Numbered from the stretch's first letter, positions 1-64,000 are shown. The stretch is DNA of 64,000 bases from an uncultured virus (IMG/VR IMGVR_UViG_3300027373_000191) (IMGVR_UViG_3300027373_000191), one strand, 5' to 3'. Made by a program: numbers and translations. The notes: generated by a model not told the origin, from the letters alone.

Positions 1-1
1 A

Positions 2-949
2 GGCATTCTCGTTGCTGATGGCCTCTTTAATATTATCATTGTCAATAAAAGCTTCAAATTTTATCTCTTCGCCAGCCTTAACTACATCTGCATCTGTATT
101 CTCTATTACATCAGATAAATTATTATCTTTGTCATCAACAAAAAGGACAGATCTATTTTTAGGAATAAATATATCCTTAGGAAGGTCTTGTGCAATAACG
201 ATAATGTCGTTAAATAATTCAAAAATTCCAAACATCTTCAATAAAAGAATAACTGGCTGTTTTTCATGACTTTCAGATTCATTCTCAGAATGAGAAATCA
301 TACCTACATCTTTGCCCTTTGCTCTTAATTTTAATAATGTTTCTCTTACTCCGCTCATTAACTGACATATATTGCCCTTTGAGTCTTTTATCGTATTCTC
401 ATCTATTTTATAGAAAGGAGGATACATATCTCTAGCGCAAGTTCCTTCCCAAATCGTATTATCTGCATCAAAGATGATAAGGTCATATTTTTTTATATCA
501 ATATCTTGCTTTTCAGCATAACATTCAAAACCTAATTGGCCCCATGCAGATAGGATATCATTTATTTTTTCCTGATTATTATTTAACCAATACTCTGAGG
601 CTTTTAAATTATTTGTCGAAAAAAGAGGAGATAAAGCAGATATTGATTTTATTTTGAAATTTTTTATTTTAATAGGATCATTTTTTTCTATAATAAGGGT
701 AGACGCAAGTTTGCTTATAAAGTCATTGTTTTTTTTAAGAAATAGTCCATCAAGATCATCAAGGGACTCAAGTATCTTGAGATAGTTAGATGCATTTTTA
801 TGTTTAAAATACTCAACTTGCCTAAGTCTTTCGTCCGCATCTTTCTTGGAATCGTATTCTCCAAGATTTTTTTTACCTGACTCATCAGTTACTTTCCATT
901 TATTTTTTTCTTTTTTTATTTTTGATGTTTTATACCAATTAAATTCCAT
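2..949 (-). CDS. HAD-superfamily (MDP-1-like) phosphatase with N-terminal NWYK motif; runs off the window edge
   Basis: Not in the ORF track. Manual translation from the ATG at 949 gives MEFNWYKTSKIKKEKNKWKVTDESGKKNLGEYDS...; HAD motif I LIIFDADNTIWEG, motif II-like ISHS, motif IV LFVDD; no stop before base 1. Confidence 0.8.
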   Translation of the reverse strand, partial: MEFNWYKTSKIKKEKNKWKVTDESGKKNLGEYDSKKDADERLRQVEYFKHKNASNYLKILESLDDLDGLFLKKNNDFISKLASTLIIEKNDPIKIKNFKIKSISALSPLFSTNNLKASEYWLNNNQEKINDILSAWGQLGFECYAEKQDIDIKKYDLIIFDADNTIWEGTCARDMYPPFYKIDENTIKDSKGNICQLMSGVRETLLKLRAKGKDVGMISHSENESESHEKQPVILLLKMFGIFELFNDIIVIAQDLPKDIFIPKNRSVLFVDDKDNNLSDVIENTDADVVKAGEEIKFEAFIDNDNIKEAISNENA

Positions 950-971
950 TTTTTTTACCCTTAATAGAAAG

Positions 972-1007
972 AATCTCTCTAGTAAAATACAATTTACTAG
1001 AGAGATT
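972..1007 (-). terminator. perfect 15-bp inverted repeat (terminator or regulatory hairpin)
   Basis: AATCTCTCTAGTAAA-6nt-TTTACTAGAGAGATT between two minus-strand genes; the following T-tract is weak. Confidence 0.5.
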
Positions 1008-1031
1008 TTCCTTTAATTAATAGATAATAGA

Positions 1032-1403
1032 TTACATTTCTTGGTTTATGAATTTTTCTAGTCTAAGAACGTCAAATGGGCTTAAAGAGATATTTTCTAG
1101 ACTAGATATAGGAATAGGTTCGTAATCTATATCTAATTCTTCTTCAAGAAGAGTATTGAACTCTTTTGAGAAATCAGCAACACTATCGCCACTTACTTCT
1201 GTATTGCCATTTTCTTCGTTCTTTTTACCATATTTTTCAACCAATTTTATTCTATGTTTTTCAATTATCTGCAACTCTGGATCGAGTTCCTTTATTAATT
1301 TTGTTAATCTGAAAGAGATTCTGATCGGAAGCTCTCTCTCTAATAATTTACCTATAGAATCTTTTGAATTGAGTATTTCTGATAGTTTGATTTTCATATA
1401 CAA
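1032..1403 (-). CDS. phage protein, DUF1617-like
   Basis: LPIRISFRLTKLIKEL...RIKLVEKYG pattern typical of this small phage family; AGGAG RBS next to the start. Confidence 0.6.
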   Translation of the reverse strand: MYMKIKLSEILNSKDSIGKLLERELPIRISFRLTKLIKELDPELQIIEKHRIKLVEKYGKKNEENGNTEVSGDSVADFSKEFNTLLEEELDIDYEPIPISSLENISLSPFDVLRLEKFINQEM

Positions 1404-1447
1404 TCTCCTTTGTTCGGTGTTTTCTTTTTTTTATATACGATTTTTAA

Positions 1448-4400
1448 TTATTTATCTTTAATCTTATACCAATCTTTAGACACTTTACTTATTCTTTTTA
1501 ATTCATTATCCCATGGCTTAAAATCAAGATTGCTAAGTTCTTCTAATTCTCTTTCGGTTAATCCTAGATACTGAGACATACCTCCTGTGGCATGAGCCGT
1601 ATTCAACCCTATTGTTAGGGCTATCATTCTTTTCTTTATATCATTTGAAGATAAGGAATCTTCTATCAGTTCTTTAGTATCGTTTATTCTTTTTATTGTT
1701 TTCTGAATAGCATTGACTCCTTTCTTATTATTTATGGTACTGGCCCATTGATCATACCCTGATGTTTTGGCGACTTCCTCGAAAACATAATAAAAAGGCC
1801 CTTGATACAAATGTATTTGATTTTCTCTGATAATTTCCGGTATTTCATATATCTCTGTCGGGGTCTCAAATATAAAAAATTCCCACCAATCATCGGGCAT
1901 AAAATTTTCTATTGCTTCTTTTATCTGGTATGGTTTTAAAGATAAATTAAAATCACTTGTTTCAAATCCATTGTTTGTTAAATAATCGGCAAATTCAGAA
2001 TCAAGTCCACTTTGTTCTATTTCTTCTTTTGCTATTTGAATTTGTTCAATTTCTGTTTTTCCTTCAAATTCGCTAGAATCAAAATAATCATGATTAAGAA
2101 ATGAAATAGCTTCCTCAAGTCCTTTTTTTGTATCTAAAATTTTATGAAGACTTCTGCTTAATATAATATTTTCAATGGATGTTCTCAGAGGATTCCCATA
2201 TTTATCATATCCTGTAATTTTATCTAAATTTTTTGAAATTTCTTCCGATAATTTTTCCAAAACATTTTCTTTAATATCAATATTAAAGAGAGAATTGCCT
2301 TCAGAACCTTTATTCATAAGCAATCCTTCAAGATGAGATCTAAGCCATCCTGATTTAGTATGATCATTTACCCAAGAAGTATATACTGATTTCATTTTAT
2401 TTAATATTTCTTTAGATAATAATTCTAATCTTTCTTTCATTTGATAATATTTTGGAGTATTATTCAAATATTCTCTTTTATCTAAATCAAACAACATATA
2501 TTCTAATTTATGTATCTCTTCAATGGGTTTAGTGTCTAGTCTTGTCCAAATAGAAGTTGGATCTTCTGATTCTTCGTCATCACCATATTCGTCACTACTG
2601 TTATATTCTTCGTTAAACTGAGATTTTTTATACCAATTGTTTTTTGTTGAGCTATTTTTTTTTATCTCGTCATCTACTATTCCTATTATTTCTACGGTAT
2701 CTCCAGAATATACTCGATATTCTCTTTCAGCAGGGAAAAAAGTTCCAAATGTATTTGGTTTTGATCTTAATTCAAGAATTCCTATTTTACTGACATCTAT
2801 TTTCGATAAAGCATTGTCATCATTAAAACCAAACCAAGCATATTCCATTCCGCCAGCTTCCTGCCTAAACAGGGCAAACGCCTTGTACAATCCCATTGAA
2901 TCCCTTATTCTTTCTTCTTCATTCATATCCTTTAAAAAAGAGTTAGAATATTCCCTTCCGTCTCCTCCTCTCCAGACGTTTTTGTCTTCTTCGTCAAGTA
3001 AGGAATATCCCTTATCCAACATTTCTTCTACTGGTTCTATAAAAAAATTCTCTATCTTTTTCCCTCTTAAGAAATATTTTAATGGTCCAAAACTTGACTC
3101 GAAATATTTTTCTATTTCATTATAATATGGCCTTTTGGCTCCTGTCCCCATCTTAGCCATTTTTATCATTTCTTCTGGAGATAAATCACCATTTGCTGTT
3201 CTTGCTCCTTCAACTAGATTAATTTTTATAGAACGAGCATAATCTATATCTGTCGTTAAGCTGATGGAATTACTTTCTCCACCACCCAATCCATTTGCCT
3301 CTTTAACCCCCAGATCATCCCTAGTCTTCAACCCTAATTGCATAACCTTGTCCATAGCAACAGTAACATGGTACAAAATATCTGGAAGAGGTTTGAACTT
3401 TTTTTTCAAATCAAGTGGGTAAGGATATCCATTTTCTATTGCATCTTCAACAGAAATGAATCCCATTGAAATAGCTGACAAAATGCTATTCGTCCACATC
3501 GTTTCCTTTGTGCTTAATTCTTTTCTAGCAATACCCCAATCTTCCTCTCTTCCAGAAGAAATAACATTTTCGTAGTTTTCTAGAAGTATTGGGTCTGTCT
3601 CACCTAGGAAATCTTTTTTGTTCATTTGCCAAGGTTCTAAAGCTGAGGTTTTATACCAATGAGTTGTTTTTGCTGTTTTGTTTCCATAATTATATTCTAA
3701 CCATAGCATGGCTTCGTCTTTATTATTGAATTCTCCTCTAATTTGAGACTCCCAAGCATGATTTATTATTTCTCCAATGTGAGGTCCGCCATTTCCGCCA
3801 ATAACACCAAGGATATCATTTCCATTGATAAAACTTATTTTTTGCCGAAGATAATTCATTGCAACGGCCAAAGCTTGGTCTTTATTTTTCACAGAACCCT
3901 CTAATTGTTTTTTGTAAGAATATATTAATGCTTCTCCAAGAAATTTATTTCTAGGTGCTGATGGATAAATTTCTAAGATATCCTTTCCTTGAATCAATGG
4001 TTGTGCTTTATTTTTATAAACATTTTCCTCTTTTGCAAGATCAACCATTCTTTGCGCACTATCAGGCAATCCTCCTTCAAGTGGCGGTCTTCCACCCATA
4101 TCAGATCTAATGACCATTTCTAATTGTTCAATAGTCGCTGGAAATAAAGATTCAGCTATCTGCCTAACATTAACATTTTTTGATTTTTCATCAAAATCAA
4201 TATGCTTCATATGACTACCAACAAGAGGAACAACTTGATTTATTATATTTTTTTGTATACCAATTCTCTCTAAAAAAGTTTTTGTTAGTGGAACACTTTC
4301 TTCTGCGTGTCCATGAGAAGTTACTCTCTCTACTCCATCTTTCATCTCTCTTTTTGTTGTATTCGCTTTCCCTAAATCATGACACAAAGCACTGGCTAGG

Positions 4401-7400
4401 AGAACTGCTCTAGATTCCCCTTTAATTCCTCTCTCATCAGCTATTACAGCAGCAGCATCCATAACATGGGCTGTATGGACATCAACAGAACCACAGGGGT
4501 GCCAAATAGAATCTTGTTCAACATCGACAATCCCTTTTAATTCTGGATAGTTATCAATCCATTCAGTATCAATAAGATATTGAATAATTTTACTTGGGTA
4601 TTTACCTTTAGTAAACATCTTCATCCACTCTTCTTTAACTCGTTCGATAACTAATGGTTCGTTTTTTAGTGTTGCCGCCATTTTAGCTGTCTCAGGTTCG
4701 ATATTAAATCCAAATCTGGATGCGAATTGCATCCCGCGAAGTACGCGAAGCGGATCCTCAGCAAAGGCTGGACTTGTTGCCCTTAGAATTTTATTATTCA
4801 AATCTTCTATTCCGCCAAAATAATCATGTATTTCATGAGTAAGAGGATCATAAGCTAAACTATTTATGGTAAAATCTCTTCTTGATGCTGCTTCTTTAGG
4901 CTGAATTGATGGATCAAATTCCATCTCAAAACCACGATGACCCTTCCCTATTTTATTATCTCTTCTAGGAACAGAAAAATCATAATCATTACCATCTTTA
5001 TCAACAAACTTTATTACACCAAAAGCCTGTCCGACAATATCTACTCTCCCATATTGTTTTAGCATCTTTACCAAAGATTCATAATTTGCGCCATATACTT
5101 CAACGTCAATATCTTTTGACTTATTACCTAGAAAAGCGTCTCTTACGGCACCGCCAACAATCAACGATTGATATCCATTTCTTTTGAATGTTTCAAATAT
5201 ATCTATAAGCCCACTTGGGATAGGAATATCTAAATCAATTTTATATTTTCCTTCATTTTGTGCTACTTTATACCAATTCTTCATGTCACTCTCTTTTGTT
5301 TTACTCTTTGTTTTTGCAAATAAAGGCTGTCCATTATAAAGGATGTCTTCTTTCATTTTTCTCGATATAGGAAGATAATAGTTTATCGAAAATTTATCTT
5401 GACCTTCAGGTATCTTAATCCTAGACAGTTCAACGCCATATTGCCTACCTATCTTCTTGGCTATAGAAGGGATTATTGTATCATAGAAATTGATCATTCC
5501 ACTACCGCCAATTTCAATATCTTCTCCCTGTATCTTTGTCTCTCCTTTATCAAGAATTCTTTCAGTCAATTCTTTGCCTATTACTTCTGTCATCCTTTTT
5601 CTTATTTTTTCTTTATCCCATCCATCATAATATGAATAATTTTCATCAAATACGGGCCTTCCATTAACGTCTATAACTGTCAATCTGTCTCTATATGCAG
5701 TACCGTCCATTTCCCTATAAGTCATAAAAGATATTTCATTAATTTTTTTTCTCAAAGAATATCTTTCTGCTTGTTGCTCCCCTGTTGTCCAAGAGATACC
5801 ATCAAAATCCTTTTCTGCTGCCCATCTAGCCATTCTTTTAAACATTAGACTAGCCCATGATTTTGTATCGGAAAATGGAGCTTCATCGACAGAATCTCCC
5901 TTTATTTTTTCTTTTTCAAAAGAAATTGTTTCATTAATATAATTTGGTATTCCAATATAATCATTTATCTCATTGCTCATTTTTTCATTTCTTGAAACAA
6001 AATTAAGGAAGCTTAGTATATCAAATGACGACAATCTGTATTTTGCTTCTTCCCATTCTCTTTTATCAGGATTGTTTTCTAGTAATGAATTGAAAGATTG
6101 TTTTATTTTATTATATCTTTTATCTAACTCTTTTTTATCACTTAGTTTATTATACCCGTTTTCTCTTCCCTCTTGATGCCAATCCGATTGTATTTCTTCA
6201 ATAAAAAATACATCGCCTTTATCTTCGTCCTTAATAGAAGAATATCTCGCATGAGATATAACATTTTGGGCATCAAAATGTTTATTATAATTTTTAGTGT
6301 TTATTGCAGGGTTTTTCCAAGTAAGAAGTAATTCTCCATAATTTTCAGATTCTTCTCCATTTAGAGAATATTCTTTATATTGATACTTTTCTTCGCCTTC
6401 TTTTTGATTTCCTAGAGCATCTCTTTCCGCTACTCCTTCCGCTTCATTTTCATCATTTTCTTCTGCTAATTCATCTCCATCTGGTGAGAAAACGAAATAT
6501 TTATCAACAATTGCGTCTAATCTAATTGTATAACCATATTCTCTATCGTTTTTTTCATACATGGAGATTTCTTCATCGTTCATTCTAAAATTTGCCTCTT
6601 CTCTGGCTTTTCCGTCATAATAACCTCCGAATTCTTCGAAATCTTCTTCTTCAGAATATTTTTCCATAGCTTCTCTGTAATATTCTTCAAACATATTTTC
6701 ATCAAAATCATTTTCTACTGGTTCAAATTCTGTCCAATCTAAATGATTTTCTAATTCTTTATCTAATATTGGATGAACATCTTCTAATTTTATATTATTA
6801 TTATCTAGAAAATCTATTATTTCTTTTTTCTCCATCTTTCTGTCCTGACCTTCAATCCAATCTGTTATTCCTGACCACATTATTTCTTCTTTTTTCACAC
6901 CTAAATTCGAATTTAATAATTGTAGTAAAGATTTTGGAGAGTTTATTTTAGGAAGTTTTTTTTCTAATACTCTTTGTAGTTTTGAATAAAAAACTGGAAC
7001 ATATTCCCTTTGTTGTGCTTTTTTATACCAATTATTATTCTTTGAAATTCTTGCTGGTCCAGATTGCGAGTAAAATCTCTTAATATCGTTTATTACTCTC
7101 TTAGAGTTGACTCGGCCATTATTTCTTGGATCAGCACTTCCGTATAAGAAAGGTACTTTATTTCCTTCTCCAAAGCTAAGATCAAGATAAAGCTCTTCAA
7201 TTCCATTTACAGCAGATTCTATGGCTCTGTATTGATAAGCAGTCGGTTCCTTTACTATATCCATAGAACTTGATCTTCCGAAAGAGCATCTAATTATTCC
7301 CAGCATCATGAAATTATTTAAACCTTCATACTGCGAATCTGATTCTGGAAAATATTGGGCCATTTCATGATGATCTAAACCTCTGCCGCCACTCCCTCCA

Positions 7401-10400
7401 CCAGACATATCTAATAATGATCCATCAGGAAGAATAAAACCTGCCTCATAGATATTATTTGTCAATCCATAATCTTTTTTTGCTTGTAATATTGGATCTG
7501 TTTTTCTTTTGTTATCAGAAACACCCAGTGGTCCATATACAGATACAAAAGCGTTATAATGATCTGGAAAGATATTTCTATCTATACCTCCGCTTCTATT
7601 TGTTAGTCTAAAGAATATCTCTTTAGTGTCTTCTCCTCCCCTAAAATCATAACCATCGGCGTTCATCATGTCATTTATTCTAGACCAATCATCATCTGAT
7701 ATTTTATTCAAATCTTTAATTGTTATTTTTTTATCAGCACTTTTATACCAATTATTGCTTTTTGAATATTCTTTTCTTAATGCGTCTTGAACTGAATCTG
7801 GGAACATATCTGGTTGTTTAGGAGCATTCCTTCTTCTTTCTTCTACTTTTTTAATCGTTTCCAGTCTCTGCTCTTCTTTATTTCTTAATAATGCTTTTTC
7901 CTGTTCTATTTCGTTATCTTTTTTCTCTTTTTTATTCATCAAAGAAATATATGCTTCTCTTGGGATCTCGGCGGTAAGACTTCCATCTAATTCGACTCTT
8001 GTGTCTATATCATCGCTTTTTACAAAAACAAAGACTCTACTTCCGGGATCTCCTATTCCGACAGAATAACCGCCTCTAGTTTCTTTTATATACGCATTCC
8101 TTACTTTATTATGAGTAAAGACATTTTGAGACATTTCTCTTTGTGCGATCTTGTACCAAGATTTTTCGTTTTTTTGTAAAAATATAAAATCAGGTCCATA
8201 TTCTTCGTTCATATCTGAAATAAATTTACCAGCATCTTCCGCTTCTTCTGGAGTTACTTTTTCATTTTTATCGTTATATTGCCAAACAGCATCTTCTGAT
8301 TTTTTATTAGTCATTATCTTTTGAACTTCAAAAAAAAGATCAGTGGGAATAATCCTAGAAAAAATCGGGTTTTTCTGATAAACATCCATATTGCTATTCC
8401 AAGGTGGCGAAAACAATAACATTGATAATTGCCAGATGTCTGTTGGAATATTAAAATCTCCCATATTATTACAATAGGGTCTTACTTCTGATTTTACTCT
8501 TTCATTTCTTACATAACTATCTACTATTTTCTTTGCGTTTAAAATAAAATCTGAATAATCTTGTCTTTTTTCAAGATAAGAAATATATTCATCCCTTTTC
8601 CTTGGATACCATTCTTCAACTTTTTCTGGTGGAACAGCTTCTTCTTTAAAATCATATTTTCCATTTTGTTTCGTTTCGTTTAATACCTTAGAAATTTCAT
8701 CTTCTACTTTACCTCTCAACATTTTCCCCATAAAATATGACGTAAATATAGAAGACATTAACTTAGCCTTTTGTTCAACATTCATTTCATAATTTGCCGT
8801 TTCTACTGCAATCTCATTAAGAATATCTCCACTTTTAACCTCAGCCTCTTCTTTGGATAATCCATAAAACTCCATAGGAAAACTTTCAACAATATCTGAT
8901 TTTATTTGGAAAATTAGTCCTGTTTCTAAATTTTTATTTCCTTCAATTTCTTTTAAAAAGAAATCATACAATCTATTGCGTATAAAACCGACATTACCAA
9001 AATTTATGGCAGCTATTTCTGATGGCGATGTTAGCCATTCTGAAGGACTATCCCCAGAATTACCAAAAAAACCCATACTTGTCATCATAGAATGAGAAAC
9101 TTCATGCCAAAGAGTACCTTCTTCTTGAAAAGATAATTGTTGATATTCTGTATTATCTAGTCCAATAATATTTTTTATTTGCTTTTCTGTATCATCATCT
9201 ATTACTTTTCCAGTGTAAACAACTATTGCGGGAGAATCAATTAAAGAGTATTTTGGAGCATAAAATCCAGATACATTATCTGGTAAATGATCAAAAGAAT
9301 TGGCCTCTTCACTAAATTCGTTCATTACAAATTCATTTATTTTATTTCTATTAATTAGAAATATTTTTGTATCCATAATTTGATCATATGCAAACTCAAA
9401 AGAAGAAAGATATTTACCTTTCTTATGATCGTAACCTGCATTGTCATTTTTTGGTAAAATTTTAGATATCATATCATATATATATGAATATAAATTTGGA
9501 AAATCTTTTAATTCTTTTTCTGTACCATATTTTTTTATTATTTCTGGAAATTTTTCTTTTATTTTATTAGAATCATTGTTTTTCTTAACGGTAATATCTT
9601 CATATAACTTATTTTTCTCATCTTCAGTGAACCCGTCTCTGCAAGCAATATTAAAATGTACTTTTAAAGCATCCGAAGGATATTTTAGAGCGCGATCAAT
9701 GACGGCTTTTTTACTATATAACCCACTAGTTAATGTGAACCATGTGCAATTTTCTGAAAAATATTTATCTCTAATATCATTAGGAATATTGGAAATAATT
9801 TCTACTGCTAAATTATACCCTGTGTCTAATACTTGTTTCGATTGGTCAAAAGTATCTTGATTATAATCACCCTCATTAATAATATTTTTCATTCTTATTA
9901 TATATTTTTCAGCGACAAAAGAAGAGGCTTCACTCATTATTTCTTTTAATATTTCATTATCTTTAAGAGAAATTAAGAAAAGATTTTTATTTTGTGACTC
10001 AGATAATTTTTCATAAAACCATTTTTTAAAGTTATTTGATTTTTCCACTTGGTTCAAACCACATCCAACATAAGCGTCATGCATATATCCTCTATATGAA
10101 AAATCACTAGATATTGAACAATCTTCGACAACATTACCAATATCTCTTATTTCATTATTGGAATCAATCAAATATATCTTACCTAATTCTAATTCTGGTT
10201 TTAAATATTTGTATTTTTGTAACAACTCTTCTTGTGTAAGATGCTTATTTTCTTCTTCATAATTAAGTTCCTTATCTTCAATAATATAATAAAGAAGATC
10301 ATTTTCTACTGTTTCTTTCTTATAATTATCCTCATTTATAAAATATATTCCATAATCTCTATAATTTTCTTCACCATTATTTATATCTTTATTTATTTCA

Positions 10401-12322
10401 TTAATTATTTTTTCAATTATTTCTTTTTTTACTTTGCATGATCCTACCATAAAATATGAACGATATTCTCCTAGTTCAGGGACAGAGACAACAGATAAAT
10501 CTTTTTTTTCTGTTAAATATGTATCATGATTTTCTGCTTTTTTTAAAAGAGTTTGTAATTCCTCTAATAAATATTCTCCATATTTATTTTCAACAGAATT
10601 ATATGTTTTTGATAAATGATCTCTAATCATTGGATAAACTTCTGAATGTGCTAAAAGTTTTTTAAAAAAGTATTCTGATTGTCCCTTTGTTTTATCTCTT
10701 CTCTTTATTTGCGCTAAAAACAAAATATCAAAAACATTTTTTTCTGATGGACATTCAAAAAAATCTTCTATTTTTTTTATTTCATAATTATCATCATAAG
10801 ATACCGATATATTGTATTTTTCTGGATATTTTTTCTTCATAGTTTCATAAACTATTCCAGAAAAATCATTTGGGTCCGAATAAAATACTTCATTTACTGA
10901 TGTAATTATATTTGTGTCTGTCATTATTTTTTCATGATTATTAACAAGATCCTCTAGAAGATCGTAAGGTATCTTCATGTGGGATTTGGGGAAAAAATTT
11001 GGAATTTTTTTACTTTTAATCAAATCCCATGATTTAGTGTAATTATACTGATTTAATATATGATTTTCAAAACAACTTAAATAATCATACCAACAAAAAT
11101 AAACAATGTTTGGGAATCTTTCAAATAATAATAATCTTTTAGACAATGGAGTATATCTAGAGTAAGACAAATCTTTTAATTCGTCTTTCTGTTTAGAATT
11201 TAATTCACTTTCATCTAAATCAAGAATATCTTTTGATTTCTGGTCTTGAATACCAGAAAGGAAGTCTTCTGCACCAGCTATTTTTATACTATCTTTTTTT
11301 TTTGGATACCAATTACTTTCATATTTTTCCATCAAAGAACTACTGGCCAAGGATTCGCCTTTTATGCCAAGAAGAAGCGGAAGGACTCCATCAGTTTTCC
11401 TTTTATTATTAAGAAGAACAATAGCTTCCCTTAGGAATCTTTTTTCAGCAGAAACTGGGCCATCCTCTCCCATATCACCATTGGCATGAGTCGCTTCATG
11501 AACCATAACCTCTCCAAGAACAAGGATTTCTATTTCTTCTTTATTCCTTGCCATAAAAACATCCATATCTTCTGGGCCAAATGTCCAATTCTGACCACCA
11601 TACTGTATATTAAATTGCATCATTTCTTTGTTATCTGGGAATTGGTCATTAACGTTCTGTGGATAGTTCTTCATAAACGAATTTACTTCGTTTTGCATAC
11701 TTTCTGTAAGCTCTGAAATTTCAGACTGTATCCTATTAAGATTCAATCTAAAACCTTTACCCTGAAGCTCTGTCTCGTATACGCCAAGATGACCCTGATC
11801 AGAAGAAACTCCTACCCAATTTATGCCTTGCATAACACCAGACAGACTTGTCTGTCCTATTAACTGAATTGCCTTTAAAGAGGCTCCTGAGCTTATTCCT
11901 GACGTTTCAATCTCAGAAGTGTCTGGGAACCCGCCTTTATCTTGATTAATTTGCTGAGTATTAACATTCCCCAAATCAGTTTGGTCTGGTATTTGGGGGT
12001 CAATATTTTCTTGTGCTATTTTTTTTATGATATTTGATGAGGCTATAATGTCGTTACTGAATTCCTGAAGAAGTTCTTCATATATTTCGATAGCATAATC
12101 TTTCCCTTGTCCATATATTTTGCCTAATTCAGACAACCAATCATCATCATTGACTATTTTTTTTATAGATGACCAGAATTCTTCAGAATTTGGATCATAA
12201 TTTTTAAAAATATCCAATATTTTTTTTATTTTATATATAAAATCACTATCTTTTTCAGATTTTTTTATTAAACAAAAATTAAACTCAGAGAATTTTAATC
12301 TTTTATTTTCTTTTTTTTCCAT
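1448..12322 (-). CDS. 3624-aa polyvalent/polyprotein-like virion protein (two HExxH modules, CCA-adding enzyme + HD, ART-like module, unknown modules)
   Basis: Uninterrupted 10.9-kb ORF; VHEATH and WHEVSH; VGGAVRD..DID, RRDFTIN, EDPLR, CHDLGK; LYHVT..SLTT..EREY; modules separated by WYKx[A/S] motifs. Confidence 0.9.
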   Translation of the reverse strand: MEKKENKRLKFSEFNFCLIKKSEKDSDFIYKIKKILDIFKNYDPNSEEFWSSIKKIVNDDDWLSELGKIYGQGKDYAIEIYEELLQEFSNDIIASSNIIKKIAQENIDPQIPDQTDLGNVNTQQINQDKGGFPDTSEIETSGISSGASLKAIQLIGQTSLSGVMQGINWVGVSSDQGHLGVYETELQGKGFRLNLNRIQSEISELTESMQNEVNSFMKNYPQNVNDQFPDNKEMMQFNIQYGGQNWTFGPEDMDVFMARNKEEIEILVLGEVMVHEATHANGDMGEDGPVSAEKRFLREAIVLLNNKRKTDGVLPLLLGIKGESLASSSLMEKYESNWYPKKKDSIKIAGAEDFLSGIQDQKSKDILDLDESELNSKQKDELKDLSYSRYTPLSKRLLLFERFPNIVYFCWYDYLSCFENHILNQYNYTKSWDLIKSKKIPNFFPKSHMKIPYDLLEDLVNNHEKIMTDTNIITSVNEVFYSDPNDFSGIVYETMKKKYPEKYNISVSYDDNYEIKKIEDFFECPSEKNVFDILFLAQIKRRDKTKGQSEYFFKKLLAHSEVYPMIRDHLSKTYNSVENKYGEYLLEELQTLLKKAENHDTYLTEKKDLSVVSVPELGEYRSYFMVGSCKVKKEIIEKIINEINKDINNGEENYRDYGIYFINEDNYKKETVENDLLYYIIEDKELNYEEENKHLTQEELLQKYKYLKPELELGKIYLIDSNNEIRDIGNVVEDCSISSDFSYRGYMHDAYVGCGLNQVEKSNNFKKWFYEKLSESQNKNLFLISLKDNEILKEIMSEASSFVAEKYIIRMKNIINEGDYNQDTFDQSKQVLDTGYNLAVEIISNIPNDIRDKYFSENCTWFTLTSGLYSKKAVIDRALKYPSDALKVHFNIACRDGFTEDEKNKLYEDITVKKNNDSNKIKEKFPEIIKKYGTEKELKDFPNLYSYIYDMISKILPKNDNAGYDHKKGKYLSSFEFAYDQIMDTKIFLINRNKINEFVMNEFSEEANSFDHLPDNVSGFYAPKYSLIDSPAIVVYTGKVIDDDTEKQIKNIIGLDNTEYQQLSFQEEGTLWHEVSHSMMTSMGFFGNSGDSPSEWLTSPSEIAAINFGNVGFIRNRLYDFFLKEIEGNKNLETGLIFQIKSDIVESFPMEFYGLSKEEAEVKSGDILNEIAVETANYEMNVEQKAKLMSSIFTSYFMGKMLRGKVEDEISKVLNETKQNGKYDFKEEAVPPEKVEEWYPRKRDEYISYLEKRQDYSDFILNAKKIVDSYVRNERVKSEVRPYCNNMGDFNIPTDIWQLSMLLFSPPWNSNMDVYQKNPIFSRIIPTDLFFEVQKIMTNKKSEDAVWQYNDKNEKVTPEEAEDAGKFISDMNEEYGPDFIFLQKNEKSWYKIAQREMSQNVFTHNKVRNAYIKETRGGYSVGIGDPGSRVFVFVKSDDIDTRVELDGSLTAEIPREAYISLMNKKEKKDNEIEQEKALLRNKEEQRLETIKKVEERRRNAPKQPDMFPDSVQDALRKEYSKSNNWYKSADKKITIKDLNKISDDDWSRINDMMNADGYDFRGGEDTKEIFFRLTNRSGGIDRNIFPDHYNAFVSVYGPLGVSDNKRKTDPILQAKKDYGLTNNIYEAGFILPDGSLLDMSGGGSGGRGLDHHEMAQYFPESDSQYEGLNNFMMLGIIRCSFGRSSSMDIVKEPTAYQYRAIESAVNGIEELYLDLSFGEGNKVPFLYGSADPRNNGRVNSKRVINDIKRFYSQSGPARISKNNNWYKKAQQREYVPVFYSKLQRVLEKKLPKINSPKSLLQLLNSNLGVKKEEIMWSGITDWIEGQDRKMEKKEIIDFLDNNNIKLEDVHPILDKELENHLDWTEFEPVENDFDENMFEEYYREAMEKYSEEEDFEEFGGYYDGKAREEANFRMNDEEISMYEKNDREYGYTIRLDAIVDKYFVFSPDGDELAEENDENEAEGVAERDALGNQKEGEEKYQYKEYSLNGEESENYGELLLTWKNPAINTKNYNKHFDAQNVISHARYSSIKDEDKGDVFFIEEIQSDWHQEGRENGYNKLSDKKELDKRYNKIKQSFNSLLENNPDKREWEEAKYRLSSFDILSFLNFVSRNEKMSNEINDYIGIPNYINETISFEKEKIKGDSVDEAPFSDTKSWASLMFKRMARWAAEKDFDGISWTTGEQQAERYSLRKKINEISFMTYREMDGTAYRDRLTVIDVNGRPVFDENYSYYDGWDKEKIRKRMTEVIGKELTERILDKGETKIQGEDIEIGGSGMINFYDTIIPSIAKKIGRQYGVELSRIKIPEGQDKFSINYYLPISRKMKEDILYNGQPLFAKTKSKTKESDMKNWYKVAQNEGKYKIDLDIPIPSGLIDIFETFKRNGYQSLIVGGAVRDAFLGNKSKDIDVEVYGANYESLVKMLKQYGRVDIVGQAFGVIKFVDKDGNDYDFSVPRRDNKIGKGHRGFEMEFDPSIQPKEAASRRDFTINSLAYDPLTHEIHDYFGGIEDLNNKILRATSPAFAEDPLRVLRGMQFASRFGFNIEPETAKMAATLKNEPLVIERVKEEWMKMFTKGKYPSKIIQYLIDTEWIDNYPELKGIVDVEQDSIWHPCGSVDVHTAHVMDAAAVIADERGIKGESRAVLLASALCHDLGKANTTKREMKDGVERVTSHGHAEESVPLTKTFLERIGIQKNIINQVVPLVGSHMKHIDFDEKSKNVNVRQIAESLFPATIEQLEMVIRSDMGGRPPLEGGLPDSAQRMVDLAKEENVYKNKAQPLIQGKDILEIYPSAPRNKFLGEALIYSYKKQLEGSVKNKDQALAVAMNYLRQKISFINGNDILGVIGGNGGPHIGEIINHAWESQIRGEFNNKDEAMLWLEYNYGNKTAKTTHWYKTSALEPWQMNKKDFLGETDPILLENYENVISSGREEDWGIARKELSTKETMWTNSILSAISMGFISVEDAIENGYPYPLDLKKKFKPLPDILYHVTVAMDKVMQLGLKTRDDLGVKEANGLGGGESNSISLTTDIDYARSIKINLVEGARTANGDLSPEEMIKMAKMGTGAKRPYYNEIEKYFESSFGPLKYFLRGKKIENFFIEPVEEMLDKGYSLLDEEDKNVWRGGDGREYSNSFLKDMNEEERIRDSMGLYKAFALFRQEAGGMEYAWFGFNDDNALSKIDVSKIGILELRSKPNTFGTFFPAEREYRVYSGDTVEIIGIVDDEIKKNSSTKNNWYKKSQFNEEYNSSDEYGDDEESEDPTSIWTRLDTKPIEEIHKLEYMLFDLDKREYLNNTPKYYQMKERLELLSKEILNKMKSVYTSWVNDHTKSGWLRSHLEGLLMNKGSEGNSLFNIDIKENVLEKLSEEISKNLDKITGYDKYGNPLRTSIENIILSRSLHKILDTKKGLEEAISFLNHDYFDSSEFEGKTEIEQIQIAKEEIEQSGLDSEFADYLTNNGFETSDFNLSLKPYQIKEAIENFMPDDWWEFFIFETPTEIYEIPEIIRENQIHLYQGPFYYVFEEVAKTSGYDQWASTINNKKGVNAIQKTIKRINDTKELIEDSLSSNDIKKRMIALTIGLNTAHATGGMSQYLGLTERELEELSNLDFKPWDNELKRISKVSKDWYKIKDK

Positions 12323-12335
12323 AGTATATTTTTCC

Positions 12336-12755
12336 CTATAAGTTTAGATGACTTTTTATCCTTATTATTTCGCATTCGCTTTCTCTTATGTTTTTGTTTA
12401 GTTCGTTTAACTCTTCTTTTGTAGCCATTTTTTCCGCATAGTCAACTCTAAGGTTTGCTAATGTTGCGTTTATTTCTAAAATTTTATTAAATATTTCTTC
12501 TTTTGATACGGTATTACTTTGAGCATTATGGTCAAAAATTTTATGGTCAACGTATTCATTCATTTCTTTTATTATTTTTTCTTCAAATTCTTTATCGTCT
12601 CTCTTCATTTTTGGCCATACTGTTTTCCAAAAAAAAGTAAACATGCTATAAAAAGTAAAACTAATAACAGTAGCTACTACTGCTATTATCATTATTTTTA
12701 ACTGAGCATCAATTTCCTGAAGAAAAAAATTATCAAAAAAATCCCACATTGCCAT
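12336..12755 (-). CDS. single-TM membrane protein with C-terminal coiled coil (holin-like topology)
   Basis: Hydrophobic IMIIAVVATVISFTFYSMFTFFW followed by a charged heptad-rich region; coupled to the upstream gene by a TAATG overlap. Confidence 0.5.
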   Translation of the reverse strand: MAMWDFFDNFFLQEIDAQLKIMIIAVVATVISFTFYSMFTFFWKTVWPKMKRDDKEFEEKIIKEMNEYVDHKIFDHNAQSNTVSKEEIFNKILEINATLANLRVDYAEKMATKEELNELNKNIRESECEIIRIKSHLNL

Positions 12756-13696
12756 TACCCCATTATACTGAATTTATTTATTTCATTCTCTATAAGGTCC
12801 AGCATAGCTTCTGGATTAGAATTTTTTATTCCAAATTTTTCTATTTTTTCCTCTAGCGATTTATTCATTATAGACAAATTTATTTCTGCTAATTTCTGTT
12901 TAGTTATATCAACTACTGTAATTAATACATAGTTACTATACTCTTTTTCTTTTTTTAAGAAAACAGATGAACAGCTAAGAAGAACATCTACTTCTTTACC
13001 ACTAACACAAACAAATCTACCTTCTATTGGTTTTTTTATAGAAAATATAATTTCATCTAATGAAAGATCTTTAGTTTCTTTATAATTACATTTATCTATA
13101 AATTTCTTAAATTTTAATATCAAATCAAAATTATGATTATACTCTGCCATTGTTTCGCATTTTAAATCAAAAATATCTAAAAAAGCTTGATTCAATTCCT
13201 CTATTTTACCTTCATTATTTATTAAACAAATTCCAGAAGGAATAGTATTGTATATACTTCTCAATAATTCTTTTTTATATTTTAAACTACATTCTAAATC
13301 CATTCTCAATAAAGAATATCTTATGGATCTTTCTAGACTAGACGCAGATATTTCTCCCTTTACTAAATAATCAGAAATACCTTCCGAAAGGAGATTTGTT
13401 GATTTTTCGAAATCTGGGAATCCAGTTATCATTATAATTGGTTTATCTTCTATTTTTGACTTTATGATCATTGCTAAATCTAGTCCATTTTCTGGACCAA
13501 TTTTATAATCTATTAAAAAAACATCATATTCATTCAAAAAACCATATTTTTCAAAATTACAAATAGCATCAGAAAATGAATTTATATGGTCAAGGTGGTA
13601 TTTCCCCGGCTTTATATCTTCCAAATAATCTTTAACTAGAAGAATATCATCTTCATCATCTTCGATATATAGAATTTTTATTCTACACTTATCCAT
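12755..13696 (-). CDS. response regulator, REC + PAS domains
   Basis: ILYIEDDEDD, FLIDY..GPENG, IIMITG, DYLVKG; PAS-like IPSGICLINNEGKIEELNQAF...VVDITKQK. Confidence 0.9.
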   Translation of the reverse strand: MDKCRIKILYIEDDEDDILLVKDYLEDIKPGKYHLDHINSFSDAICNFEKYGFLNEYDVFLIDYKIGPENGLDLAMIIKSKIEDKPIIMITGFPDFEKSTNLLSEGISDYLVKGEISASSLERSIRYSLLRMDLECSLKYKKELLRSIYNTIPSGICLINNEGKIEELNQAFLDIFDLKCETMAEYNHNFDLILKFKKFIDKCNYKETKDLSLDEIIFSIKKPIEGRFVCVSGKEVDVLLSCSSVFLKKEKEYSNYVLITVVDITKQKLAEINLSIMNKSLEEKIEKFGIKNSNPEAMLDLIENEINKFSIMG

Positions 13697-13712
13697 ATAA
13701 AATATCCTCCTT

Positions 13713-14159
13713 TTACTTGGAAGAATTTGGCAATTTTACAAAACCAAACCAATACTTAGTTACATTTTCAAGAAGATCTTCAAAATCTGTAAGGTGAGTT
13801 GGTTTAGCTATGTATGAATTTACTCCAAGTTTATACCCTCTCTCAATATCATCTTCATTGTTAGATGAAGTGAATAATATTATCGGTATTGTTTTGAAGT
13901 CATGATTTTGTTTTATTTCTTCAAGAACTTCAAACCCATTTTTTTTTGGCATATTTATATCTAATAATACAAGTGAAGGTGTGGGAGAATCTTCTTCAAA
14001 TTCTTCTTCTCTTTTAAGGTATCTTAGAAATTTTTCACCATCATCAACATTCCTTATCTCTATGCCATTGATCTTAGATAAAGCATCTTGAATTGAAAAC
14101 ACATCATCATCATCATCATCGACTATTAGAATTATGTTCTTTTTTATTTGACTAGTCAT
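13713..14159 (-). CDS. single-domain response regulator (Rcp1-like)
   Basis: ILIVDDDDDD, LVLLDINMPKKNG, IPIILFTSS, GVNSYIAKP, and the YW...VKLP tail typical of Rcp1-type receivers. Confidence 0.92.
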   Translation of the reverse strand: MTSQIKKNIILIVDDDDDDVFSIQDALSKINGIEIRNVDDGEKFLRYLKREEEFEEDSPTPSLVLLDINMPKKNGFEVLEEIKQNHDFKTIPIILFTSSNNEDDIERGYKLGVNSYIAKPTHLTDFEDLLENVTKYWFGFVKLPNSSK

Positions 14160-15285
14160 CTTGCCTATCCTTTTCTTGACGAATTTTTGGAAGAGTCACA
14201 ATAAACGTAGCCCCTTCTCCTTCTTCGCTTATAGCTGTTATGTCTCCATGATGTCTATCTACTATTCTCTTACAGATAGCAAGGCCAACACCAGTCCCAG
14301 CATATCTAGAATTACTGTGTAATCTTTGAAATATCTGGAAAATCTTTCCTAAATGTCTTTCATCAAATCCTATACCATTATCTTCTATATAAATAGCAAC
14401 TTTACCTTCTGGCAATTCCTGTGAATATATTTTTACTATAGATTTTTCATTTTCTTTTGCGAATTTAAATGCATTGCTTAGTAAATTCTGGAATAATTGT
14501 CTAATCATTGTCGCATCCGCTTCTATAGTAGGCAAACTACCTATAATGCTTACGTCTGCTTCTGAATTAATTATTTTAATTTCTAAATCACTGATTACAT
14601 TCTTTATAACATCCTCTATATCAACATTAGAAAACTCAATATCTCCAGTATTTGTTCTTGAATACATAAGAAGACCATTAAGTAGACTCTCAAGTCTCAT
14701 AGAAGCATTAGTCATTCTTGTTAAATAATTTTTTATTTTTAATTTTTTATCATTATCAAAATCTTCAATATATCCTATTTCCTTCTGTAATCTTTCTCCA
14801 AAAGCTACAATTTTCCTCATTGGTTCTCTAAGATCATGAGACGCTGCTGAGGCAAATTCGTCAAGTTGTTCATTTTTTTCTATTAATTTTTCTATATACA
14901 TCCCTATTTTTGCTTCACTATCTATTCTTTCTGTAATATCCTTTTTGATAGCAACATAATATTCTGTCCCATTTTTCACTGGAGTAATCGACATTTCTTC
15001 ATAATATAAACTACCGTCTTTTTTCTTATTAATCAATGTCCCTGACCACACTTGTCCAGAAGATATTGTAGACCACAAATCATGATAGATAGACTCTGGC
15101 TGAATTCCAGATTTAAATATTCTTGGATTTTTACCAATTAATTCAGAAATAGTATACCCAGTTTTATCAAGAATATATTTGTTTGCCCATAATATATTCC
15201 CCTTTTTATCACAAACAACTATTCCACAGGCAACATTCTCAAAAATAACGTTTATAGAATTTGTACCAAGATATTTAGTAGGCAT
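14152..15285 (-). CDS. cytoplasmic PAS-domain sensor histidine kinase
   Basis: PAS (GYTISELIGKNPRIFKSG), H-box ASHDLREP, N-box QNLLSNAFKF, G1 DNGIG, G2 GTGVGLAI. Confidence 0.95.
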   Translation of the reverse strand: MPTKYLGTNSINVIFENVACGIVVCDKKGNILWANKYILDKTGYTISELIGKNPRIFKSGIQPESIYHDLWSTISSGQVWSGTLINKKKDGSLYYEEMSITPVKNGTEYYVAIKKDITERIDSEAKIGMYIEKLIEKNEQLDEFASAASHDLREPMRKIVAFGERLQKEIGYIEDFDNDKKLKIKNYLTRMTNASMRLESLLNGLLMYSRTNTGDIEFSNVDIEDVIKNVISDLEIKIINSEADVSIIGSLPTIEADATMIRQLFQNLLSNAFKFAKENEKSIVKIYSQELPEGKVAIYIEDNGIGFDERHLGKIFQIFQRLHSNSRYAGTGVGLAICKRIVDRHHGDITAISEEGEGATFIVTLPKIRQEKDRQDD

Positions 15286-15410
15286 ATTTTCTCTCCAAAA
15301 TTATATTTCTCTTCTATATATCTTGTTCTTAATATAAAATAAATTTCCCTATAAACATTTTTTATTATTTAAAAGAAGATTATTGATTTGTAATAACATA
15401 TATTATTTTT

Positions 15411-15443
15411 TAAAAAAAAATCCCTGAATTAATACTCAGGGAT
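15411..15443 (-). terminator. rho-independent terminator
   Basis: TCCCTGA...TCAGGGA stem followed on the minus strand by a T9 run. Confidence 0.65.
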
Positions 15444-15490
15444 ATTCCAATCGTTTATGTTTTGTATTATAACATTCCATTGTCATTTAT

Positions 15491-15734
15491 TTGGACTACC
15501 CCACCCACTAGGGGTGGGGATTCCTGCTTCATCGATCCTCTAACGAGGCATCTCCACAGGCTCACTGGGTCGTCCCGACCCTGAATTCTTCCATCATTAA
15601 CTAATCAAATATCTTGGTTATCAATATTCTCTTAGTCAATACTATTATACGATATCTTCTGTCGCCAATTCATCCCCACCGATAAACGGCAAGCAATTCT
15701 GCTAAAGCAGAATTGTGGGGTTTTCTTTAGCTCC
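15491..15734 (-). mobile_element. non-autonomous IS200/IS605-family element (MITE-like) retaining both ends and a TnpB omegaRNA-like scaffold
   Basis: GC-rich island. Minus strand: left-end-like AAGAAAACCCCAC...GGTGGGGATGAATTG; right-end-like GCCTGTGGAG...GAAGCAGGAATCCCCACCCCTAGTGGGTGGGGTAGTCCAA; no tnpA/tnpB ORF inside; left boundary approximate. Confidence 0.65.
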
Positions 15735-16004
15735 ATCAATATAATCGACGACAGCCGTCCTAACCTCGACTTGGCTATATTTCATCCCAAGTTCTTCAAT
15801 AAACGTTTCTAATTCAGATTTAATCATGAGCATTCTTCCTGCCTGATCTTCATCCATACCCTCTTGTTGAGCTACTTCCTCAGACACATTATTATGAAAT
15901 TCTTCTAATTGTTGATCGTTATAATCTGATGTTTGGGCCTTCTTTATTTGCCCACAATCAAGACTATCAAAATTTTCTCCACTTTGGATATATATATTCA
16001 TCAA
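15702..16004 (-). CDS. hypothetical acidic protein (contains KKAQ motif)
   Basis: ATGA overlap with the upstream gene; last codons overlap the IS-like left end. Confidence 0.65.
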   Translation of the reverse strand: MMNIYIQSGENFDSLDCGQIKKAQTSDYNDQQLEEFHNNVSEEVAQQEGMDEDQAGRMLMIKSELETFIEELGMKYSQVEVRTAVVDYIDGAKENPTILL

Positions 16005-17068
16005 ACTCTCCTTTTTTTAGGATAAAAGTCATAACCGGGTCTTCCAGTATCTTTCTTTTTACCTTTTGGTTCTTCATTATTATTGTCATTGAGATAATAG
16101 CCTCTTTTTGCGTTATCTAATATTTCAAATTTCTCTTCTCGTCTCTGTTGCCTTTCTCTTTTTTTTCTTCTCACATAAGCCTTATGTTTTTCTCTTTCTT
16201 CTAACAAATGCTTTATCATTGTTGTTTCTTGAGCTTGAACTATTCTTATATTTCTGGAAGCCTCAAAAGAAGTCGGGGAGATTGTTGTTCCAAATATTTC
16301 TTCTTTTATTATGCTATCTATTTCAGGAACACGAGGGATATATTCTAAAATACCTATTTTACGATATTCTTCATAAGCCATCTTAGGATTTGACTCAAAT
16401 GTTTTTTTAACAGTTCTCTCTACCATCTTACTATTTGGGTGTTCTTCTAGAAATTTTATTAAATATGGCACAAAAGACATAACAGTTTCTGTATATTTAG
16501 GATCCTCTTTCAATCCCATTTGAAGCTTAAATCTTATCCCTCTTAAAATAATCTTTGGATTTATAGATAATGTTTTAGATGGAGACAATGGAGTTCTTAA
16601 TATTTTATTTTTTATATCAGATATACCTTTTTTTGTAATATCAATTATTTCATTAGAATATGGGTCTAAAAGAAGTGTATTTATTGTAAAATCTCTTGAA
16701 TAAATGTCTTTATTAATTGAGTTTGGCTCAACATCTAATAAATACAATTGATCAACAATATGAGGGACATTATAGTAAGAATTGTGGAATTCTACCTCTC
16801 TACCAGAAGGCATAACAACTAACGCTGTCCCAGAAGATTCATAAATAACTGGTTCTGGTAAATCATATTTTGCGGAAACAAAAAAAGCAAGGTCAAAGGC
16901 ATTCCCATTCTCTTCAGTAATATCTAAATCAGTGTCATTGTTAACTCCATTTCCAGATACTATATCCCTAGGAAAACCTCCGACGATATATATCTTCATC
17001 TTGAGGTCTTTTGCAACTTCATTTATTATATTTAATTCTTTTTTGATATCTTCTGGAATACTTATCAT
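16001..17068 (-). CDS. class II tRNA nucleotidyltransferase/poly(A) polymerase family protein, divergent
   Basis: IVGGFPRD..DLD, SRDFTIN; motif D reads INPKIILRGIRF instead of EDPLRxLR. Confidence 0.85.
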   Translation of the reverse strand: MISIPEDIKKELNIINEVAKDLKMKIYIVGGFPRDIVSGNGVNNDTDLDITEENGNAFDLAFFVSAKYDLPEPVIYESSGTALVVMPSGREVEFHNSYYNVPHIVDQLYLLDVEPNSINKDIYSRDFTINTLLLDPYSNEIIDITKKGISDIKNKILRTPLSPSKTLSINPKIILRGIRFKLQMGLKEDPKYTETVMSFVPYLIKFLEEHPNSKMVERTVKKTFESNPKMAYEEYRKIGILEYIPRVPEIDSIIKEEIFGTTISPTSFEASRNIRIVQAQETTMIKHLLEEREKHKAYVRRKKRERQQRREEKFEILDNAKRGYYLNDNNNEEPKGKKKDTGRPGYDFYPKKRRV

Positions 17069-17424
17069 CTTTCTATTCCTTTTTTAAAAGTTATTCCACT
17101 ACCCTCTATAGCCAAATATCCACCTTTCTCTATTCCTAGATTTTTAGGAGCATCTCTATGAGCCTCGACAACATGATGAATATCATAACCATCAGAAGAA
17201 ACTCCATTTAATTGGTTTGGCTCTAAAAATTTTATATCTTTTATCTCACCCTCGCCATTGCAAAAAATAAGAGATATAGGGAAAGAAACATTGTTATTCC
17301 AAAAACTATATTTACCTGCTTTTTTAAAATAAAAATAAGCGCACTCATCTTCTTCAAGAGGGGTATGACCCATCAATCCCATTCTTCTAGTAAGATCATT
17401 ATCTGCTATTAATCTAATTCTCAT
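17065..17424 (-). CDS. DUF192 family protein
   Basis: IAD...RRMGLMG, FWNNNVSFPISLIF, VVEA pattern. Confidence 0.8.
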   Translation of the reverse strand: MRIRLIADNDLTRRMGLMGHTPLEEDECAYFYFKKAGKYSFWNNNVSFPISLIFCNGEGEIKDIKFLEPNQLNGVSSDGYDIHHVVEAHRDAPKNLGIEKGGYLAIEGSGITFKKGIER

Positions 17425-17439
17425 TTTAAAGCCTCTATT

Positions 17440-18159
17440 TTATCTCTTATCAAGTTCTCTCATGATTACTTCAGCAAATGATTTTATTCTATTTATAGGT
17501 AGAGAAGATATGCTTTTATTAGCTGTTCTTATCTCTTGATGATTGCTTATTATCCTTTTGGCAAGATGTAAAACTTTTATTAGTTCTTCATCAGAATAAT
17601 CTGGCAATTCTTTATATGATCCGTCATCTTTTTTTGTAGCTATATTGTAATCTACTATTTTTTTAGGAATACCTTTATTCGCAATTTTTGACTTATGCAT
17701 AGTTACGTATCTTGTCCCGAATTTTTCAGGATGATTAATTCTAACTAGAACTTCCTCACCAAAATCATATACATTTTTTAGCAACAATTCATTAGAAGCT
17801 TTTTTTGTGAATGAAAATGAAGTATTTTCGTTATTTAATATTGATTCTTTCAAGATCTTTGATCCTCTCTCCGTAAATGCAATTATTTTATTGTCTTTAT
17901 CTATGTATTCGACAAACCCCTTGGATACCAACATATCTATTTCTTTACTCGAAACACTAGAAGAAACCTTTACTATTTTATCGTCCCTTGCCTCAGATTT
18001 AAGCCAAATTGATCTTATAGATTCCTTATCACTGTCTCCTAACAATATGTCCTGCAACAAAGACATGGGTTGCTGTAAAAAAGGGGTAAGATTTGAATAA
18101 TCCTGTGCCTTTACATTCTCTTGCATTTGATCTTTAGTTTTACGAATTGGATATGGCAT
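17440..18159 (-). CDS. hypothetical protein, possible winged-helix segment
   Basis: 239-aa ORF with GGAGG RBS; LVSKGFVE...FTERG resembles a wHTH wing. Confidence 0.6.
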   Translation of the reverse strand: MPYPIRKTKDQMQENVKAQDYSNLTPFLQQPMSLLQDILLGDSDKESIRSIWLKSEARDDKIVKVSSSVSSKEIDMLVSKGFVEYIDKDNKIIAFTERGSKILKESILNNENTSFSFTKKASNELLLKNVYDFGEEVLVRINHPEKFGTRYVTMHKSKIANKGIPKKIVDYNIATKKDDGSYKELPDYSDEELIKVLHLAKRIISNHQEIRTANKSISSLPINRIKSFAEVIMRELDKR

Positions 18160-18185
18160 TTCCTATCCTCCCTTTTTTGCCTTTA

Positions 18186-19322
18186 TTAATATGGTCTCGA
18201 TAAAGAGTATTGCCCACGGTTAGATATATAATCATCCCATGAATTAACTCTTTGTCTCATGTCAGAATCAAAATTATTAGAATATTCTGATTGATACCAT
18301 CCACTTCCGGGTCCAGTTAGGTTTCTGTTATGAGGCCATGAACCGGGATTTTCTTTTGTTTTACGGGGATCAAGAGGGTTATATCTTCTCTGATTCTTTA
18401 GTCTTCCTCTCTGTGTCCAAGTATTTGATGGTTGAATAGCGTCTCCACCAGAATTTCTTTTCCTAACTCTAACTATTCTCTTTTTCCCATCTTTACCTTT
18501 AACTTCTTTTATCTCATACTCTTTGTTTGACTTTTGTTTCTGAGTATCAAATTCATTAGAAAACCCATCCTTGACACTAGACCAAGGAATAACTCTTTGA
18601 TCTTCCGTCATATCTAGCCTTCCAAAAGGAGTATTGGCAGGATTGTTATAAGTCGAACCACTGGAAGTTGGATTGGCAGGAGTAGCTGCCTCTTTTAGAA
18701 TATTTATTACCGAAAATCCTCTTCTATTTCTTCTGTGTTTTTTAACACGACTTATTTGTTGTGTATAATGATTTTTATGCCCACAATTATTACATTTATA
18801 AGCAGCCTCTCTCTCTCCATTATTATTCGTAAAGGAATATCCCAACCATTCAAATTCTTCTAAGGGCATTCTACATTTTTCACATTTATCGGTGAGCCTT
18901 TCTTTTCCCTTCTTGACAATTGAATTAACACCTTCGAATCCTGAAGGTAAGTTAGAAATATTACTTGGAAGCTCTGCATTTTCTGTATTTCTTGTTTTTA
19001 CATCTTGTATGTGCTGACCAGAAGTAAAGGTAGCGTCTGCTCCTACATATTCTTGAGAGAATTCTTGAGATGTTTTCATTAATTTTATTGTGGCTATTGC
19101 CGATTTATTATCTTTCAAGTCTTCTTTTATTTCTTCACATGTCTTCTTATATTCTTCAAGTCTATCAACTGGAACCCAACATTTTTTATCTTTAATTTTT
19201 AAATTAAAATACTCCCCCATGGAGCCACTAGGGCCACAAGAATTTTTTGGTCTTTCAGCATATTCTATGCCGTCAATCTCAATTGATTCTTTATTATCAG
19301 AAGATATTTTATACCAATTCAT
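18186..19322 (-). CDS. hypothetical virion-associated protein with N-terminal NWYK motif and zinc ribbon
   Basis: Starts MNWYKISS; CEKC...CNNC; low-complexity N/P/G-rich C-terminus. Confidence 0.7.
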   Translation of the reverse strand: MNWYKISSDNKESIEIDGIEYAERPKNSCGPSGSMGEYFNLKIKDKKCWVPVDRLEEYKKTCEEIKEDLKDNKSAIATIKLMKTSQEFSQEYVGADATFTSGQHIQDVKTRNTENAELPSNISNLPSGFEGVNSIVKKGKERLTDKCEKCRMPLEEFEWLGYSFTNNNGEREAAYKCNNCGHKNHYTQQISRVKKHRRNRRGFSVINILKEAATPANPTSSGSTYNNPANTPFGRLDMTEDQRVIPWSSVKDGFSNEFDTQKQKSNKEYEIKEVKGKDGKKRIVRVRKRNSGGDAIQPSNTWTQRGRLKNQRRYNPLDPRKTKENPGSWPHNRNLTGPGSGWYQSEYSNNFDSDMRQRVNSWDDYISNRGQYSLSRPY

Positions 19323-19394
19323 TTAATTCTCCAATAAACCATTATATGTCTGTTATTTATTTCGTAAAAAAAACGATTTCCCCCTCTAAAAATT

Positions 19395-19434
19395 AAAAAA
19401 AACCCCCTCTGAAACATTTTTTGTTCAGAGAGGG
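19395..19434 (-). terminator. rho-independent terminator after helicase
   Basis: Imperfect CCCCTCTGAA...TTCAGAGAGGG stem followed by T8 on the minus strand. Confidence 0.6.
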
Positions 19435-19457
19435 AAATATATTGCGAGCTAATTATG

Positions 19458-22400
19458 CTATATGTTGTTCATGATTTTTTGATATCGCTTATTCCCAAGG
19501 ATATCTATTGAGAGCTTAGGTTTTGACCTGACATCATTTATTGTCTTTATCCCCTTTTCAAATAATTGCTCGGCATAAGCTTTCCCTATCCCCGGAATCC
19601 TCACAAGATCTATATATTTTACATCAACACCGTATTTGAGTCTTTCCATGAGAATATCCCATTCTTTATTCCACCCATAACCAGAACACTTCCCAGAATC
19701 TTTAAAAACCTTTCCTATTTTTTCATCAGACATCTTAAGAGACTGAATTACCCTGTCTATATCCTTCGTGATAGCATAAGAAGAAGAATAAAGTAAAGGC
19801 TCTACGTCCCTTCCAGACAAGAGAGAATAAAAAATAGCAACATATTTAACATGAGGATATGAACTTGGATCTATTTTTAGTTTATTCGAAACTTCACAAA
19901 CAGATTCGCATTGTTTTTCTCTATTGGTAATATATACCGACTTATTTAATACCTCTTTCTTTCCATGCTTCGTTATTCCATAAGAATAGCTTTCAGCGAA
20001 TGATTTTGCTACAAGAAGATTTATTCTATCTTTTATATTTTCTGCGCATCCTTTTGGAGGATTGATATATTTTAATTTTGAGAAATTCTGGAACCAATCT
20101 GATAAATCCAACGGTGACATATACATCTGTGCCGCTATTTCTCCAAGTTTTGTTGCTTCATATTCTCCTTTATCATTAAGTCTGATCATATATCTTGATT
20201 TTAAATTTTCAAGAACAGCTTTAGAAGTATTTTCATTAATATGATTTTTCTGCACAGAAGAGAGTGTTTTTCTATACCATTCATATAAATCTGTAGAATT
20301 TTTAATTTTTCCAGTAACAACATAAGATAAGACATGGAACATCAAAGTATTTATATCGTTCATCACTGATGTTACTTTATATTCTTTAAATATTCTATCG
20401 GACTCTTTCTTCATCTCTGATTCTCCAACAAGAATATATGCGTCTCCTTTGTCAGAATACCCTGCTCTTCCTGCACGTCCTATTGACTGAATAACGTTTG
20501 CTGGATGCATAGGAGTTATTCCAAAACTTGTATGTGTCTGAATAACATATCTCGCAGGAGTGTTGCAGTTATGAGTAACTATTCCATTAACAATATAGTG
20601 ATGATGATCATTATCTAAAACAGACAAATCCATGACGATATCAGAAGGCTCTTCATCAATAATATATCTTACTCTTTCAGAAGAAAAATCTTTAATCTTT
20701 GAAGATGATATATTCCTTTGTTTCTTGAATTCAGGATCAAACCCATTAGAAACGGATAAATCTATAAAACTTTCAAAATTCTCAGATATAGATAATAATC
20801 TTCCCAATGCATTAGGAGTATAATGTTTTCTGGGTTTTCCTTTTCCATTTATTTTAGATAGTTTATAGTCGAAAAAACCATCAAATATATTTTTTCTAGA
20901 AAACAATCTTTCTTTATCTATATTCTTAAGAATTAACGACATTGGTACTCCACTATTTTTTAAACTATATTCAATAGTATTTTTAAATAAAGAAAATATT
21001 TTTTTATCTTTTAGACCATAAACAGAGGATGATATTGATCCATTGTTTAGTTTAAAAATAGAACCATAGTATGATTTTTTAAATATTTTATTAATTTTAT
21101 TTTTTCTAAAACAACATACCATAAGAGGTAAAATATTTTCATTAAAAAAAGAATACCCAGCAGAAGAACCTATTATCAATTCATAACATTTCTTTTTCCC
21201 ATTTATTTCTTTTTCTTCTCCCTTTTTATTCATCAGCTTACATTTAGCATTATTCCTCAGCCTAACAGACGTTTCTATTCCGAATCTCTTCATTGCAAGA
21301 ACAAAGAAATTAATCAGATGATAAGAAGTATTGTAAAAGCAAATTTTATTATCATCAATTCCTCCATCTGAATCCATTAGACCAGCTAGTGTATTAAATA
21401 TTTTGTTATCATCTAACCCTATTAAATCATACTTTATTATTTTTTCTTTTTTCGAAGAATACTTTACGTAATTTGTAAAAAAATCTCTACATTCCTTTCT
21501 AGAAACGACATGTTCTACTTCGTCAAAATTATTTTTTGAATTCCTATATCCAAACCCTAGATCAGATAAGCATTTTTTCACCTTTTTTCTTATATCTATA
21601 TCTGGAACGCAAAAATCAATACTCTTATTACTTAAGTGACCATCACCAGCCATAAATCCTATAAGGTAACAGGCTTTATCAGATAAATCATTATAAATAT
21701 CACTATTTGATAAGTTTATATTTGAATCAGAAATTAATTCATCACCAACGTTTATTTCTGAAGCTTTTTTTTCTCCTCCAGAAAAAATTGGGAAAGAATG
21801 ATCTTCTGTACAAACTACAGATAACCCACTCTTTAACACTATTCTTTTCATCGGAATTTTATTCCCAACAATAATTTTATTCATAACATTTGAGCTATTT
21901 TTTTCAAAATCACAAAAAGATATTATCTTACCTTTGTTTTCATCAGATATATCAACAAAACCGCTGTCTGTTGATATTTGGGAATCTACATCAAAGCATC
22001 CCCATGCAAGGGTCGTCGTAGCAATTAAGATATTAAAATCTAAGTTTTTAAAGCCTTTTTCTATTATATGTCTTTTTTCTCTATCTAAATCTGCATTATG
22101 AAAATGATAATTGATCCCCAGTGCCTTCAGAGAAGTTGATAGCCTATTGCCAAAATCTTTATTACCAACAAATACTAATGTCGGCTCATTCTTAAACCTT
22201 TGCACCATCTCTATGGTAGCTTCAAGCCTTTTCTGTTCTTTATCTGCATAAGCGATCCTCCTTCCATAATCAGAATCTTTGAAAGGTTGGAAGTGCTTGT
22301 TTAATTTACATGGTCTATAATTATTTACTATAGTTTTACTTTTTCTATCAGAAAGATGCTCTAGCCAAACACCGAAATCTTTTACATTTGGAATAGTAGC

Positions 22401-22994
22401 ACTAATAAGAAGTGATCTAGATTCTTTAGAACTTTCATAATACTGGACTAAGCCTATCTCTAGGGAGTCGCCGCGATTTTCCATGCCGATTAAATGTGCT
22501 TCATCCACCACTATCCATGTATTGTGAAGCCATTCATGATTTTCATAGAATCTGCATTTACTATTAAACATTTCTGGTGTCAAACAAATAATATTTGCAT
22601 TATCTAGCTTCTTCTTTTTGACATCATCAAGAATAAAGTCACCAGTAATAATTTCACATGAAAAATTACTGAAAGTGTGGGAAGGTTCAGACCATTCCTC
22701 ATATTTTTCATCAGCCAATGCTTTCATTGGAGCAATATATAATATTTTTTTTCCAAGAGAAATTCCTCTTGCGGCGAATAATTCTGCACATAGTGTTTTT
22801 CCACTCGATGTTGGCGATGCAACAACTATATTTACATCGTCATCCTCAAGATATGGAAGAAACTCGCTTTGTAGAGGATTTAAAAATTCAAACGGTAATG
22901 AAATATACTGTTTTACATGTTCTGATCTTATACAATTACTTTTAGGATTATGACTCCCAAGTGGCTGAACCAATTCGACTGGATATTCTTTCAT
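19458..22994 (-). CDS. Ski2/Hel308-like SF2 (DExH) helicase containing an intein
   Basis: SPTSSGKT, APMKALA, VDEAH, SAT, TTTLAWG|CNTPA, QSIGRAGR, C-terminal HhH IPGIG. Confidence 0.93.
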   Translation of the reverse strand: MKEYPVELVQPLGSHNPKSNCIRSEHVKQYISLPFEFLNPLQSEFLPYLEDDDVNIVVASPTSSGKTLCAELFAARGISLGKKILYIAPMKALADEKYEEWSEPSHTFSNFSCEIITGDFILDDVKKKKLDNANIICLTPEMFNSKCRFYENHEWLHNTWIVVDEAHLIGMENRGDSLEIGLVQYYESSKESRSLLISATIPNVKDFGVWLEHLSDRKSKTIVNNYRPCKLNKHFQPFKDSDYGRRIAYADKEQKRLEATIEMVQRFKNEPTLVFVGNKDFGNRLSTSLKALGINYHFHNADLDREKRHIIEKGFKNLDFNILIATTTLAWGCFDVDSQISTDSGFVDISDENKGKIISFCDFEKNSSNVMNKIIVGNKIPMKRIVLKSGLSVVCTEDHSFPIFSGGEKKASEINVGDELISDSNINLSNSDIYNDLSDKACYLIGFMAGDGHLSNKSIDFCVPDIDIRKKVKKCLSDLGFGYRNSKNNFDEVEHVVSRKECRDFFTNYVKYSSKKEKIIKYDLIGLDDNKIFNTLAGLMDSDGGIDDNKICFYNTSYHLINFFVLAMKRFGIETSVRLRNNAKCKLMNKKGEEKEINGKKKCYELIIGSSAGYSFFNENILPLMVCCFRKNKINKIFKKSYYGSIFKLNNGSISSSVYGLKDKKIFSLFKNTIEYSLKNSGVPMSLILKNIDKERLFSRKNIFDGFFDYKLSKINGKGKPRKHYTPNALGRLLSISENFESFIDLSVSNGFDPEFKKQRNISSSKIKDFSSERVRYIIDEEPSDIVMDLSVLDNDHHHYIVNGIVTHNCNTPARYVIQTHTSFGITPMHPANVIQSIGRAGRAGYSDKGDAYILVGESEMKKESDRIFKEYKVTSVMNDINTLMFHVLSYVVTGKIKNSTDLYEWYRKTLSSVQKNHINENTSKAVLENLKSRYMIRLNDKGEYEATKLGEIAAQMYMSPLDLSDWFQNFSKLKYINPPKGCAENIKDRINLLVAKSFAESYSYGITKHGKKEVLNKSVYITNREKQCESVCEVSNKLKIDPSSYPHVKYVAIFYSLLSGRDVEPLLYSSSYAITKDIDRVIQSLKMSDEKIGKVFKDSGKCSGYGWNKEWDILMERLKYGVDVKYIDLVRIPGIGKAYAEQLFEKGIKTINDVRSKPKLSIDILGNKRYQKIMNNI
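20568..21998 (-). mobile_element. intein with LAGLIDADG endonuclease (477 aa) in helicase motif V
   Basis: Begins CFDVDSQI, block B TEDH, LIGFMAGDG and LAGLMDSDG, ends VTHN before C. Confidence 0.92.
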
Positions 22995-23015
22995 CTGTCT
23001 CTCTTTCTTTTTATT

Positions 23016-23198
23016 TTACCCACAAAATGAATTATAATTTTTTTCACCATCAATATTCAATGGCTTTTCATTAAAGAAATTTTCAAAATCTTTATAACAA
23101 TCTTGATTCAACTCTTTGGCAATAAAAACCATCACCTCATGATCTCTATTTAGAAGAATCTCTCCTGTTTCAATGATTATCTCGATTTCTATTTCCAT
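23016..23198 (-). CDS. small hypothetical protein, N-terminus paralogous to the adjacent DUF2997-like gene
   Basis: MEIEIEIIIETGEI vs MKEIEVEIDIETGEI; TAATG coupling. Confidence 0.55.
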   Translation of the reverse strand: MEIEIEIIIETGEILLNRDHEVMVFIAKELNQDCYKDFENFFNEKPLNIDGEKNYNSFCG

Positions 23199-23404
23199 TA
23201 TAATCTTTTAATTTGTTGTTTTGATTTTATATTTATTTTTTCTTTCTGGATTTTTTCTGGCTTATCTTTATGAGAAATTTCTTCGGCATCTATTGATTTT
23301 TGAATTTGATCCAAGATATCTTCACAACTCTTCCCTTTGAAAAGTTTTGTTTCGAAAATTATTTCTCCTGTCTCAATATCTATTTCTACTTCTATTTCTT
23401 TCAT
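23198..23404 (-). CDS. DUF2997-like protein
   Basis: IEVEID..TGEI.FET..FKGKSC...KPE pattern. Confidence 0.7.
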   Translation of the reverse strand: MKEIEVEIDIETGEIIFETKLFKGKSCEDILDQIQKSIDAEEISHKDKPEKIQKEKINIKSKQQIKRL

Positions 23405-23412
23405 AATTTTCC

Positions 23413-23763
23413 TCAGTCGAATGACCTAAGACGTAATTTAATTTTACCATTCTCTTTCTTTCTTTCAACAAGTTCAAAATTCATCTTCTTAGATTCTTTA
23501 ATTATCTTTTTTGAGCTATAAATTACTTTGATTTTTATAGATAACTCTTTTAAATCATTAAGGTTACAATCGCCAACTAATAGATATGAATTATTTTCCT
23601 GCTTCTCTAGAGTAATATCTGTGCCATACCAAGTTTTAACGCCATGATTTTTAAGTACTATTCTTTCGCCATCTTTTATGAAAGATATATTCAAATCAGA
23701 ACATGCTTCTTCGATAAAAGATATATCTGTTAAATTTGCATCGACTTTTCTTATTTCACTCAT
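23413..23763 (-). CDS. DUF1257/Ycf35-like protein
   Basis: MSEIRKVDANLTD..FIEEACSDL, DI, Y.LVGD, ENGKIKLRL; adjacent to a DUF2997-like gene as usual. Confidence 0.7.
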   Translation of the reverse strand: MSEIRKVDANLTDISFIEEACSDLNISFIKDGERIVLKNHGVKTWYGTDITLEKQENNSYLLVGDCNLNDLKELSIKIKVIYSSKKIIKESKKMNFELVERKKENGKIKLRLRSFD

Positions 23764-23775
23764 CGCACAATCCTA

Positions 23776-24606
23776 TTATACTAAAAATATGTCACTGGCG
23801 ATATCAAAAAGAGAATTATCATCAATATTATAAGATAAACCTCTATTAATAAGCAGTTTAACCTGATTAATTGAATCTTCCATGGACATCCCCTGCTCTT
23901 TAAGATTCATCAAAGATTGCCTAAGAATATTATCTGAAGATGTTGACGCCATTTTGTTTTTAAATTTTAATTTAACATTTATCTTTAAACTATCTGTATC
24001 TTTTGTCATAAGATGACGTTTACATTCACTTATTTCTTTGTAAAATTCTTTTTTTAACATATCTAATGTTCTTTTCCCAAAATTTATTTCTTTAGCTTTA
24101 CTATATTTTTTGGATAAAGACATCATTCTCCTTGTTATTCCTACAAGTCTATACGGTCTTAATACTAATTTTTGAGAACTATTTATTAAAGGTTGCAAGA
24201 ACACACATACATTTTCATAAGATATGTCGCCATCAATTTTTAAATGCTTCTCCATTTGGCTGATGAGTTTTAACATTTGCTCAATTGTTTCGGGGTCAAA
24301 CAATCTGTTAGCTATAACCTTTATTGATCTATTTTCTCCCAATGAAGTCTGATTGTATCCATCACTATCAAATTCAGTATCAAGATGGTCATACCCCTTG
24401 GGTAATATATCGTCATTATTCATTGGTTTTCTTATATTTATAAACTTAATTTTATCATCAATATTATTTTTCTTTTTCTTACTATCAGACAAAACAGAGG
24501 ATTCTTTATACTGGCATTGATCGGTCATATCCTCTATTGTTTTATAGAGTAATTCCTTTTCTTTTCTATTGAGGAAATAAGCTTTTTTCATTAATTCGTA
24601 TAACAT
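23776..24606 (-). CDS. hypothetical protein
   Basis: 276-aa ORF in the operon; no recognisable motif. Confidence 0.65.
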   Translation of the reverse strand: MLYELMKKAYFLNRKEKELLYKTIEDMTDQCQYKESSVLSDSKKKKNNIDDKIKFINIRKPMNNDDILPKGYDHLDTEFDSDGYNQTSLGENRSIKVIANRLFDPETIEQMLKLISQMEKHLKIDGDISYENVCVFLQPLINSSQKLVLRPYRLVGITRRMMSLSKKYSKAKEINFGKRTLDMLKKEFYKEISECKRHLMTKDTDSLKINVKLKFKNKMASTSSDNILRQSLMNLKEQGMSMEDSINQVKLLINRGLSYNIDDNSLFDIASDIFLV

Positions 24607-24612
24607 TTTTTT

Positions 24613-25740
24613 TTACCTTTGAAAATTAAAATTTATTCCATTTTTTTCTAGGAATGGTTTTAATTTATCTATTGGAATAATGGCGTTAAGCCCAGAACCT
24701 GATTTTTCTGATGAATTTTCTCCTATAATAGCAGCGGCAATTCCGATTACAGCTAAATTATCTTTTTTTACAATAGGACCACCACTATTGCCCGGAAGAA
24801 TATTTGTTGACACAAACATATAGGGCGTCGTCTGATTTCCTTGAGTATAATTTATTGGCGCACTAGAAACAATCCCTGTCCCAACAACATTTTCATATCC
24901 TAATGGCGTTCCAACTATATATATCTCTTCTCCAATTTGAACTTCCGAAGAATTGCCTAAACTAAAATATTGTGGAGACTTAAAACTATCGTCATTAACA
25001 ACAAGAACAGCAACATCTAAATTTGTGTCATAGGCCCAAACATATGCACCATATTTTTTACCATTCATAATTAATGTAGTCTGAGTACCCTTTAAATTCC
25101 CATTGGGAATAACAACATGGGCACATGTCATTATGGTGTTTTCTCCAATAAAAAAACCTGTCCCTATTTCCATCGTTTCTCCGTTTACGGATCGCAAAGT
25201 AACTGATCGTTGTAAAGCTAATTGAATATTATCTTTATTGTTTTGAGGATTAGATGAGTTCTTATAATTATCTGTAGCAGGAGAATCCGTAGATTTATTA
25301 TCTAAAGTCTTGGAAGGAGATTCTCCGACGATATCCTTATATGTATCTGTAATCCAACTTTGATTATTCCAAAATGGTATTTTTGGACCGCCGCTTCCCC
25401 ATTGTGCTATTTTGATTCTATTATTTTTTATAGAAGAAGTTTGTTTGTTTCTTGTTTTTTTAAAAATATGATTTTTATACCAATTTTTTTTGAGATTCTT
25501 TTTTTGTTTCTTTTTTTCTTCCCTTTCTTTTTCAATTTTTTTTTCAATTAACGGTGTTTTATCAGATTCACTAAAATAATCGTTTGGGTGGTGATTATTG
25601 TCGCTTGGAGCCAATAATCCAGTATGTGCATCTCCACCCATATTCCCATATGGAGATAATCTTGTTTTATCCGACAATTCACTTCCGCCAAATGGATCAG
25701 TTCCAAAGCCAGCAGATACTTTATACCATGTTTTGTTCAT
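24613..25740 (-). CDS. trypsin-like (S1/HtrA-type) serine protease with WYK-containing N-terminal extension
   Basis: GTGFFI, TCAHV, DVAVL, PGNSGGP; N-terminus MNKTWYKVSA, internal KNWYK and KIAQ. Confidence 0.92.
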   Translation of the reverse strand: MNKTWYKVSAGFGTDPFGGSELSDKTRLSPYGNMGGDAHTGLLAPSDNNHHPNDYFSESDKTPLIEKKIEKEREEKKKQKKNLKKNWYKNHIFKKTRNKQTSSIKNNRIKIAQWGSGGPKIPFWNNQSWITDTYKDIVGESPSKTLDNKSTDSPATDNYKNSSNPQNNKDNIQLALQRSVTLRSVNGETMEIGTGFFIGENTIMTCAHVVIPNGNLKGTQTTLIMNGKKYGAYVWAYDTNLDVAVLVVNDDSFKSPQYFSLGNSSEVQIGEEIYIVGTPLGYENVVGTGIVSSAPINYTQGNQTTPYMFVSTNILPGNSGGPIVKKDNLAVIGIAAAIIGENSSEKSGSGLNAIIPIDKLKPFLEKNGINFNFQR

Positions 25741-26564
25741 TTATCATGACCTTTGCTCGTTAAAATAATTCCATAATTTACACTCTTAATAGTATTCGCA
25801 ACAAATGACTTGATATTCCTTCGTTTTTTACTATTATATCCTATTTTGATTTTCGAAATAGAAACAAAAGGAGCGGGAGTAATATGACATAATATAAATT
25901 TTTTTCTATGTTTTCTGATAGAAAAATGATGTGTTGACAATGCTATTCCGTCTACTGCCTGAGTCTCTGGTTTTGCGTCTCCTTTATTTTTATTTTGTTT
26001 TATAAACCCTAATATTTTTCTTATTCTAGAAGTAACAACTCCATCTAAAGCTGTTGTATTGCTTAATTCTTTTAATTTATCAACTATCCAGAACTGCCCA
26101 ACAATAGTTTGATTACACTCGCTTATATCCTTTTTTGTTTTACTAACTTCATAAATAATATGTTTTATTGGGAATATATGGAATAATTTATTGGCCACTT
26201 CTATTTCAAAATTCCTATTTTCTACAACATTACTATTCATTTCTCCTAAATTATATTTTGTGTGTTTAAAATTACTATTTTCATCTATAGGCAGTTCTAC
26301 ATGTGCTCCCAATAAAGTAAATTTTGCTGATTGAACACCAATACCAGTATAATGTTTTCCCGGATCTATACCCAGTGAAATATCTTGTATCTTGGGATTA
26401 ATTATATCTTTTCTTAATTTAATACAAAAAATTCCAAAATCATTTTCAAACATCATTGCTTTTTCTTCTTTTATTAATCTCTTAGCTTTAGAAAATCTTG
26501 TCGGCATTAATGGCGTCCCATTATTATTTATTACGGGAACCCTTTGATTTGTTTTATATTTCAT
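25737..26564 (-). CDS. RRXRR-family (IsrB/IscB-like) protein, degenerate
   Basis: GTPLMPT (PLMP domain), RuvC-I LGIDPG, RuvC-II IIYE, RuvC-III QAVDGIAL; no HNH, Arg-rich bridge helix absent. Confidence 0.85.
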   Translation of the reverse strand: MKYKTNQRVPVINNNGTPLMPTRFSKAKRLIKEEKAMMFENDFGIFCIKLRKDIINPKIQDISLGIDPGKHYTGIGVQSAKFTLLGAHVELPIDENSNFKHTKYNLGEMNSNVVENRNFEIEVANKLFHIFPIKHIIYEVSKTKKDISECNQTIVGQFWIVDKLKELSNTTALDGVVTSRIRKILGFIKQNKNKGDAKPETQAVDGIALSTHHFSIRKHRKKFILCHITPAPFVSISKIKIGYNSKKRRNIKSFVANTIKSVNYGIILTSKGHDK

Positions 26565-26580
26565 AAAAAACCTATATATA

Positions 26581-26610
26581 AAAAAATAATCCAGTCAGAG
26601 AAGACTGGAT
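26581..26610 (-). terminator. terminator-like hairpin just upstream of the RRXRR gene
   Basis: ATCCAGTC-6nt-GACTGGAT followed by TATTTTTTT on the minus strand. Confidence 0.55.
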
Positions 26611-26612
26611 GT

Positions 26613-26719
26613 AAAAAAAACTGAGCATAACTGGTGTGCCGATCTTTTCAGAGCGGGAGAGCTACAATTAGAGAGATAATCCCTTGATTCGTGCTTTCTG
26701 TCTTTTCCAATTATGCTCA
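26613..26719 (-). ncRNA. candidate structured ~100-nt RNA
   Basis: 13-bp closing helix TGAGCATAATTGG/CCAGTTATGCTCA (G-U pair only on the minus strand), GC-richer interior, followed by T8. Confidence 0.4.
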
Positions 26720-26732
26720 TTTCTTCTATTGA

Positions 26733-26921
26733 CTATTTTTCTTCATCAAGGCCATAGCTCAATAAAAGATCGTAAGCCTTTTTTCTTAAATTATTCTTTT
26801 CTTCTTTAGTAATAGTATCATCTCTTAAAGCTTCAAGCAATTGAAATATTAAAGAAGACAAATCTTTTATTATTTTATCATTATTGATATTAAATAATTT
26901 ACTAAGAATACTTTTAAACAT
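26733..26921 (-). CDS. small hypothetical protein
   Basis: 62 aa, GAGG RBS, operon position. Confidence 0.55.
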   Translation of the reverse strand: MFKSILSKLFNINNDKIIKDLSSLIFQLLEALRDDTITKEEKNNLRKKAYDLLLSYGLDEEK

Positions 26922-26941
26922 TTTATTTTACCTCTTTGTTT

Positions 26942-27349
26942 TTATTTTTGTTTTTCCTTTCTACTATCTTCATTCTTCATAACTTCTATCCATATAGGAG
27001 GAATGTTTTTGTGACCTCTCATTTTAACGTCATCCTTATCCCAAGCATCAGGATTTCTTCCACCATCAGATACACCGGCTTCATCAAGTTTATTTTCAAT
27101 AATATCTTCTGATTTTTTATTGCCTTTATTTTTCTCTAATAGTTGTTTTTCAGAGACCTCAAGGACTTCTCCTCTCTTCTCTTTAGTATTACTGTTTGTA
27201 TCAAATTGTTTTTGAGTGATCTCTAGAACCTCTTTATTTGATCTAGCAGGAATTTTTTTATTTAATTCCAAAAGTTCTTCTATTGTTTTGGAAATACTTG
27301 ATTCACTTCCAGCTATTATTACTTTTGAAACATCTACTCTAAAATCCAT
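26942..27349 (-). CDS. hypothetical charged protein
   Basis: 135 aa, AGGAG RBS. Confidence 0.65.
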   Translation of the reverse strand: MDFRVDVSKVIIAGSESSISKTIEELLELNKKIPARSNKEVLEITQKQFDTNSNTKEKRGEVLEVSEKQLLEKNKGNKKSEDIIENKLDEAGVSDGGRNPDAWDKDDVKMRGHKNIPPIWIEVMKNEDSRKEKQK

Positions 27350-27363
27350 TTTAAAACTCCTAA

Positions 27364-27792
27364 CTATCCTAAAAGAATAATTGCTTTTGGTCTACAAAAA
27401 TATAGACTCTCTATAAGGCTTTTATTTATCATTGATGCAGGATCTACGATTGCCACATCAAATCTTAATCCTGATATTTGATTCTTGTTTTGTATACCAA
27501 AAACCCTTTTTCTATTTATATCAAAAATATTAGCAAAATTTTCAGCCATACACACATTAAATGAAAATAAAACAGAATTATCATAATGCTTCATAATTTT
27601 ACTAGCAATTGTTGTATTCCCGCATCTTCTTGGCAATCTAAAAGATAGACGCCTATACTCATTATACTCTGCCTTCATGTCTCCATTAGATATTTCGCCT
27701 AAATCATACTTAAGTAACCAGTCTGTAATATTGATTATACTCTCCACAATACTGTCCTGAATTTCTTTTATTTCTTCTAATTTTTCTAACAT
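27364..27792 (-). CDS. small P-loop-like protein (terminase ATPase-like fragment)
   Basis: LPRRCGNTT degenerate Walker A, VAIVD Walker B-like. Confidence 0.55.
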   Translation of the reverse strand: MLEKLEEIKEIQDSIVESIINITDWLLKYDLGEISNGDMKAEYNEYRRLSFRLPRRCGNTTIASKIMKHYDNSVLFSFNVCMAENFANIFDINRKRVFGIQNKNQISGLRFDVAIVDPASMINKSLIESLYFCRPKAIILLG

Positions 27793-27828
27793 AGGAACAA
27801 CTCCTTTTTGGGCTTACGGGCCTTTTTT

Positions 27829-29559
27829 TTAACGGATTCCAGTTCTAACTGTAATAGTTCTTGGTAATTTTGTTCTTCCAGTAGCTCCAGTCATCATAGA
27901 ATGTATAACTCCACCCAAACAATCTGGAAGATCATCATTCGGAAAATCTTTATTATTAGGATTTTTACTTATCTTTGGCGGTGTTTTTGTCCAGTTTATT
28001 GTAATATTCTTTAATTCGCCTCTTAATTCGCTATCGTCTCTACATAGCGTTATTCTTTCTTGAATAAACAAATCTTTCATTGTTGAATATATTTCGTTTT
28101 TATTTGCTCCATTGAACGATATACTTCTGAAATTTATATTAGATTTTCTTAATTTCTTTTGTTGTTCAAGAGAAAACATGGAATCAAATGTTACAGATAC
28201 TATACGAAAAGACTTAAATAAAGGAAGAATATGAATATCCATGATATCATCTGGATCAATAACTCCTCCGGGAGGAGCAGTAAAAACTAACGATAAATCT
28301 TCAATAACATGCATCGTGTTTTTACGTGCTTCAGTATCATATTTATATTCCGGATGAGCAATCATTAATGCATATCTATCTGAATTGCTTGCTGGATCAA
28401 TATGCATATAATATTCATAGTTTGTTAATCCTGTCTTATGCATATACCAGTTTTCCCTCCGATTGAAGGCAAGATCAATCAGCTCAGTAGGTAAAAATGC
28501 ATTTCCTGCGGAAGAACGAAACATAGCACCATATTCGGCCATGGCTCTTTCTTCATTCCCTTCAATAGCATCTTTAAATGTTTCTTTTGTGAATCTTGGA
28601 TTAGCATCCCATGTAGGAAGTTGAAAAAGCATCATTGAATCAAGGTCTTTAGCATTATTGTAATGATCCCAAAAGAATCCATGAGGCAAATCAGGAGAAG
28701 ATATTACTATATTTCTTCCATCTCCAAAAGGCTTGAATGTAGCTGTAGAAGGGGATAGTGCTTGATATACTTCCTCTGCCGAAGCTTTCCCGTCAGAAGT
28801 AACATAGTGAGCCATCTCATCATATATGACAGCAGCAACAGTATGACCACGAAGAGCGGCTGAGTTAGAGTTTCCACTAGCAACAACAACAGAACCATCT
28901 TTTGGTCTTCCACCAACTTTTTTTATCTTTTCATTTTCTTCTAAATCAGCGTCTGTATATAAATATATTGAATTTACAGTCTCTTTTGCTATTCTTCCTT
29001 CAAATACAGGGCATTTATGAATAAACTCTCTTAAGGCACTAAAAATGATTGTTTGAGCCTGTTCTGCATTAACGGCTGTATTTATAATCCAAATACTTGT
29101 CCCAGAGCTAATTTCGTAAAATTTCTGTGGATTTTTCAAGCATATTAATTTATATGCCTCATAACTAGCGATTAATGAAGAGATATACGATTTACCAGAA
29201 CGTCTTCCTAAAATCAACACTAAATCAGAAAACCAAGAATTTTTATCAACAATATTCTTGTTATATGCTTTTAATTTATTTTTTTCACCATTAAAAATCC
29301 AACTTTGTTCAAGTTCCCATCCCTTTATGACTGTTAAATCATACTCTGTTATTCTTAAATCTTCATTGAATTTAGTCCCAGCATAAAAAAACTTTAATAT
29401 TATTTTTTGAGAATCAAATAATTTTTCACCAACCAATTTTTCTGCATAATCTATTATGTTTAATGGTTTTGCTGAATATTTTTCTTTTAATTTTTCTTTT
29501 TTAAAACTCTGAAAAATATCTTCTGGATCTATAAAAGGGTTTTTATTACGTAGAGACAT
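27829..29559 (-). CDS. terL: terminase large subunit
   Basis: Walker A GRRSGKS, Walker B VIYDEMAH, motif III ISSP, nuclease HIDPA and DDLPD. Confidence 0.92.
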   Translation of the reverse strand: MSLRNKNPFIDPEDIFQSFKKEKLKEKYSAKPLNIIDYAEKLVGEKLFDSQKIILKFFYAGTKFNEDLRITEYDLTVIKGWELEQSWIFNGEKNKLKAYNKNIVDKNSWFSDLVLILGRRSGKSYISSLIASYEAYKLICLKNPQKFYEISSGTSIWIINTAVNAEQAQTIIFSALREFIHKCPVFEGRIAKETVNSIYLYTDADLEENEKIKKVGGRPKDGSVVVASGNSNSAALRGHTVAAVIYDEMAHYVTSDGKASAEEVYQALSPSTATFKPFGDGRNIVISSPDLPHGFFWDHYNNAKDLDSMMLFQLPTWDANPRFTKETFKDAIEGNEERAMAEYGAMFRSSAGNAFLPTELIDLAFNRRENWYMHKTGLTNYEYYMHIDPASNSDRYALMIAHPEYKYDTEARKNTMHVIEDLSLVFTAPPGGVIDPDDIMDIHILPLFKSFRIVSVTFDSMFSLEQQKKLRKSNINFRSISFNGANKNEIYSTMKDLFIQERITLCRDDSELRGELKNITINWTKTPPKISKNPNNKDFPNDDLPDCLGGVIHSMMTGATGRTKLPRTITVRTGIR

Positions 29560-30253
29560 CTTCTATATCTATCCCCTCCTCTCCATCTTGGGGCATAGGA
29601 ATTCCCATCAATTCTGCTATTCTTTCTTGTGCTTCAGGCATATCACTAAGAGACTTAAACATATCATTAATAACTACATTCATGTAGTTCTTCATTTGAT
29701 CTTTTGCTTCTTCTTCTGTTTTTCCTAAACCAAGGGCATCTCTTTCCATTTGCTCATAAGATTGATATGACTTAGCGAGAGTGGAAATTGTTTTTGCTAA
29801 TTGTGCATAGTTGGTCTTGTCTTCTTTTGTAACTAAATTATCTTTTTTACTAACAAAACCATCGATCATTAATTCCAAAAGCATCTGTTTTATCATTGAT
29901 GTTTGACTGATCGGTGATGTTTTTTTAAACGAAGATACACGTTCAGATAAATCATTCATTTTCTTCTGTCTAATAACTACATATCCTTTGACGAATGGTT
30001 CAACATGCTCTTTTATATGAGTAGTCCATCTTTCGTCAGATATTTTTCTTCTAAACTTATTATAAAACCATTTTTTTGTTATTTCAATATTACTATCATT
30101 ATCGTAATATTTTTCGGTAATAAGGCTACACGCAGCATGCTTACATAGAGGGCACCCTTCAACAATACCATCTCTTCCAATGATACTAACGGATGTTGAC
30201 TCTTCGACATTATTTTGAATGTCTTCTATTTCTTTATCAAAATCTTCGGGCAT
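29546..30253 (-). CDS. probable terminase small subunit
   Basis: Overlaps the terL start; CPLC...H..EH N-terminal motif, helical oligomerisation-like region, acidic tail. Confidence 0.6.
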   Translation of the reverse strand: MPEDFDKEIEDIQNNVEESTSVSIIGRDGIVEGCPLCKHAACSLITEKYYDNDSNIEITKKWFYNKFRRKISDERWTTHIKEHVEPFVKGYVVIRQKKMNDLSERVSSFKKTSPISQTSMIKQMLLELMIDGFVSKKDNLVTKEDKTNYAQLAKTISTLAKSYQSYEQMERDALGLGKTEEEAKDQMKNYMNVVINDMFKSLSDMPEAQERIAELMGIPMPQDGEEGIDIEDVST

Positions 30254-30265
30254 AATTATTCCTTT

Positions 30266-30877
30266 TTAAAACATCAGGTCAGTCGTCTCTTTTGGTTTTG
30301 ATTTTTTAGCCAATTTAATGTCGCCCTTCTCTTTCTGAGCATGACTTCTGATCGTGCAAACTGGCCAAACTCCGAATAGTTCTTGTTCTAATTCTTCTTT
30401 TCTACCAGAAGAAGACTCTTCCTTTGTTAAAGAAAATGCGGAATTAGAAATAATTAAATTATCAACCAAAGGAGTAATTTCACTAACAACTTCATCAATA
30501 AAAGTTTCTGAAAAATTATCTCTTGCTATTAATATACGATTTACTACGCCAGAATATCTTTTAGAAGCATATTTTTCAAAATATTCATCCAAAACATCTT
30601 TTGATGCATTTTTTATTGTATTTTTAATAGTTCCAATAACATCATTGATCGATTTAGGCGGATCAATAAAAATATAATTTTCTGGCATCTTATTAAATGC
30701 TGTCGCCGCTAATTTAGATGATAGCTCGGAGTCACATCCTTCTACTTTAAGAATTTCTTTTATTTCATTTTCTTCAAGCCCCATTTCTGCATATTTTGAG
30801 GCAGAAAATTGATGCTTTTCTATATAATTACAATTTTCATCATCTTTCATCTTTTTGAAGCTTTCATAAAGGTCCAT
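30266..30877 (-). CDS. hypothetical protein
   Basis: 203 aa, GGAG RBS. Confidence 0.65.
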   Translation of the reverse strand: MDLYESFKKMKDDENCNYIEKHQFSASKYAEMGLEENEIKEILKVEGCDSELSSKLAATAFNKMPENYIFIDPPKSINDVIGTIKNTIKNASKDVLDEYFEKYASKRYSGVVNRILIARDNFSETFIDEVVSEITPLVDNLIISNSAFSLTKEESSSGRKEELEQELFGVWPVCTIRSHAQKEKGDIKLAKKSKPKETTDLMF

Positions 30878-30887
30878 TTCAAATCTC

Positions 30888-32231
30888 CTATTTATTATTT
30901 TTTATAATATTCCATTTATTAATTGTTGATTTTTTCTTAATACTATTAATGTTCGATGCTGTCGGTTCTGTCGGTTCTGTCTGTTCTGTCGGTTCTGTAG
31001 CTGAGATTTCTTCATTTGGATTCTCATATTTCATTTCAATTCCTGATAATGTTTTATTTAATTTATCTATTGCAGTCTGTAAAAATTCAAAATTCTTATT
31101 TATTATTTTATCAATTCCTTCGTCATCATTAGCTATTCTCTTAATCTCTTTAACAAAAATTCTTGAATCTTTGTATACTTTTTTTAAATAATCTTTTAAA
31201 TTTTTTATATTTTCTAGTGTATCTTCAGACAATTCAGGAGTAACTGGAGCTGTCGGAGAGGCTGGGCGAGAAGAAGGGGCACCTGTTGAAGGAGAATTTC
31301 CTCCTGATGATGCAGGAGCCATTGTAGAAGTTCCTCCACCAGTAGATTCGGTTTGTTGTTGTGACTCTTGATATGCAGAAAATGGGTATAAAATACTATT
31401 CATATATTTTATAGCTTGAATTTGATTTTTATTCAGTCCATTATATGAAGAAAGATTATTTATCTTATTATATAAATTTCCAAATTCCATGTATATATCG
31501 TGTATTTTTTGAGGGAGGTTTTCCGCTTGATTCATTTTGTTCATTTTCTGAGACATAGCGGGGTCACTAACATATTTATTCCACATATTAGAAAAGAAAT
31601 TTGGAGCAGAAGTCACTATTTTATCGGAAGAACTAGCTGTTGTTCTTGTTAAAAATCCAAGGTATTTTTCTATTTCTTTAAGGACTTTGCTGAATTTTAT
31701 ATAATAATTATTACCGTAGCTTCCTGTCTCTTTTTTGAAATTTTCTAAATTTTGTTTTAATGCAACAATGTCTATAGTTTCTATTTCTGATATAGATGAA
31801 TAAAGGTTTTTTATTGGAGCTGTGATTACAGGAGTCTCTGTAGAAGCAGGAGTCTCTGTAGAAGCAGGAGTCTCTGTAGAAGCAGGAGTCTCTGTAGAAG
31901 CAGGAGTCTCTGTAGAAGCAGGAGCCTCTGATTTGTTTTTTATTATTTCTGTTGCTTTTGATTCTAATTTTTCTAGTGATTTACTCAGTTCTTCATTTTT
32001 AAGAACTACTGATTCTAAACTTGGATCTTCAATAATACCTTTTATTATCTGTAATGTTTTTTTTGGATCACTCTCTAGAACTTCTAAAGCTTTATTTAAT
32101 CTTCCATTAATAGTATTAATGGCACTGTCGAGAAGTTCCTTATCACCGCCTAATTTTATATTATCAGCAAATGACTTAAGCCAGTCTCCGTTTAAAAGTG
32201 GATAATTATCTTTATCTCTATAAAATGTCAT
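30888..32231 (-). CDS. hypothetical protein with PASTET and EPT repeats
   Basis: 447-aa ORF of helical blocks joined by P/S/T-rich linkers. Confidence 0.7.
   Translation of the reverse strand: MTFYRDKDNYPLLNGDWLKSFADNIKLGGDKELLDSAINTINGRLNKALEVLESDPKKTLQIIKGIIEDPSLESVVLKNEELSKSLEKLESKATEIIKNKSEAPASTETPASTETPASTETPASTETPASTETPVITAPIKNLYSSISEIETIDIVALKQNLENFKKETGSYGNNYYIKFSKVLKEIEKYLGFLTRTTASSSDKIVTSAPNFFSNMWNKYVSDPAMSQKMNKMNQAENLPQKIHDIYMEFGNLYNKINNLSSYNGLNKNQIQAIKYMNSILYPFSAYQESQQQTESTGGGTSTMAPASSGGNSPSTGAPSSRPASPTAPVTPELSEDTLENIKNLKDYLKKVYKDSRIFVKEIKRIANDDEGIDKIINKNFEFLQTAIDKLNKTLSGIEMKYENPNEEISATEPTEQTEPTEPTASNINSIKKKSTINKWNIIKNNK
30959..30998. repeat. 9-bp tandem repeat (~4.4 copies) encoding TEP
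   Basis: CTGTCGGTT x4, one variant copy. Confidence 0.85.
31829..31930. repeat. 18-bp perfect tandem repeat x5 plus a partial copy, encoding PASTET
   Basis: CAGGAGTCTCTGTAGAAG repeated with no spacers. Confidence 0.95.
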
Positions 32232-32866
32232 TTTAAATTTCTCCCAGTAGTCTTATATTCATATGCCTTTTCTACATATTTTTTTCCCTTCTCAGTATCT
32301 TTTCTTATTCCGTGATAAGAATTCCTCATTTTTTTATAAGATTCAAACAATCTGTCTTGAAAAGTATCAAACCTTATATCCAATAAATCAGCACATCTCC
32401 ATATTGTCATCCCATAATAAAAATACATAACTATAGCTTGAAGTTGTTTTGGAGTAAAAATTTTTGTTATATTTCTTATTTTTTTCTTATTTTCTATTCT
32501 TCTAATGTCTGGTTTCTTATTTATAATCAAACTTTCTATAGCCTGAAGACTAATTGTTTCTTTGTCGGAAAGTCTATGCTCTTTTTTTATATCTTCTATC
32601 ATCATCGTTATTATATTACTTTTTAAAAAATAACTAAATCCAATATCACTTCCAAAACTATATTTAGAGATTATTCTCCAAAAGAAAATATAAAATTTTT
32701 GAAAAATATCAAATTCTGCAAATTTTAAAAATTTATATACCTTTTTAAATGAAAACATAATATCTTTCAATAAAGGTCTATATATCCTCCAAAGTTCATT
32801 AAAAGCTGTTTTATTGCCTATTTTCGCTTCTATTAACAGCCTGTCAATATACTTATCTGGTGTCAT
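32228..32866 (-). CDS. divergent sigma-70 family factor
   Basis: AKIGNKTAFNELWRIYRPL (region 2-like), FSYFL, FTPKQLQAIVMYFYYGMT..CADLL (region 4 HTH). Confidence 0.75.
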   Translation of the reverse strand: MTPDKYIDRLLIEAKIGNKTAFNELWRIYRPLLKDIMFSFKKVYKFLKFAEFDIFQKFYIFFWRIISKYSFGSDIGFSYFLKSNIITMMIEDIKKEHRLSDKETISLQAIESLIINKKPDIRRIENKKKIRNITKIFTPKQLQAIVMYFYYGMTIWRCADLLDIRFDTFQDRLFESYKKMRNSYHGIRKDTEKGKKYVEKAYEYKTTGRNLK

Positions 32867-33342
32867 TTTTCAATTTTTGAAAAAGCATAACAAATTCCAA
32901 CAGCATCTGCCTCATGTTCTGAAGATATAGTTTTCTTCTCTAGCAAAAACTTATCCATCACTGCTTTTTTCATCTGGACTTTTGTTGCTTTTCCACTCCC
33001 AGTAATTAATTTTTTTGCCGTTGATGGAGATATTTCTGTTATATTTAATCCATTACGGACTGCAACTAATTTTATAACTCCAATTGTTTCATATATTTGA
33101 GACATTACAAACGGTTTACCAAATTGAGTACGTTCAAAAGCGACTTCTTTTACTTCATATTTATCAATACATTCTTGCATAACTTTTTCTAATTCAACGA
33201 ACCTTCTGTCCTTTGTTTCCTTATCAACATTAAAAACAATCGTTGTTTTGTATATTATTTCTATTTTATCTAGATACACTTCTGCAATACATAATCCAAG
33301 ATTTTTAAAACTAGCTGGATCTAGTCCCATGGCGATTATCAT
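32863..33342 (-). CDS. ruvC: Holliday junction resolvase RuvC
   Basis: MGLDP, VAFE, SPSTAKKLITGSGKATK.Q, HEADAVGI. Confidence 0.92.
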   Translation of the reverse strand: MIIAMGLDPASFKNLGLCIAEVYLDKIEIIYKTTIVFNVDKETKDRRFVELEKVMQECIDKYEVKEVAFERTQFGKPFVMSQIYETIGVIKLVAVRNGLNITEISPSTAKKLITGSGKATKVQMKKAVMDKFLLEKKTISSEHEADAVGICYAFSKIEK

Positions 33343-33379
33343 AATTTTTTCTCCTTACGCCATGGCTTCGAATTACGAT

Positions 33380-33421
33380 AAAAAAAAGGCGTATAATAAG
33401 TTTATATTCTTAATATACGCC
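33380..33421 (-). terminator. rho-independent terminator
   Basis: GGCGTATA.TAAG...CTTA.TATACGCC stem followed by T8 on the minus strand. Confidence 0.6.
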
Positions 33422-33449
33422 AAAATCTAAAATTTAAAATATAAAAATT

Positions 33450-34451
33450 TTAACAAATTGTATTCAATAGCTTTGTTATCGAAAAATGATGAGAAAATTC
33501 ATCTAAAATACATGATTTCATGGCCTCTTCAATTGCACTTATCCCTAATGCATAATATTCTGAAGTGTTATTTCTATAAATATCTTCATAATAATATAAC
33601 CTATTAGCTACTTTATTTCTATCTTGAACCTCTCCTTTTTTAATTTTATTATCTACAATAAAATCTGCCACAGAATATCTGTCTTTATATCCAGATTCAT
33701 ATGCCGCGCAACAGAAAAAAAGAAAAGTAAATTGTTCTAATAATGCATAAAGAAACATCATCGAATATTCATTTATATCAAGAGATAACTCCATTTCATG
33801 GAATATTTCTATGGCTTTTTTTTTGTCTTTTTTCTTAATACAGTCCATTAGAGATTCTGTTTGCGGATTATTAGCACTAGGAATAAGAGATTTTACCTCT
33901 TCTAATGATTCTGGTATTTCTCCACCAAAATATGTCTTTAGTTTAACAATTTCATTTACTGTTTTTCCATAATCAAAATCACATGTACTAAAAATAACCT
34001 CAAAAAGATCATCTGAATTTTTCCAATCAAGAAAACCTTTAATAAGGTTCCTAGCAAACCCAATGGCTTTTTTATCGGGGATTTTACCAGACCAAATTAA
34101 AGGATATTCTTCAATATATTCCTTGAAATTTTTATATTCAGACGATCTTCCATCTACTGATTCTTGTATCAAAATAACAATCTTATTATCTGGTAAATTT
34201 TCTAATAGATATTTTGATTTTTTTGGGTCAGGCATCTTTCCATCGATGACAACAACTAGGTCTTCTGACCCAAATAAATTATGTGTTTTTAACATCGATG
34301 CTAGGATATCGACAGATACCTCTTCATCAATATATTTAACACTACAGTCTTTCCCTCTTCTTTCTCTGAATTTTTTAATTATTTCTTTCTTTCGCTCAAC
34401 ACATACGAACCTGTCTCCAGTAAGCCAAAAGAAATTATTTTCAGATCCCAT
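33450..34451 (-). CDS. holA: DNA polymerase III delta subunit-like
   Basis: FWLTGDRF, NLFG..LVVV, DGRS, NEIVKLKTY; adjacent to the beta clamp. Confidence 0.75.
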   Translation of the reverse strand: MGSENNFFWLTGDRFVCVERKKEIIKKFRERRGKDCSVKYIDEEVSVDILASMLKTHNLFGSEDLVVVIDGKMPDPKKSKYLLENLPDNKIVILIQESVDGRSSEYKNFKEYIEEYPLIWSGKIPDKKAIGFARNLIKGFLDWKNSDDLFEVIFSTCDFDYGKTVNEIVKLKTYFGGEIPESLEEVKSLIPSANNPQTESLMDCIKKKDKKKAIEIFHEMELSLDINEYSMMFLYALLEQFTFLFFCCAAYESGYKDRYSVADFIVDNKIKKGEVQDRNKVANRLYYYEDIYRNNTSEYYALGISAIEEAMKSCILDEFSHHFSITKLLNTIC

Positions 34452-35671
34452 TATTGTTCTACCACACTTGTTATGTATCTAAAACTATCCTTATTATTCA
34501 AAACTTCTACTGGTTTTCCGGGATCAGATACCCTAAAAGTAATAACATCACTTGAGCTACGGCTTACAATATCCTTCAAACTATCGATAGTAAGCATAAT
34601 ACTGTCATTAAAGCTTCCTTCAAAATCTTCCATAACATCAGATTCTTCATAATCTGTTCTAATAACTCCACCAGCTTCAACTTTAGCAATAGAAAATGTG
34701 ATTTTTTTATCTTCTGTATTAAATGTTATTTTGATTCCAAACTTTCCACCAGAAGAAAGTGTAGCTGTCTTAATACAATCCATAATTGTATCTTTTGATA
34801 TCTTTACTGTAAATCTATCTTCGTTAGAAATAGAAGCTGCAAGAGACCTCCAATCGGGCATAGAATCACTAGAAAAAACTACATTAGAGATAATATGTTC
34901 TTGATTTCCCTGACAAATTCTTGTTCTTTTTTCTCCAACATAGAAATCTACTTTCGATGTAAGAGAAAGATTCTTCAATGCAGCAATAAGAGCAGATTTT
35001 TTAGGGGTAAACTGTACACTATCTGAATGCGTTGCTCCTATTTCGTCGTAATAACAAATTCTTTCTCTATCAGTAGCACATGCAGAGATTTCTCCGTCTC
35101 TTACTTCAATTTGTACTCCCCATAAATGTTGCTCGTTTTCATTCGATCCTGAAGCGAATTCAACAGAGTTTACGGCATCATATATTTTATTTGCAGCAAT
35201 AGATATATGCTTAACGTCCTCGTCTGCTGGCTTGTCTTCAAAATTATCTGGCGACTTCAAAAGAAAACCATTCTTTTTTACCCTTTCTTTCTTTCCTCTT
35301 TCACACAATACCCTAAGAAACGAATCGGATCTATCTCCCTTCTCTACAGTTTCTGTTGTAAACTTAACTATTCTTTCATTTGGATAAGTAAACATGATAT
35401 TAATAAATTCATGAACATCAACATATACTTCTCCTTCTTGACTTATTCCAAAAAAATTCTCAGTAGAATCAAAATCAGAGAATGTATCGGAATTTATTTT
35501 TGAATAAGCCCAATTAACATAGTTTGTAGTAGTAAATTCCAATGCTCCATCTTTTGCTTTTATCTTTAAAATTGAAAGAGATTCGTCCTCTGGCTTTCCT
35601 AATGCCTTTGAATCTTTTATTGATTTTAAAGCTATTTCTAATTCATTTTTTCTTACATAAAACTCCATCAA
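34451..35671 (-). CDS. dnaN: DNA polymerase III beta sliding clamp-like
   Basis: MEFYVRKNEL, LEFTTTN, VEFAS...LWGV, ACATDRERI, MPDWRSL, PGKP. Confidence 0.8.
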   Translation of the reverse strand: MMEFYVRKNELEIALKSIKDSKALGKPEDESLSILKIKAKDGALEFTTTNYVNWAYSKINSDTFSDFDSTENFFGISQEGEVYVDVHEFINIMFTYPNERIVKFTTETVEKGDRSDSFLRVLCERGKKERVKKNGFLLKSPDNFEDKPADEDVKHISIAANKIYDAVNSVEFASGSNENEQHLWGVQIEVRDGEISACATDRERICYYDEIGATHSDSVQFTPKKSALIAALKNLSLTSKVDFYVGEKRTRICQGNQEHIISNVVFSSDSMPDWRSLAASISNEDRFTVKISKDTIMDCIKTATLSSGGKFGIKITFNTEDKKITFSIAKVEAGGVIRTDYEESDVMEDFEGSFNDSIMLTIDSLKDIVSRSSSDVITFRVSDPGKPVEVLNNKDSFRYITSVVEQ

Positions 35672-35693
35672 ATATCTCCCTTATTTTCTATTG

Positions 35694-36395
35694 TTAGGCA
35701 AAATTTTCCCCAACTATGTCTTCTACTTTTTTCTTAAATTCTGGACATTCAGCAATCATTTTATCATACCAATGTTTTTTACATAATGAAATATAATTCT
35801 CATCGCCGGGTATAAAATCATCAGGAATAAAATTCTTCATTCCAGTCATTGTTGCATTATCGTTTTTAGAGAAATCACAAATCGCTCTTAATTTATAAAC
35901 ATTGTCTGCTAAAGACAATGCTTTAGCCATAGCTGCCATAGGGACTCCACTATGAGACAAATCTAATCCCGCAACAATTATTTCTATTTTATGAGCAGAC
36001 CAATGATGAAATAAAGGAGCAATATCTTCATCTTTGTCGAAAAAATGGAATTCATCAAAAATAATGGTATCTAAATCATAGATCCACCCACTTTTACCTA
36101 TGAACCTTTTTTTTTCTATTATTTTTTGAGCATCTTTTAAATTTTTTATTAAAAAAACATTTTCAGATAATGACGATCCATTCCTAGATATAATCTTATT
36201 TTTATCTCTAGAGTCGGCTTCTGGCTTAAAGGCAAGATATTTTTTACCTTTTTTATTTTCTTCTTCTATTGTTTTGATTAGATAGGCACTTTTGTGACTT
36301 CTCATAGGTCCAGTTACCGCTGTTATTTTACCATAACTTTCCATATATATTTTCCTTTGAATCTTAAACAAGTGTGGGCAGATTCTTCTGCCCAC
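35694..36395 (-). CDS. tdk: thymidine kinase (true start probably the internal MESYGK)
   Basis: TGPMRSHKS, FKP..DSR, FDEFHFF, VAGLD, KLRAIC, Y.SLCKKH. Confidence 0.9.
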   Translation of the reverse strand: MGRRICPHLFKIQRKIYMESYGKITAVTGPMRSHKSAYLIKTIEEENKKGKKYLAFKPEADSRDKNKIISRNGSSLSENVFLIKNLKDAQKIIEKKRFIGKSGWIYDLDTIIFDEFHFFDKDEDIAPLFHHWSAHKIEIIVAGLDLSHSGVPMAAMAKALSLADNVYKLRAICDFSKNDNATMTGMKNFIPDDFIPGDENYISLCKKHWYDKMIAECPEFKKKVEDIVGENFA

Positions 36396-36408
36396 ACTTA
36401 TGTTTTAA

Positions 36409-36627
36409 TTAACTCTTATACTTATTGGCCCAAGGAGCATCAATGGCCCCAAGTCTTCCAAGTTTCTTATAACAGGCGTCAGGAGAGACTCCCTTAAGTC
36501 TCCTAGAAATCTTGTAGTATTTGTTTTCGGTGTCCTTGTATGTTTCAAACCATCTTAGAAGGCTACTTGTCTTTCTTTCTGTCCAAACCGATGTTTTTGT
36601 TTTGTTAGTCATAATTATTTTCTCCAT
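36409..36627 (-). CDS. small Myb/HTH-like protein
   Basis: WTE....L...ISRRLKGVSPDACYKK. Confidence 0.45.
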   Translation of the reverse strand: MEKIIMTNKTKTSVWTERKTSSLLRWFETYKDTENKYYKISRRLKGVSPDACYKKLGRLGAIDAPWANKYKS

Positions 36628-37274
36628 TTTTTTAATATGTTCTCAGCATCTTCCCAATCTTCGGCGATGCTGAAATTTCTCAATATTTCCTGTTTCTTTT
36701 TTTTCGAAACGAAAAGATCAAAATAACTTTCATCAGTTATTTTTGCATTCCATTTCCTTAACATAAGAATTACTTTGATTCCTGCCCCAGCAATAGAAAG
36801 GGCTATTCTTGGGTCATCTTCAATAAGAACATTAGCTCCTATTTTTTTACAAAGCATTAACTTATCTGACTCTACATAAATACCATTACATCTCCCTCCC
36901 TTTTTTTGAAAATCATGCGCCAGTTTTTTTTCTATTAACGAAACGCTTCCATTAAGTCTAGGTCTATTGTCATATACGATATAGACAAGAGTCTCGGAAT
37001 CAACGCCATTAGATACGCATAAACTATTTATTGTCTCTATAGAATGATTGTAATATTTGGATAATGAAAAATAACTATTCTCTATTTCATCAAAATAATT
37101 TATACATCCCAATTGTCTACAATTATCCCAAGAGTCAGGCCCTATATATATAGAATCAAAATCATTGTCGGTGGAATCATTACCCTTTGATTTCATATCT
37201 ATAATATCAAACAAATATTGATCCTTAGAAATAGTACCACCGTAATCTATTAATATTTTTAGATTATTGTCCAT
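36615..37274 (-). CDS. HAD-like 5'(3')-nucleotidase family protein
   Basis: ILIDYGGT, K..CK, LIEDDP, WN motifs. Confidence 0.65.
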   Translation of the reverse strand: MDNNLKILIDYGGTISKDQYLFDIIDMKSKGNDSTDNDFDSIYIGPDSWDNCRQLGCINYFDEIENSYFSLSKYYNHSIETINSLCVSNGVDSETLVYIVYDNRPRLNGSVSLIEKKLAHDFQKKGGRCNGIYVESDKLMLCKKIGANVLIEDDPRIALSIAGAGIKVILMLRKWNAKITDESYFDLFVSKKKKQEILRNFSIAEDWEDAENILKKWRK

Positions 37275-37285
37275 AAAAATAGTCC

Positions 37286-38749
37286 TTAAAATATCTTATT
37301 ACATTTTGTTTGAGATTTAATTTCTTGTAATTTTGAAGATTCATTTTCACTAATACCATAAAAATTAAATACGTCTTTTCTTTTTACTATTGCATTGATT
37401 CTATTCTCAGTTATTTTACAGTTTTCACCAACAAGATCAATATGAACAAAATCTCTATTTAATCGCCATGAGACCGCTGCTGTTGTTCCACTTCCGCCAA
37501 ATGGATCAAGAACAATTTGATTCTCTTTAGAATATCCGCCAATAAAATATTCCGCCAGACCAATAGGCATCTGAGCCTTATGATGGCTTCCTTCAAAATT
37601 TTGAGTTGGAGAGACCACATAATGCTCTTCTAAATATTCATATTCATCAAATGTCATCATATTGTGGTGACTGACTACATAATTTCTATCGGCAGCACCA
37701 ATATCATTATAACATTGAGCATCATTCATCTCATGTTTAGTTTGTTTTCTTAATTTTTTAAAATCTCTTCTAGTAGATATACTTAAATTTGTTGCCTTAT
37801 AGGGACTTTTAAGATAATTATAATTTTTATTAATCAATTTTGGATGTGAACCAAATACGAAGATATGTTCCCAAGCCAATGTACCTGCACGAGTTCTCTT
37901 ATTGGGAAAAGGGTCACAATTTTTAACAAGAAGACCATTTCCTAAGCAAATTCTATTTGGCTTTTCCGACAATGATATTGTCCAAAAAACATTTTCTTTA
38001 CTTTTTCTAATATCAGCAACAATAAAATCTGATTCTTCGTTATTTGGAATTTTTGCAGATAACAAATTGTCACCTATTTTTAAATCTTTAGCTTCAACAA
38101 TATCATTATTTTTTAAAATAAATTTATGATCATCAGTAGAATTTACGGAATATCCGCTTTCTAATATTATCTCTAGTCCTTGGTTCTTATCTGATTTGCC
38201 AAAATAATGAACATTATTCCATTTTTCTCCATCCCAAATATCAACTTCATTTGGATTTCTTTTTACTAAGTCTTTAATCATTACAGAACCTATTGATCCA
38301 TTTATTTTAGAATAAATATATGTATCTGAAGAAAGACATTTTATCCAAGGGACCTTATCAATTAATTTAAAATTTGTTTTATCAATAATTTCAAACATTA
38401 ATCTTTCTGGATAAAGAGAAGCGAAACCATCTTGATATTTTTCTCCAATATTAAGAATAAAAACACATCCGTCTTCATGTTTCAATAATCTATCTATCTC
38501 TTTTACATAAGGAATAAATCTATCGACAAAATCTTTTGTACTTAATTGACCTAAATCTCTGGGGTCTCCATGTTCTGAATATTCTCTGAAGTTTCCAGCA
38601 TATGGCGGTGAGGTAAAAACAAGATCAACACTTTTGTCTGGAAGATTCTTCATTACTTCTAAAGAATCTCCACATAATATCATTGATTCTTCAATCTTTT
38701 TTATTTTATCGGGAATAGAATATAATGATAAAAAATTATTATTCGTCAT
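37286..38749 (-). CDS. N4-C/N6-A DNA methyltransferase (beta class) with mini-intein
   Basis: GDSLEVM, FTSPPY, WIK|CDPFP, H.AQMP, VLDPFGGSGTT. Confidence 0.92.
   Translation of the reverse strand: MTNNNFLSLYSIPDKIKKIEESMILCGDSLEVMKNLPDKSVDLVFTSPPYAGNFREYSEHGDPRDLGQLSTKDFVDRFIPYVKEIDRLLKHEDGCVFILNIGEKYQDGFASLYPERLMFEIIDKTNFKLIDKVPWIKCLSSDTYIYSKINGSIGSVMIKDLVKRNPNEVDIWDGEKWNNVHYFGKSDKNQGLEIILESGYSVNSTDDHKFILKNNDIVEAKDLKIGDNLLSAKIPNNEESDFIVADIRKSKENVFWTISLSEKPNRICLGNGLLVKNCDPFPNKRTRAGTLAWEHIFVFGSHPKLINKNYNYLKSPYKATNLSISTRRDFKKLRKQTKHEMNDAQCYNDIGAADRNYVVSHHNMMTFDEYEYLEEHYVVSPTQNFEGSHHKAQMPIGLAEYFIGGYSKENQIVLDPFGGSGTTAAVSWRLNRDFVHIDLVGENCKITENRINAIVKRKDVFNFYGISENESSKLQEIKSQTKCNKIF
37919..38338 (-). 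mobile_element. mini-intein (140 aa, no endonuclease)
   Basis: Begins CLSSDTYI, block B TDDH, AKDLKIGD, ends LLVKN before C. Confidence 0.85.
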
Positions 38750-39122
38750 CTTGAATCGATCCGGGCCTTTCTATATTTAGTAATTCTGTTAAATTAACTG
38801 GTTTTCTTCTCTTAACTTCCTTTTCTATTTCCATTTCTTTATTATTAATTGATTCTATATCCACAGGATCATTATCTATTTCCATAGACGACAGAACAGT
38901 AACTGTTGCCTTTTCTCTTGATGGCAATGAGACGGCGGTTATAATTTCGTTAGTAGATGTTTTTTGATTAAATTTTCTAGGATTTCTTGGAGAAATACAA
39001 TTTCCAGAATCATCAACTATCTCCACTAATTCATCAACGACGATTCTGGTCTTTGTCCTTGTTATTTCGAACTCATATTCCAATGGATTCTCTGATTTTA
39101 TTATATATTTGTTTATTATCAT
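38739..39122 (-). CDS. hypothetical protein
   Basis: 127 aa, overlaps both neighbours. Confidence 0.6.
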   Translation of the reverse strand: MIINKYIIKSENPLEYEFEITRTKTRIVVDELVEIVDDSGNCISPRNPRKFNQKTSTNEIITAVSLPSREKATVTVLSSMEIDNDPVDIESINNKEMEIEKEVKRRKPVNLTELLNIERPGSIQDDE

Positions 39123-39913
39123 ATTTTTTTCCTTTTATTTTTCCTTTTTTTCTTTTTATCTGGTTCTAAAAAAACTTGTCTTATATTTAGTTTTTCTAAT
39201 ACTTTTTTTATCTTTGGCCTACTCCTCCATATGGCGTTATCTACACTTTTTTGATCATATTCGATGTCGCCATTTTTCTCTTGTTTTGTTAAATTAAGTT
39301 TTTCGGCAATTTCACGGTATGTGTATCCCTCCATAAATCTTAAAACAAAAACTTTTTTTTCCATATTAGACAATACTTTTGATATTTCTTCAACTAAAAA
39401 TTCTTCATAATCTTTTTGAATGATATCATAACCATAATACGAATTCTCTGAAGATTGTGTGTTGTCTAAATCAGAGACTTTATCCATAAAAGAAATAGTT
39501 TCACCATCTTGATTCTTCGTTTCATCATCAAGACTATAAGAAGTATTTAATATTGATCTTTTTTTTGCTTGTTCCTTGTTTATAGAAGTTATTATGTGCT
39601 TTCTTATACTAGATTGAGCAAAAAAAGTAAAGCTGCCTTTATCTGAATCATATTTCTGGATAACATTCAGTAGTTTTATAGCCCCCTCTTGATAGATATC
39701 TTTTGGTTCAGCACCCTGAATAAAGAATTCTTTAGTCAAATAACATATATAATTATGTAAGTGTCCTAAAATTTTTCTATAAGCGTCTTCATCGCCATCT
39801 TTTGCCAAGATGACGTTTTCGTTTAATATCTCTTTAGATAATTTTTTTGGTTCTACATCAGGAAATAAATTCTTATAATAATCGTTGTTGTTTTTCAAAA
39901 CCAATACCTCCAA
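39119..39913 (-). CDS. SigH-like sigma-70 factor
   Basis: FFIQGAE..DIYQEG, SF..FA...I..HIITSI, LNTSYSLD, EGYTYREIA, KSVDNAI.R match SigH hallmarks. Confidence 0.88.
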   Translation of the reverse strand: MEVLVLKNNNDYYKNLFPDVEPKKLSKEILNENVILAKDGDEDAYRKILGHLHNYICYLTKEFFIQGAEPKDIYQEGAIKLLNVIQKYDSDKGSFTFFAQSSIRKHIITSINKEQAKKRSILNTSYSLDDETKNQDGETISFMDKVSDLDNTQSSENSYYGYDIIQKDYEEFLVEEISKVLSNMEKKVFVLRFMEGYTYREIAEKLNLTKQEKNGDIEYDQKSVDNAIWRSRPKIKKVLEKLNIRQVFLEPDKKKKRKNKRKKI

Positions 39914-39967
39914 TAAAATATTTTATTTATTGGAGATATAGTTGTTTAATAATGGCGATATGTCAAT

Positions 39968-42475
39968 TTATTTTTTTGATGTATTTTCTAATAGATGTAC
40001 AATACATGTATTAAGGACTAAATCTGGTCTTGGCATATATGCCAGATCTCTCATATAACTGGAAATGATTCGAACAATAACTACTAATTTATTAAAATCA
40101 ATAGTATCTCTTAGGCTTACCCAGTCTTTTAAAATACAGTCTTCAATAAAAAGATGCTCGTGGCTCCCTATACTTTTACTTATCAACATATCGTTAGTGA
40201 ATTCAAGAAGATTTATAAAAACTTCTTTTGGATCCTTACCATCGCCATTCACAAGTAAATTCGTTAAAAGTATAGATTTCTTATAATCATGAGAACAGAT
40301 ACTCTTTAGTAGATCGAATATTCTTTTTTGTTCAGCCATTCCAAGAATATCTAATGCGTCCTTTTCTTTTATTTCTGACCCACATCTACCAATAACTGCA
40401 TCCAAGTTGCTCAGTGCGTCTCTAACGCTACCTCCTGAGGCTCTGGCGATAGCCTGTAGTGCCTTTTCTTCTACGTTATCTATCTCCTCTTTTTCACATA
40501 TACTCCTCAAGTGATCTATTATCTCTGATTGTTTTAATTTCTTCAGTTGAAACCTTTGACACCTTGAATGAATGGTCGGTAATACTTTTTGAGGATCTGT
40601 AGTCGCCAGAATAAACATAGAATGTGCTGGCGGTTCTTCTAGAATTTTCAGCAAGGCACTGCAAGCTGGCCCCCTTAGACAGTGTACTTCATCGATTATA
40701 AAGACTCTTTTCTTGCCTATCATAGGCACGTTATAGGCTTCTCTTCTTATTTCCCTAATATCATCAATTGAATTATTACTTGCAGCATCTAACTCTCTAA
40801 TATCAGGAAATTTTCCAGCATCAATCATCTTTATATATTTATCATCATTAGGATAATCTATTCGTGGAGCATCTTCACAATTGACTATTTTACCAAGAAT
40901 TCTGGCCAACGAGGTATTGTGACTAACTATAGAATTTGATACAAAAGAATTAGATTTTGGAATATTTAAATCACAAACATATCCTTCTCCCCCTTTTATA
41001 TCCTTGACTGTATCATAAAAATATTTTTTATCATATATTGATTTTATTTTATTATATTCAAATTTAGATATCTGTTTTAACGGGCACAAAATATCGTTTA
41101 ATTTAGCATATGTTATATTTTTGGCAGTTAAAATATTTGTTTTTACGAAAAAACCGCCTTTTAACTGTATTTTTTCGTTAAATTCATTAAAAATTTTACC
41201 ACCTTTATTATATCTATATTTTTCTTTAAACAAGTTTATATATTCTTTAACATATGGAATTATATCTATATTTGTATTAGCCTTTTTACCACAATAAGTA
41301 TGTTCCATTACTTTTTTAAATTTGCTTTTATTTCTAACTCCTATATTTTTGAAAAATATATCAAGGTTATCTATGCAACTTATTCTTATTGAATGATAAT
41401 ATTTGTCATATTTTTTATTATACTTTTTGCAATAAGAACAATGGATACCGAATACAGTCGTTAATATTGAATGTAATTGTCTAATTATATTTTCATTATT
41501 TAATGTTAATTCAATATTATTTTCATTAGCTATTCCGTCTGAATCAAAAAGTCCAGATATAAAATTTGATAAATTATTTTTATTAGTTTTTAAAATTATA
41601 TGTGGAATAACTTTATCATTTGATTTATTATATCCAATACCTAAATTTTTAAGAAATATTCTAATTTTCAATCCACACACTCTTATGTTGTATAGACTTT
41701 CCTTTCTTTTGTCTTTTGATATTGACACTTCTGTGTTTAAACTATTTTTTATTATATTTTTTAATAAAATTATCATATCATTTTCAGCACAACTTATGCC
41801 AACGGATGTTTTTTTACAAGTATGACCATCTCCAATAATATATCCTAACAAATATGACATATCTTCCGACATTATTGTTGGTAATTTAGTATTTTTATAT
41901 TTAGTAAAATATCTATTATTATTAAATTTATTACATATTTCTTCTTCCGTAATATCAACGATCTTTTGTATATTATTTCCATTATCATAATCAAAATTTG
42001 CTCTAGATATAGGAATTATATCACCAATCAATATATCTTCCGCTTTCTTGTATTTAAACTCTAAATTTTTATCAAACACCAAAATAGGATGATTTAATGA
42101 GCATTTAATTTTATATCCTCTTTTTGTTGTTATTTCTTTTGTCTTCTTTTTACCTCCATAATAAAAATAAGAAGACTCATTAAATAGGTTGTCTTTCCCT
42201 AAGATGTTTATTTTTAATTCTTCTACATTTCCTTCTTTATTATTAGATATATCATTTTTGGCGAGTTCACCAATCTTAAATATACCTTTATCTGTAAAGA
42301 TCAATGTTTCTGGGTCCAAACATTTCCCTGTTCCGCGAATTCCAGTAAAAAGGTAGGCATGACTAAGTCTCCCGTCTCTTACAGAATTAGCCAATGTCTT
42401 TTTAACATGGTCTTGGCCTACCATCTCTTCTAGATTATTGGGTCTATATTTTTGATATAGAGCAATTTTATTCAT
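39968..42475 (-). CDS. dnaX: DNA polymerase III gamma/tau clamp-loader subunit with intein
   Basis: LYQKYRP, GQDHV, HAYLFTGIRGTGK|TS, ELDAASN, IIDEVH, LLKILEEPP, SRCQ. Confidence 0.95.
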   Translation of the reverse strand: MNKIALYQKYRPNNLEEMVGQDHVKKTLANSVRDGRLSHAYLFTGIRGTGKCLDPETLIFTDKGIFKIGELAKNDISNNKEGNVEELKINILGKDNLFNESSYFYYGGKKKTKEITTKRGYKIKCSLNHPILVFDKNLEFKYKKAEDILIGDIIPISRANFDYDNGNNIQKIVDITEEEICNKFNNNRYFTKYKNTKLPTIMSEDMSYLLGYIIGDGHTCKKTSVGISCAENDMIILLKNIIKNSLNTEVSISKDKRKESLYNIRVCGLKIRIFLKNLGIGYNKSNDKVIPHIILKTNKNNLSNFISGLFDSDGIANENNIELTLNNENIIRQLHSILTTVFGIHCSYCKKYNKKYDKYYHSIRISCIDNLDIFFKNIGVRNKSKFKKVMEHTYCGKKANTNIDIIPYVKEYINLFKEKYRYNKGGKIFNEFNEKIQLKGGFFVKTNILTAKNITYAKLNDILCPLKQISKFEYNKIKSIYDKKYFYDTVKDIKGGEGYVCDLNIPKSNSFVSNSIVSHNTSLARILGKIVNCEDAPRIDYPNDDKYIKMIDAGKFPDIRELDAASNNSIDDIREIRREAYNVPMIGKKRVFIIDEVHCLRGPACSALLKILEEPPAHSMFILATTDPQKVLPTIHSRCQRFQLKKLKQSEIIDHLRSICEKEEIDNVEEKALQAIARASGGSVRDALSNLDAVIGRCGSEIKEKDALDILGMAEQKRIFDLLKSICSHDYKKSILLTNLLVNGDGKDPKEVFINLLEFTNDMLISKSIGSHEHLFIEDCILKDWVSLRDTIDFNKLVVIVRIISSYMRDLAYMPRPDLVLNTCIVHLLENTSKK
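40916..42322 (-). mobile_element. intein with LAGLIDADG endonuclease (469 aa) in DnaX Walker A
   Basis: Begins CLDPET, SLNHP, LLGYIIGDG, ISGLFDSDG, ends VSHN before T. Confidence 0.93.
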
Positions 42476-42478
42476 AAT

Positions 42479-43411
42479 TTATATCAATTCCTTTCTAATA
42501 CACGTTACTTTTACATCGTCATACTGTTGAAGATTATATCTTCTATCAAATTCTTTTTTACATATATCACAGTAATTACTGCTTAAATCGACAGATATTG
42601 AATTTCTTCCTGAATCTGCTGCCGCCAATGATGTTGTCCCTATCCCGCCGAATGGATCTAGAACATAATCTTCTGGATACGAGTATAATTTGATAACTCT
42701 ATATGCTAATTCTTCAGGGAATGGACATGGGTGATCCATTTTGTTAACTTTTTTCTTTCCAAATATTTTTTTAACTGGTCTTATCTTCCAAACTCCAATA
42801 TCAGATTCAATAAATGTTTCTTTTTCTATTGAATATTTTAGGTCTTTTCTTTTTTCGAATGTACCTGATTTTTGAAACACATGAAGATATTCATAAAGAT
42901 CGATAATAGAAGGGTTGACTGGACTTCGCCAAGATCCCCATGCTGTTGAACTTTCTTCTCTTCCTTTATACCAAATATGAGTTCCCCTATAAATATATCC
43001 TCTTTTTTCACAAAGCTCTTTATAGAGAAAAAATATAGGTGGGTATCTCGACCCAGCCCCAATCTTTATATCTCTTATATTTATTATAAGACGGCCAGCA
43101 GGGTCCAACAATCTATCCGACTGTTCAATAAAGGGGAGGATAGTTTTATCTAAATAGTCATCAATAGACTCTTTATCATTATATATATCATAATCTATGT
43201 CTGTATTATATGGTGGCGATGTGAAAATTAATTTTACTTTTATCCCCAATGAATCTATCAGCTCATTCAATGAACTGTTATTTGAATTTCCATTTAGAAT
43301 AAAATGATTGGTTGATTTTTTTTCGTATTCTTCTGTCTCTAACATTTCTTTTATCTTTGTGTTTTCTACTTCTAATTCTTTCTCTATTTCTGTTTCACGA
43401 AGAATCTCCAT
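42479..43411 (-). CDS. N4-C/N6-A DNA methyltransferase (beta class)
   Basis: FTSPPYN, STAWGSW.SP.NP, HPCPFPEEL, VLDPFGGIGTT. Confidence 0.93.
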   Translation of the reverse strand: MEILRETEIEKELEVENTKIKEMLETEEYEKKSTNHFILNGNSNNSSLNELIDSLGIKVKLIFTSPPYNTDIDYDIYNDKESIDDYLDKTILPFIEQSDRLLDPAGRLIINIRDIKIGAGSRYPPIFFLYKELCEKRGYIYRGTHIWYKGREESSTAWGSWRSPVNPSIIDLYEYLHVFQKSGTFEKRKDLKYSIEKETFIESDIGVWKIRPVKKIFGKKKVNKMDHPCPFPEELAYRVIKLYSYPEDYVLDPFGGIGTTSLAAADSGRNSISVDLSSNYCDICKKEFDRRYNLQQYDDVKVTCIRKELI

Positions 43412-44124
43412 TAGCGTCCCTTTAACTTATTCATAAAATCTATAAATTTAGCGGAAGAGTAATCCACCAAATGTATTCCATTAGCAAACACGTTACCATT
43501 ATCTTCAAAATAAAGATGTTCAGTATCTATCTCCTCTTTGAAGAAAAATGTTCTTTTTCCACTTTTTCTAATATTTCTATATTTTTTAGAAGACTCTCCG
43601 TTATGCCCAATTGAAACATAAAATATTTTTCTAGGCTTTATATCTATATTTTCTACAAAAAAATCTATATCATACCTTATATCATGTTCTTTGGATTTAA
43701 CGATATTAGCCTGTGGAAATGCTTCTTTGATCTTACTAATGCAATCTATTTCTCTTATTATAGCTGCATAAATCTGATAGACCCTTGCGGTTAATATCTT
43801 TTCTTTAGTAAGGCCGTCTTCTATCTTTCCATTAATAGAGAATGCTTCTATGTTTTTCACAAAAAAATCAGCATACATTTGCCAAGGGTGTATCTTTTCT
43901 TCGATTAAAAAAATATCAATAATCAGAGAAACTAGAACTGGATTTATCTTTATATTTTTTCTTGCTATAATAAAATTTTCTCTATCATATTCCCATGAAA
44001 ATATGTCTTTTTTATTTTCGTTATATTTTTCCAGTATATCCTCAAAATGATATAGCCCATTCTTGTTAGAAGATATTTTTCCTATATCTATATCTTTTAT
44101 TTCATCTACGTATTTAACTGACAT
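43411..44124 (-). CDS. putative PD-(D/E)xK restriction-endonuclease-like protein
   Basis: R.Y..YAAIIRE...HDIRYDIDF; coupled (TAATG) to the methyltransferase. Confidence 0.45.
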   Translation of the reverse strand: MSVKYVDEIKDIDIGKISSNKNGLYHFEDILEKYNENKKDIFSWEYDRENFIIARKNIKINPVLVSLIIDIFLIEEKIHPWQMYADFFVKNIEAFSINGKIEDGLTKEKILTARVYQIYAAIIREIDCISKIKEAFPQANIVKSKEHDIRYDIDFFVENIDIKPRKIFYVSIGHNGESSKKYRNIRKSGKRTFFFKEEIDTEHLYFEDNGNVFANGIHLVDYSSAKFIDFMNKLKGR

Positions 44125-44127
44125 TTT

Positions 44128-44622
44128 CTATTTCCTGTTATATTCGAAATTTGTGAAAAAATCATTATCTTCTTGATTATATAGATTGAAGTCACTAATA
44201 TCTGGATTGAATATCAAACAATTATCATTAATCTCTACCTTATTTTTTTTAATTACATTTAAGAAAATTTTATCTATAAGATTCTTTTCTAGAAATTGAT
44301 TATATACAAAAAGGCCACCAATTACAAACATTTCTTTATTATCGCCAAAATTATATTTATTAAAACATTCAATAGACTCTTCAATTGAAGAAACGGCGAT
44401 TATTTCATCATTATCTATCGATTCTTTATCTTTTGTTAAAACAATATTAAGTCTATCATTAAGAGGCTTTTTTAAGGTATTGTATGTTTTCCTTCCCATG
44501 ACTACAGTTTTATTTATTGTCATCTTCTTAAAAAACTGTAAATCTTCTTTACATCTCCAAGGTATATTCCCGTTTTTTGCCAAAACAAAATCTTCATTTA
44601 CAGCAGCAATCAAAGATATCAT
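44128..44622 (-). CDS. folA: dihydrofolate reductase
   Basis: ISLIAAV, IPW...EDLQFFK, VMGRKTY, PL.DRLNIVLT, VIGG. Confidence 0.95.
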   Translation of the reverse strand: MISLIAAVNEDFVLAKNGNIPWRCKEDLQFFKKMTINKTVVMGRKTYNTLKKPLNDRLNIVLTKDKESIDNDEIIAVSSIEESIECFNKYNFGDNKEMFVIGGLFVYNQFLEKNLIDKIFLNVIKKNKVEINDNCLIFNPDISDFNLYNQEDNDFFTNFEYNRK

Positions 44623-45338
44623 GTAATTTTAATTCCTCTAACAACAAATGGAGTCACTAGTCCCCAATTATCTTCATTAATTAATTTTTTAAAAGCTTCC
44701 ATTCTATAGGTAGTTAATTTTAATGGAGGTTGTTTCGATGCTAACCAAGAGTATCTTGCTTTAACATAAGCTATTGTCCATTTTTTCTCATCACCACCAT
44801 ATAACGGTGGGACTTCGGGAAATAATTTTCTTACAGTAGCAAATGAACCTTGAATGGTGGAATCATAAACAACAGCTACAGATAGAGGCAAAACTAATCC
44901 TAATTTTCTACTAATAGATAATGCGGGATTAAAATATGCCTCATCGAAAAATGTATCCTGAACAATTTTCATATTATAATCATTCTTACCTAAATATCTT
45001 AAAATATTTTTAAAACATTCACAATTATTAAGTTCTTGATCTTTCACCTTTAATCTAGGTAAAAAGAAGTTTTCGAGAGCCTTAACCTTAATATTTAATT
45101 CAGAATCCTCTATCTCTTTATTAGAATAGAAATCTATATATTTTTTTATCAATATATAGAGATTTCCTGAATTCAGTGTAGTTTGCGATTTACCGTATGT
45201 TAGTCCACCAGAGTCACCATGCATAACAGTTACATTAGAATAATCTCCTTGTGCAGATCCTGTCTCGAAAATATTAATAATTTGTTCTATTTCTCTTTTT
45301 TTATCCATTATATCCATAGTTTTTACCTTCTTTCTCAA
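44619..45338 (-). CDS. chitosanase/lysozyme-fold glycosidase (candidate endolysin)
   Basis: INIFETG, GD.GGLTYG.SQTT, VQD.FFD..YFNPA, VYDS.IQG. Confidence 0.75.
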   Translation of the reverse strand: MRKKVKTMDIMDKKREIEQIINIFETGSAQGDYSNVTVMHGDSGGLTYGKSQTTLNSGNLYILIKKYIDFYSNKEIEDSELNIKVKALENFFLPRLKVKDQELNNCECFKNILRYLGKNDYNMKIVQDTFFDEAYFNPALSISRKLGLVLPLSVAVVYDSTIQGSFATVRKLFPEVPPLYGGDEKKWTIAYVKARYSWLASKQPPLKLTTYRMEAFKKLINEDNWGLVTPFVVRGIKIT

Positions 45339-45834
45339 AAGTCCCTTTACCGTCTTTTGTTAAATATGACTTACCTATCATTCTTACTTTGCCTTCTCTT
45401 CGCAACATTTCAAGAGAGACATCTATCATGAAAATAGATAAATACTTAATTAATTGTTCTTGAGTAAGGAAAACATCTTTTGCTGTCTCTAGTTGAACTA
45501 TCATAGCTAAAAGTATAATTATGTCCATTAATTTTTCATCATCTGTATTTTCTGTATCATTTTCTTCATATAGATCTTCTGTTAATTTTTCAAAATCATT
45601 ACCACCCCAATCTATTTCATCTGTTTCTTCATCATACAAAATAGAGTCATTATCTTTTTCTTCCACCTTATCTTTTAACTCATCAAAATTAACATAAAAG
45701 CATAAACTATCATATATATCTTCTAATTCTTCAAATGTTAGATTTTCCATATAATCAAAAACACTACTCTCTCCTACTATAAGTTTATTTGAATCTATTA
45801 ATTCAAATATCAAAGAACTATATTTATTATTCAT
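45301..45834 (-). CDS. hypothetical acidic protein
   Basis: 177-aa D/E-rich ORF. Confidence 0.6.
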   Translation of the reverse strand: MNNKYSSLIFELIDSNKLIVGESSVFDYMENLTFEELEDIYDSLCFYVNFDELKDKVEEKDNDSILYDEETDEIDWGGNDFEKLTEDLYEENDTENTDDEKLMDIIILLAMIVQLETAKDVFLTQEQLIKYLSIFMIDVSLEMLRREGKVRMIGKSYLTKDGKGTFEKEGKNYGYNG

Positions 45835-45901
45835 ATTAAATATTCCTTAAACCGCCATTTGCGCCTTTATTGAAGGGATCGCCATATATAATATCAACAC
45901 A

Positions 45902-46828
45902 TTGAAGGATATTTTGACGATATTTTTGTATATATTCGTATACGATAAAACAAAAGGTTGGTTCAATATGTATTCTGGTATATATAAAATTACAAATAGA
46001 AAAAATGGTAGATTCTATATAGGTAGTGCTAAAAATATAGAGAAAAGATGGAAAAGACACATTTTTTGTTTAAAGAAAGGTATCCACGAAAATATCTTTC
46101 TTCAAAGAAGTTGGGACAATGATTGTGAGGAAAACTTTTATATAGAAGTATTAGAGGAAGTAGACGACATTAATCTATTGTTGGTAAAAGAACAATATTT
46201 TCTTGACAAATTAAAACCTTTCCCACCAAATGGTTACAATATAGGGTTAAAAAGTTCTGGTGGAGACAACTTAACTAATCATCCAAATAGAGCAAAAATT
46301 ATAGAAAAAATAAAAAAAAGTTTAAAGACAACAATAAGCAATATGACTCAAGACGAAAAAAAAGTAAGATGGGCTAGATTTGGAGAAAAAAATCCAAATT
46401 ATGGGAAAAGGTGGAATAAAGATCAAAAAGAAGCCGCCAGTAGAAGAATGGAAATATTTATGAGCAAGAAGGAAAATAAGGAAAAAACTTCAAAAACAAT
46501 AAAGAAATTATGGGAAAATGAAAAATATAGAGAAAAAATGACCTTATTAGCCAAAGAAAGAACTGGTAATAAAAATCATTTTTTTGGAAGGTCCCATTCG
46601 GAAGAAACTAAAAATTTTCTCTCTAAAACTAAAAAAGAAAAATTTCTATCGCAAACGCCCCAAGAGAGATACAATGAATCTCGCCAAATAAGAAAAGTAT
46701 CTATAGATGGCGAGATTTATTATGGACTATCAGAATCGGCAAGGCAATTAGGTGTATGTCCAGCAACAATATGTTTTAGGATAAAATCTAAAAATCCTAA
46801 ATTCATTAATTATAAATATATAGATTAA
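45902..46828 (+). CDS. free-standing GIY-YIG homing endonuclease with NUMOD3-like repeats (likely start ATG 45968)
   Basis: SGIYKITN...FYIGSA...RW, EQYFLD, YN, GEKNPNYGK, FFGRSHSEETK. Confidence 0.92.
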   Translation: MKDILTIFLYIFVYDKTKGWFNMYSGIYKITNRKNGRFYIGSAKNIEKRWKRHIFCLKKGIHENIFLQRSWDNDCEENFYIEVLEEVDDINLLLVKEQYFLDKLKPFPPNGYNIGLKSSGGDNLTNHPNRAKIIEKIKKSLKTTISNMTQDEKKVRWARFGEKNPNYGKRWNKDQKEAASRRMEIFMSKKENKEKTSKTIKKLWENEKYREKMTLLAKERTGNKNHFFGRSHSEETKNFLSKTKKEKFLSQTPQERYNESRQIRKVSIDGEIYYGLSESARQLGVCPATICFRIKSKNPKFINYKYID

Positions 46829-47697
46829 ACTGACATCTTCATTTTAATTGAAGGATGACTTTTATATCCAATCAGTTCAATATCTTCAAATTTAAAATCA
46901 TCTATATTTTTTATTTCTGGATTAATTTTAATTTTTGGAAATGAATAAGGTTCTCTCGACAACTGTTCTTTTAATGAATCTATATGATCAACATAGATAT
47001 GAACATCATTCATTACATGCCAAAATATTCCCGGTTTCAAACCACACACATGAGCCACCATACACGTTAGTAATGAATATGAGGCAATATTCATAGGAAT
47101 TCCTAATCCTATGTCACAACTTCTTTGGTACATAGTGCAATTCAAAATATCTCCATCGACATTAAACTGGAAGAAAGAATGGCATGGAGGAAGGGCCATA
47201 TTCCTTATTTCTAGTGGATTCCAAGCAGTGACAATTATTCTTCTGCTTTCTGGATTATTCTTAATTTGATCAATAGCCCATGATAATTGATCAAATCCCT
47301 GATTATTAAAATTTCTCCATTGGCATCCATAAACTGGTCCTAAATCGCCTTCTTTTGGCTTATCGCAGATAAATCCCCATTCTACACTATTTCCCCATTC
47401 AATCATTCTCTTTTTGTAGAAATCTTTTGCATTTGCATCCCATATATGAACATTATTTTTTACCAGATAATCTATGTTAGAAGAACCAGAAATAAACCAT
47501 AGTAATTCATGAACGACGCCTTTCCAATAAACTTTTTTTGTTGTCAAAAGTGGGAATTCTTCAGATAAATCAAACCTCATTGTTTCCCCAAGAATTCTTA
47601 AAGTATCTATTCCTGTTCTATTCTTATGTATTTTTCCGTTCTGTAGAATATTTTTCATAACATTCAAGTATTGATATTCTTGATGCATATTAGACAT
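46825..47697 (-). CDS. thyA: thymidylate synthase
   Basis: NRTG, FPLLTTKKV, ELLWF, LGPVYG.QWR, ALPPCH, YQRSCD, NIASY, HIY. Confidence 0.97.
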   Translation of the reverse strand: MSNMHQEYQYLNVMKNILQNGKIHKNRTGIDTLRILGETMRFDLSEEFPLLTTKKVYWKGVVHELLWFISGSSNIDYLVKNNVHIWDANAKDFYKKRMIEWGNSVEWGFICDKPKEGDLGPVYGCQWRNFNNQGFDQLSWAIDQIKNNPESRRIIVTAWNPLEIRNMALPPCHSFFQFNVDGDILNCTMYQRSCDIGLGIPMNIASYSLLTCMVAHVCGLKPGIFWHVMNDVHIYVDHIDSLKEQLSREPYSFPKIKINPEIKNIDDFKFEDIELIGYKSHPSIKMKMSV

Positions 47698-47896
47698 TTA
47701 CCTTTACTGTTCTTACTAGGATATTGTAGTCGATCTTTTTTTCTCTTTCATATCTAGCTAATTCTTGTAGAGACTCTTGACATTTTGCCTTAGCTACTTC
47801 TGTAGATTTTCCCCATTTAGCCCAAATGTTTTTCCCTGATTCAATTTCTTCTTTAGTACCAATCGCAACTTGCCAATAATTCTTTCTTTTACTCAT
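47690..47896 (-). CDS. small hypothetical protein
   Basis: 68 aa, overlaps both neighbours. Confidence 0.55.
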   Translation of the reverse strand: MSKRKNYWQVAIGTKEEIESGKNIWAKWGKSTEVAKAKCQESLQELARYEREKKIDYNILVRTVKVNV

Positions 47897-48470
47897 TTTT
47901 TTTCTCCATTAAAATATTATCTATCTTACTATAAAGTTCTTCAATAGTTCCATTGTTTTCTATTACAAAACTATACCTATCCCAACCAGCTAGTTGAGAT
48001 TCTACCTTATGTTCGTTAGCATCGATCACTTCTCCCCTACTTATAAGACAAACCTTACCGCCAAGATATATAATTTCTTCTGCTTCATCTGGACTTCTTA
48101 CTCCTGATATAATTGTATTTTCTGGAATAATGGATTTGTTTGTTTTTAAAATATTTCTAAGATTAGACATTTCTTCATAATCTATAATATATTTATCATT
48201 TTTTATTCCAAAAAATCTTTTATCTACTCTTGATACTGCTTGATATAGCCAATAATGGGGATCAATCGTTTTGGCCATTAACCCTATATCTTGCAACATC
48301 TTCCTTTGAGATCGATCTTCTTTATTTCCATTATATCCAAAATATTTTTTCGCCATATTTTCTATGGTACTACTCATTTCCACAGAAGTATATCCATATT
48401 TAGATACCAAATATTCGGATACTGTTGTTTTTCCTACCTGTGGCCTTAAACTACATAATCCTAATAGCAT
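47889..48470 (-). CDS. phage-type deoxynucleoside monophosphate kinase
   Basis: QVGKTT, RKMLQDIG, W, GVRSPDE, H..E, IENNGT. Confidence 0.8.
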   Translation of the reverse strand: MLLGLCSLRPQVGKTTVSEYLVSKYGYTSVEMSSTIENMAKKYFGYNGNKEDRSQRKMLQDIGLMAKTIDPHYWLYQAVSRVDKRFFGIKNDKYIIDYEEMSNLRNILKTNKSIIPENTIISGVRSPDEAEEIIYLGGKVCLISRGEVIDANEHKVESQLAGWDRYSFVIENNGTIEELYSKIDNILMEKKNE

Positions 48471-49174
48471 TATTTTCCTCTCCTGATTTCTTCAACAATA
48501 CAATCAAGTGTGTTTTGTGCGTTTTCTTTGGTATTAGATAATTCTAAATTAACCATAAGAAGGACAACTTCTTTTATTCTTTCTTCAGAAATATAGGTGG
48601 TATCTAGCATTGCTATATTTCTATCTTTTTTATTAGCAAGAAGATGATCATATCCATTCCTTACTCTTTCATGGAAATCTATTTTTTCACTTTCAAATCT
48701 ATCTGGTTTTCCAAATTCAGTCTTTGTGGCGCGAGATAATCCTATTTTAGAATCAACAGTAAGAATAATGGTTAAATCTGGAATTAAACCTCCAGTTGAA
48801 TAATTATTGAGTTTTTCAATATATTCAAGAGATTCTTTATCGCCTCTTCTTCTTCCCCAACCTTGATAGGCATATGTAGAATCTATATATCTATCACAAA
48901 TGACATGTTTCCCTTTATCAAGATTTGGTCTAATAATTTTATTTACATGCTGACATCTGTCTGCCATATATAAAAATAATTCTGCCTCATTATCAATTTT
49001 ATTATCTGGATTAAGGATAAATCTTCTAATTTCCATACATCCAGAATCAAGTGGAGATCCGGGTTCTTTAGTAGTTATACAACGATCTATGTTTAGCCCC
49101 AAGAATTCTACAACTGAACTTTTTCCTGATCCATCAGGCCCTTCTAACGTAATGAATTTTCCTCTATTAGACAT
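48470..49174 (-). CDS. tmk: thymidylate kinase
   Basis: FITLEGPDGSGKS, KEPG, LYMADR.QH, CDRYIDSTYAYQG, DRFE. Confidence 0.96.
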   Translation of the reverse strand: MSNRGKFITLEGPDGSGKSSVVEFLGLNIDRCITTKEPGSPLDSGCMEIRRFILNPDNKIDNEAELFLYMADRCQHVNKIIRPNLDKGKHVICDRYIDSTYAYQGWGRRRGDKESLEYIEKLNNYSTGGLIPDLTIILTVDSKIGLSRATKTEFGKPDRFESEKIDFHERVRNGYDHLLANKKDRNIAMLDTTYISEERIKEVVLLMVNLELSNTKENAQNTLDCIVEEIRRGK

Positions 49175-49185
49175 TCTACTCTCCT

Positions 49186-49226
49186 AAAAAAAATATGCTG
49201 CATAAGAATTTTGTCCCATGCAGCAT
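49186..49226 (-). terminator. terminator-like hairpin
   Basis: ATGCTGCAT...ATGCAGCAT followed by T8 on the minus strand; large loop. Confidence 0.45.
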
Positions 49227-49247
49227 TATACTAAAAAAGGTGATATT

Positions 49248-49721
49248 TTAAATAACTATTTTTCTATCTTCCGCAATATCAGGAACAGTAGATCCATCTT
49301 CATCCCAATTTATTCCTACCGCTTCTATGAAGCTCTTAAAGTTATTAAGATCAGGCTTTCTTAGCTTGCCCCATTCGTATTCTGCACCCTTTTCTGCAAG
49401 TTTTTGGTTTTCTTCTGGTGTTGGCGAATCTATCCTCATGATCATGTTCGCAACCCAAGCATTTCTTTTTTCTGGCGAAAGAGTTGCCCATTGAGAAGAA
49501 TATCCAAAAATAATATATCTTTTTTCTGTCAAAATAGATTGAGGCCCACGGATACCTTTGATCTTCAAAATCTCCTTATTATTTACAGGAGCAATCTTAT
49601 CAATTCTTACAGCGCATGCAACCATTGATGGTTCTACGTGTGAAAATAAATCTGTCCTTTTTTCAACTAATTCTTCAACAATTTCCATCATATCAGATGA
49701 TTCCTCATAAATAGCTGCCAT
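49248..49721 (-). CDS. putative phage metallopeptidase-like protein lacking HExxH
   Basis: W..LS.EKR.A.V, LRKPD...F....G pattern; ANMIMR where HExxH is expected. Confidence 0.45.
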   Translation of the reverse strand: MAAIYEESSDMMEIVEELVEKRTDLFSHVEPSMVACAVRIDKIAPVNNKEILKIKGIRGPQSILTEKRYIIFGYSSQWATLSPEKRNAWVANMIMRIDSPTPEENQKLAEKGAEYEWGKLRKPDLNNFKSFIEAVGINWDEDGSTVPDIAEDRKIVI

Positions 49722-49734
49722 TTTAATCCCTTTT

Positions 49735-52119
49735 CTATTCCTTATTTTTTTTCTTTACATTAAAGCTGATGTCTTTATCTGCCTTGTTCCAATTTATATA
49801 TACGATGTCACCTTGATCTATTTCGCCAGAAAATACCTTTTCTGCAAATGGACATTCAATAAATTTCTTTATTGCTCTTCTCATTGGTCTTGCGCCATAT
49901 CTTTCATCATATCCTTCTTTACATATAAAATCTTTTAATGAAGAGCTAAATACTATTGAGTAATTACTGTTTCTCATTCTTTCTTTCGTCTTGGTAAGTT
50001 CTATATCCATTATTTCTCTAATATTTTCTTCATTTAAATTATTAAACACAATAACATCATCTATTCTGTTTACAAATTCAGGAGAAAAGAATTTCTTTAC
50101 CTCAGATACAAGAAAATCCTCTTTTTCATCAACATCTTTGATGCTATCCGGAAACGTAAAACCTATATGTCTGCTTTTCCCTATTTTATCGGCAGCAATA
50201 TTTGATGTCATAATAAGTATTATGTTTCTGAAATCAACATATCTACCATTAGAGTCAGTCAATCTTCCTTCGTCAAATATTTGTAAAAATATATTAAGTA
50301 CCTGTGGATGTGCCTTTTCTATTTCATCAAGAAGGATTACAGAGTAAGGCTTCTTTCTGACAGTTTCTGCCAACTGACCACCATCATCATAACCAATATA
50401 TCCCGGAGGAGAACCTATGATTTTAGAAACAGAATGACTTTCCATATATTCACTCATATCTAATCTTATTATTTTATCAGTTCCAAATACACATTTAGAA
50501 AGAGATTTTGCAAGCCAAGTTTTTCCAATACCCGTTGATCCAAGAAACATAAAAACTCCTATTGGTTTTTCAGGATCTGAAAGTCCTAATCTTGACAATT
50601 GGATGGCTTTACTTATCTCATTTACGGCCTTATTTTGTCCAATTACCATTTTTTTTAGATTATTTTCTAGATACCTTAATTTACTTTTTTCATCTTTATC
50701 TATAGCATTCATGGGAACTTGAGTCATTCCAGATATTACATCATAAACTATTTTTTCTTCTAATATTGGTTTATTTTTTTCTTTTGAAAAATGCTTATAT
50801 TCTTTAGACATAATAAATCTGGAACATGATTCATCAAGAATATCAATGGCTTTGTCTGGAAAAAATCTATTTTTTATATATTTGTTACTAAGATCAACTA
50901 TCTTTTCCAAGATATCGTTGTTCAATGATACTTTATGATAATTTTCATACTCTTTCTTGATGCCCTTAAGAATATCAAATGTACTTTCTGCCGAAGATTC
51001 TTCTAAAAATACAGTAGAAAACCTTCTGCTTAAAGCATTATCTTTGCTTATTTTCTTTCTAAATTCTTCTGGAGTCGTTGCTCCAATGCATTGGAAATTA
51101 TCTTCTGTTAATTTAGGTTTAAGCATTGAGACAGCATCTACACTTCCTTCTGCGTTTCCTGCGCCAACAATTGTATGTATTTCATCAAGAAACATTATAG
51201 CTTTATTTTTAGAATCTTTTTGCTTAGAAACCATAAAGTCAATAACTTTTTTCATACGCTCTTCAAATTGGCCTCTAAATTTAGTACCAGCAATCATATT
51301 AGCTATGTTTACGGAATATATCTCTGCACCCATAAGCTGTTTTGGTATATTATTATCAACTATCCTCTTGGCGATACCTCTAACAAGAGTTGTTTTCCCA
51401 GTTCCAGATTCTCCAATAATTACAAGATTTTTTTTCTTTTTTCTACATAATATCTGAATACATCTTTCTATTTCCTTGTCTCTTCCAATAAAATCTTCTT
51501 TATTTTCAATAACTACTTTATTTATATTTTCGATAAACCCAACCTGAATTAGACTTTCTTCAATTTTATTATCTCTTTGTCTATCGTTGGATAATTCTTT
51601 TTCAATTTTTTTCTTGCTTGGCAAAGCTTCCTCATCTTCATATGATACCATAGTAATCTCTTTTATATAATCTTTTAAGTTAAATCCATATTTAAATAAT
51701 ATATTTTTTATTCTAAGTATTTGTTTTATCTCTCCTTTATATAGTAAAAAAGATAAAACAATGTGTTCTGTACCTATTTTGTTATGTTTAAATCTATTTC
51801 TTATTTTATCGGATAATCTAATTATGTGTTCTGTTGATTTAGATATAATAGTAGAAGACTGACCCATATTATCTAAGTAATTAAAATCCCTTATTGCTGT
51901 CTCTTCTATTTCTTGAAGGATATCTTTTGTATTTATCCCCATATGTTCTATTATTTTTCCAAAAATTGTTTCTTTTCTTTTTTCAGATAATACACAATAA
52001 ATCAAATCTTTTGGGGTGACAAAATCGTGTTGAAACATACTGGCTGTTTTATATATTTCATGGTTCAAGATAAAATTCAAGTCAGGACTATAGTTGTTCT
52101 CATTATTCATCTTACTCAT
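49735..52119 (-). CDS. ClpA/ClpC-type AAA+ unfoldase
   Basis: Clp-N repeat (IGTEHIVL), GESGTGKT, FLDEIH, GSTGIGKT, LLDEIEKAH, IGF loop, GARPMRR. Confidence 0.95.
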   Translation of the reverse strand: MSKMNNENNYSPDLNFILNHEIYKTASMFQHDFVTPKDLIYCVLSEKRKETIFGKIIEHMGINTKDILQEIEETAIRDFNYLDNMGQSSTIISKSTEHIIRLSDKIRNRFKHNKIGTEHIVLSFLLYKGEIKQILRIKNILFKYGFNLKDYIKEITMVSYEDEEALPSKKKIEKELSNDRQRDNKIEESLIQVGFIENINKVVIENKEDFIGRDKEIERCIQILCRKKKKNLVIIGESGTGKTTLVRGIAKRIVDNNIPKQLMGAEIYSVNIANMIAGTKFRGQFEERMKKVIDFMVSKQKDSKNKAIMFLDEIHTIVGAGNAEGSVDAVSMLKPKLTEDNFQCIGATTPEEFRKKISKDNALSRRFSTVFLEESSAESTFDILKGIKKEYENYHKVSLNNDILEKIVDLSNKYIKNRFFPDKAIDILDESCSRFIMSKEYKHFSKEKNKPILEEKIVYDVISGMTQVPMNAIDKDEKSKLRYLENNLKKMVIGQNKAVNEISKAIQLSRLGLSDPEKPIGVFMFLGSTGIGKTWLAKSLSKCVFGTDKIIRLDMSEYMESHSVSKIIGSPPGYIGYDDGGQLAETVRKKPYSVILLDEIEKAHPQVLNIFLQIFDEGRLTDSNGRYVDFRNIILIMTSNIAADKIGKSRHIGFTFPDSIKDVDEKEDFLVSEVKKFFSPEFVNRIDDVIVFNNLNEENIREIMDIELTKTKERMRNSNYSIVFSSSLKDFICKEGYDERYGARPMRRAIKKFIECPFAEKVFSGEIDQGDIVYINWNKADKDISFNVKKKNKE

Positions 52120-52669
52120 CCTCTTTAAAACAACAGAAATTAATAACCCACGACCAATCCTTTTTACCTCCTTGATTTAAATATTCACTTTTTATCTTAT
52201 TGCCATATTTTTTATCTAGATAGTCGGTTGCTACTTTAATTATAGAATCAATTTTAGCATACCCTATTTTCTCGTCATTATATGATGACAATAAAACTTC
52301 CTCACCTTCTTGGAATGATGGTGGATAAGAAAGTATTATATAATTTCTTTTTTTGTTTTTTATCTGTATAATTATATTATTGGCAACAGGAATGGTTTTT
52401 TTGTTGCCATGTAACGTGTTAAAAATTTGGTCTGGTGGCATTGTTCCGTCTTTTCTGTGTATTTCTTGAAATTTACTATTAAATAATACTATAGAAGGAA
52501 TATTTTCTAGTCCTATTTCATCGGCTACCTCCAAAGCCTTTTTATCTTCTTTTATATCAATGTAAGTCCAATTGTTATTACCGAATGTTACATCCAGATA
52601 ATTCTTTTGTATTTTACAAAATTTGCATCCTTTGGCACCAAACATGTATATTCTTTCTTTATTATACAT
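52112..52669 (-). CDS. thioredoxin-like protein with C-terminal extension
   Basis: GCKFC, IPSIV; adjacent to the RNR. Confidence 0.8.
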   Translation of the reverse strand: MYNKERIYMFGAKGCKFCKIQKNYLDVTFGNNNWTYIDIKEDKKALEVADEIGLENIPSIVLFNSKFQEIHRKDGTMPPDQIFNTLHGNKKTIPVANNIIIQIKNKKRNYIILSYPPSFQEGEEVLLSSYNDEKIGYAKIDSIIKVATDYLDKKYGNKIKSEYLNQGGKKDWSWVINFCCFKEDE

Positions 52670-52684
52670 CTAATTTTTGCTCCC

Positions 52685-55369
52685 TTATGCACATTTAGAC
52701 CAACCACAACTTTTGCATGCAACACATCCATCTGAACGAACCAGACTAGAATTACCGCAATCAGGACAGCTTTCACCACTAACCAAAGTACCGTTGGTTA
52801 TATATTTCTTAAGAGTTCTCGCTAATACCTTTGAAAAAGACTGTAGGTCTCCCTTGGTTTTTTCTAATTGGTGAACAATATAAGAAATATCGATTCCATG
52901 TCTTAAACTCATAGAAATATTCCTAGTAAGTGCATCGGCCAAATCACTAACGTGACCATTTGTAAGATGATACGATTCTTCTTCGCCAGATGGAGAAAGA
53001 GTATTTAAATAATAATTACCTCTACTTTTTTTGCTTATTTTACCTTCTATAACTCTCTTAGGAATAACGATATCACCTTCTTTGTCTGCATTTATTCCTG
53101 TAAAAACTTCATATGGATCGCCATTAAGTATACCAACAGCAACATAGTATCTTTGAAATTTGAATGACAAATGATAAACATCACATGGTAAATCTTTTGG
53201 CCTTTTTGGCGAAGATGTTTTAGTTATATGCGTTTCTTCATTTATCGCTGCTTTAGGTCCATCCTTAACAAGGATTCCTGTTCTACATCCGTCTCTATAC
53301 ACAGTTATTCCCTTGCAACCACTCTCATAGGCTTTCATATAAATTTCTGAAACCTTTTCTACAGAAACATCAGAAGGAAGGTTTATAGTGCTTGAAATTG
53401 AATGATCGACATTTTTTTGTGCGGCTGCTTGAGCATCGACTCTAATGGACCAATCTAATTGCTCTGCACAATGACCCCACCAAGGAGAATCTTTCACATC
53501 ATCTTTACCAGTTACTTTCATCCAGTCTTTAACTGCTGGGCAGAATATTTTAAATTTCATAAAATGATCGCCACTTTGGTCAATTTCGTCTGTCCTGAAA
53601 TTTTTATCTTCTGGATTACCTTTTACTTTCCTTATATATGGTTCAACGGTATATTCTGGTTCTATACCTGATGATGTTCCGAAAGAATCAATTAATTTAC
53701 ATAAAATAGAGACTGTTCCTGCTGGAGCGGTCGTCAGAAGAGCTATATTCCTTCTTCCATATTTTTTATTATCTTCCCATATTTTTTTTCCACTTATTTT
53801 TCTGCCATTTCCAAAATCAATTTCTTCATTTTCTATTCTATTTATAAATGGATTATTCTTTTCTTTTTCATAATCAAAAACCTTAAACGTCCCTATCTCT
53901 TTGGCCATATCAACGGAAGATCTATATGCTCCAAATTTAAGTGTTCTATAGATTTTCTCTATGGTTTCAACACCTTCCTTAGTTCCATAACCAACTCCAA
54001 TGGCAGCTAATGTATCCCCAATAGCAGTTACTCCAGTCCCTGTTCTTCTCCCCTTTAGACACGCATCAAGTATATTCTGCCATAAAGCCTTTTCTCTATT
54101 TTTTATATCCTGTTCTTCTGGATCGTTTTCTATTTTATTAAGTATCCCCTTTATTGATTCGGCCTCTAAATCAACAAGATCATCCATTAATCTTTGATTT
54201 ATTTTTGCGGCTTCATAAAATTGCTCATAATCAAAATAGGAATTAGATTCAAAAGGATTTTTTACAAAACCAAATGAATTTAGAGCCATTAGTCGGCAGG
54301 AATCGTAAGGAGAGAGGGGGATTTCTCCACAAGGGTTGGTGCCAACAGACGTAAAGCCATCACTAAAATAGCAATCTGCTGGTGATTCTCTTATTATGTT
54401 ATCCCAAAAAAGAACTCCCGGTTCTGCTGTTTGCCATGAACTATGAATTATTTTATCCCAAACGTCTTTTGCGCTAACATCTTTTCTTATTTTAGGATTT
54501 TTTGAATCAATTGGCCATCTTTGTTCAAAAGTTTTTTCTTCTTTTACTGCCTTCATAAATTCATCTGTCAATTTGAGGGAAATATTTGCGCCAGTAACTT
54601 TATTTCTATCATATTTGCAAGTAGCAAAATCAATTTTTTTAGGATTATAATATTTTGAAGACATATCAATTTCTATTACGTTTCCCATATCTCCTTCATA
54701 TTTTACATTAACATCATATGGATCTCCATCGACTTCATTGTCCCAAGGAATAACTGACTCTGGATGGTGAATAGAACACGATATCATTTGTGCTCCTCTT
54801 CTACCATTTTGACCAACTTCTCTTCCAGAATTAGAAAATCTAGACATAAATGATATTGCACCAGAAGATGTTTTCGCAGCATTTTTTGTAGGAGTTCCAG
54901 ATGGCCTTAAGTTAGATATATCGTGACCAACACCACCTCTTCTTTTTGATATTTGAACAATCTGCTCGTCAGTAAATATAATTCCAGAGTAACTATCAAC
55001 TGCTGATGGGATCAAAAAACAGTTACTAAGTGATATTTTTTGATATTTATTTCCAATACCGAACATTGGAGAGCCTTGAGGAATTATTTGAGAGAATTTA
55101 TCAAGATACTTAAATATATCCTCAGCAGACAATGGATTTTTAAACTTGTCCTTTTCTATTCTTGCAAATTCTTTTGCAATCCGCCAATGCATGTCTGTTG
55201 GTGTTTTTTCGACTAATTCGTCTTTATTATTTTTTAATGCATATTTTTTAACAAATATACTTGCTGGAAGTTCGTCCCCATTAAAATATTCCATTGATTC
55301 ACATAAGGCTTCTTGATATGTATAAGTTTTCTCATTAATTTGTTCTATTTCTGTTCCTTTTTCTAGCAT
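52685..55369 (-). CDS. nrdJ: class II (adenosylcobalamin-dependent) ribonucleotide reductase
   Basis: SLSNCF, RRGGVG, RRGAQM, TNPCGE, APAGT, GCKGITVYRDG, C-terminal CPDC..C..CGWSKC; no ATP cone, no nrdB nearby. Confidence 0.93.
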   Translation of the reverse strand: MLEKGTEIEQINEKTYTYQEALCESMEYFNGDELPASIFVKKYALKNNKDELVEKTPTDMHWRIAKEFARIEKDKFKNPLSAEDIFKYLDKFSQIIPQGSPMFGIGNKYQKISLSNCFLIPSAVDSYSGIIFTDEQIVQISKRRGGVGHDISNLRPSGTPTKNAAKTSSGAISFMSRFSNSGREVGQNGRRGAQMISCSIHHPESVIPWDNEVDGDPYDVNVKYEGDMGNVIEIDMSSKYYNPKKIDFATCKYDRNKVTGANISLKLTDEFMKAVKEEKTFEQRWPIDSKNPKIRKDVSAKDVWDKIIHSSWQTAEPGVLFWDNIIRESPADCYFSDGFTSVGTNPCGEIPLSPYDSCRLMALNSFGFVKNPFESNSYFDYEQFYEAAKINQRLMDDLVDLEAESIKGILNKIENDPEEQDIKNREKALWQNILDACLKGRRTGTGVTAIGDTLAAIGVGYGTKEGVETIEKIYRTLKFGAYRSSVDMAKEIGTFKVFDYEKEKNNPFINRIENEEIDFGNGRKISGKKIWEDNKKYGRRNIALLTTAPAGTVSILCKLIDSFGTSSGIEPEYTVEPYIRKVKGNPEDKNFRTDEIDQSGDHFMKFKIFCPAVKDWMKVTGKDDVKDSPWWGHCAEQLDWSIRVDAQAAAQKNVDHSISSTINLPSDVSVEKVSEIYMKAYESGCKGITVYRDGCRTGILVKDGPKAAINEETHITKTSSPKRPKDLPCDVYHLSFKFQRYYVAVGILNGDPYEVFTGINADKEGDIVIPKRVIEGKISKKSRGNYYLNTLSPSGEEESYHLTNGHVSDLADALTRNISMSLRHGIDISYIVHQLEKTKGDLQSFSKVLARTLKKYITNGTLVSGESCPDCGNSSLVRSDGCVACKSCGWSKCA

Positions 55370-55459
55370 TTTTTTTCTCCTAAAAAAGACAATTGCGCCA
55401 TATAGATGGTATTGTTATATACCACAATAATACGACTATTATCTTGACTATTTTTATTT

Positions 55460-55756
55460 TTATTCTTGAGTGATCTTTATTTTTTTTGGTATAAAATTAG
55501 TATTTATTTCTCTTACACCATTTTCCAAAATATTAAAACCATTAAACAAATCTACTATTATCTGAAGTTCTTCTATTTCATTTTTCCCTTCTGGAACTTT
55601 GCCCCAATTTTCTGACGGAACAAAAACGATAAAAGGTAATTCTATTTTTTTATTTATTAACTTCAAATAAATCCCTCTATCTCCTTCCTTCATATAAGCT
55701 TCTAAAACTTCACAGATAATCTCTTCTTTATTATCGCTCATCCAAATTATCTCCAA
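55460..55756 (-). CDS. hypothetical protein
   Basis: ~93-98-aa ORF in the operon. Confidence 0.55.
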   Translation of the reverse strand: MEIIWMSDNKEEIICEVLEAYMKEGDRGIYLKLINKKIELPFIVFVPSENWGKVPEGKNEIEELQIIVDLFNGFNILENGVREINTNFIPKKIKITQE

Positions 55757-56546
55757 ATATATTCTTCTTCACTTCTTCAAGAAAATCCTTTACCTTTGAA
55801 GAAAGACTGCTATATTCTAGACTATTGTCAATAGATGGGTTAGCATTGTATTTTTCTTTTGATTTTTTTAATTCTAATTTCATCGATGTCAATATTTCTA
55901 GATTATCAGGACCTATCCTTACGCATAAATAGTGGGCGTCAAATGGCATATATGTGGCCGACATTTCCACTATTTCTTTACCTACTATTTTGTCGTCAAA
56001 TAGTCTAATATCAAGTCTATGTATTTTTTCAAATAATTTATCAGATAGTTGTTTGGGGAAAGAATGCATCCCTTTTACCTCAAGATTTTTACATTGTTCA
56101 TAAAATGGTACATCTTCTTTTTTTAATTTTAAAGATTCACATACATTTTTAAGCCTATCATTATATTCTGAATCAGAATAAATTCCAAATAACCTGCATG
56201 ATAATGGCCTTTTATAATAACTCTTACATAGATCATTTTCTAATAAAGGGCATTGTTTTACAATTTCATTACTTAAAAAAGACTCAAAACAATAATATGT
56301 TAGTTTATCCTGTTCTTCTTTAGATAATGTTTCTAAAATTGTAGAGATAGATAAAAATTCAGATAATAGCATTGGAGGAGAAAATGTTTTACAACAATCG
56401 GCTTCTACCTTTTCTTTATTTGGACAGTGAAGGCATTTTGTTTTTGGCAAATCATCATAAATTGATTTTAAATCCTTAAATAAATCCTTATATTTCATAC
56501 TTTCTGTATCAACTTTAATCCCAAAATGTGGATGGATATATTTCAC
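55731..56546 (-). CDS. YkgJ-family cysteine-cluster (Fe-S/Zn) protein
   Basis: CLHC......DCC, CPLL...C..Y..RPLSCRLFG. Confidence 0.85.
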   Translation of the reverse strand: MKYIHPHFGIKVDTESMKYKDLFKDLKSIYDDLPKTKCLHCPNKEKVEADCCKTFSPPMLLSEFLSISTILETLSKEEQDKLTYYCFESFLSNEIVKQCPLLENDLCKSYYKRPLSCRLFGIYSDSEYNDRLKNVCESLKLKKEDVPFYEQCKNLEVKGMHSFPKQLSDKLFEKIHRLDIRLFDDKIVGKEIVEMSATYMPFDAHYLCVRIGPDNLEILTSMKLELKKSKEKYNANPSIDNSLEYSSLSSKVKDFLEEVKKNIFGDNLDER

Positions 56547-56557
56547 TATTTATCTCC

Positions 56558-57379
56558 TTAAAATAATTTCTTTATTGTTTCTTTTTTATTATCTAGCAGG
56601 TACTTATATTTTTTATTTATTATTATTAATTCTTTTTCTATACGGGAATTATTTTTTAAAAAATTAGAAGTTTTTTCGTCTATAAAAGCCCAACTGTACA
56701 TTCTTTTTATTTCTTCACAATTATCATAAATTAGAACCCAAGGAGATTCTAGTTTTTTTAGCAAATCACATAAAATTTCATGATTAAAAAATGATTTATC
56801 AGAAAAAAATGGTGGGTCTATTAGAAAAATATTATTTGAATTATTCCTAGAGATAAATCCCTCTTCCTCATAAATCGTACATGAATTTAATGATATTTCT
56901 TTTTTGTTGATAATTTTATTTATTTGCCTAATTTCTTTTATTGTATTATCGATATTCATTCTTGACGATATTATATTTTTTATTTTATTATCGTCGTCAA
57001 TATTTTCAATTCCATCATAATAAACAGTTTTGAATATAAGAAAATTAGCAGCGACATCTACATAATTGTTAAAAAATTTATCATTTTTAATTCTATCTTT
57101 AATTAAAAATAGATAATCTATTGTAATGTCTATTTCTTTTAATTTTATACACAATTCTTCTTGATCTCTTATAATTGCAGTCCACAAACAAGATGTCCAT
57201 ATATCACTGTTGTTTATAGATATTTTTTTTATATTATTATTTTTATAAATATCTATAAAAATATTATTTCTTCCAAAAAATGGTTCAACAAAAAAAGAAT
57301 TTGGCAGTATCTCAGAAAATTTATCCAAAATACTGCCTATTTTATTACTAATTTCATTTTCATTAAAATACAGGAACAT
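56558..57379 (-). CDS. Dam/D12-class adenine methyltransferase-like protein, degenerate
   Basis: FVEPFFG, IN.SD, FLIDPPF, H..L...L, WVL.YDN, ELII.N. Confidence 0.75.
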   Translation of the reverse strand: MFLYFNENEISNKIGSILDKFSEILPNSFFVEPFFGRNNIFIDIYKNNNIKKISINNSDIWTSCLWTAIIRDQEELCIKLKEIDITIDYLFLIKDRIKNDKFFNNYVDVAANFLIFKTVYYDGIENIDDDNKIKNIISSRMNIDNTIKEIRQINKIINKKEISLNSCTIYEEEGFISRNNSNNIFLIDPPFFSDKSFFNHEILCDLLKKLESPWVLIYDNCEEIKRMYSWAFIDEKTSNFLKNNSRIEKELIIINKKYKYLLDNKKETIKKLF

Positions 57380-57394
57380 TCAATAAACCTTTCA

Positions 57395-57736
57395 TTATTT
57401 CAATTTTGTTGGCGGTATTTTATCCAAACCACCAGAGTTTACCCAATCAGTAAACTCTTTATCTTTTTTTAACTTATCAGCAGAGGTATTATCTGCTTTT
57501 TTTAATTCCCTATTTAAAAATTTATCACTATTAAATTCTGGCTTTAACTTTTCTGTCGGCTTAGTCCATCCTTCTCCTTTGAAGATAATTCCAGAACCGC
57601 CAGATATAATTCTCCTGACTTTTAATGTCTTTCCTGTCTTTTCTTCTTTAATCTCTTCGTAAGGTTCGTCTCTTATAGATTGAACAACTTCAAATTGATC
57701 ACCTGTTTCTATTATTTCATAGACATAAGTTGGCAT
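57395..57736 (-). CDS. FmdB-family regulatory-like protein (cysteine-less)
   Basis: MPTYVY....G..FEVVQSI.DEP...RRIISGGSGIIFKG.GW. Confidence 0.75.
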   Translation of the reverse strand: MPTYVYEIIETGDQFEVVQSIRDEPYEEIKEEKTGKTLKVRRIISGGSGIIFKGEGWTKPTEKLKPEFNSDKFLNRELKKADNTSADKLKKDKEFTDWVNSGGLDKIPPTKLK

Positions 57737-57740
57737 TTTA

Positions 57741-60443
57741 CTACTCCCTATCTAATTCTATATCATACGTAAAGCTCTTTCCATCTGGATGAACGCCAAA
57801 AAACTTCTGTGAGGCTGTGCTTGCTGAAAGCAGCTCATTAATAGAATAATCATCTCCTCCAGCAAAAGATGAGTTCATAATTATTCTTCCGCCAGAACTT
57901 GTCTCTAATTCCGCCATTTGATGGAAGTGACCCATACAATTGTGAACACCATAATTATTTGCTGTATAAGAATTACTTCCATTTGTTCTAAAATTATATA
58001 CAGGCAAATCTTTAACTTTCTCTTTCTGTATTTTTTTTATTTTCGCAAATAACATTCCATTAACGATTACAATATCTTGTGTTCTTTCTTTTTTATATTT
58101 ATAATTACTATCAACTTCTTTTAATATATTATTTAATTTTTCATTAAAAATTCCATATATAGAATTAGTATAACATATGTTTCCTGCACTATTTACATAT
58201 GTAGATAAAGAAGATGAGTAACCGCATCTATGTAACAATAAAAACAATTGATTCCCAAGTGTTTTAGATACGGTGCTACAATTTATTTCAAATCTTTCAT
58301 TTTTACACTTTCTTTTAGTTTGTCTCGTATGCCCATCTCCCAAAATAAAACCATAAATAATTTCTTTTTGTATTTCTATATCACATTCCATCATGTCCAT
58401 CGGTATCTTTTTATTATGTGATCCATTACCAAATAGATTATAAAATAGTTGACCCAATAATTTATTAGATATAATTAATGTCTTTGATGAATCATCGGCA
58501 ACAGATAAACAAAACCCCTTTGTTATTCCAAAGTCTTCTTCTAAAACTTTTTTACAAAAATCCAGATATTCTTTTTCTCGCAAAGTATGTCCAAATGTAA
58601 ATGATATTCCATTTATTTTTTCTATATACTCTTTGTTTTTATTTTTACAGTTAGTAGTAAAAGAACCCTCGGCCAACCAAAAACCAAACATCTTCGCAAT
58701 TTTTTTAGATAAAATTACTTTTTCTGGGATACCAATTGTATTTCCGCTCCCCTTTCCCATTAAGAATATTCTGTCTTTTTTTATATTATATTTTTTATTA
58801 GGAAGTTTTTTAATACAATCAATTTCTTCTACATTTCTTATTGTTGTTATAGTCCCTAATTTAACATAATCTCCCTTTTTAATATTTTTTGCTTTAATAA
58901 ACTCTGGTTTATAATTTTCAATCTTACTATCACATTTAGAACATGGATAACAACTACTTTTATTTGGCAAACATAGATATTCTTTTTTCTTTCTTGAAAG
59001 TAATCTGCATTCCATTTTTTCTTTTGGTATAATAAGAAACGGATGATCTTCCGTGCTTTCTACTGTTTTATAATTATATCCACTTTTTATCTTATATATA
59101 TCTCCAGAATATTTATGAGAAAATTTTTCTTGTACAATCACTTTCTCTCCATAAGCATCTACTATTTCTTCCCCTACATTAATCTTATCTATTTCTTCAG
59201 TCTCTCCATTTGGAAGTAATATTTCAGTCTCTTTAGGAAAACACATAAAATCAAATGATTTACAATAATCTACAGCAAATTTCAACATATCTTTTGGATC
59301 GTCTCCTACTTCACTCTTTTGTAATTCTTCCCAAAGACCTTCAATCGATTTCGATTTGTCAAATAAACTTCTAAATTTTGATTCGGCTCTAACCATACCG
59401 TAAAAAGGAAGACCTCCCCATCCTCGCACTTGCTCTCCATGAATTAGGAGGAACTTATTACCCTGAACAGAAGCCACTTGAAATGGCGATCTAGGTACAA
59501 AAAATTCGACATTTTTTTGATTTGAAGAAGATTTTTCTAAAAATTTATACAGAATATAATCCCAATTGACGAATTTTTTTTCCATACCTCTCTTACTTAT
59601 TCTTCCATGATTACCATATACACCATAAAATTTAACATTTTTAAATGCTTTTGAAAGAATAAGGATTGCTTTTTCTAATTCTACAATCAAATCAAATATT
59701 TGATCACAAATATTCTGTTCTGTATGTAGAAAACCCCATTGACCAGCATCGTTGCTACCATGGACGTTATCTCCTAGAGCAAAAACATGGATCGTATCTA
59801 TTTGGCTCGTCGTTCTATGCATAGATGTTATTTTAATTATTTTTGTAATTAAATTTTCAAGTCTTTGCTTAAATATATCTCTATTATAATGAGACAAACC
59901 GCCAACTTCATTTTTATTTACAACTAGTCCTAAATGTAAATCAGACAACAAAAGGACTACGTCCTGTGGTTTAGTTTTAAATGATCTTATAATAGGAATA
60001 TTTATTTCCTCTGGCTGAATCTCTCTTACAGATTTTATGGAGCTAATTATTTTTTTGACAACAATATCTTCTGTAGCTAATTGTTTTAAAAATTCATTTT
60101 GTTTTCTTATTTCATGGCTTAATAATATTTTATCTTTTTCGACATTAAGTTTATTTTCTATTTCCTTAGTAAAATTATTTTCAATAATCTCTTCGCCAGC
60201 ATGATCGTCAATATAAGTTCTGTAAAAATAGTCAATCTCTGCATTAAGAACTTCTTTTTCGGTAAGATCATTATCGTCAAACAGTTTTTGCCAGTCAGTA
60301 TATCTATATTTGTTTCGGGCAGCATTAGATGTGACGTTAAAGATATCACCATATTTATTCCAATTAACTCCTTCTCCATCATAATCATCTCTTACCATCT
60401 TATAGAGCATGAGTTTTTCTTTTAATGACCAAATTTTATTCAC
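57741..60443 (-). CDS. calcineurin-like metallophosphoesterase/nuclease with intein
   Basis: LSDLHLG, LGD..HG, GNHG, IHG, M|CMGHFH. Confidence 0.88.
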   Translation of the reverse strand: MNKIWSLKEKLMLYKMVRDDYDGEGVNWNKYGDIFNVTSNAARNKYRYTDWQKLFDDNDLTEKEVLNAEIDYFYRTYIDDHAGEEIIENNFTKEIENKLNVEKDKILLSHEIRKQNEFLKQLATEDIVVKKIISSIKSVREIQPEEINIPIIRSFKTKPQDVVLLLSDLHLGLVVNKNEVGGLSHYNRDIFKQRLENLITKIIKITSMHRTTSQIDTIHVFALGDNVHGSNDAGQWGFLHTEQNICDQIFDLIVELEKAILILSKAFKNVKFYGVYGNHGRISKRGMEKKFVNWDYILYKFLEKSSSNQKNVEFFVPRSPFQVASVQGNKFLLIHGEQVRGWGGLPFYGMVRAESKFRSLFDKSKSIEGLWEELQKSEVGDDPKDMLKFAVDYCKSFDFMCFPKETEILLPNGETEEIDKINVGEEIVDAYGEKVIVQEKFSHKYSGDIYKIKSGYNYKTVESTEDHPFLIIPKEKMECRLLSRKKKEYLCLPNKSSCYPCSKCDSKIENYKPEFIKAKNIKKGDYVKLGTITTIRNVEEIDCIKKLPNKKYNIKKDRIFLMGKGSGNTIGIPEKVILSKKIAKMFGFWLAEGSFTTNCKNKNKEYIEKINGISFTFGHTLREKEYLDFCKKVLEEDFGITKGFCLSVADDSSKTLIISNKLLGQLFYNLFGNGSHNKKIPMDMMECDIEIQKEIIYGFILGDGHTRQTKRKCKNERFEINCSTVSKTLGNQLFLLLHRCGYSSSLSTYVNSAGNICYTNSIYGIFNEKLNNILKEVDSNYKYKKERTQDIVIVNGMLFAKIKKIQKEKVKDLPVYNFRTNGSNSYTANNYGVHNCMGHFHQMAELETSSGGRIIMNSSFAGGDDYSINELLSASTASQKFFGVHPDGKSFTYDIELDRE
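57939..59243 (-). mobile_element. intein with LAGLIDADG endonuclease (435 aa)
   Basis: Begins CFPKETEI, TEDHPF, FGFWLAEG, YGFILGDG, ends GVHN before C. Confidence 0.92.
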
Positions 60444-60477
60444 TACTTTTCCTCCTTCTTATTTGCTTATTTGAACT

Positions 60478-61521
60478 TTATACGTTTTTGAATGGTCTAT
60501 TATATAATGGATATTTATCTTCGCCAGAAGACATTTTTTTAAGAATTTCTTCCTCTTCTTTATTCAAAGATGTTGGCATTTCCAATAATATAGATATTTG
60601 ATGTTCCATGAATTTTCCATTTTTATCTGGGAAACCTGCATTTATTATATTTATAATATCACCATTTTTACTTTTCTTTGGGATATAAACACTTTTTACG
60701 CCATGAAGAGTCATGACATTAATATGTCCTCCAGTAATTGCGATATTAATAGGTATATAAACCTCTGACTGTACTTTACCTCTGTTATTTACAGAATAAT
60801 ATTCATCTTTATTTATATTTATTCCTATATATATATCTCCATATTTTCCAGAATTTATAATACTCTCATGACCTTTGCCACTTAGCTTTATATATTTACC
60901 GGGCAATATTCCCTTTTGTATCTCTATTTTTTCTTCTAGTCTCTCGGCAATAATCCCTTTTCCATGGCATTTTGAACACGGTTTATCTATTACTTTTCCT
61001 GTACCAGAACATCTCTGACATCTTACTGTCATCCTTAACATTCCACTTGGATCAGAAATAAAAAGCTGTCCTTTACCATGGCATTCTTCGCATGTAGTTA
61101 CTGTCGATCCTTCTTCAATCTTAGTTCCTTTGCATTTAGTACACAATATCCTTCTATTAAAGCTTACTATTTTATTTGATCCAAAAAAAGCTTCTTTTAT
61201 GGATATATTCATAAATGATTTTATATCTAATGACTCTTGAGGTTGACTTGATCTATGGTAACTTTCTCTATTAAAGAATGACTCAAAAATATCATTATGA
61301 TATTCTCTAAAATTTATATTAGATGATTCATCAAATTCTTTTCTTTTTTCTTCATTTTTTATCATTCCATAAGCAGCATTTATTTTTTTAAGTTTATCTT
61401 CAGATTCCTTATTTCCGCCAGTTTTATCTGGATGATATTTTATTGCTAATTTTTTATAAGCTTTTTTTATTTCTTCTTGAGTAGATGTCTTAGACACACC
61501 AAGAATTTCATATGGATTCAT
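60478..61521 (-). CDS. dnaJ: chaperone DnaJ
   Basis: J domain with HPD, four CxxCxGxG-type repeats, C-terminal domain. Confidence 0.95.
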   Translation of the reverse strand: MNPYEILGVSKTSTQEEIKKAYKKLAIKYHPDKTGGNKESEDKLKKINAAYGMIKNEEKRKEFDESSNINFREYHNDIFESFFNRESYHRSSQPQESLDIKSFMNISIKEAFFGSNKIVSFNRRILCTKCKGTKIEEGSTVTTCEECHGKGQLFISDPSGMLRMTVRCQRCSGTGKVIDKPCSKCHGKGIIAERLEEKIEIQKGILPGKYIKLSGKGHESIINSGKYGDIYIGININKDEYYSVNNRGKVQSEVYIPINIAITGGHINVMTLHGVKSVYIPKKSKNGDIINIINAGFPDKNGKFMEHQISILLEMPTSLNKEEEEILKKMSSGEDKYPLYNRPFKNV

Positions 61522-62113
61522 AATTATTTTTTATCTCTCTATACTTACTATATTCTAAAAAATTACTTAAAGATAATAATTTGAAAAAATCTTTATTTTT
61601 AGTAATATCAAAAAGATTTATATTTTCTTCAGCAATATTACTTAAACTTATTTTATTTTCTAAAAATTTTATTTTATTTTTATTTAATATGTTTCTTATG
61701 AAATTACTTAAATTTTCTGAATCACAATATATTCTTATGAAATCATCTTTTTCTTTATTTGAGATTGTCATTCCAGACATTTCTAAAATACCGTAAAATA
61801 TATTCCTATATATAATTTCTTCTTCTTGAATAAAAAAAGGTATTTCATGATATATAATATTATCAATAGATATATCAAAGCAATCTAAAAAATCTTTTAA
61901 TTTTTCAAAAGACTCTATATTTATTAATACTCTAACTCCTTCAAATTTTATTTTATATTCTATATTTTTGTTAATTAAAAATTTTTCAATAAAATCATAC
62001 ATTTCTCTTTTCTTAAAAAATAACTCTATTTCATTATCCTTTTTACCATATTCACATGAATATAGCATTCCAATAAAAAAAGATTCCTCAATATTTGGAT
62101 TTGTTTTACACAT
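61508..62113 (-). CDS. hypothetical protein, possibly degenerate LAGLIDADG fold
   Basis: FFIGMLYS and IFYGILEMSG resemble eroded LAGLIDADG helices. Confidence 0.4.
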   Translation of the reverse strand: MCKTNPNIEESFFIGMLYSCEYGKKDNEIELFFKKREMYDFIEKFLINKNIEYKIKFEGVRVLINIESFEKLKDFLDCFDISIDNIIYHEIPFFIQEEEIIYRNIFYGILEMSGMTISNKEKDDFIRIYCDSENLSNFIRNILNKNKIKFLENKISLSNIAEENINLFDITKNKDFFKLLSLSNFLEYSKYREIKNNYESI

Positions 62114-62117
62114 TTTT

Positions 62118-64000
62118 TTAAAATAACCCCTTTATCGTCCCTTTTATATTTTTGTCAACATAATCAATAGATTGAATATTAAATTCTTCTTCTTCTTTAA
62201 GAATATTAAATCTTGCTTTTGAATGCCTTCCTACAAATTGACCTTTATCATGAAAATCAAATACAAGAGCTTTATTTTTTCCCTCAGAAGTTCTTATTAC
62301 TCTTCCTACCCTTTGTTTTGCTCTATTACTTGATTTCCCTCCTCCTGCCATAATTAACGCAGAAAGTGAGCTTATATCGAGCCCTTCGTCAGCAATCGTG
62401 TTATGGGCACACAATGGGCCAATTCCACAAAAAAAGTTTTCATTCTCTTCAACGGAAATATCATAAACAAATTTTTGATCATTAATTTTTTCTGTTGATT
62501 TAACTAATTCCAAACCATTAGGAAATTTATTTTTATTAGAATAATTTAATTTTCTTTTTGTTTTTATTCTATTTTTAATTATTTCTTTTAAATTTTTATC
62601 TATTTTATAATTTTCTAAAACACATATACTATAATTATCTGATATTTTTTTGTTTTCATGAACACGTTTTTTTACCGTTATGTTTTTATATCCAATGATT
62701 CTTAATAAAAGTATAAAATCTCTTGATAAATGGAACGAACTTGTATGGAGCCTAAATGAATTATATCCCAATGATCCATCTCCCATTATTATTCCATAAA
62801 TATAAGAATTTATTTTTTCTATATCTAAATTATATATAAATCTTGGAATCTTTTTTTCATAAAACCCTATTCCAACGTCAAATACATCCTTAAGTATATT
62901 ATAAAATGTTGAGTTATTTATAATAAATTGTCTATCATTAACATTATATTTTATTCCTAATTTAATCAAACATTGTTCGATATCATTTCTCGTATATTTT
63001 GTATCTACTTCATTCACTATACAGGATGATAAAATTATTCTTTTTGAATCTTTTTTTGATTTTATATTTTTGTCCATATACCCTTCTGATGAATAATATC
63101 CCAAGAATTCACAAAAATCTTTTGTTATTTCAAATTCATCATTAAAAATATCTCTTGATTTTTTTATACATATTTTAATTTTTAAAAATCTTTTAAGAAA
63201 ATCATTTTTATATAAATCTTCTATATTATAATAAAATCTCTTTTTTAATGTTTTATCCAAACATTTATATTTATAATTAAATATTTTTTCTAAATTAAAA
63301 AGAAATAATTTACCCCACTCTGTTATATTATTATTAGAATCTATAATATTATATTCCTTCATTATTTTTATATTACTATAAAATGTTCCTTTGTTAATTT
63401 TTTCTCTTTTTAATATTTTTGCCCAAGTTTTAAATCTTCTAATAATCGGTTGAGATAATGAAGAAGAAAAATAACTATATTTATTATTATTTTTAGTTTC
63501 ATATATTTCATCTATTAAACTAATTTTTGAAATAATTCTTCTTTCATTTAATATTTTATCAAATTCCAAAGGGATAATACATTTTTCTCCATTTTTTTCT
63601 GAAGGCAAAAATTCTTTTAAATTTTCCATATTATCTGTTGTAATTAAACTATGATTATCAGTGACTAGGCATTCAAAATTTTTCTTAGTCCTAACATTTA
63701 TTATATTTGTTTTTCTTTCCTTCCTATGAACATAAGTTATTTTTTTGAATTCAGGATTTTTATTAAATTTATTTAAAGATAAGGCTTCCCATTCTTCATC
63801 TACTTTCTTTGATCCTACAATACCCTTGTTTAAAAATTTTTCAGTAAAATCACCTATAGATATATTCAATATTTCTCCATTTTTTTTATTTTTAACAAAT
63901 ATTTTCTCTTCAGACGGTAAACTGCTACCTATTAATACTTTTATTTTTCCACAATACAAATCTTCTAGTGATTGCGATCTTATTTTTTGAGGAGTTTTAC
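62118..64000 (-). CDS. SF2 helicase C-terminal part with intein (5' end beyond window)
   Basis: Frame open to base 64000; VLIGS|TIADEGLDI (motif V), QRVGRVIR (motif VI). Confidence 0.88.
   Translation of the reverse strand, partial: KTPQKIRSQSLEDLYCGKIKVLIGSSLPSEEKIFVKNKKNGEILNISIGDFTEKFLNKGIVGSKKVDEEWEALSLNKFNKNPEFKKITYVHRKERKTNIINVRTKKNFECLVTDNHSLITTDNMENLKEFLPSEKNGEKCIIPLEFDKILNERRIISKISLIDEIYETKNNNKYSYFSSSLSQPIIRRFKTWAKILKREKINKGTFYSNIKIMKEYNIIDSNNNITEWGKLFLFNLEKIFNYKYKCLDKTLKKRFYYNIEDLYKNDFLKRFLKIKICIKKSRDIFNDEFEITKDFCEFLGYYSSEGYMDKNIKSKKDSKRIILSSCIVNEVDTKYTRNDIEQCLIKLGIKYNVNDRQFIINNSTFYNILKDVFDVGIGFYEKKIPRFIYNLDIEKINSYIYGIIMGDGSLGYNSFRLHTSSFHLSRDFILLLRIIGYKNITVKKRVHENKKISDNYSICVLENYKIDKNLKEIIKNRIKTKRKLNYSNKNKFPNGLELVKSTEKINDQKFVYDISVEENENFFCGIGPLCAHNTIADEGLDISSLSALIMAGGGKSSNRAKQRVGRVIRTSEGKNKALVFDFHDKGQFVGRHSKARFNILKEEEEFNIQSIDYVDKNIKGTIKGLF
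62400..63923 (-). mobile_element. intein with LAGLIDADG endonuclease (508 aa), Ser-initiated
   Basis: Begins SLPSEEKI, TDNHSL, FLGYYSSEG, YGIIMGDG, VYDISVE, ends CAHN before T. Confidence 0.9.

Follow-up and report, generated by a model that had tools for sequence, protein, structure and literature searches.

A phage polyprotein divided by repeated WY tags and its putative processing by a head-maturation protease

The P0001 reading frame and its modules

The window, that is, the whole 64,000-nucleotide stretch analysed here, is the initial 64 kb of a 73,289-base record of an uncultured virus (IMGVR_UViG_3300027373_000191), in which large terminase and RuvC are also encoded. The terminase of the record was 31% identical to that of the tag-bearing locus L007. 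Queries with capsid and head-protease sequences found no capsid, scaffold or head-protease gene within the 73-kb record, which marks the record as part of a larger genome. The polyprotein P0001 (Table 1) is also encoded on a 206,947-base contig, and its ORF was letter-identical in L077 (13,995/13,995 bases) and in one Logan contig. Because the latter two copies may come from the source sample, they exclude a local consensus slip but do not count as independent copies. No RNA dataset carrying the P0001 sequence was listed. One run revealed no module-skipping variants at the tags, and its single weak joint (side 22) lay away from them.

Both the reading frame and the WYK motifs reported in the initial annotation were real. 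WY dipeptides were located at aa 338 (as WYP, nt 11311), 1389 (8158), 1525 (7750), 1765 (7030), 2350 (5275), 2889 (3658), 3230 (2635) and 3618 (1471), in agreement with the cuts proposed there; an extra degenerate WYP at aa 1238 (nt 8611) was additional to those cuts and, with that at aa 338, made two degenerate copies. The seven WYK triplets compare with a mean of 0.245 in 2000 shuffles, none of which reached seven, and the six WY[KR]x[AS] matches with a shuffled mean of 0.03. Two of the six canonical WY-K-x-A/S copies inside the protein end in Ser, and a pattern search placed a further K/R-x-A/S site upstream of four of the six canonical internal junctions. In P0001 as a whole, K/R-x-[AS] triplets were as frequent as expected (55 vs 54.6). 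Chance triplets are thus common inside the modules, so that any specificity of cutting must come from context. The remaining quoted motifs were all present: HExxH at aa 275 and 1073, AGFILPDG at 1627, FYSKL at 1778, HARY at 2024, EEIQSDWHQ at 2042 and LNTAHATG at 3573. The predicted masses of the eight main pieces were 38, 124, 16, 27, 69, 61, 39 and 46 kDa.

Table 1. Coordinates of P0001, its modules and tags, and tagged or related genes in the window (vertical strokes within motifs, written here as a slash, mark predicted cuts)
Feature	Position	Strand	Description
P0001, tag-delimited polyprotein ORF	1448..12322	(-)	3624 aa, 419.8 kDa, open under table 11
M1 (aa 1-337)	11312..12322	(-)	~100-aa leader ending K101-I-A/Q, then zincin-like HExxH domain (H275)
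Junction 1, degenerate	11276..11311	(-)	WY at aa 338; predicted cut K347-I-A/G (P0002: K-T-S/G)
M2a (aa 338-1237)	8612..11311	(-)	large; second HExxH (H1073) and downstream SPSEIAA glutamate; 38% identity to P0002
M2b (aa 1238-1388)	8159..8611	(-)	starts at degenerate WY without K-x-A/S; 58% identity to P0002
M3 (aa 1389-1524), no assigned family	7751..8158	(-)	tag WYKIA/Q; sole homologue found: P0002
M4 (aa 1525-1764), GFILPDG...DH domain	7031..7750	(-)	tag WYKSA/D
M5 (aa 1765-2349), unnamed domain	5276..7030	(-)	tag RIS/K-NNN-WYKKA/Q
M6 (aa 2350-2888), class II tRNA nucleotidyltransferase, CCA-adding-like, HD domain	3659..5275	(-)	tag DMKN-WYKVA/Q
M7 (aa 2889-3229), weakly ADP-ribosyltransferase-like (LYHVT...SISLTT...ERE)	2636..3658	(-)	tag KTA/K-TTH-WYKTS/A
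M8 (aa 3230-3617), all-helical domain	1472..2635	(-)	tag WYKKS/Q; residues 1-29 predicted disordered
Terminal tag WYKIKDK*	1448..1471	(-)	upstream RIS/K and KVS/K sites, none downstream; identical arrangement in P0002
Nucleotidyltransferase, stand-alone	16001..17068	(-)	homologue of last domain of relatives' MPTase-core gene
Stand-alone gene starting MNWYKIS	18186..19322	(-)	tagged orthologue in L035
Trypsin-like (HtrA-type) serine protease, two WYK tags	24613..25740	(-)	conserved head-region gene in relatives

The HExxH domain of M1 has its homologue in the first domain of a gene conserved in the head region of relatives, near terminase and portal. At the degenerate junction 1, the K-x-A/S site follows seven residues beyond WYP, and M2b, whose tag has no such site, may remain joined to M2a. 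M6 contains the class II CCA motifs GGxVRD..DxD, RRD and EDxxR (aa 2390, 2404, 2481 and 2522) and matches PF01743 (E 9e-23), PF01966 and phrog_2244 (E 4e-67). Its best NCBIfam equivalog, PRK10885, scored 180 bits against the 451 required, and the label CCA-adding-like does not discriminate CCA addition from CC, A or poly(A) addition. The Pfam domains cover residues 39-524 of the 539-aa module, bearing out the statement that the CCA module starts and ends close to motifs.

M7 carries the H/R..S-x-S/T..E-x-E pattern of ADP-ribosyltransferases and reached E 0.05 against an HMM of 14 tagged ART-like modules; hhalign between M7 and these modules gave a probability of 15% (E 0.002), and a single-sequence AlphaFold model had no usable fold (pLDDT 34). 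The earlier ART-like label is thus weakly supported. The M8 family comprises 427 representatives, is unnamed and has invariant W88, H92, W97 and H348. An AlphaFold model of M8 built with 121 sequences (pLDDT 71.6) was disordered at residues 1-29 and ordered from ~31 to 387, so that its ordered part reaches next to the final WY. Foldseek found no match to this model in PDB and BFVD at E 0.001, and the best VIA hits (Z up to 7.3) were generic four-helix bundles. These Foldseek negatives do not show that the fold is new.

Pfam (nothing under E 0.01), PHROGs and NCBIfam assigned no family to M1-M5, M7 or M8, and no consistent Pfam match emerged among 121 members of the M8 family. PDB sequence searches with M7, M8 and the head protease described below gave no match, and ESM Atlas no usable one. 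Nothing was found when single modules or small alignments were scanned against viral contigs and GTDB contigs, or in a word-based protein search with M4. Of the phage collection, no record matched M4 or an M8 homologue and four matched M5.

Exchange of modules at the tags

A 3064-aa relative, P0002, keeps M1, M2, M3, M4, M6 and M8 at 38-89% identity. In this protein M5 is replaced by two other tagged modules and M7 is absent, so that M6 is followed directly by M8. All three switch points between the proteins lie at a tag. Similarity extends through the WYKKxQ that ends M4, stops, and resumes seven residues before the WY of M6; at the M6-M8 join of P0002, the M6 tail runs into the KSQ of M8 inside the motif. 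Between the tags of P0001 and P0002 the K is kept, and the middle residue and the A/S vary. Homologues of the modules found only in P0002 are small separate ORFs in L046, L064 and L063.

Stand-alone genes and altered module order, both of which the initial annotation had suggested looking for, were found. Homologues of M4 and M8 occur as single genes beginning M-x-WY (those of M4 in L064 and L046), and P0006 and P0007 form a separate WYK-delimited chain in which M4 is C-terminal. Among the matches listed for the M8 family, 121 of 149 homologues were 290-420 aa long, the size of a single module, and 66 of those 121 had W[YF] in the first 25 residues. In the longer homologues P0173, P0192, P0197, P0204 and P0223, M8 follows another module, with an internal WY at the join; for three of these five, a homologue of the fused partner was found as a separate gene, and in L033 the halves of P0192 are separate, overlapping genes. 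The L035 orthologue of the window's stand-alone nucleotidyltransferase is fused through WYKQAQ to a further module. The gene at 18186-19322 was considered as a split-off core module of the MPTase gene, a view that gained no support (no HMM match; hhalign 1.8%). The tblastn matches to LR756501/LR756503 covered the nucleotidyltransferase part only and give no ground for placing this phage in Mahaphage.

M4 and M5 are also shared with untagged proteins. M5 homologues, covering residues 3-583 of 585, were found in 55 untagged large polyvalent proteins, and nine untagged large proteins share M4, whose homologues cover residues 6-229 of 240. Six untagged polyvalent proteins have M4 immediately before M5; a further three have the two hundreds of residues apart or in reversed order, indicating two domains. 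The pair may have entered the chain together and gained its tag afterwards, and not every module need have come as a tagged gene of its own. In whole-protein BLAST, 11 of 96 segments crossed a motif, eight of them at M4-M5, where the adjacency in the six untagged proteins accounts for the crossing, and three at M5-M6. Given the switch points, the view of the motifs as true module borders is well supported by comparison of the sequences. As for the Met retained at the M6 junction, which the initial annotation read as a sign of a fused tagged gene, KTKES(D/N)M travels with M6 in P0002, but the Met is not preceded by a strong ribosome-binding site.

Architecture of the tag and candidate protease

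The full signal consists of WY plus K/R-x-A/S, often with a second K/R-x-A/S upstream. In the alignment of M1 homologues, the H, E, H, E and E of HExxH and the downstream glutamates were invariant. A WY followed the HExxH by 45-130 aa in 68 of 74 homologues (median pairwise identity 43%), the remaining six having no scorable WY. Of the 68, 67 read WY[KR]x[AS] and 62 had an upstream [KR]x[AS], the typical double site being R-H-A-x4-W-Y-K-x-A-Q; the seed alignment included the upstream R-H-A and excluded WY and the downstream site. With a double site near invariant at 43% identity, the internal signal is, on this comparison, under selection. Across internal and C-terminal tags, the upstream site was present at 23 of 46, where random positions would give 6.6 and shuffled versions of the same ten residues 13.4; the 46 tags retain L014 and L053, which look like chance matches. 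The neighbouring pattern [AS][KR] was likewise high upstream of the tags (20/46), and the upstream signal is therefore weaker than the downstream one.

In leaders of M8 homologues, the gap between WY and K-x-A/S-Q was 0, 3, 4, 7 or 13 residues, which fits a tag with two separable parts. After three of 120 leaders were left out as too short, K-x-A-Q was present in 53 of 65 WY leaders and in 4 of 52 leaders with no WY (Fisher p 1e-16), whereas [LI]xE was present in 14 of 65 and 33 of 52, respectively (Fisher p 5e-6); neither p value is corrected for relatedness. In a 40-kb stretch of LR756501, 10 of 46 ORFs start with aromatic-rich leaders ending in Glu, which we take to resemble the T4 leader in sequence.

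N-terminal tags were found on unrelated proteins, 114 of them in the first 72 loci, which were selected by pattern; most loci were found via NWYKxAQ DNA patterns, and the tag profile is biased accordingly. Genome G002 has 13 MxWY[KR] starts and a short leader shared by 16 of 788 ORFs, and G004 has 14 such starts. Partner domains tagged elsewhere include ART-PolyVal, PARP-like, ParB-like and Acb1-like domains, the nature of which would suit delivery at infection. Several loci have tagged genes next to capsid genes. In untagged polyvalent proteins, [KR][FY]S was considered as a delimiter of general use and discarded (121 vs 104 expected, no clear enrichment).

Tag-bearing phages encode a protease-scaffold protein of 1830-2000 aa, whose N-terminal domain matches the PHROG head maturation protease (E 8e-20) and phage G gp19. 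All six of these proteins were enriched in K/R-x-A (33-49 sites, z 4.6-6.3). Other K/R-A spacings (z <= 2.1) were not comparably enriched, nor was K/R-x-S (z <= 0.2), whereas two of the six canonical sites of P0001 end in Ser; [LI]xE gave z <= 0.9 in five proteins and 2.8 in one. At 14 aligned positions a K/R-x-A site was kept in at least five of the six, the protease domain is immediately preceded by an invariant K-x-A-S and followed by an invariant Ala, and each protein holds 0-1 WY. A head protease was present in all five tag-bearing genomes, the M1-type zincin MPTase in one and Trypsin_2 in two, in a search that could miss distant copies of the zincin and trypsin-like domains. Because the 73-kb record has no head protease, the specificity assumed here is that of relatives. 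Cutting is likely to occur at the K/R-x-A/S beside WY, not at WYK itself, and to be the work of the head protease, not of the HExxH domains.

We consider it probable that the chain is loaded into the head through its tags and cut there by the prohead protease at K/R-x-A/S into separate virion proteins. The alternative that the chain is packaged by its WY tags and stays largely intact, the internal tags acting as multivalent anchors, would accommodate the two degenerate junctions of P0001, and the N4 virion RNAP and plasmid ArdC and TraC1 are described in sections of PMC5512222 as being delivered full-length. However, mere anchoring needs no K/R-x-A/S site, whereas this site is kept on both sides of the internal WY in nearly all M1 homologues and K/R-x-A is enriched in the scaffolds, making an intact chain unlikely. 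It is slightly less likely again that the M1 zincin or the tagged trypsin-like protease cuts the same sites, even though MPTase autoproteolysis was proposed by Iyer et al. (sections of PMC5512222), the HExxH and downstream glutamates of M1 are invariant, and the trypsin-like gene adjoins the MPTase gene in at least seven related loci. Both enzymes are themselves tagged, their distribution is narrower than that of the head protease, and no match to either was found in G002 or G004 despite the 13-14 tagged starts there. In addition, LR756511 encodes an M1 homologue with a leader that lacks the WY tag, and this protein is small and stand-alone, as expected of cargo.

A non-capsid target of the tag, such as the ClpA/B-like ATPase encoded in the window or a host or membrane partner, with cleavage after infection, is quite improbable. 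No binding partner of WY was identified and the scaffolds contain hardly any WY, as this explanation would allow, but the K/R-x-A element corresponds to that of the head scaffold and borders the head protease, tagged genes accompany capsid genes in several loci, and only 2 of 58 ORFs of at least 100 aa in the record are tagged at the start, neither being a replication gene. Recombining tag DNA could also have left the internal motifs as inert scars of recent fusions between tagged neighbours, which would explain the switch points at the motif, the somewhat more uniform tag codons (see below) and the Met kept at one junction. This explanation is very improbable and largely excluded: the internal double site of the M1 family is near invariant at its level of divergence, substitutions between P0001 and P0002 change residues and yet preserve K-x-[AS], and synonymous codons vary, leaving no fixed DNA site. 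The Met that lies two residues before the WY of M6 in both P0001 and P0002, with the five upstream residues that travel along, would fit separate production of the modules from internal translation starts. This is extremely improbable, since a Met within five residues occurs at the M6 junction only and no junction has an AGGAG/GGAGG/AAGGA site with an in-frame ATG. Head loading followed by cleavage thus remains our preferred reading. The initial annotation's proposal of a processed polyprotein, which we still infer, is strengthened, with K/R-x-A/S and the head protease taking the places of WYK and HExxH.

Proposed mechanism and comparison with known systems

Under the preferred reading, the WY elements would be the docking part that loads the chain into the prohead, and the head-maturation protease would cut after the A/S of K/R-x-A/S, the upstream site allowing the tag to be trimmed from the module before it. 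The resulting proteins, namely a CCA-adding-like enzyme, two zincins, a possible ADP-ribosyltransferase and unassigned modules, would then be ejected into the host. Chains might grow or change by recombination or frameshift at tag DNA, where an out-of-frame join would give coupled genes and an in-frame join a polyprotein. The tag DNA ATG-AAY-TGG-TAT-AA holds a stop in both other frames, TGA in the one and TAA in the other. Of 92 tagged genes, 28 had an upstream gene whose stop falls inside the tag (-4 or -14 overlap), compared with 38 of 396 untagged genes having the corresponding overlap. Because of these stops and overlaps, a frameshift or crossover within 15-25 bases could fuse an operon or swap a module. 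Tag codons were modestly more uniform than those of other 5′ ends (TAT 85% vs 72-77%, GCA 72% vs 47-51%), and the tags showed no strict DNA recombination site. Both the codon and the overlap counts leave out L073, L074, L103, L104 and L077, with duplicate contexts removed.

As a more tentative extension, possible rather than probable, the tag may constitute a plug-and-play cargo system in which one sequence is at once capsid address, protease cut site and DNA joint, letting huge phages of the phage G lineage shuffle effectors freely between operons and polyproteins. The head protease would then yield a set of injected enzymes in fixed ratio, one of them for tRNA repair, and the cargo would swap to a T4-type leader in phages whose protease is Glu-specific.

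Processing of polyvalent proteins was proposed in 2017, with no site rule given in the sections of PMC5512222 that bear on this. Since the borders written in the P0001 sequence name candidate sites and a candidate enzyme, processing is directly testable here. From sequence alone, the tag allows proteins likely to be injected by uncultured huge phages to be listed, and it defines exact ends of the unnamed effector families M4, M5 and M8. A K/R-x-A head protease, if confirmed, would set these phages apart from T4, phiKZ and SPN3US, whose enzymes are Glu-specific. In the literature searched, mostly outside subscription papers, we found no description of the WYK tag or of tag-delimited chains.

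By capsid protein, phage G is the nearest cultured relative: that of tag-bearing L006 shares 55% identity with phage G gp27 and 25-36% with the capsid proteins of Finch, Tunturi_5 and mycobacteriophages. The head module of phage G comprises the gp19 protease and the gp27 capsid protein (sections of PMC12484599). Its gp19 is homologous to the proteases of tag-bearing phages and has 10 KRxA sites where 3.5 are expected. Phage G has no MxWY[KR] starts; the search for such a polyprotein covered its first 45 kb. In the giant phages phiKZ and SPN3US, internal head proteins are likewise trimmed at a three-residue motif by the head proteases gp175 and gp245, but there the cut after A-x-E removes propeptides, whereas here it would free several functional modules (sections of PMC10052503).

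P0001 also resembles the polyvalent proteins (sections of PMC5512222), which are very large mosaics of effector-like domains with zincin MPTases. Such proteins combine 2-15 disparate domains in one viral polypeptide, and P0001 has eight to nine modules, among them candidate zincin-like MPTases (HExxH plus distal Glu) at aa 275 and 1073. This mosaic and the sharing of M4 and M5 reinforce the kinship suggested initially. Many of the untagged large proteins sharing M5 (55) or M4 (9) have LPD, ART-PolyVal and InPase Pfam domains; Pfam detected no LPD, ART-PolyVal, PBECR or InPase domain in whole P0001 or its nine modules. Unlike those proteins, P0001 has a repeated delimiter at nearly every border, and its likely cutter is the head protease, not the MPTase. 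The words 'CCA' and 'linker' do not occur in the main text of PMC5512222, and the N4 virion RNAP is described in sections of it as a polyvalent protein with an MPTase that is packaged uncut.

In T4, the capsid-targeting sequence (CTS) is carried by IPI-IPIII and Alt and removed by the prohead protease gp21, which uses a single short motif, L/I-x-E, to cut scaffold and propeptides (sections of PMC9026906). Like the tag of P0001, this is a short leader on unrelated proteins. In T4 the residues for targeting can be separated from those for processing, as may also hold for the tag; the motif cut in the leader also serves to dissect the scaffold, and T4 Alt is trimmed at both ends. In contrast, the tag described here is WY plus K/R-x-A/S, it is repeated as an internal and C-terminal delimiter in a 420-kDa chain known from sequence alone, and its capsid lineage is that of phage G, not T4. 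The best mechanistic description by analogy is that P0001 would work like the T4 CTS applied to a polyvalent protein, while departing from each family on one defining point, in the case of T4 the motif, which in P0001 is K/R-x-A/S rather than L/I-x-E.

Genes around the polyprotein

Immediately upstream of the polyprotein sits a trio of putative signalling genes, of a kind uncommon in phages: two of them look like response regulators and one like a PAS histidine kinase. The RRXRR-domain gene runs with its stop into the start (-4 overlap) of the tagged trypsin-like gene. Although two nucleotidyltransferases are encoded, no tRNA or tmRNA genes were found in the 73-kb record. The motif repeated in the tagged CxxC protein has a weakly similar counterpart (hhalign 1.8%) in the MPTase gene of relatives, within its core module.

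Other genes in the window
Feature	Coordinates	Strand	Basis
Putative two response regulators and PAS histidine kinase, three adjacent genes	12755-15285	-	Reading from sequence alone
Tagged protein, two CxxC pairs and short motif repeated twice	18186-19322	-	Sequence
Hel308-like helicase with intein	19458-22994	-	Intein C-terminal match at aa 789-810
RRXRR-domain gene	25737-26564	-	PF14239; weak HNH PHROG match
ClpA/ClpB-like ATPase	49735-52119	-	Family match

Invariant histidines of the last module

In M8, the last module of the polyprotein (1472-2635), H92 and H348 are invariant in 121 sequences. The predicted structure is a four-helix bundle with a large insertion, and the two residues could possibly form a metal or catalytic site.

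Leaders and predicted cut sites without WY

Most members of the MPTase-core family (P0065-P0138) begin with M-K/R-I-x-K/R-x-A/S, a leader that lacks WY yet carries the same predicted cut site as the tag, and the consensus of the family's core module has additional internal K/R-x-A sites. K-T-A sites without WY also occur at one junction in the separate WYK-delimited chain P0006/P0007, one of whose two versions has its DUF4116 repeats expanded by 200 aa relative to the other. Among the tag-bearing loci of L001-L132, a Shine-Dalgarno-like site was rarer at tagged genes (32 of 109) than at untagged ones (194 of 384). At locus L104 of a 735-kb phage (LR756501.1, 135688-176203), 10 of the 46 ORF starts have aromatic-rich leaders ending in Glu, which are likely to be a loading tag of the T4 type.
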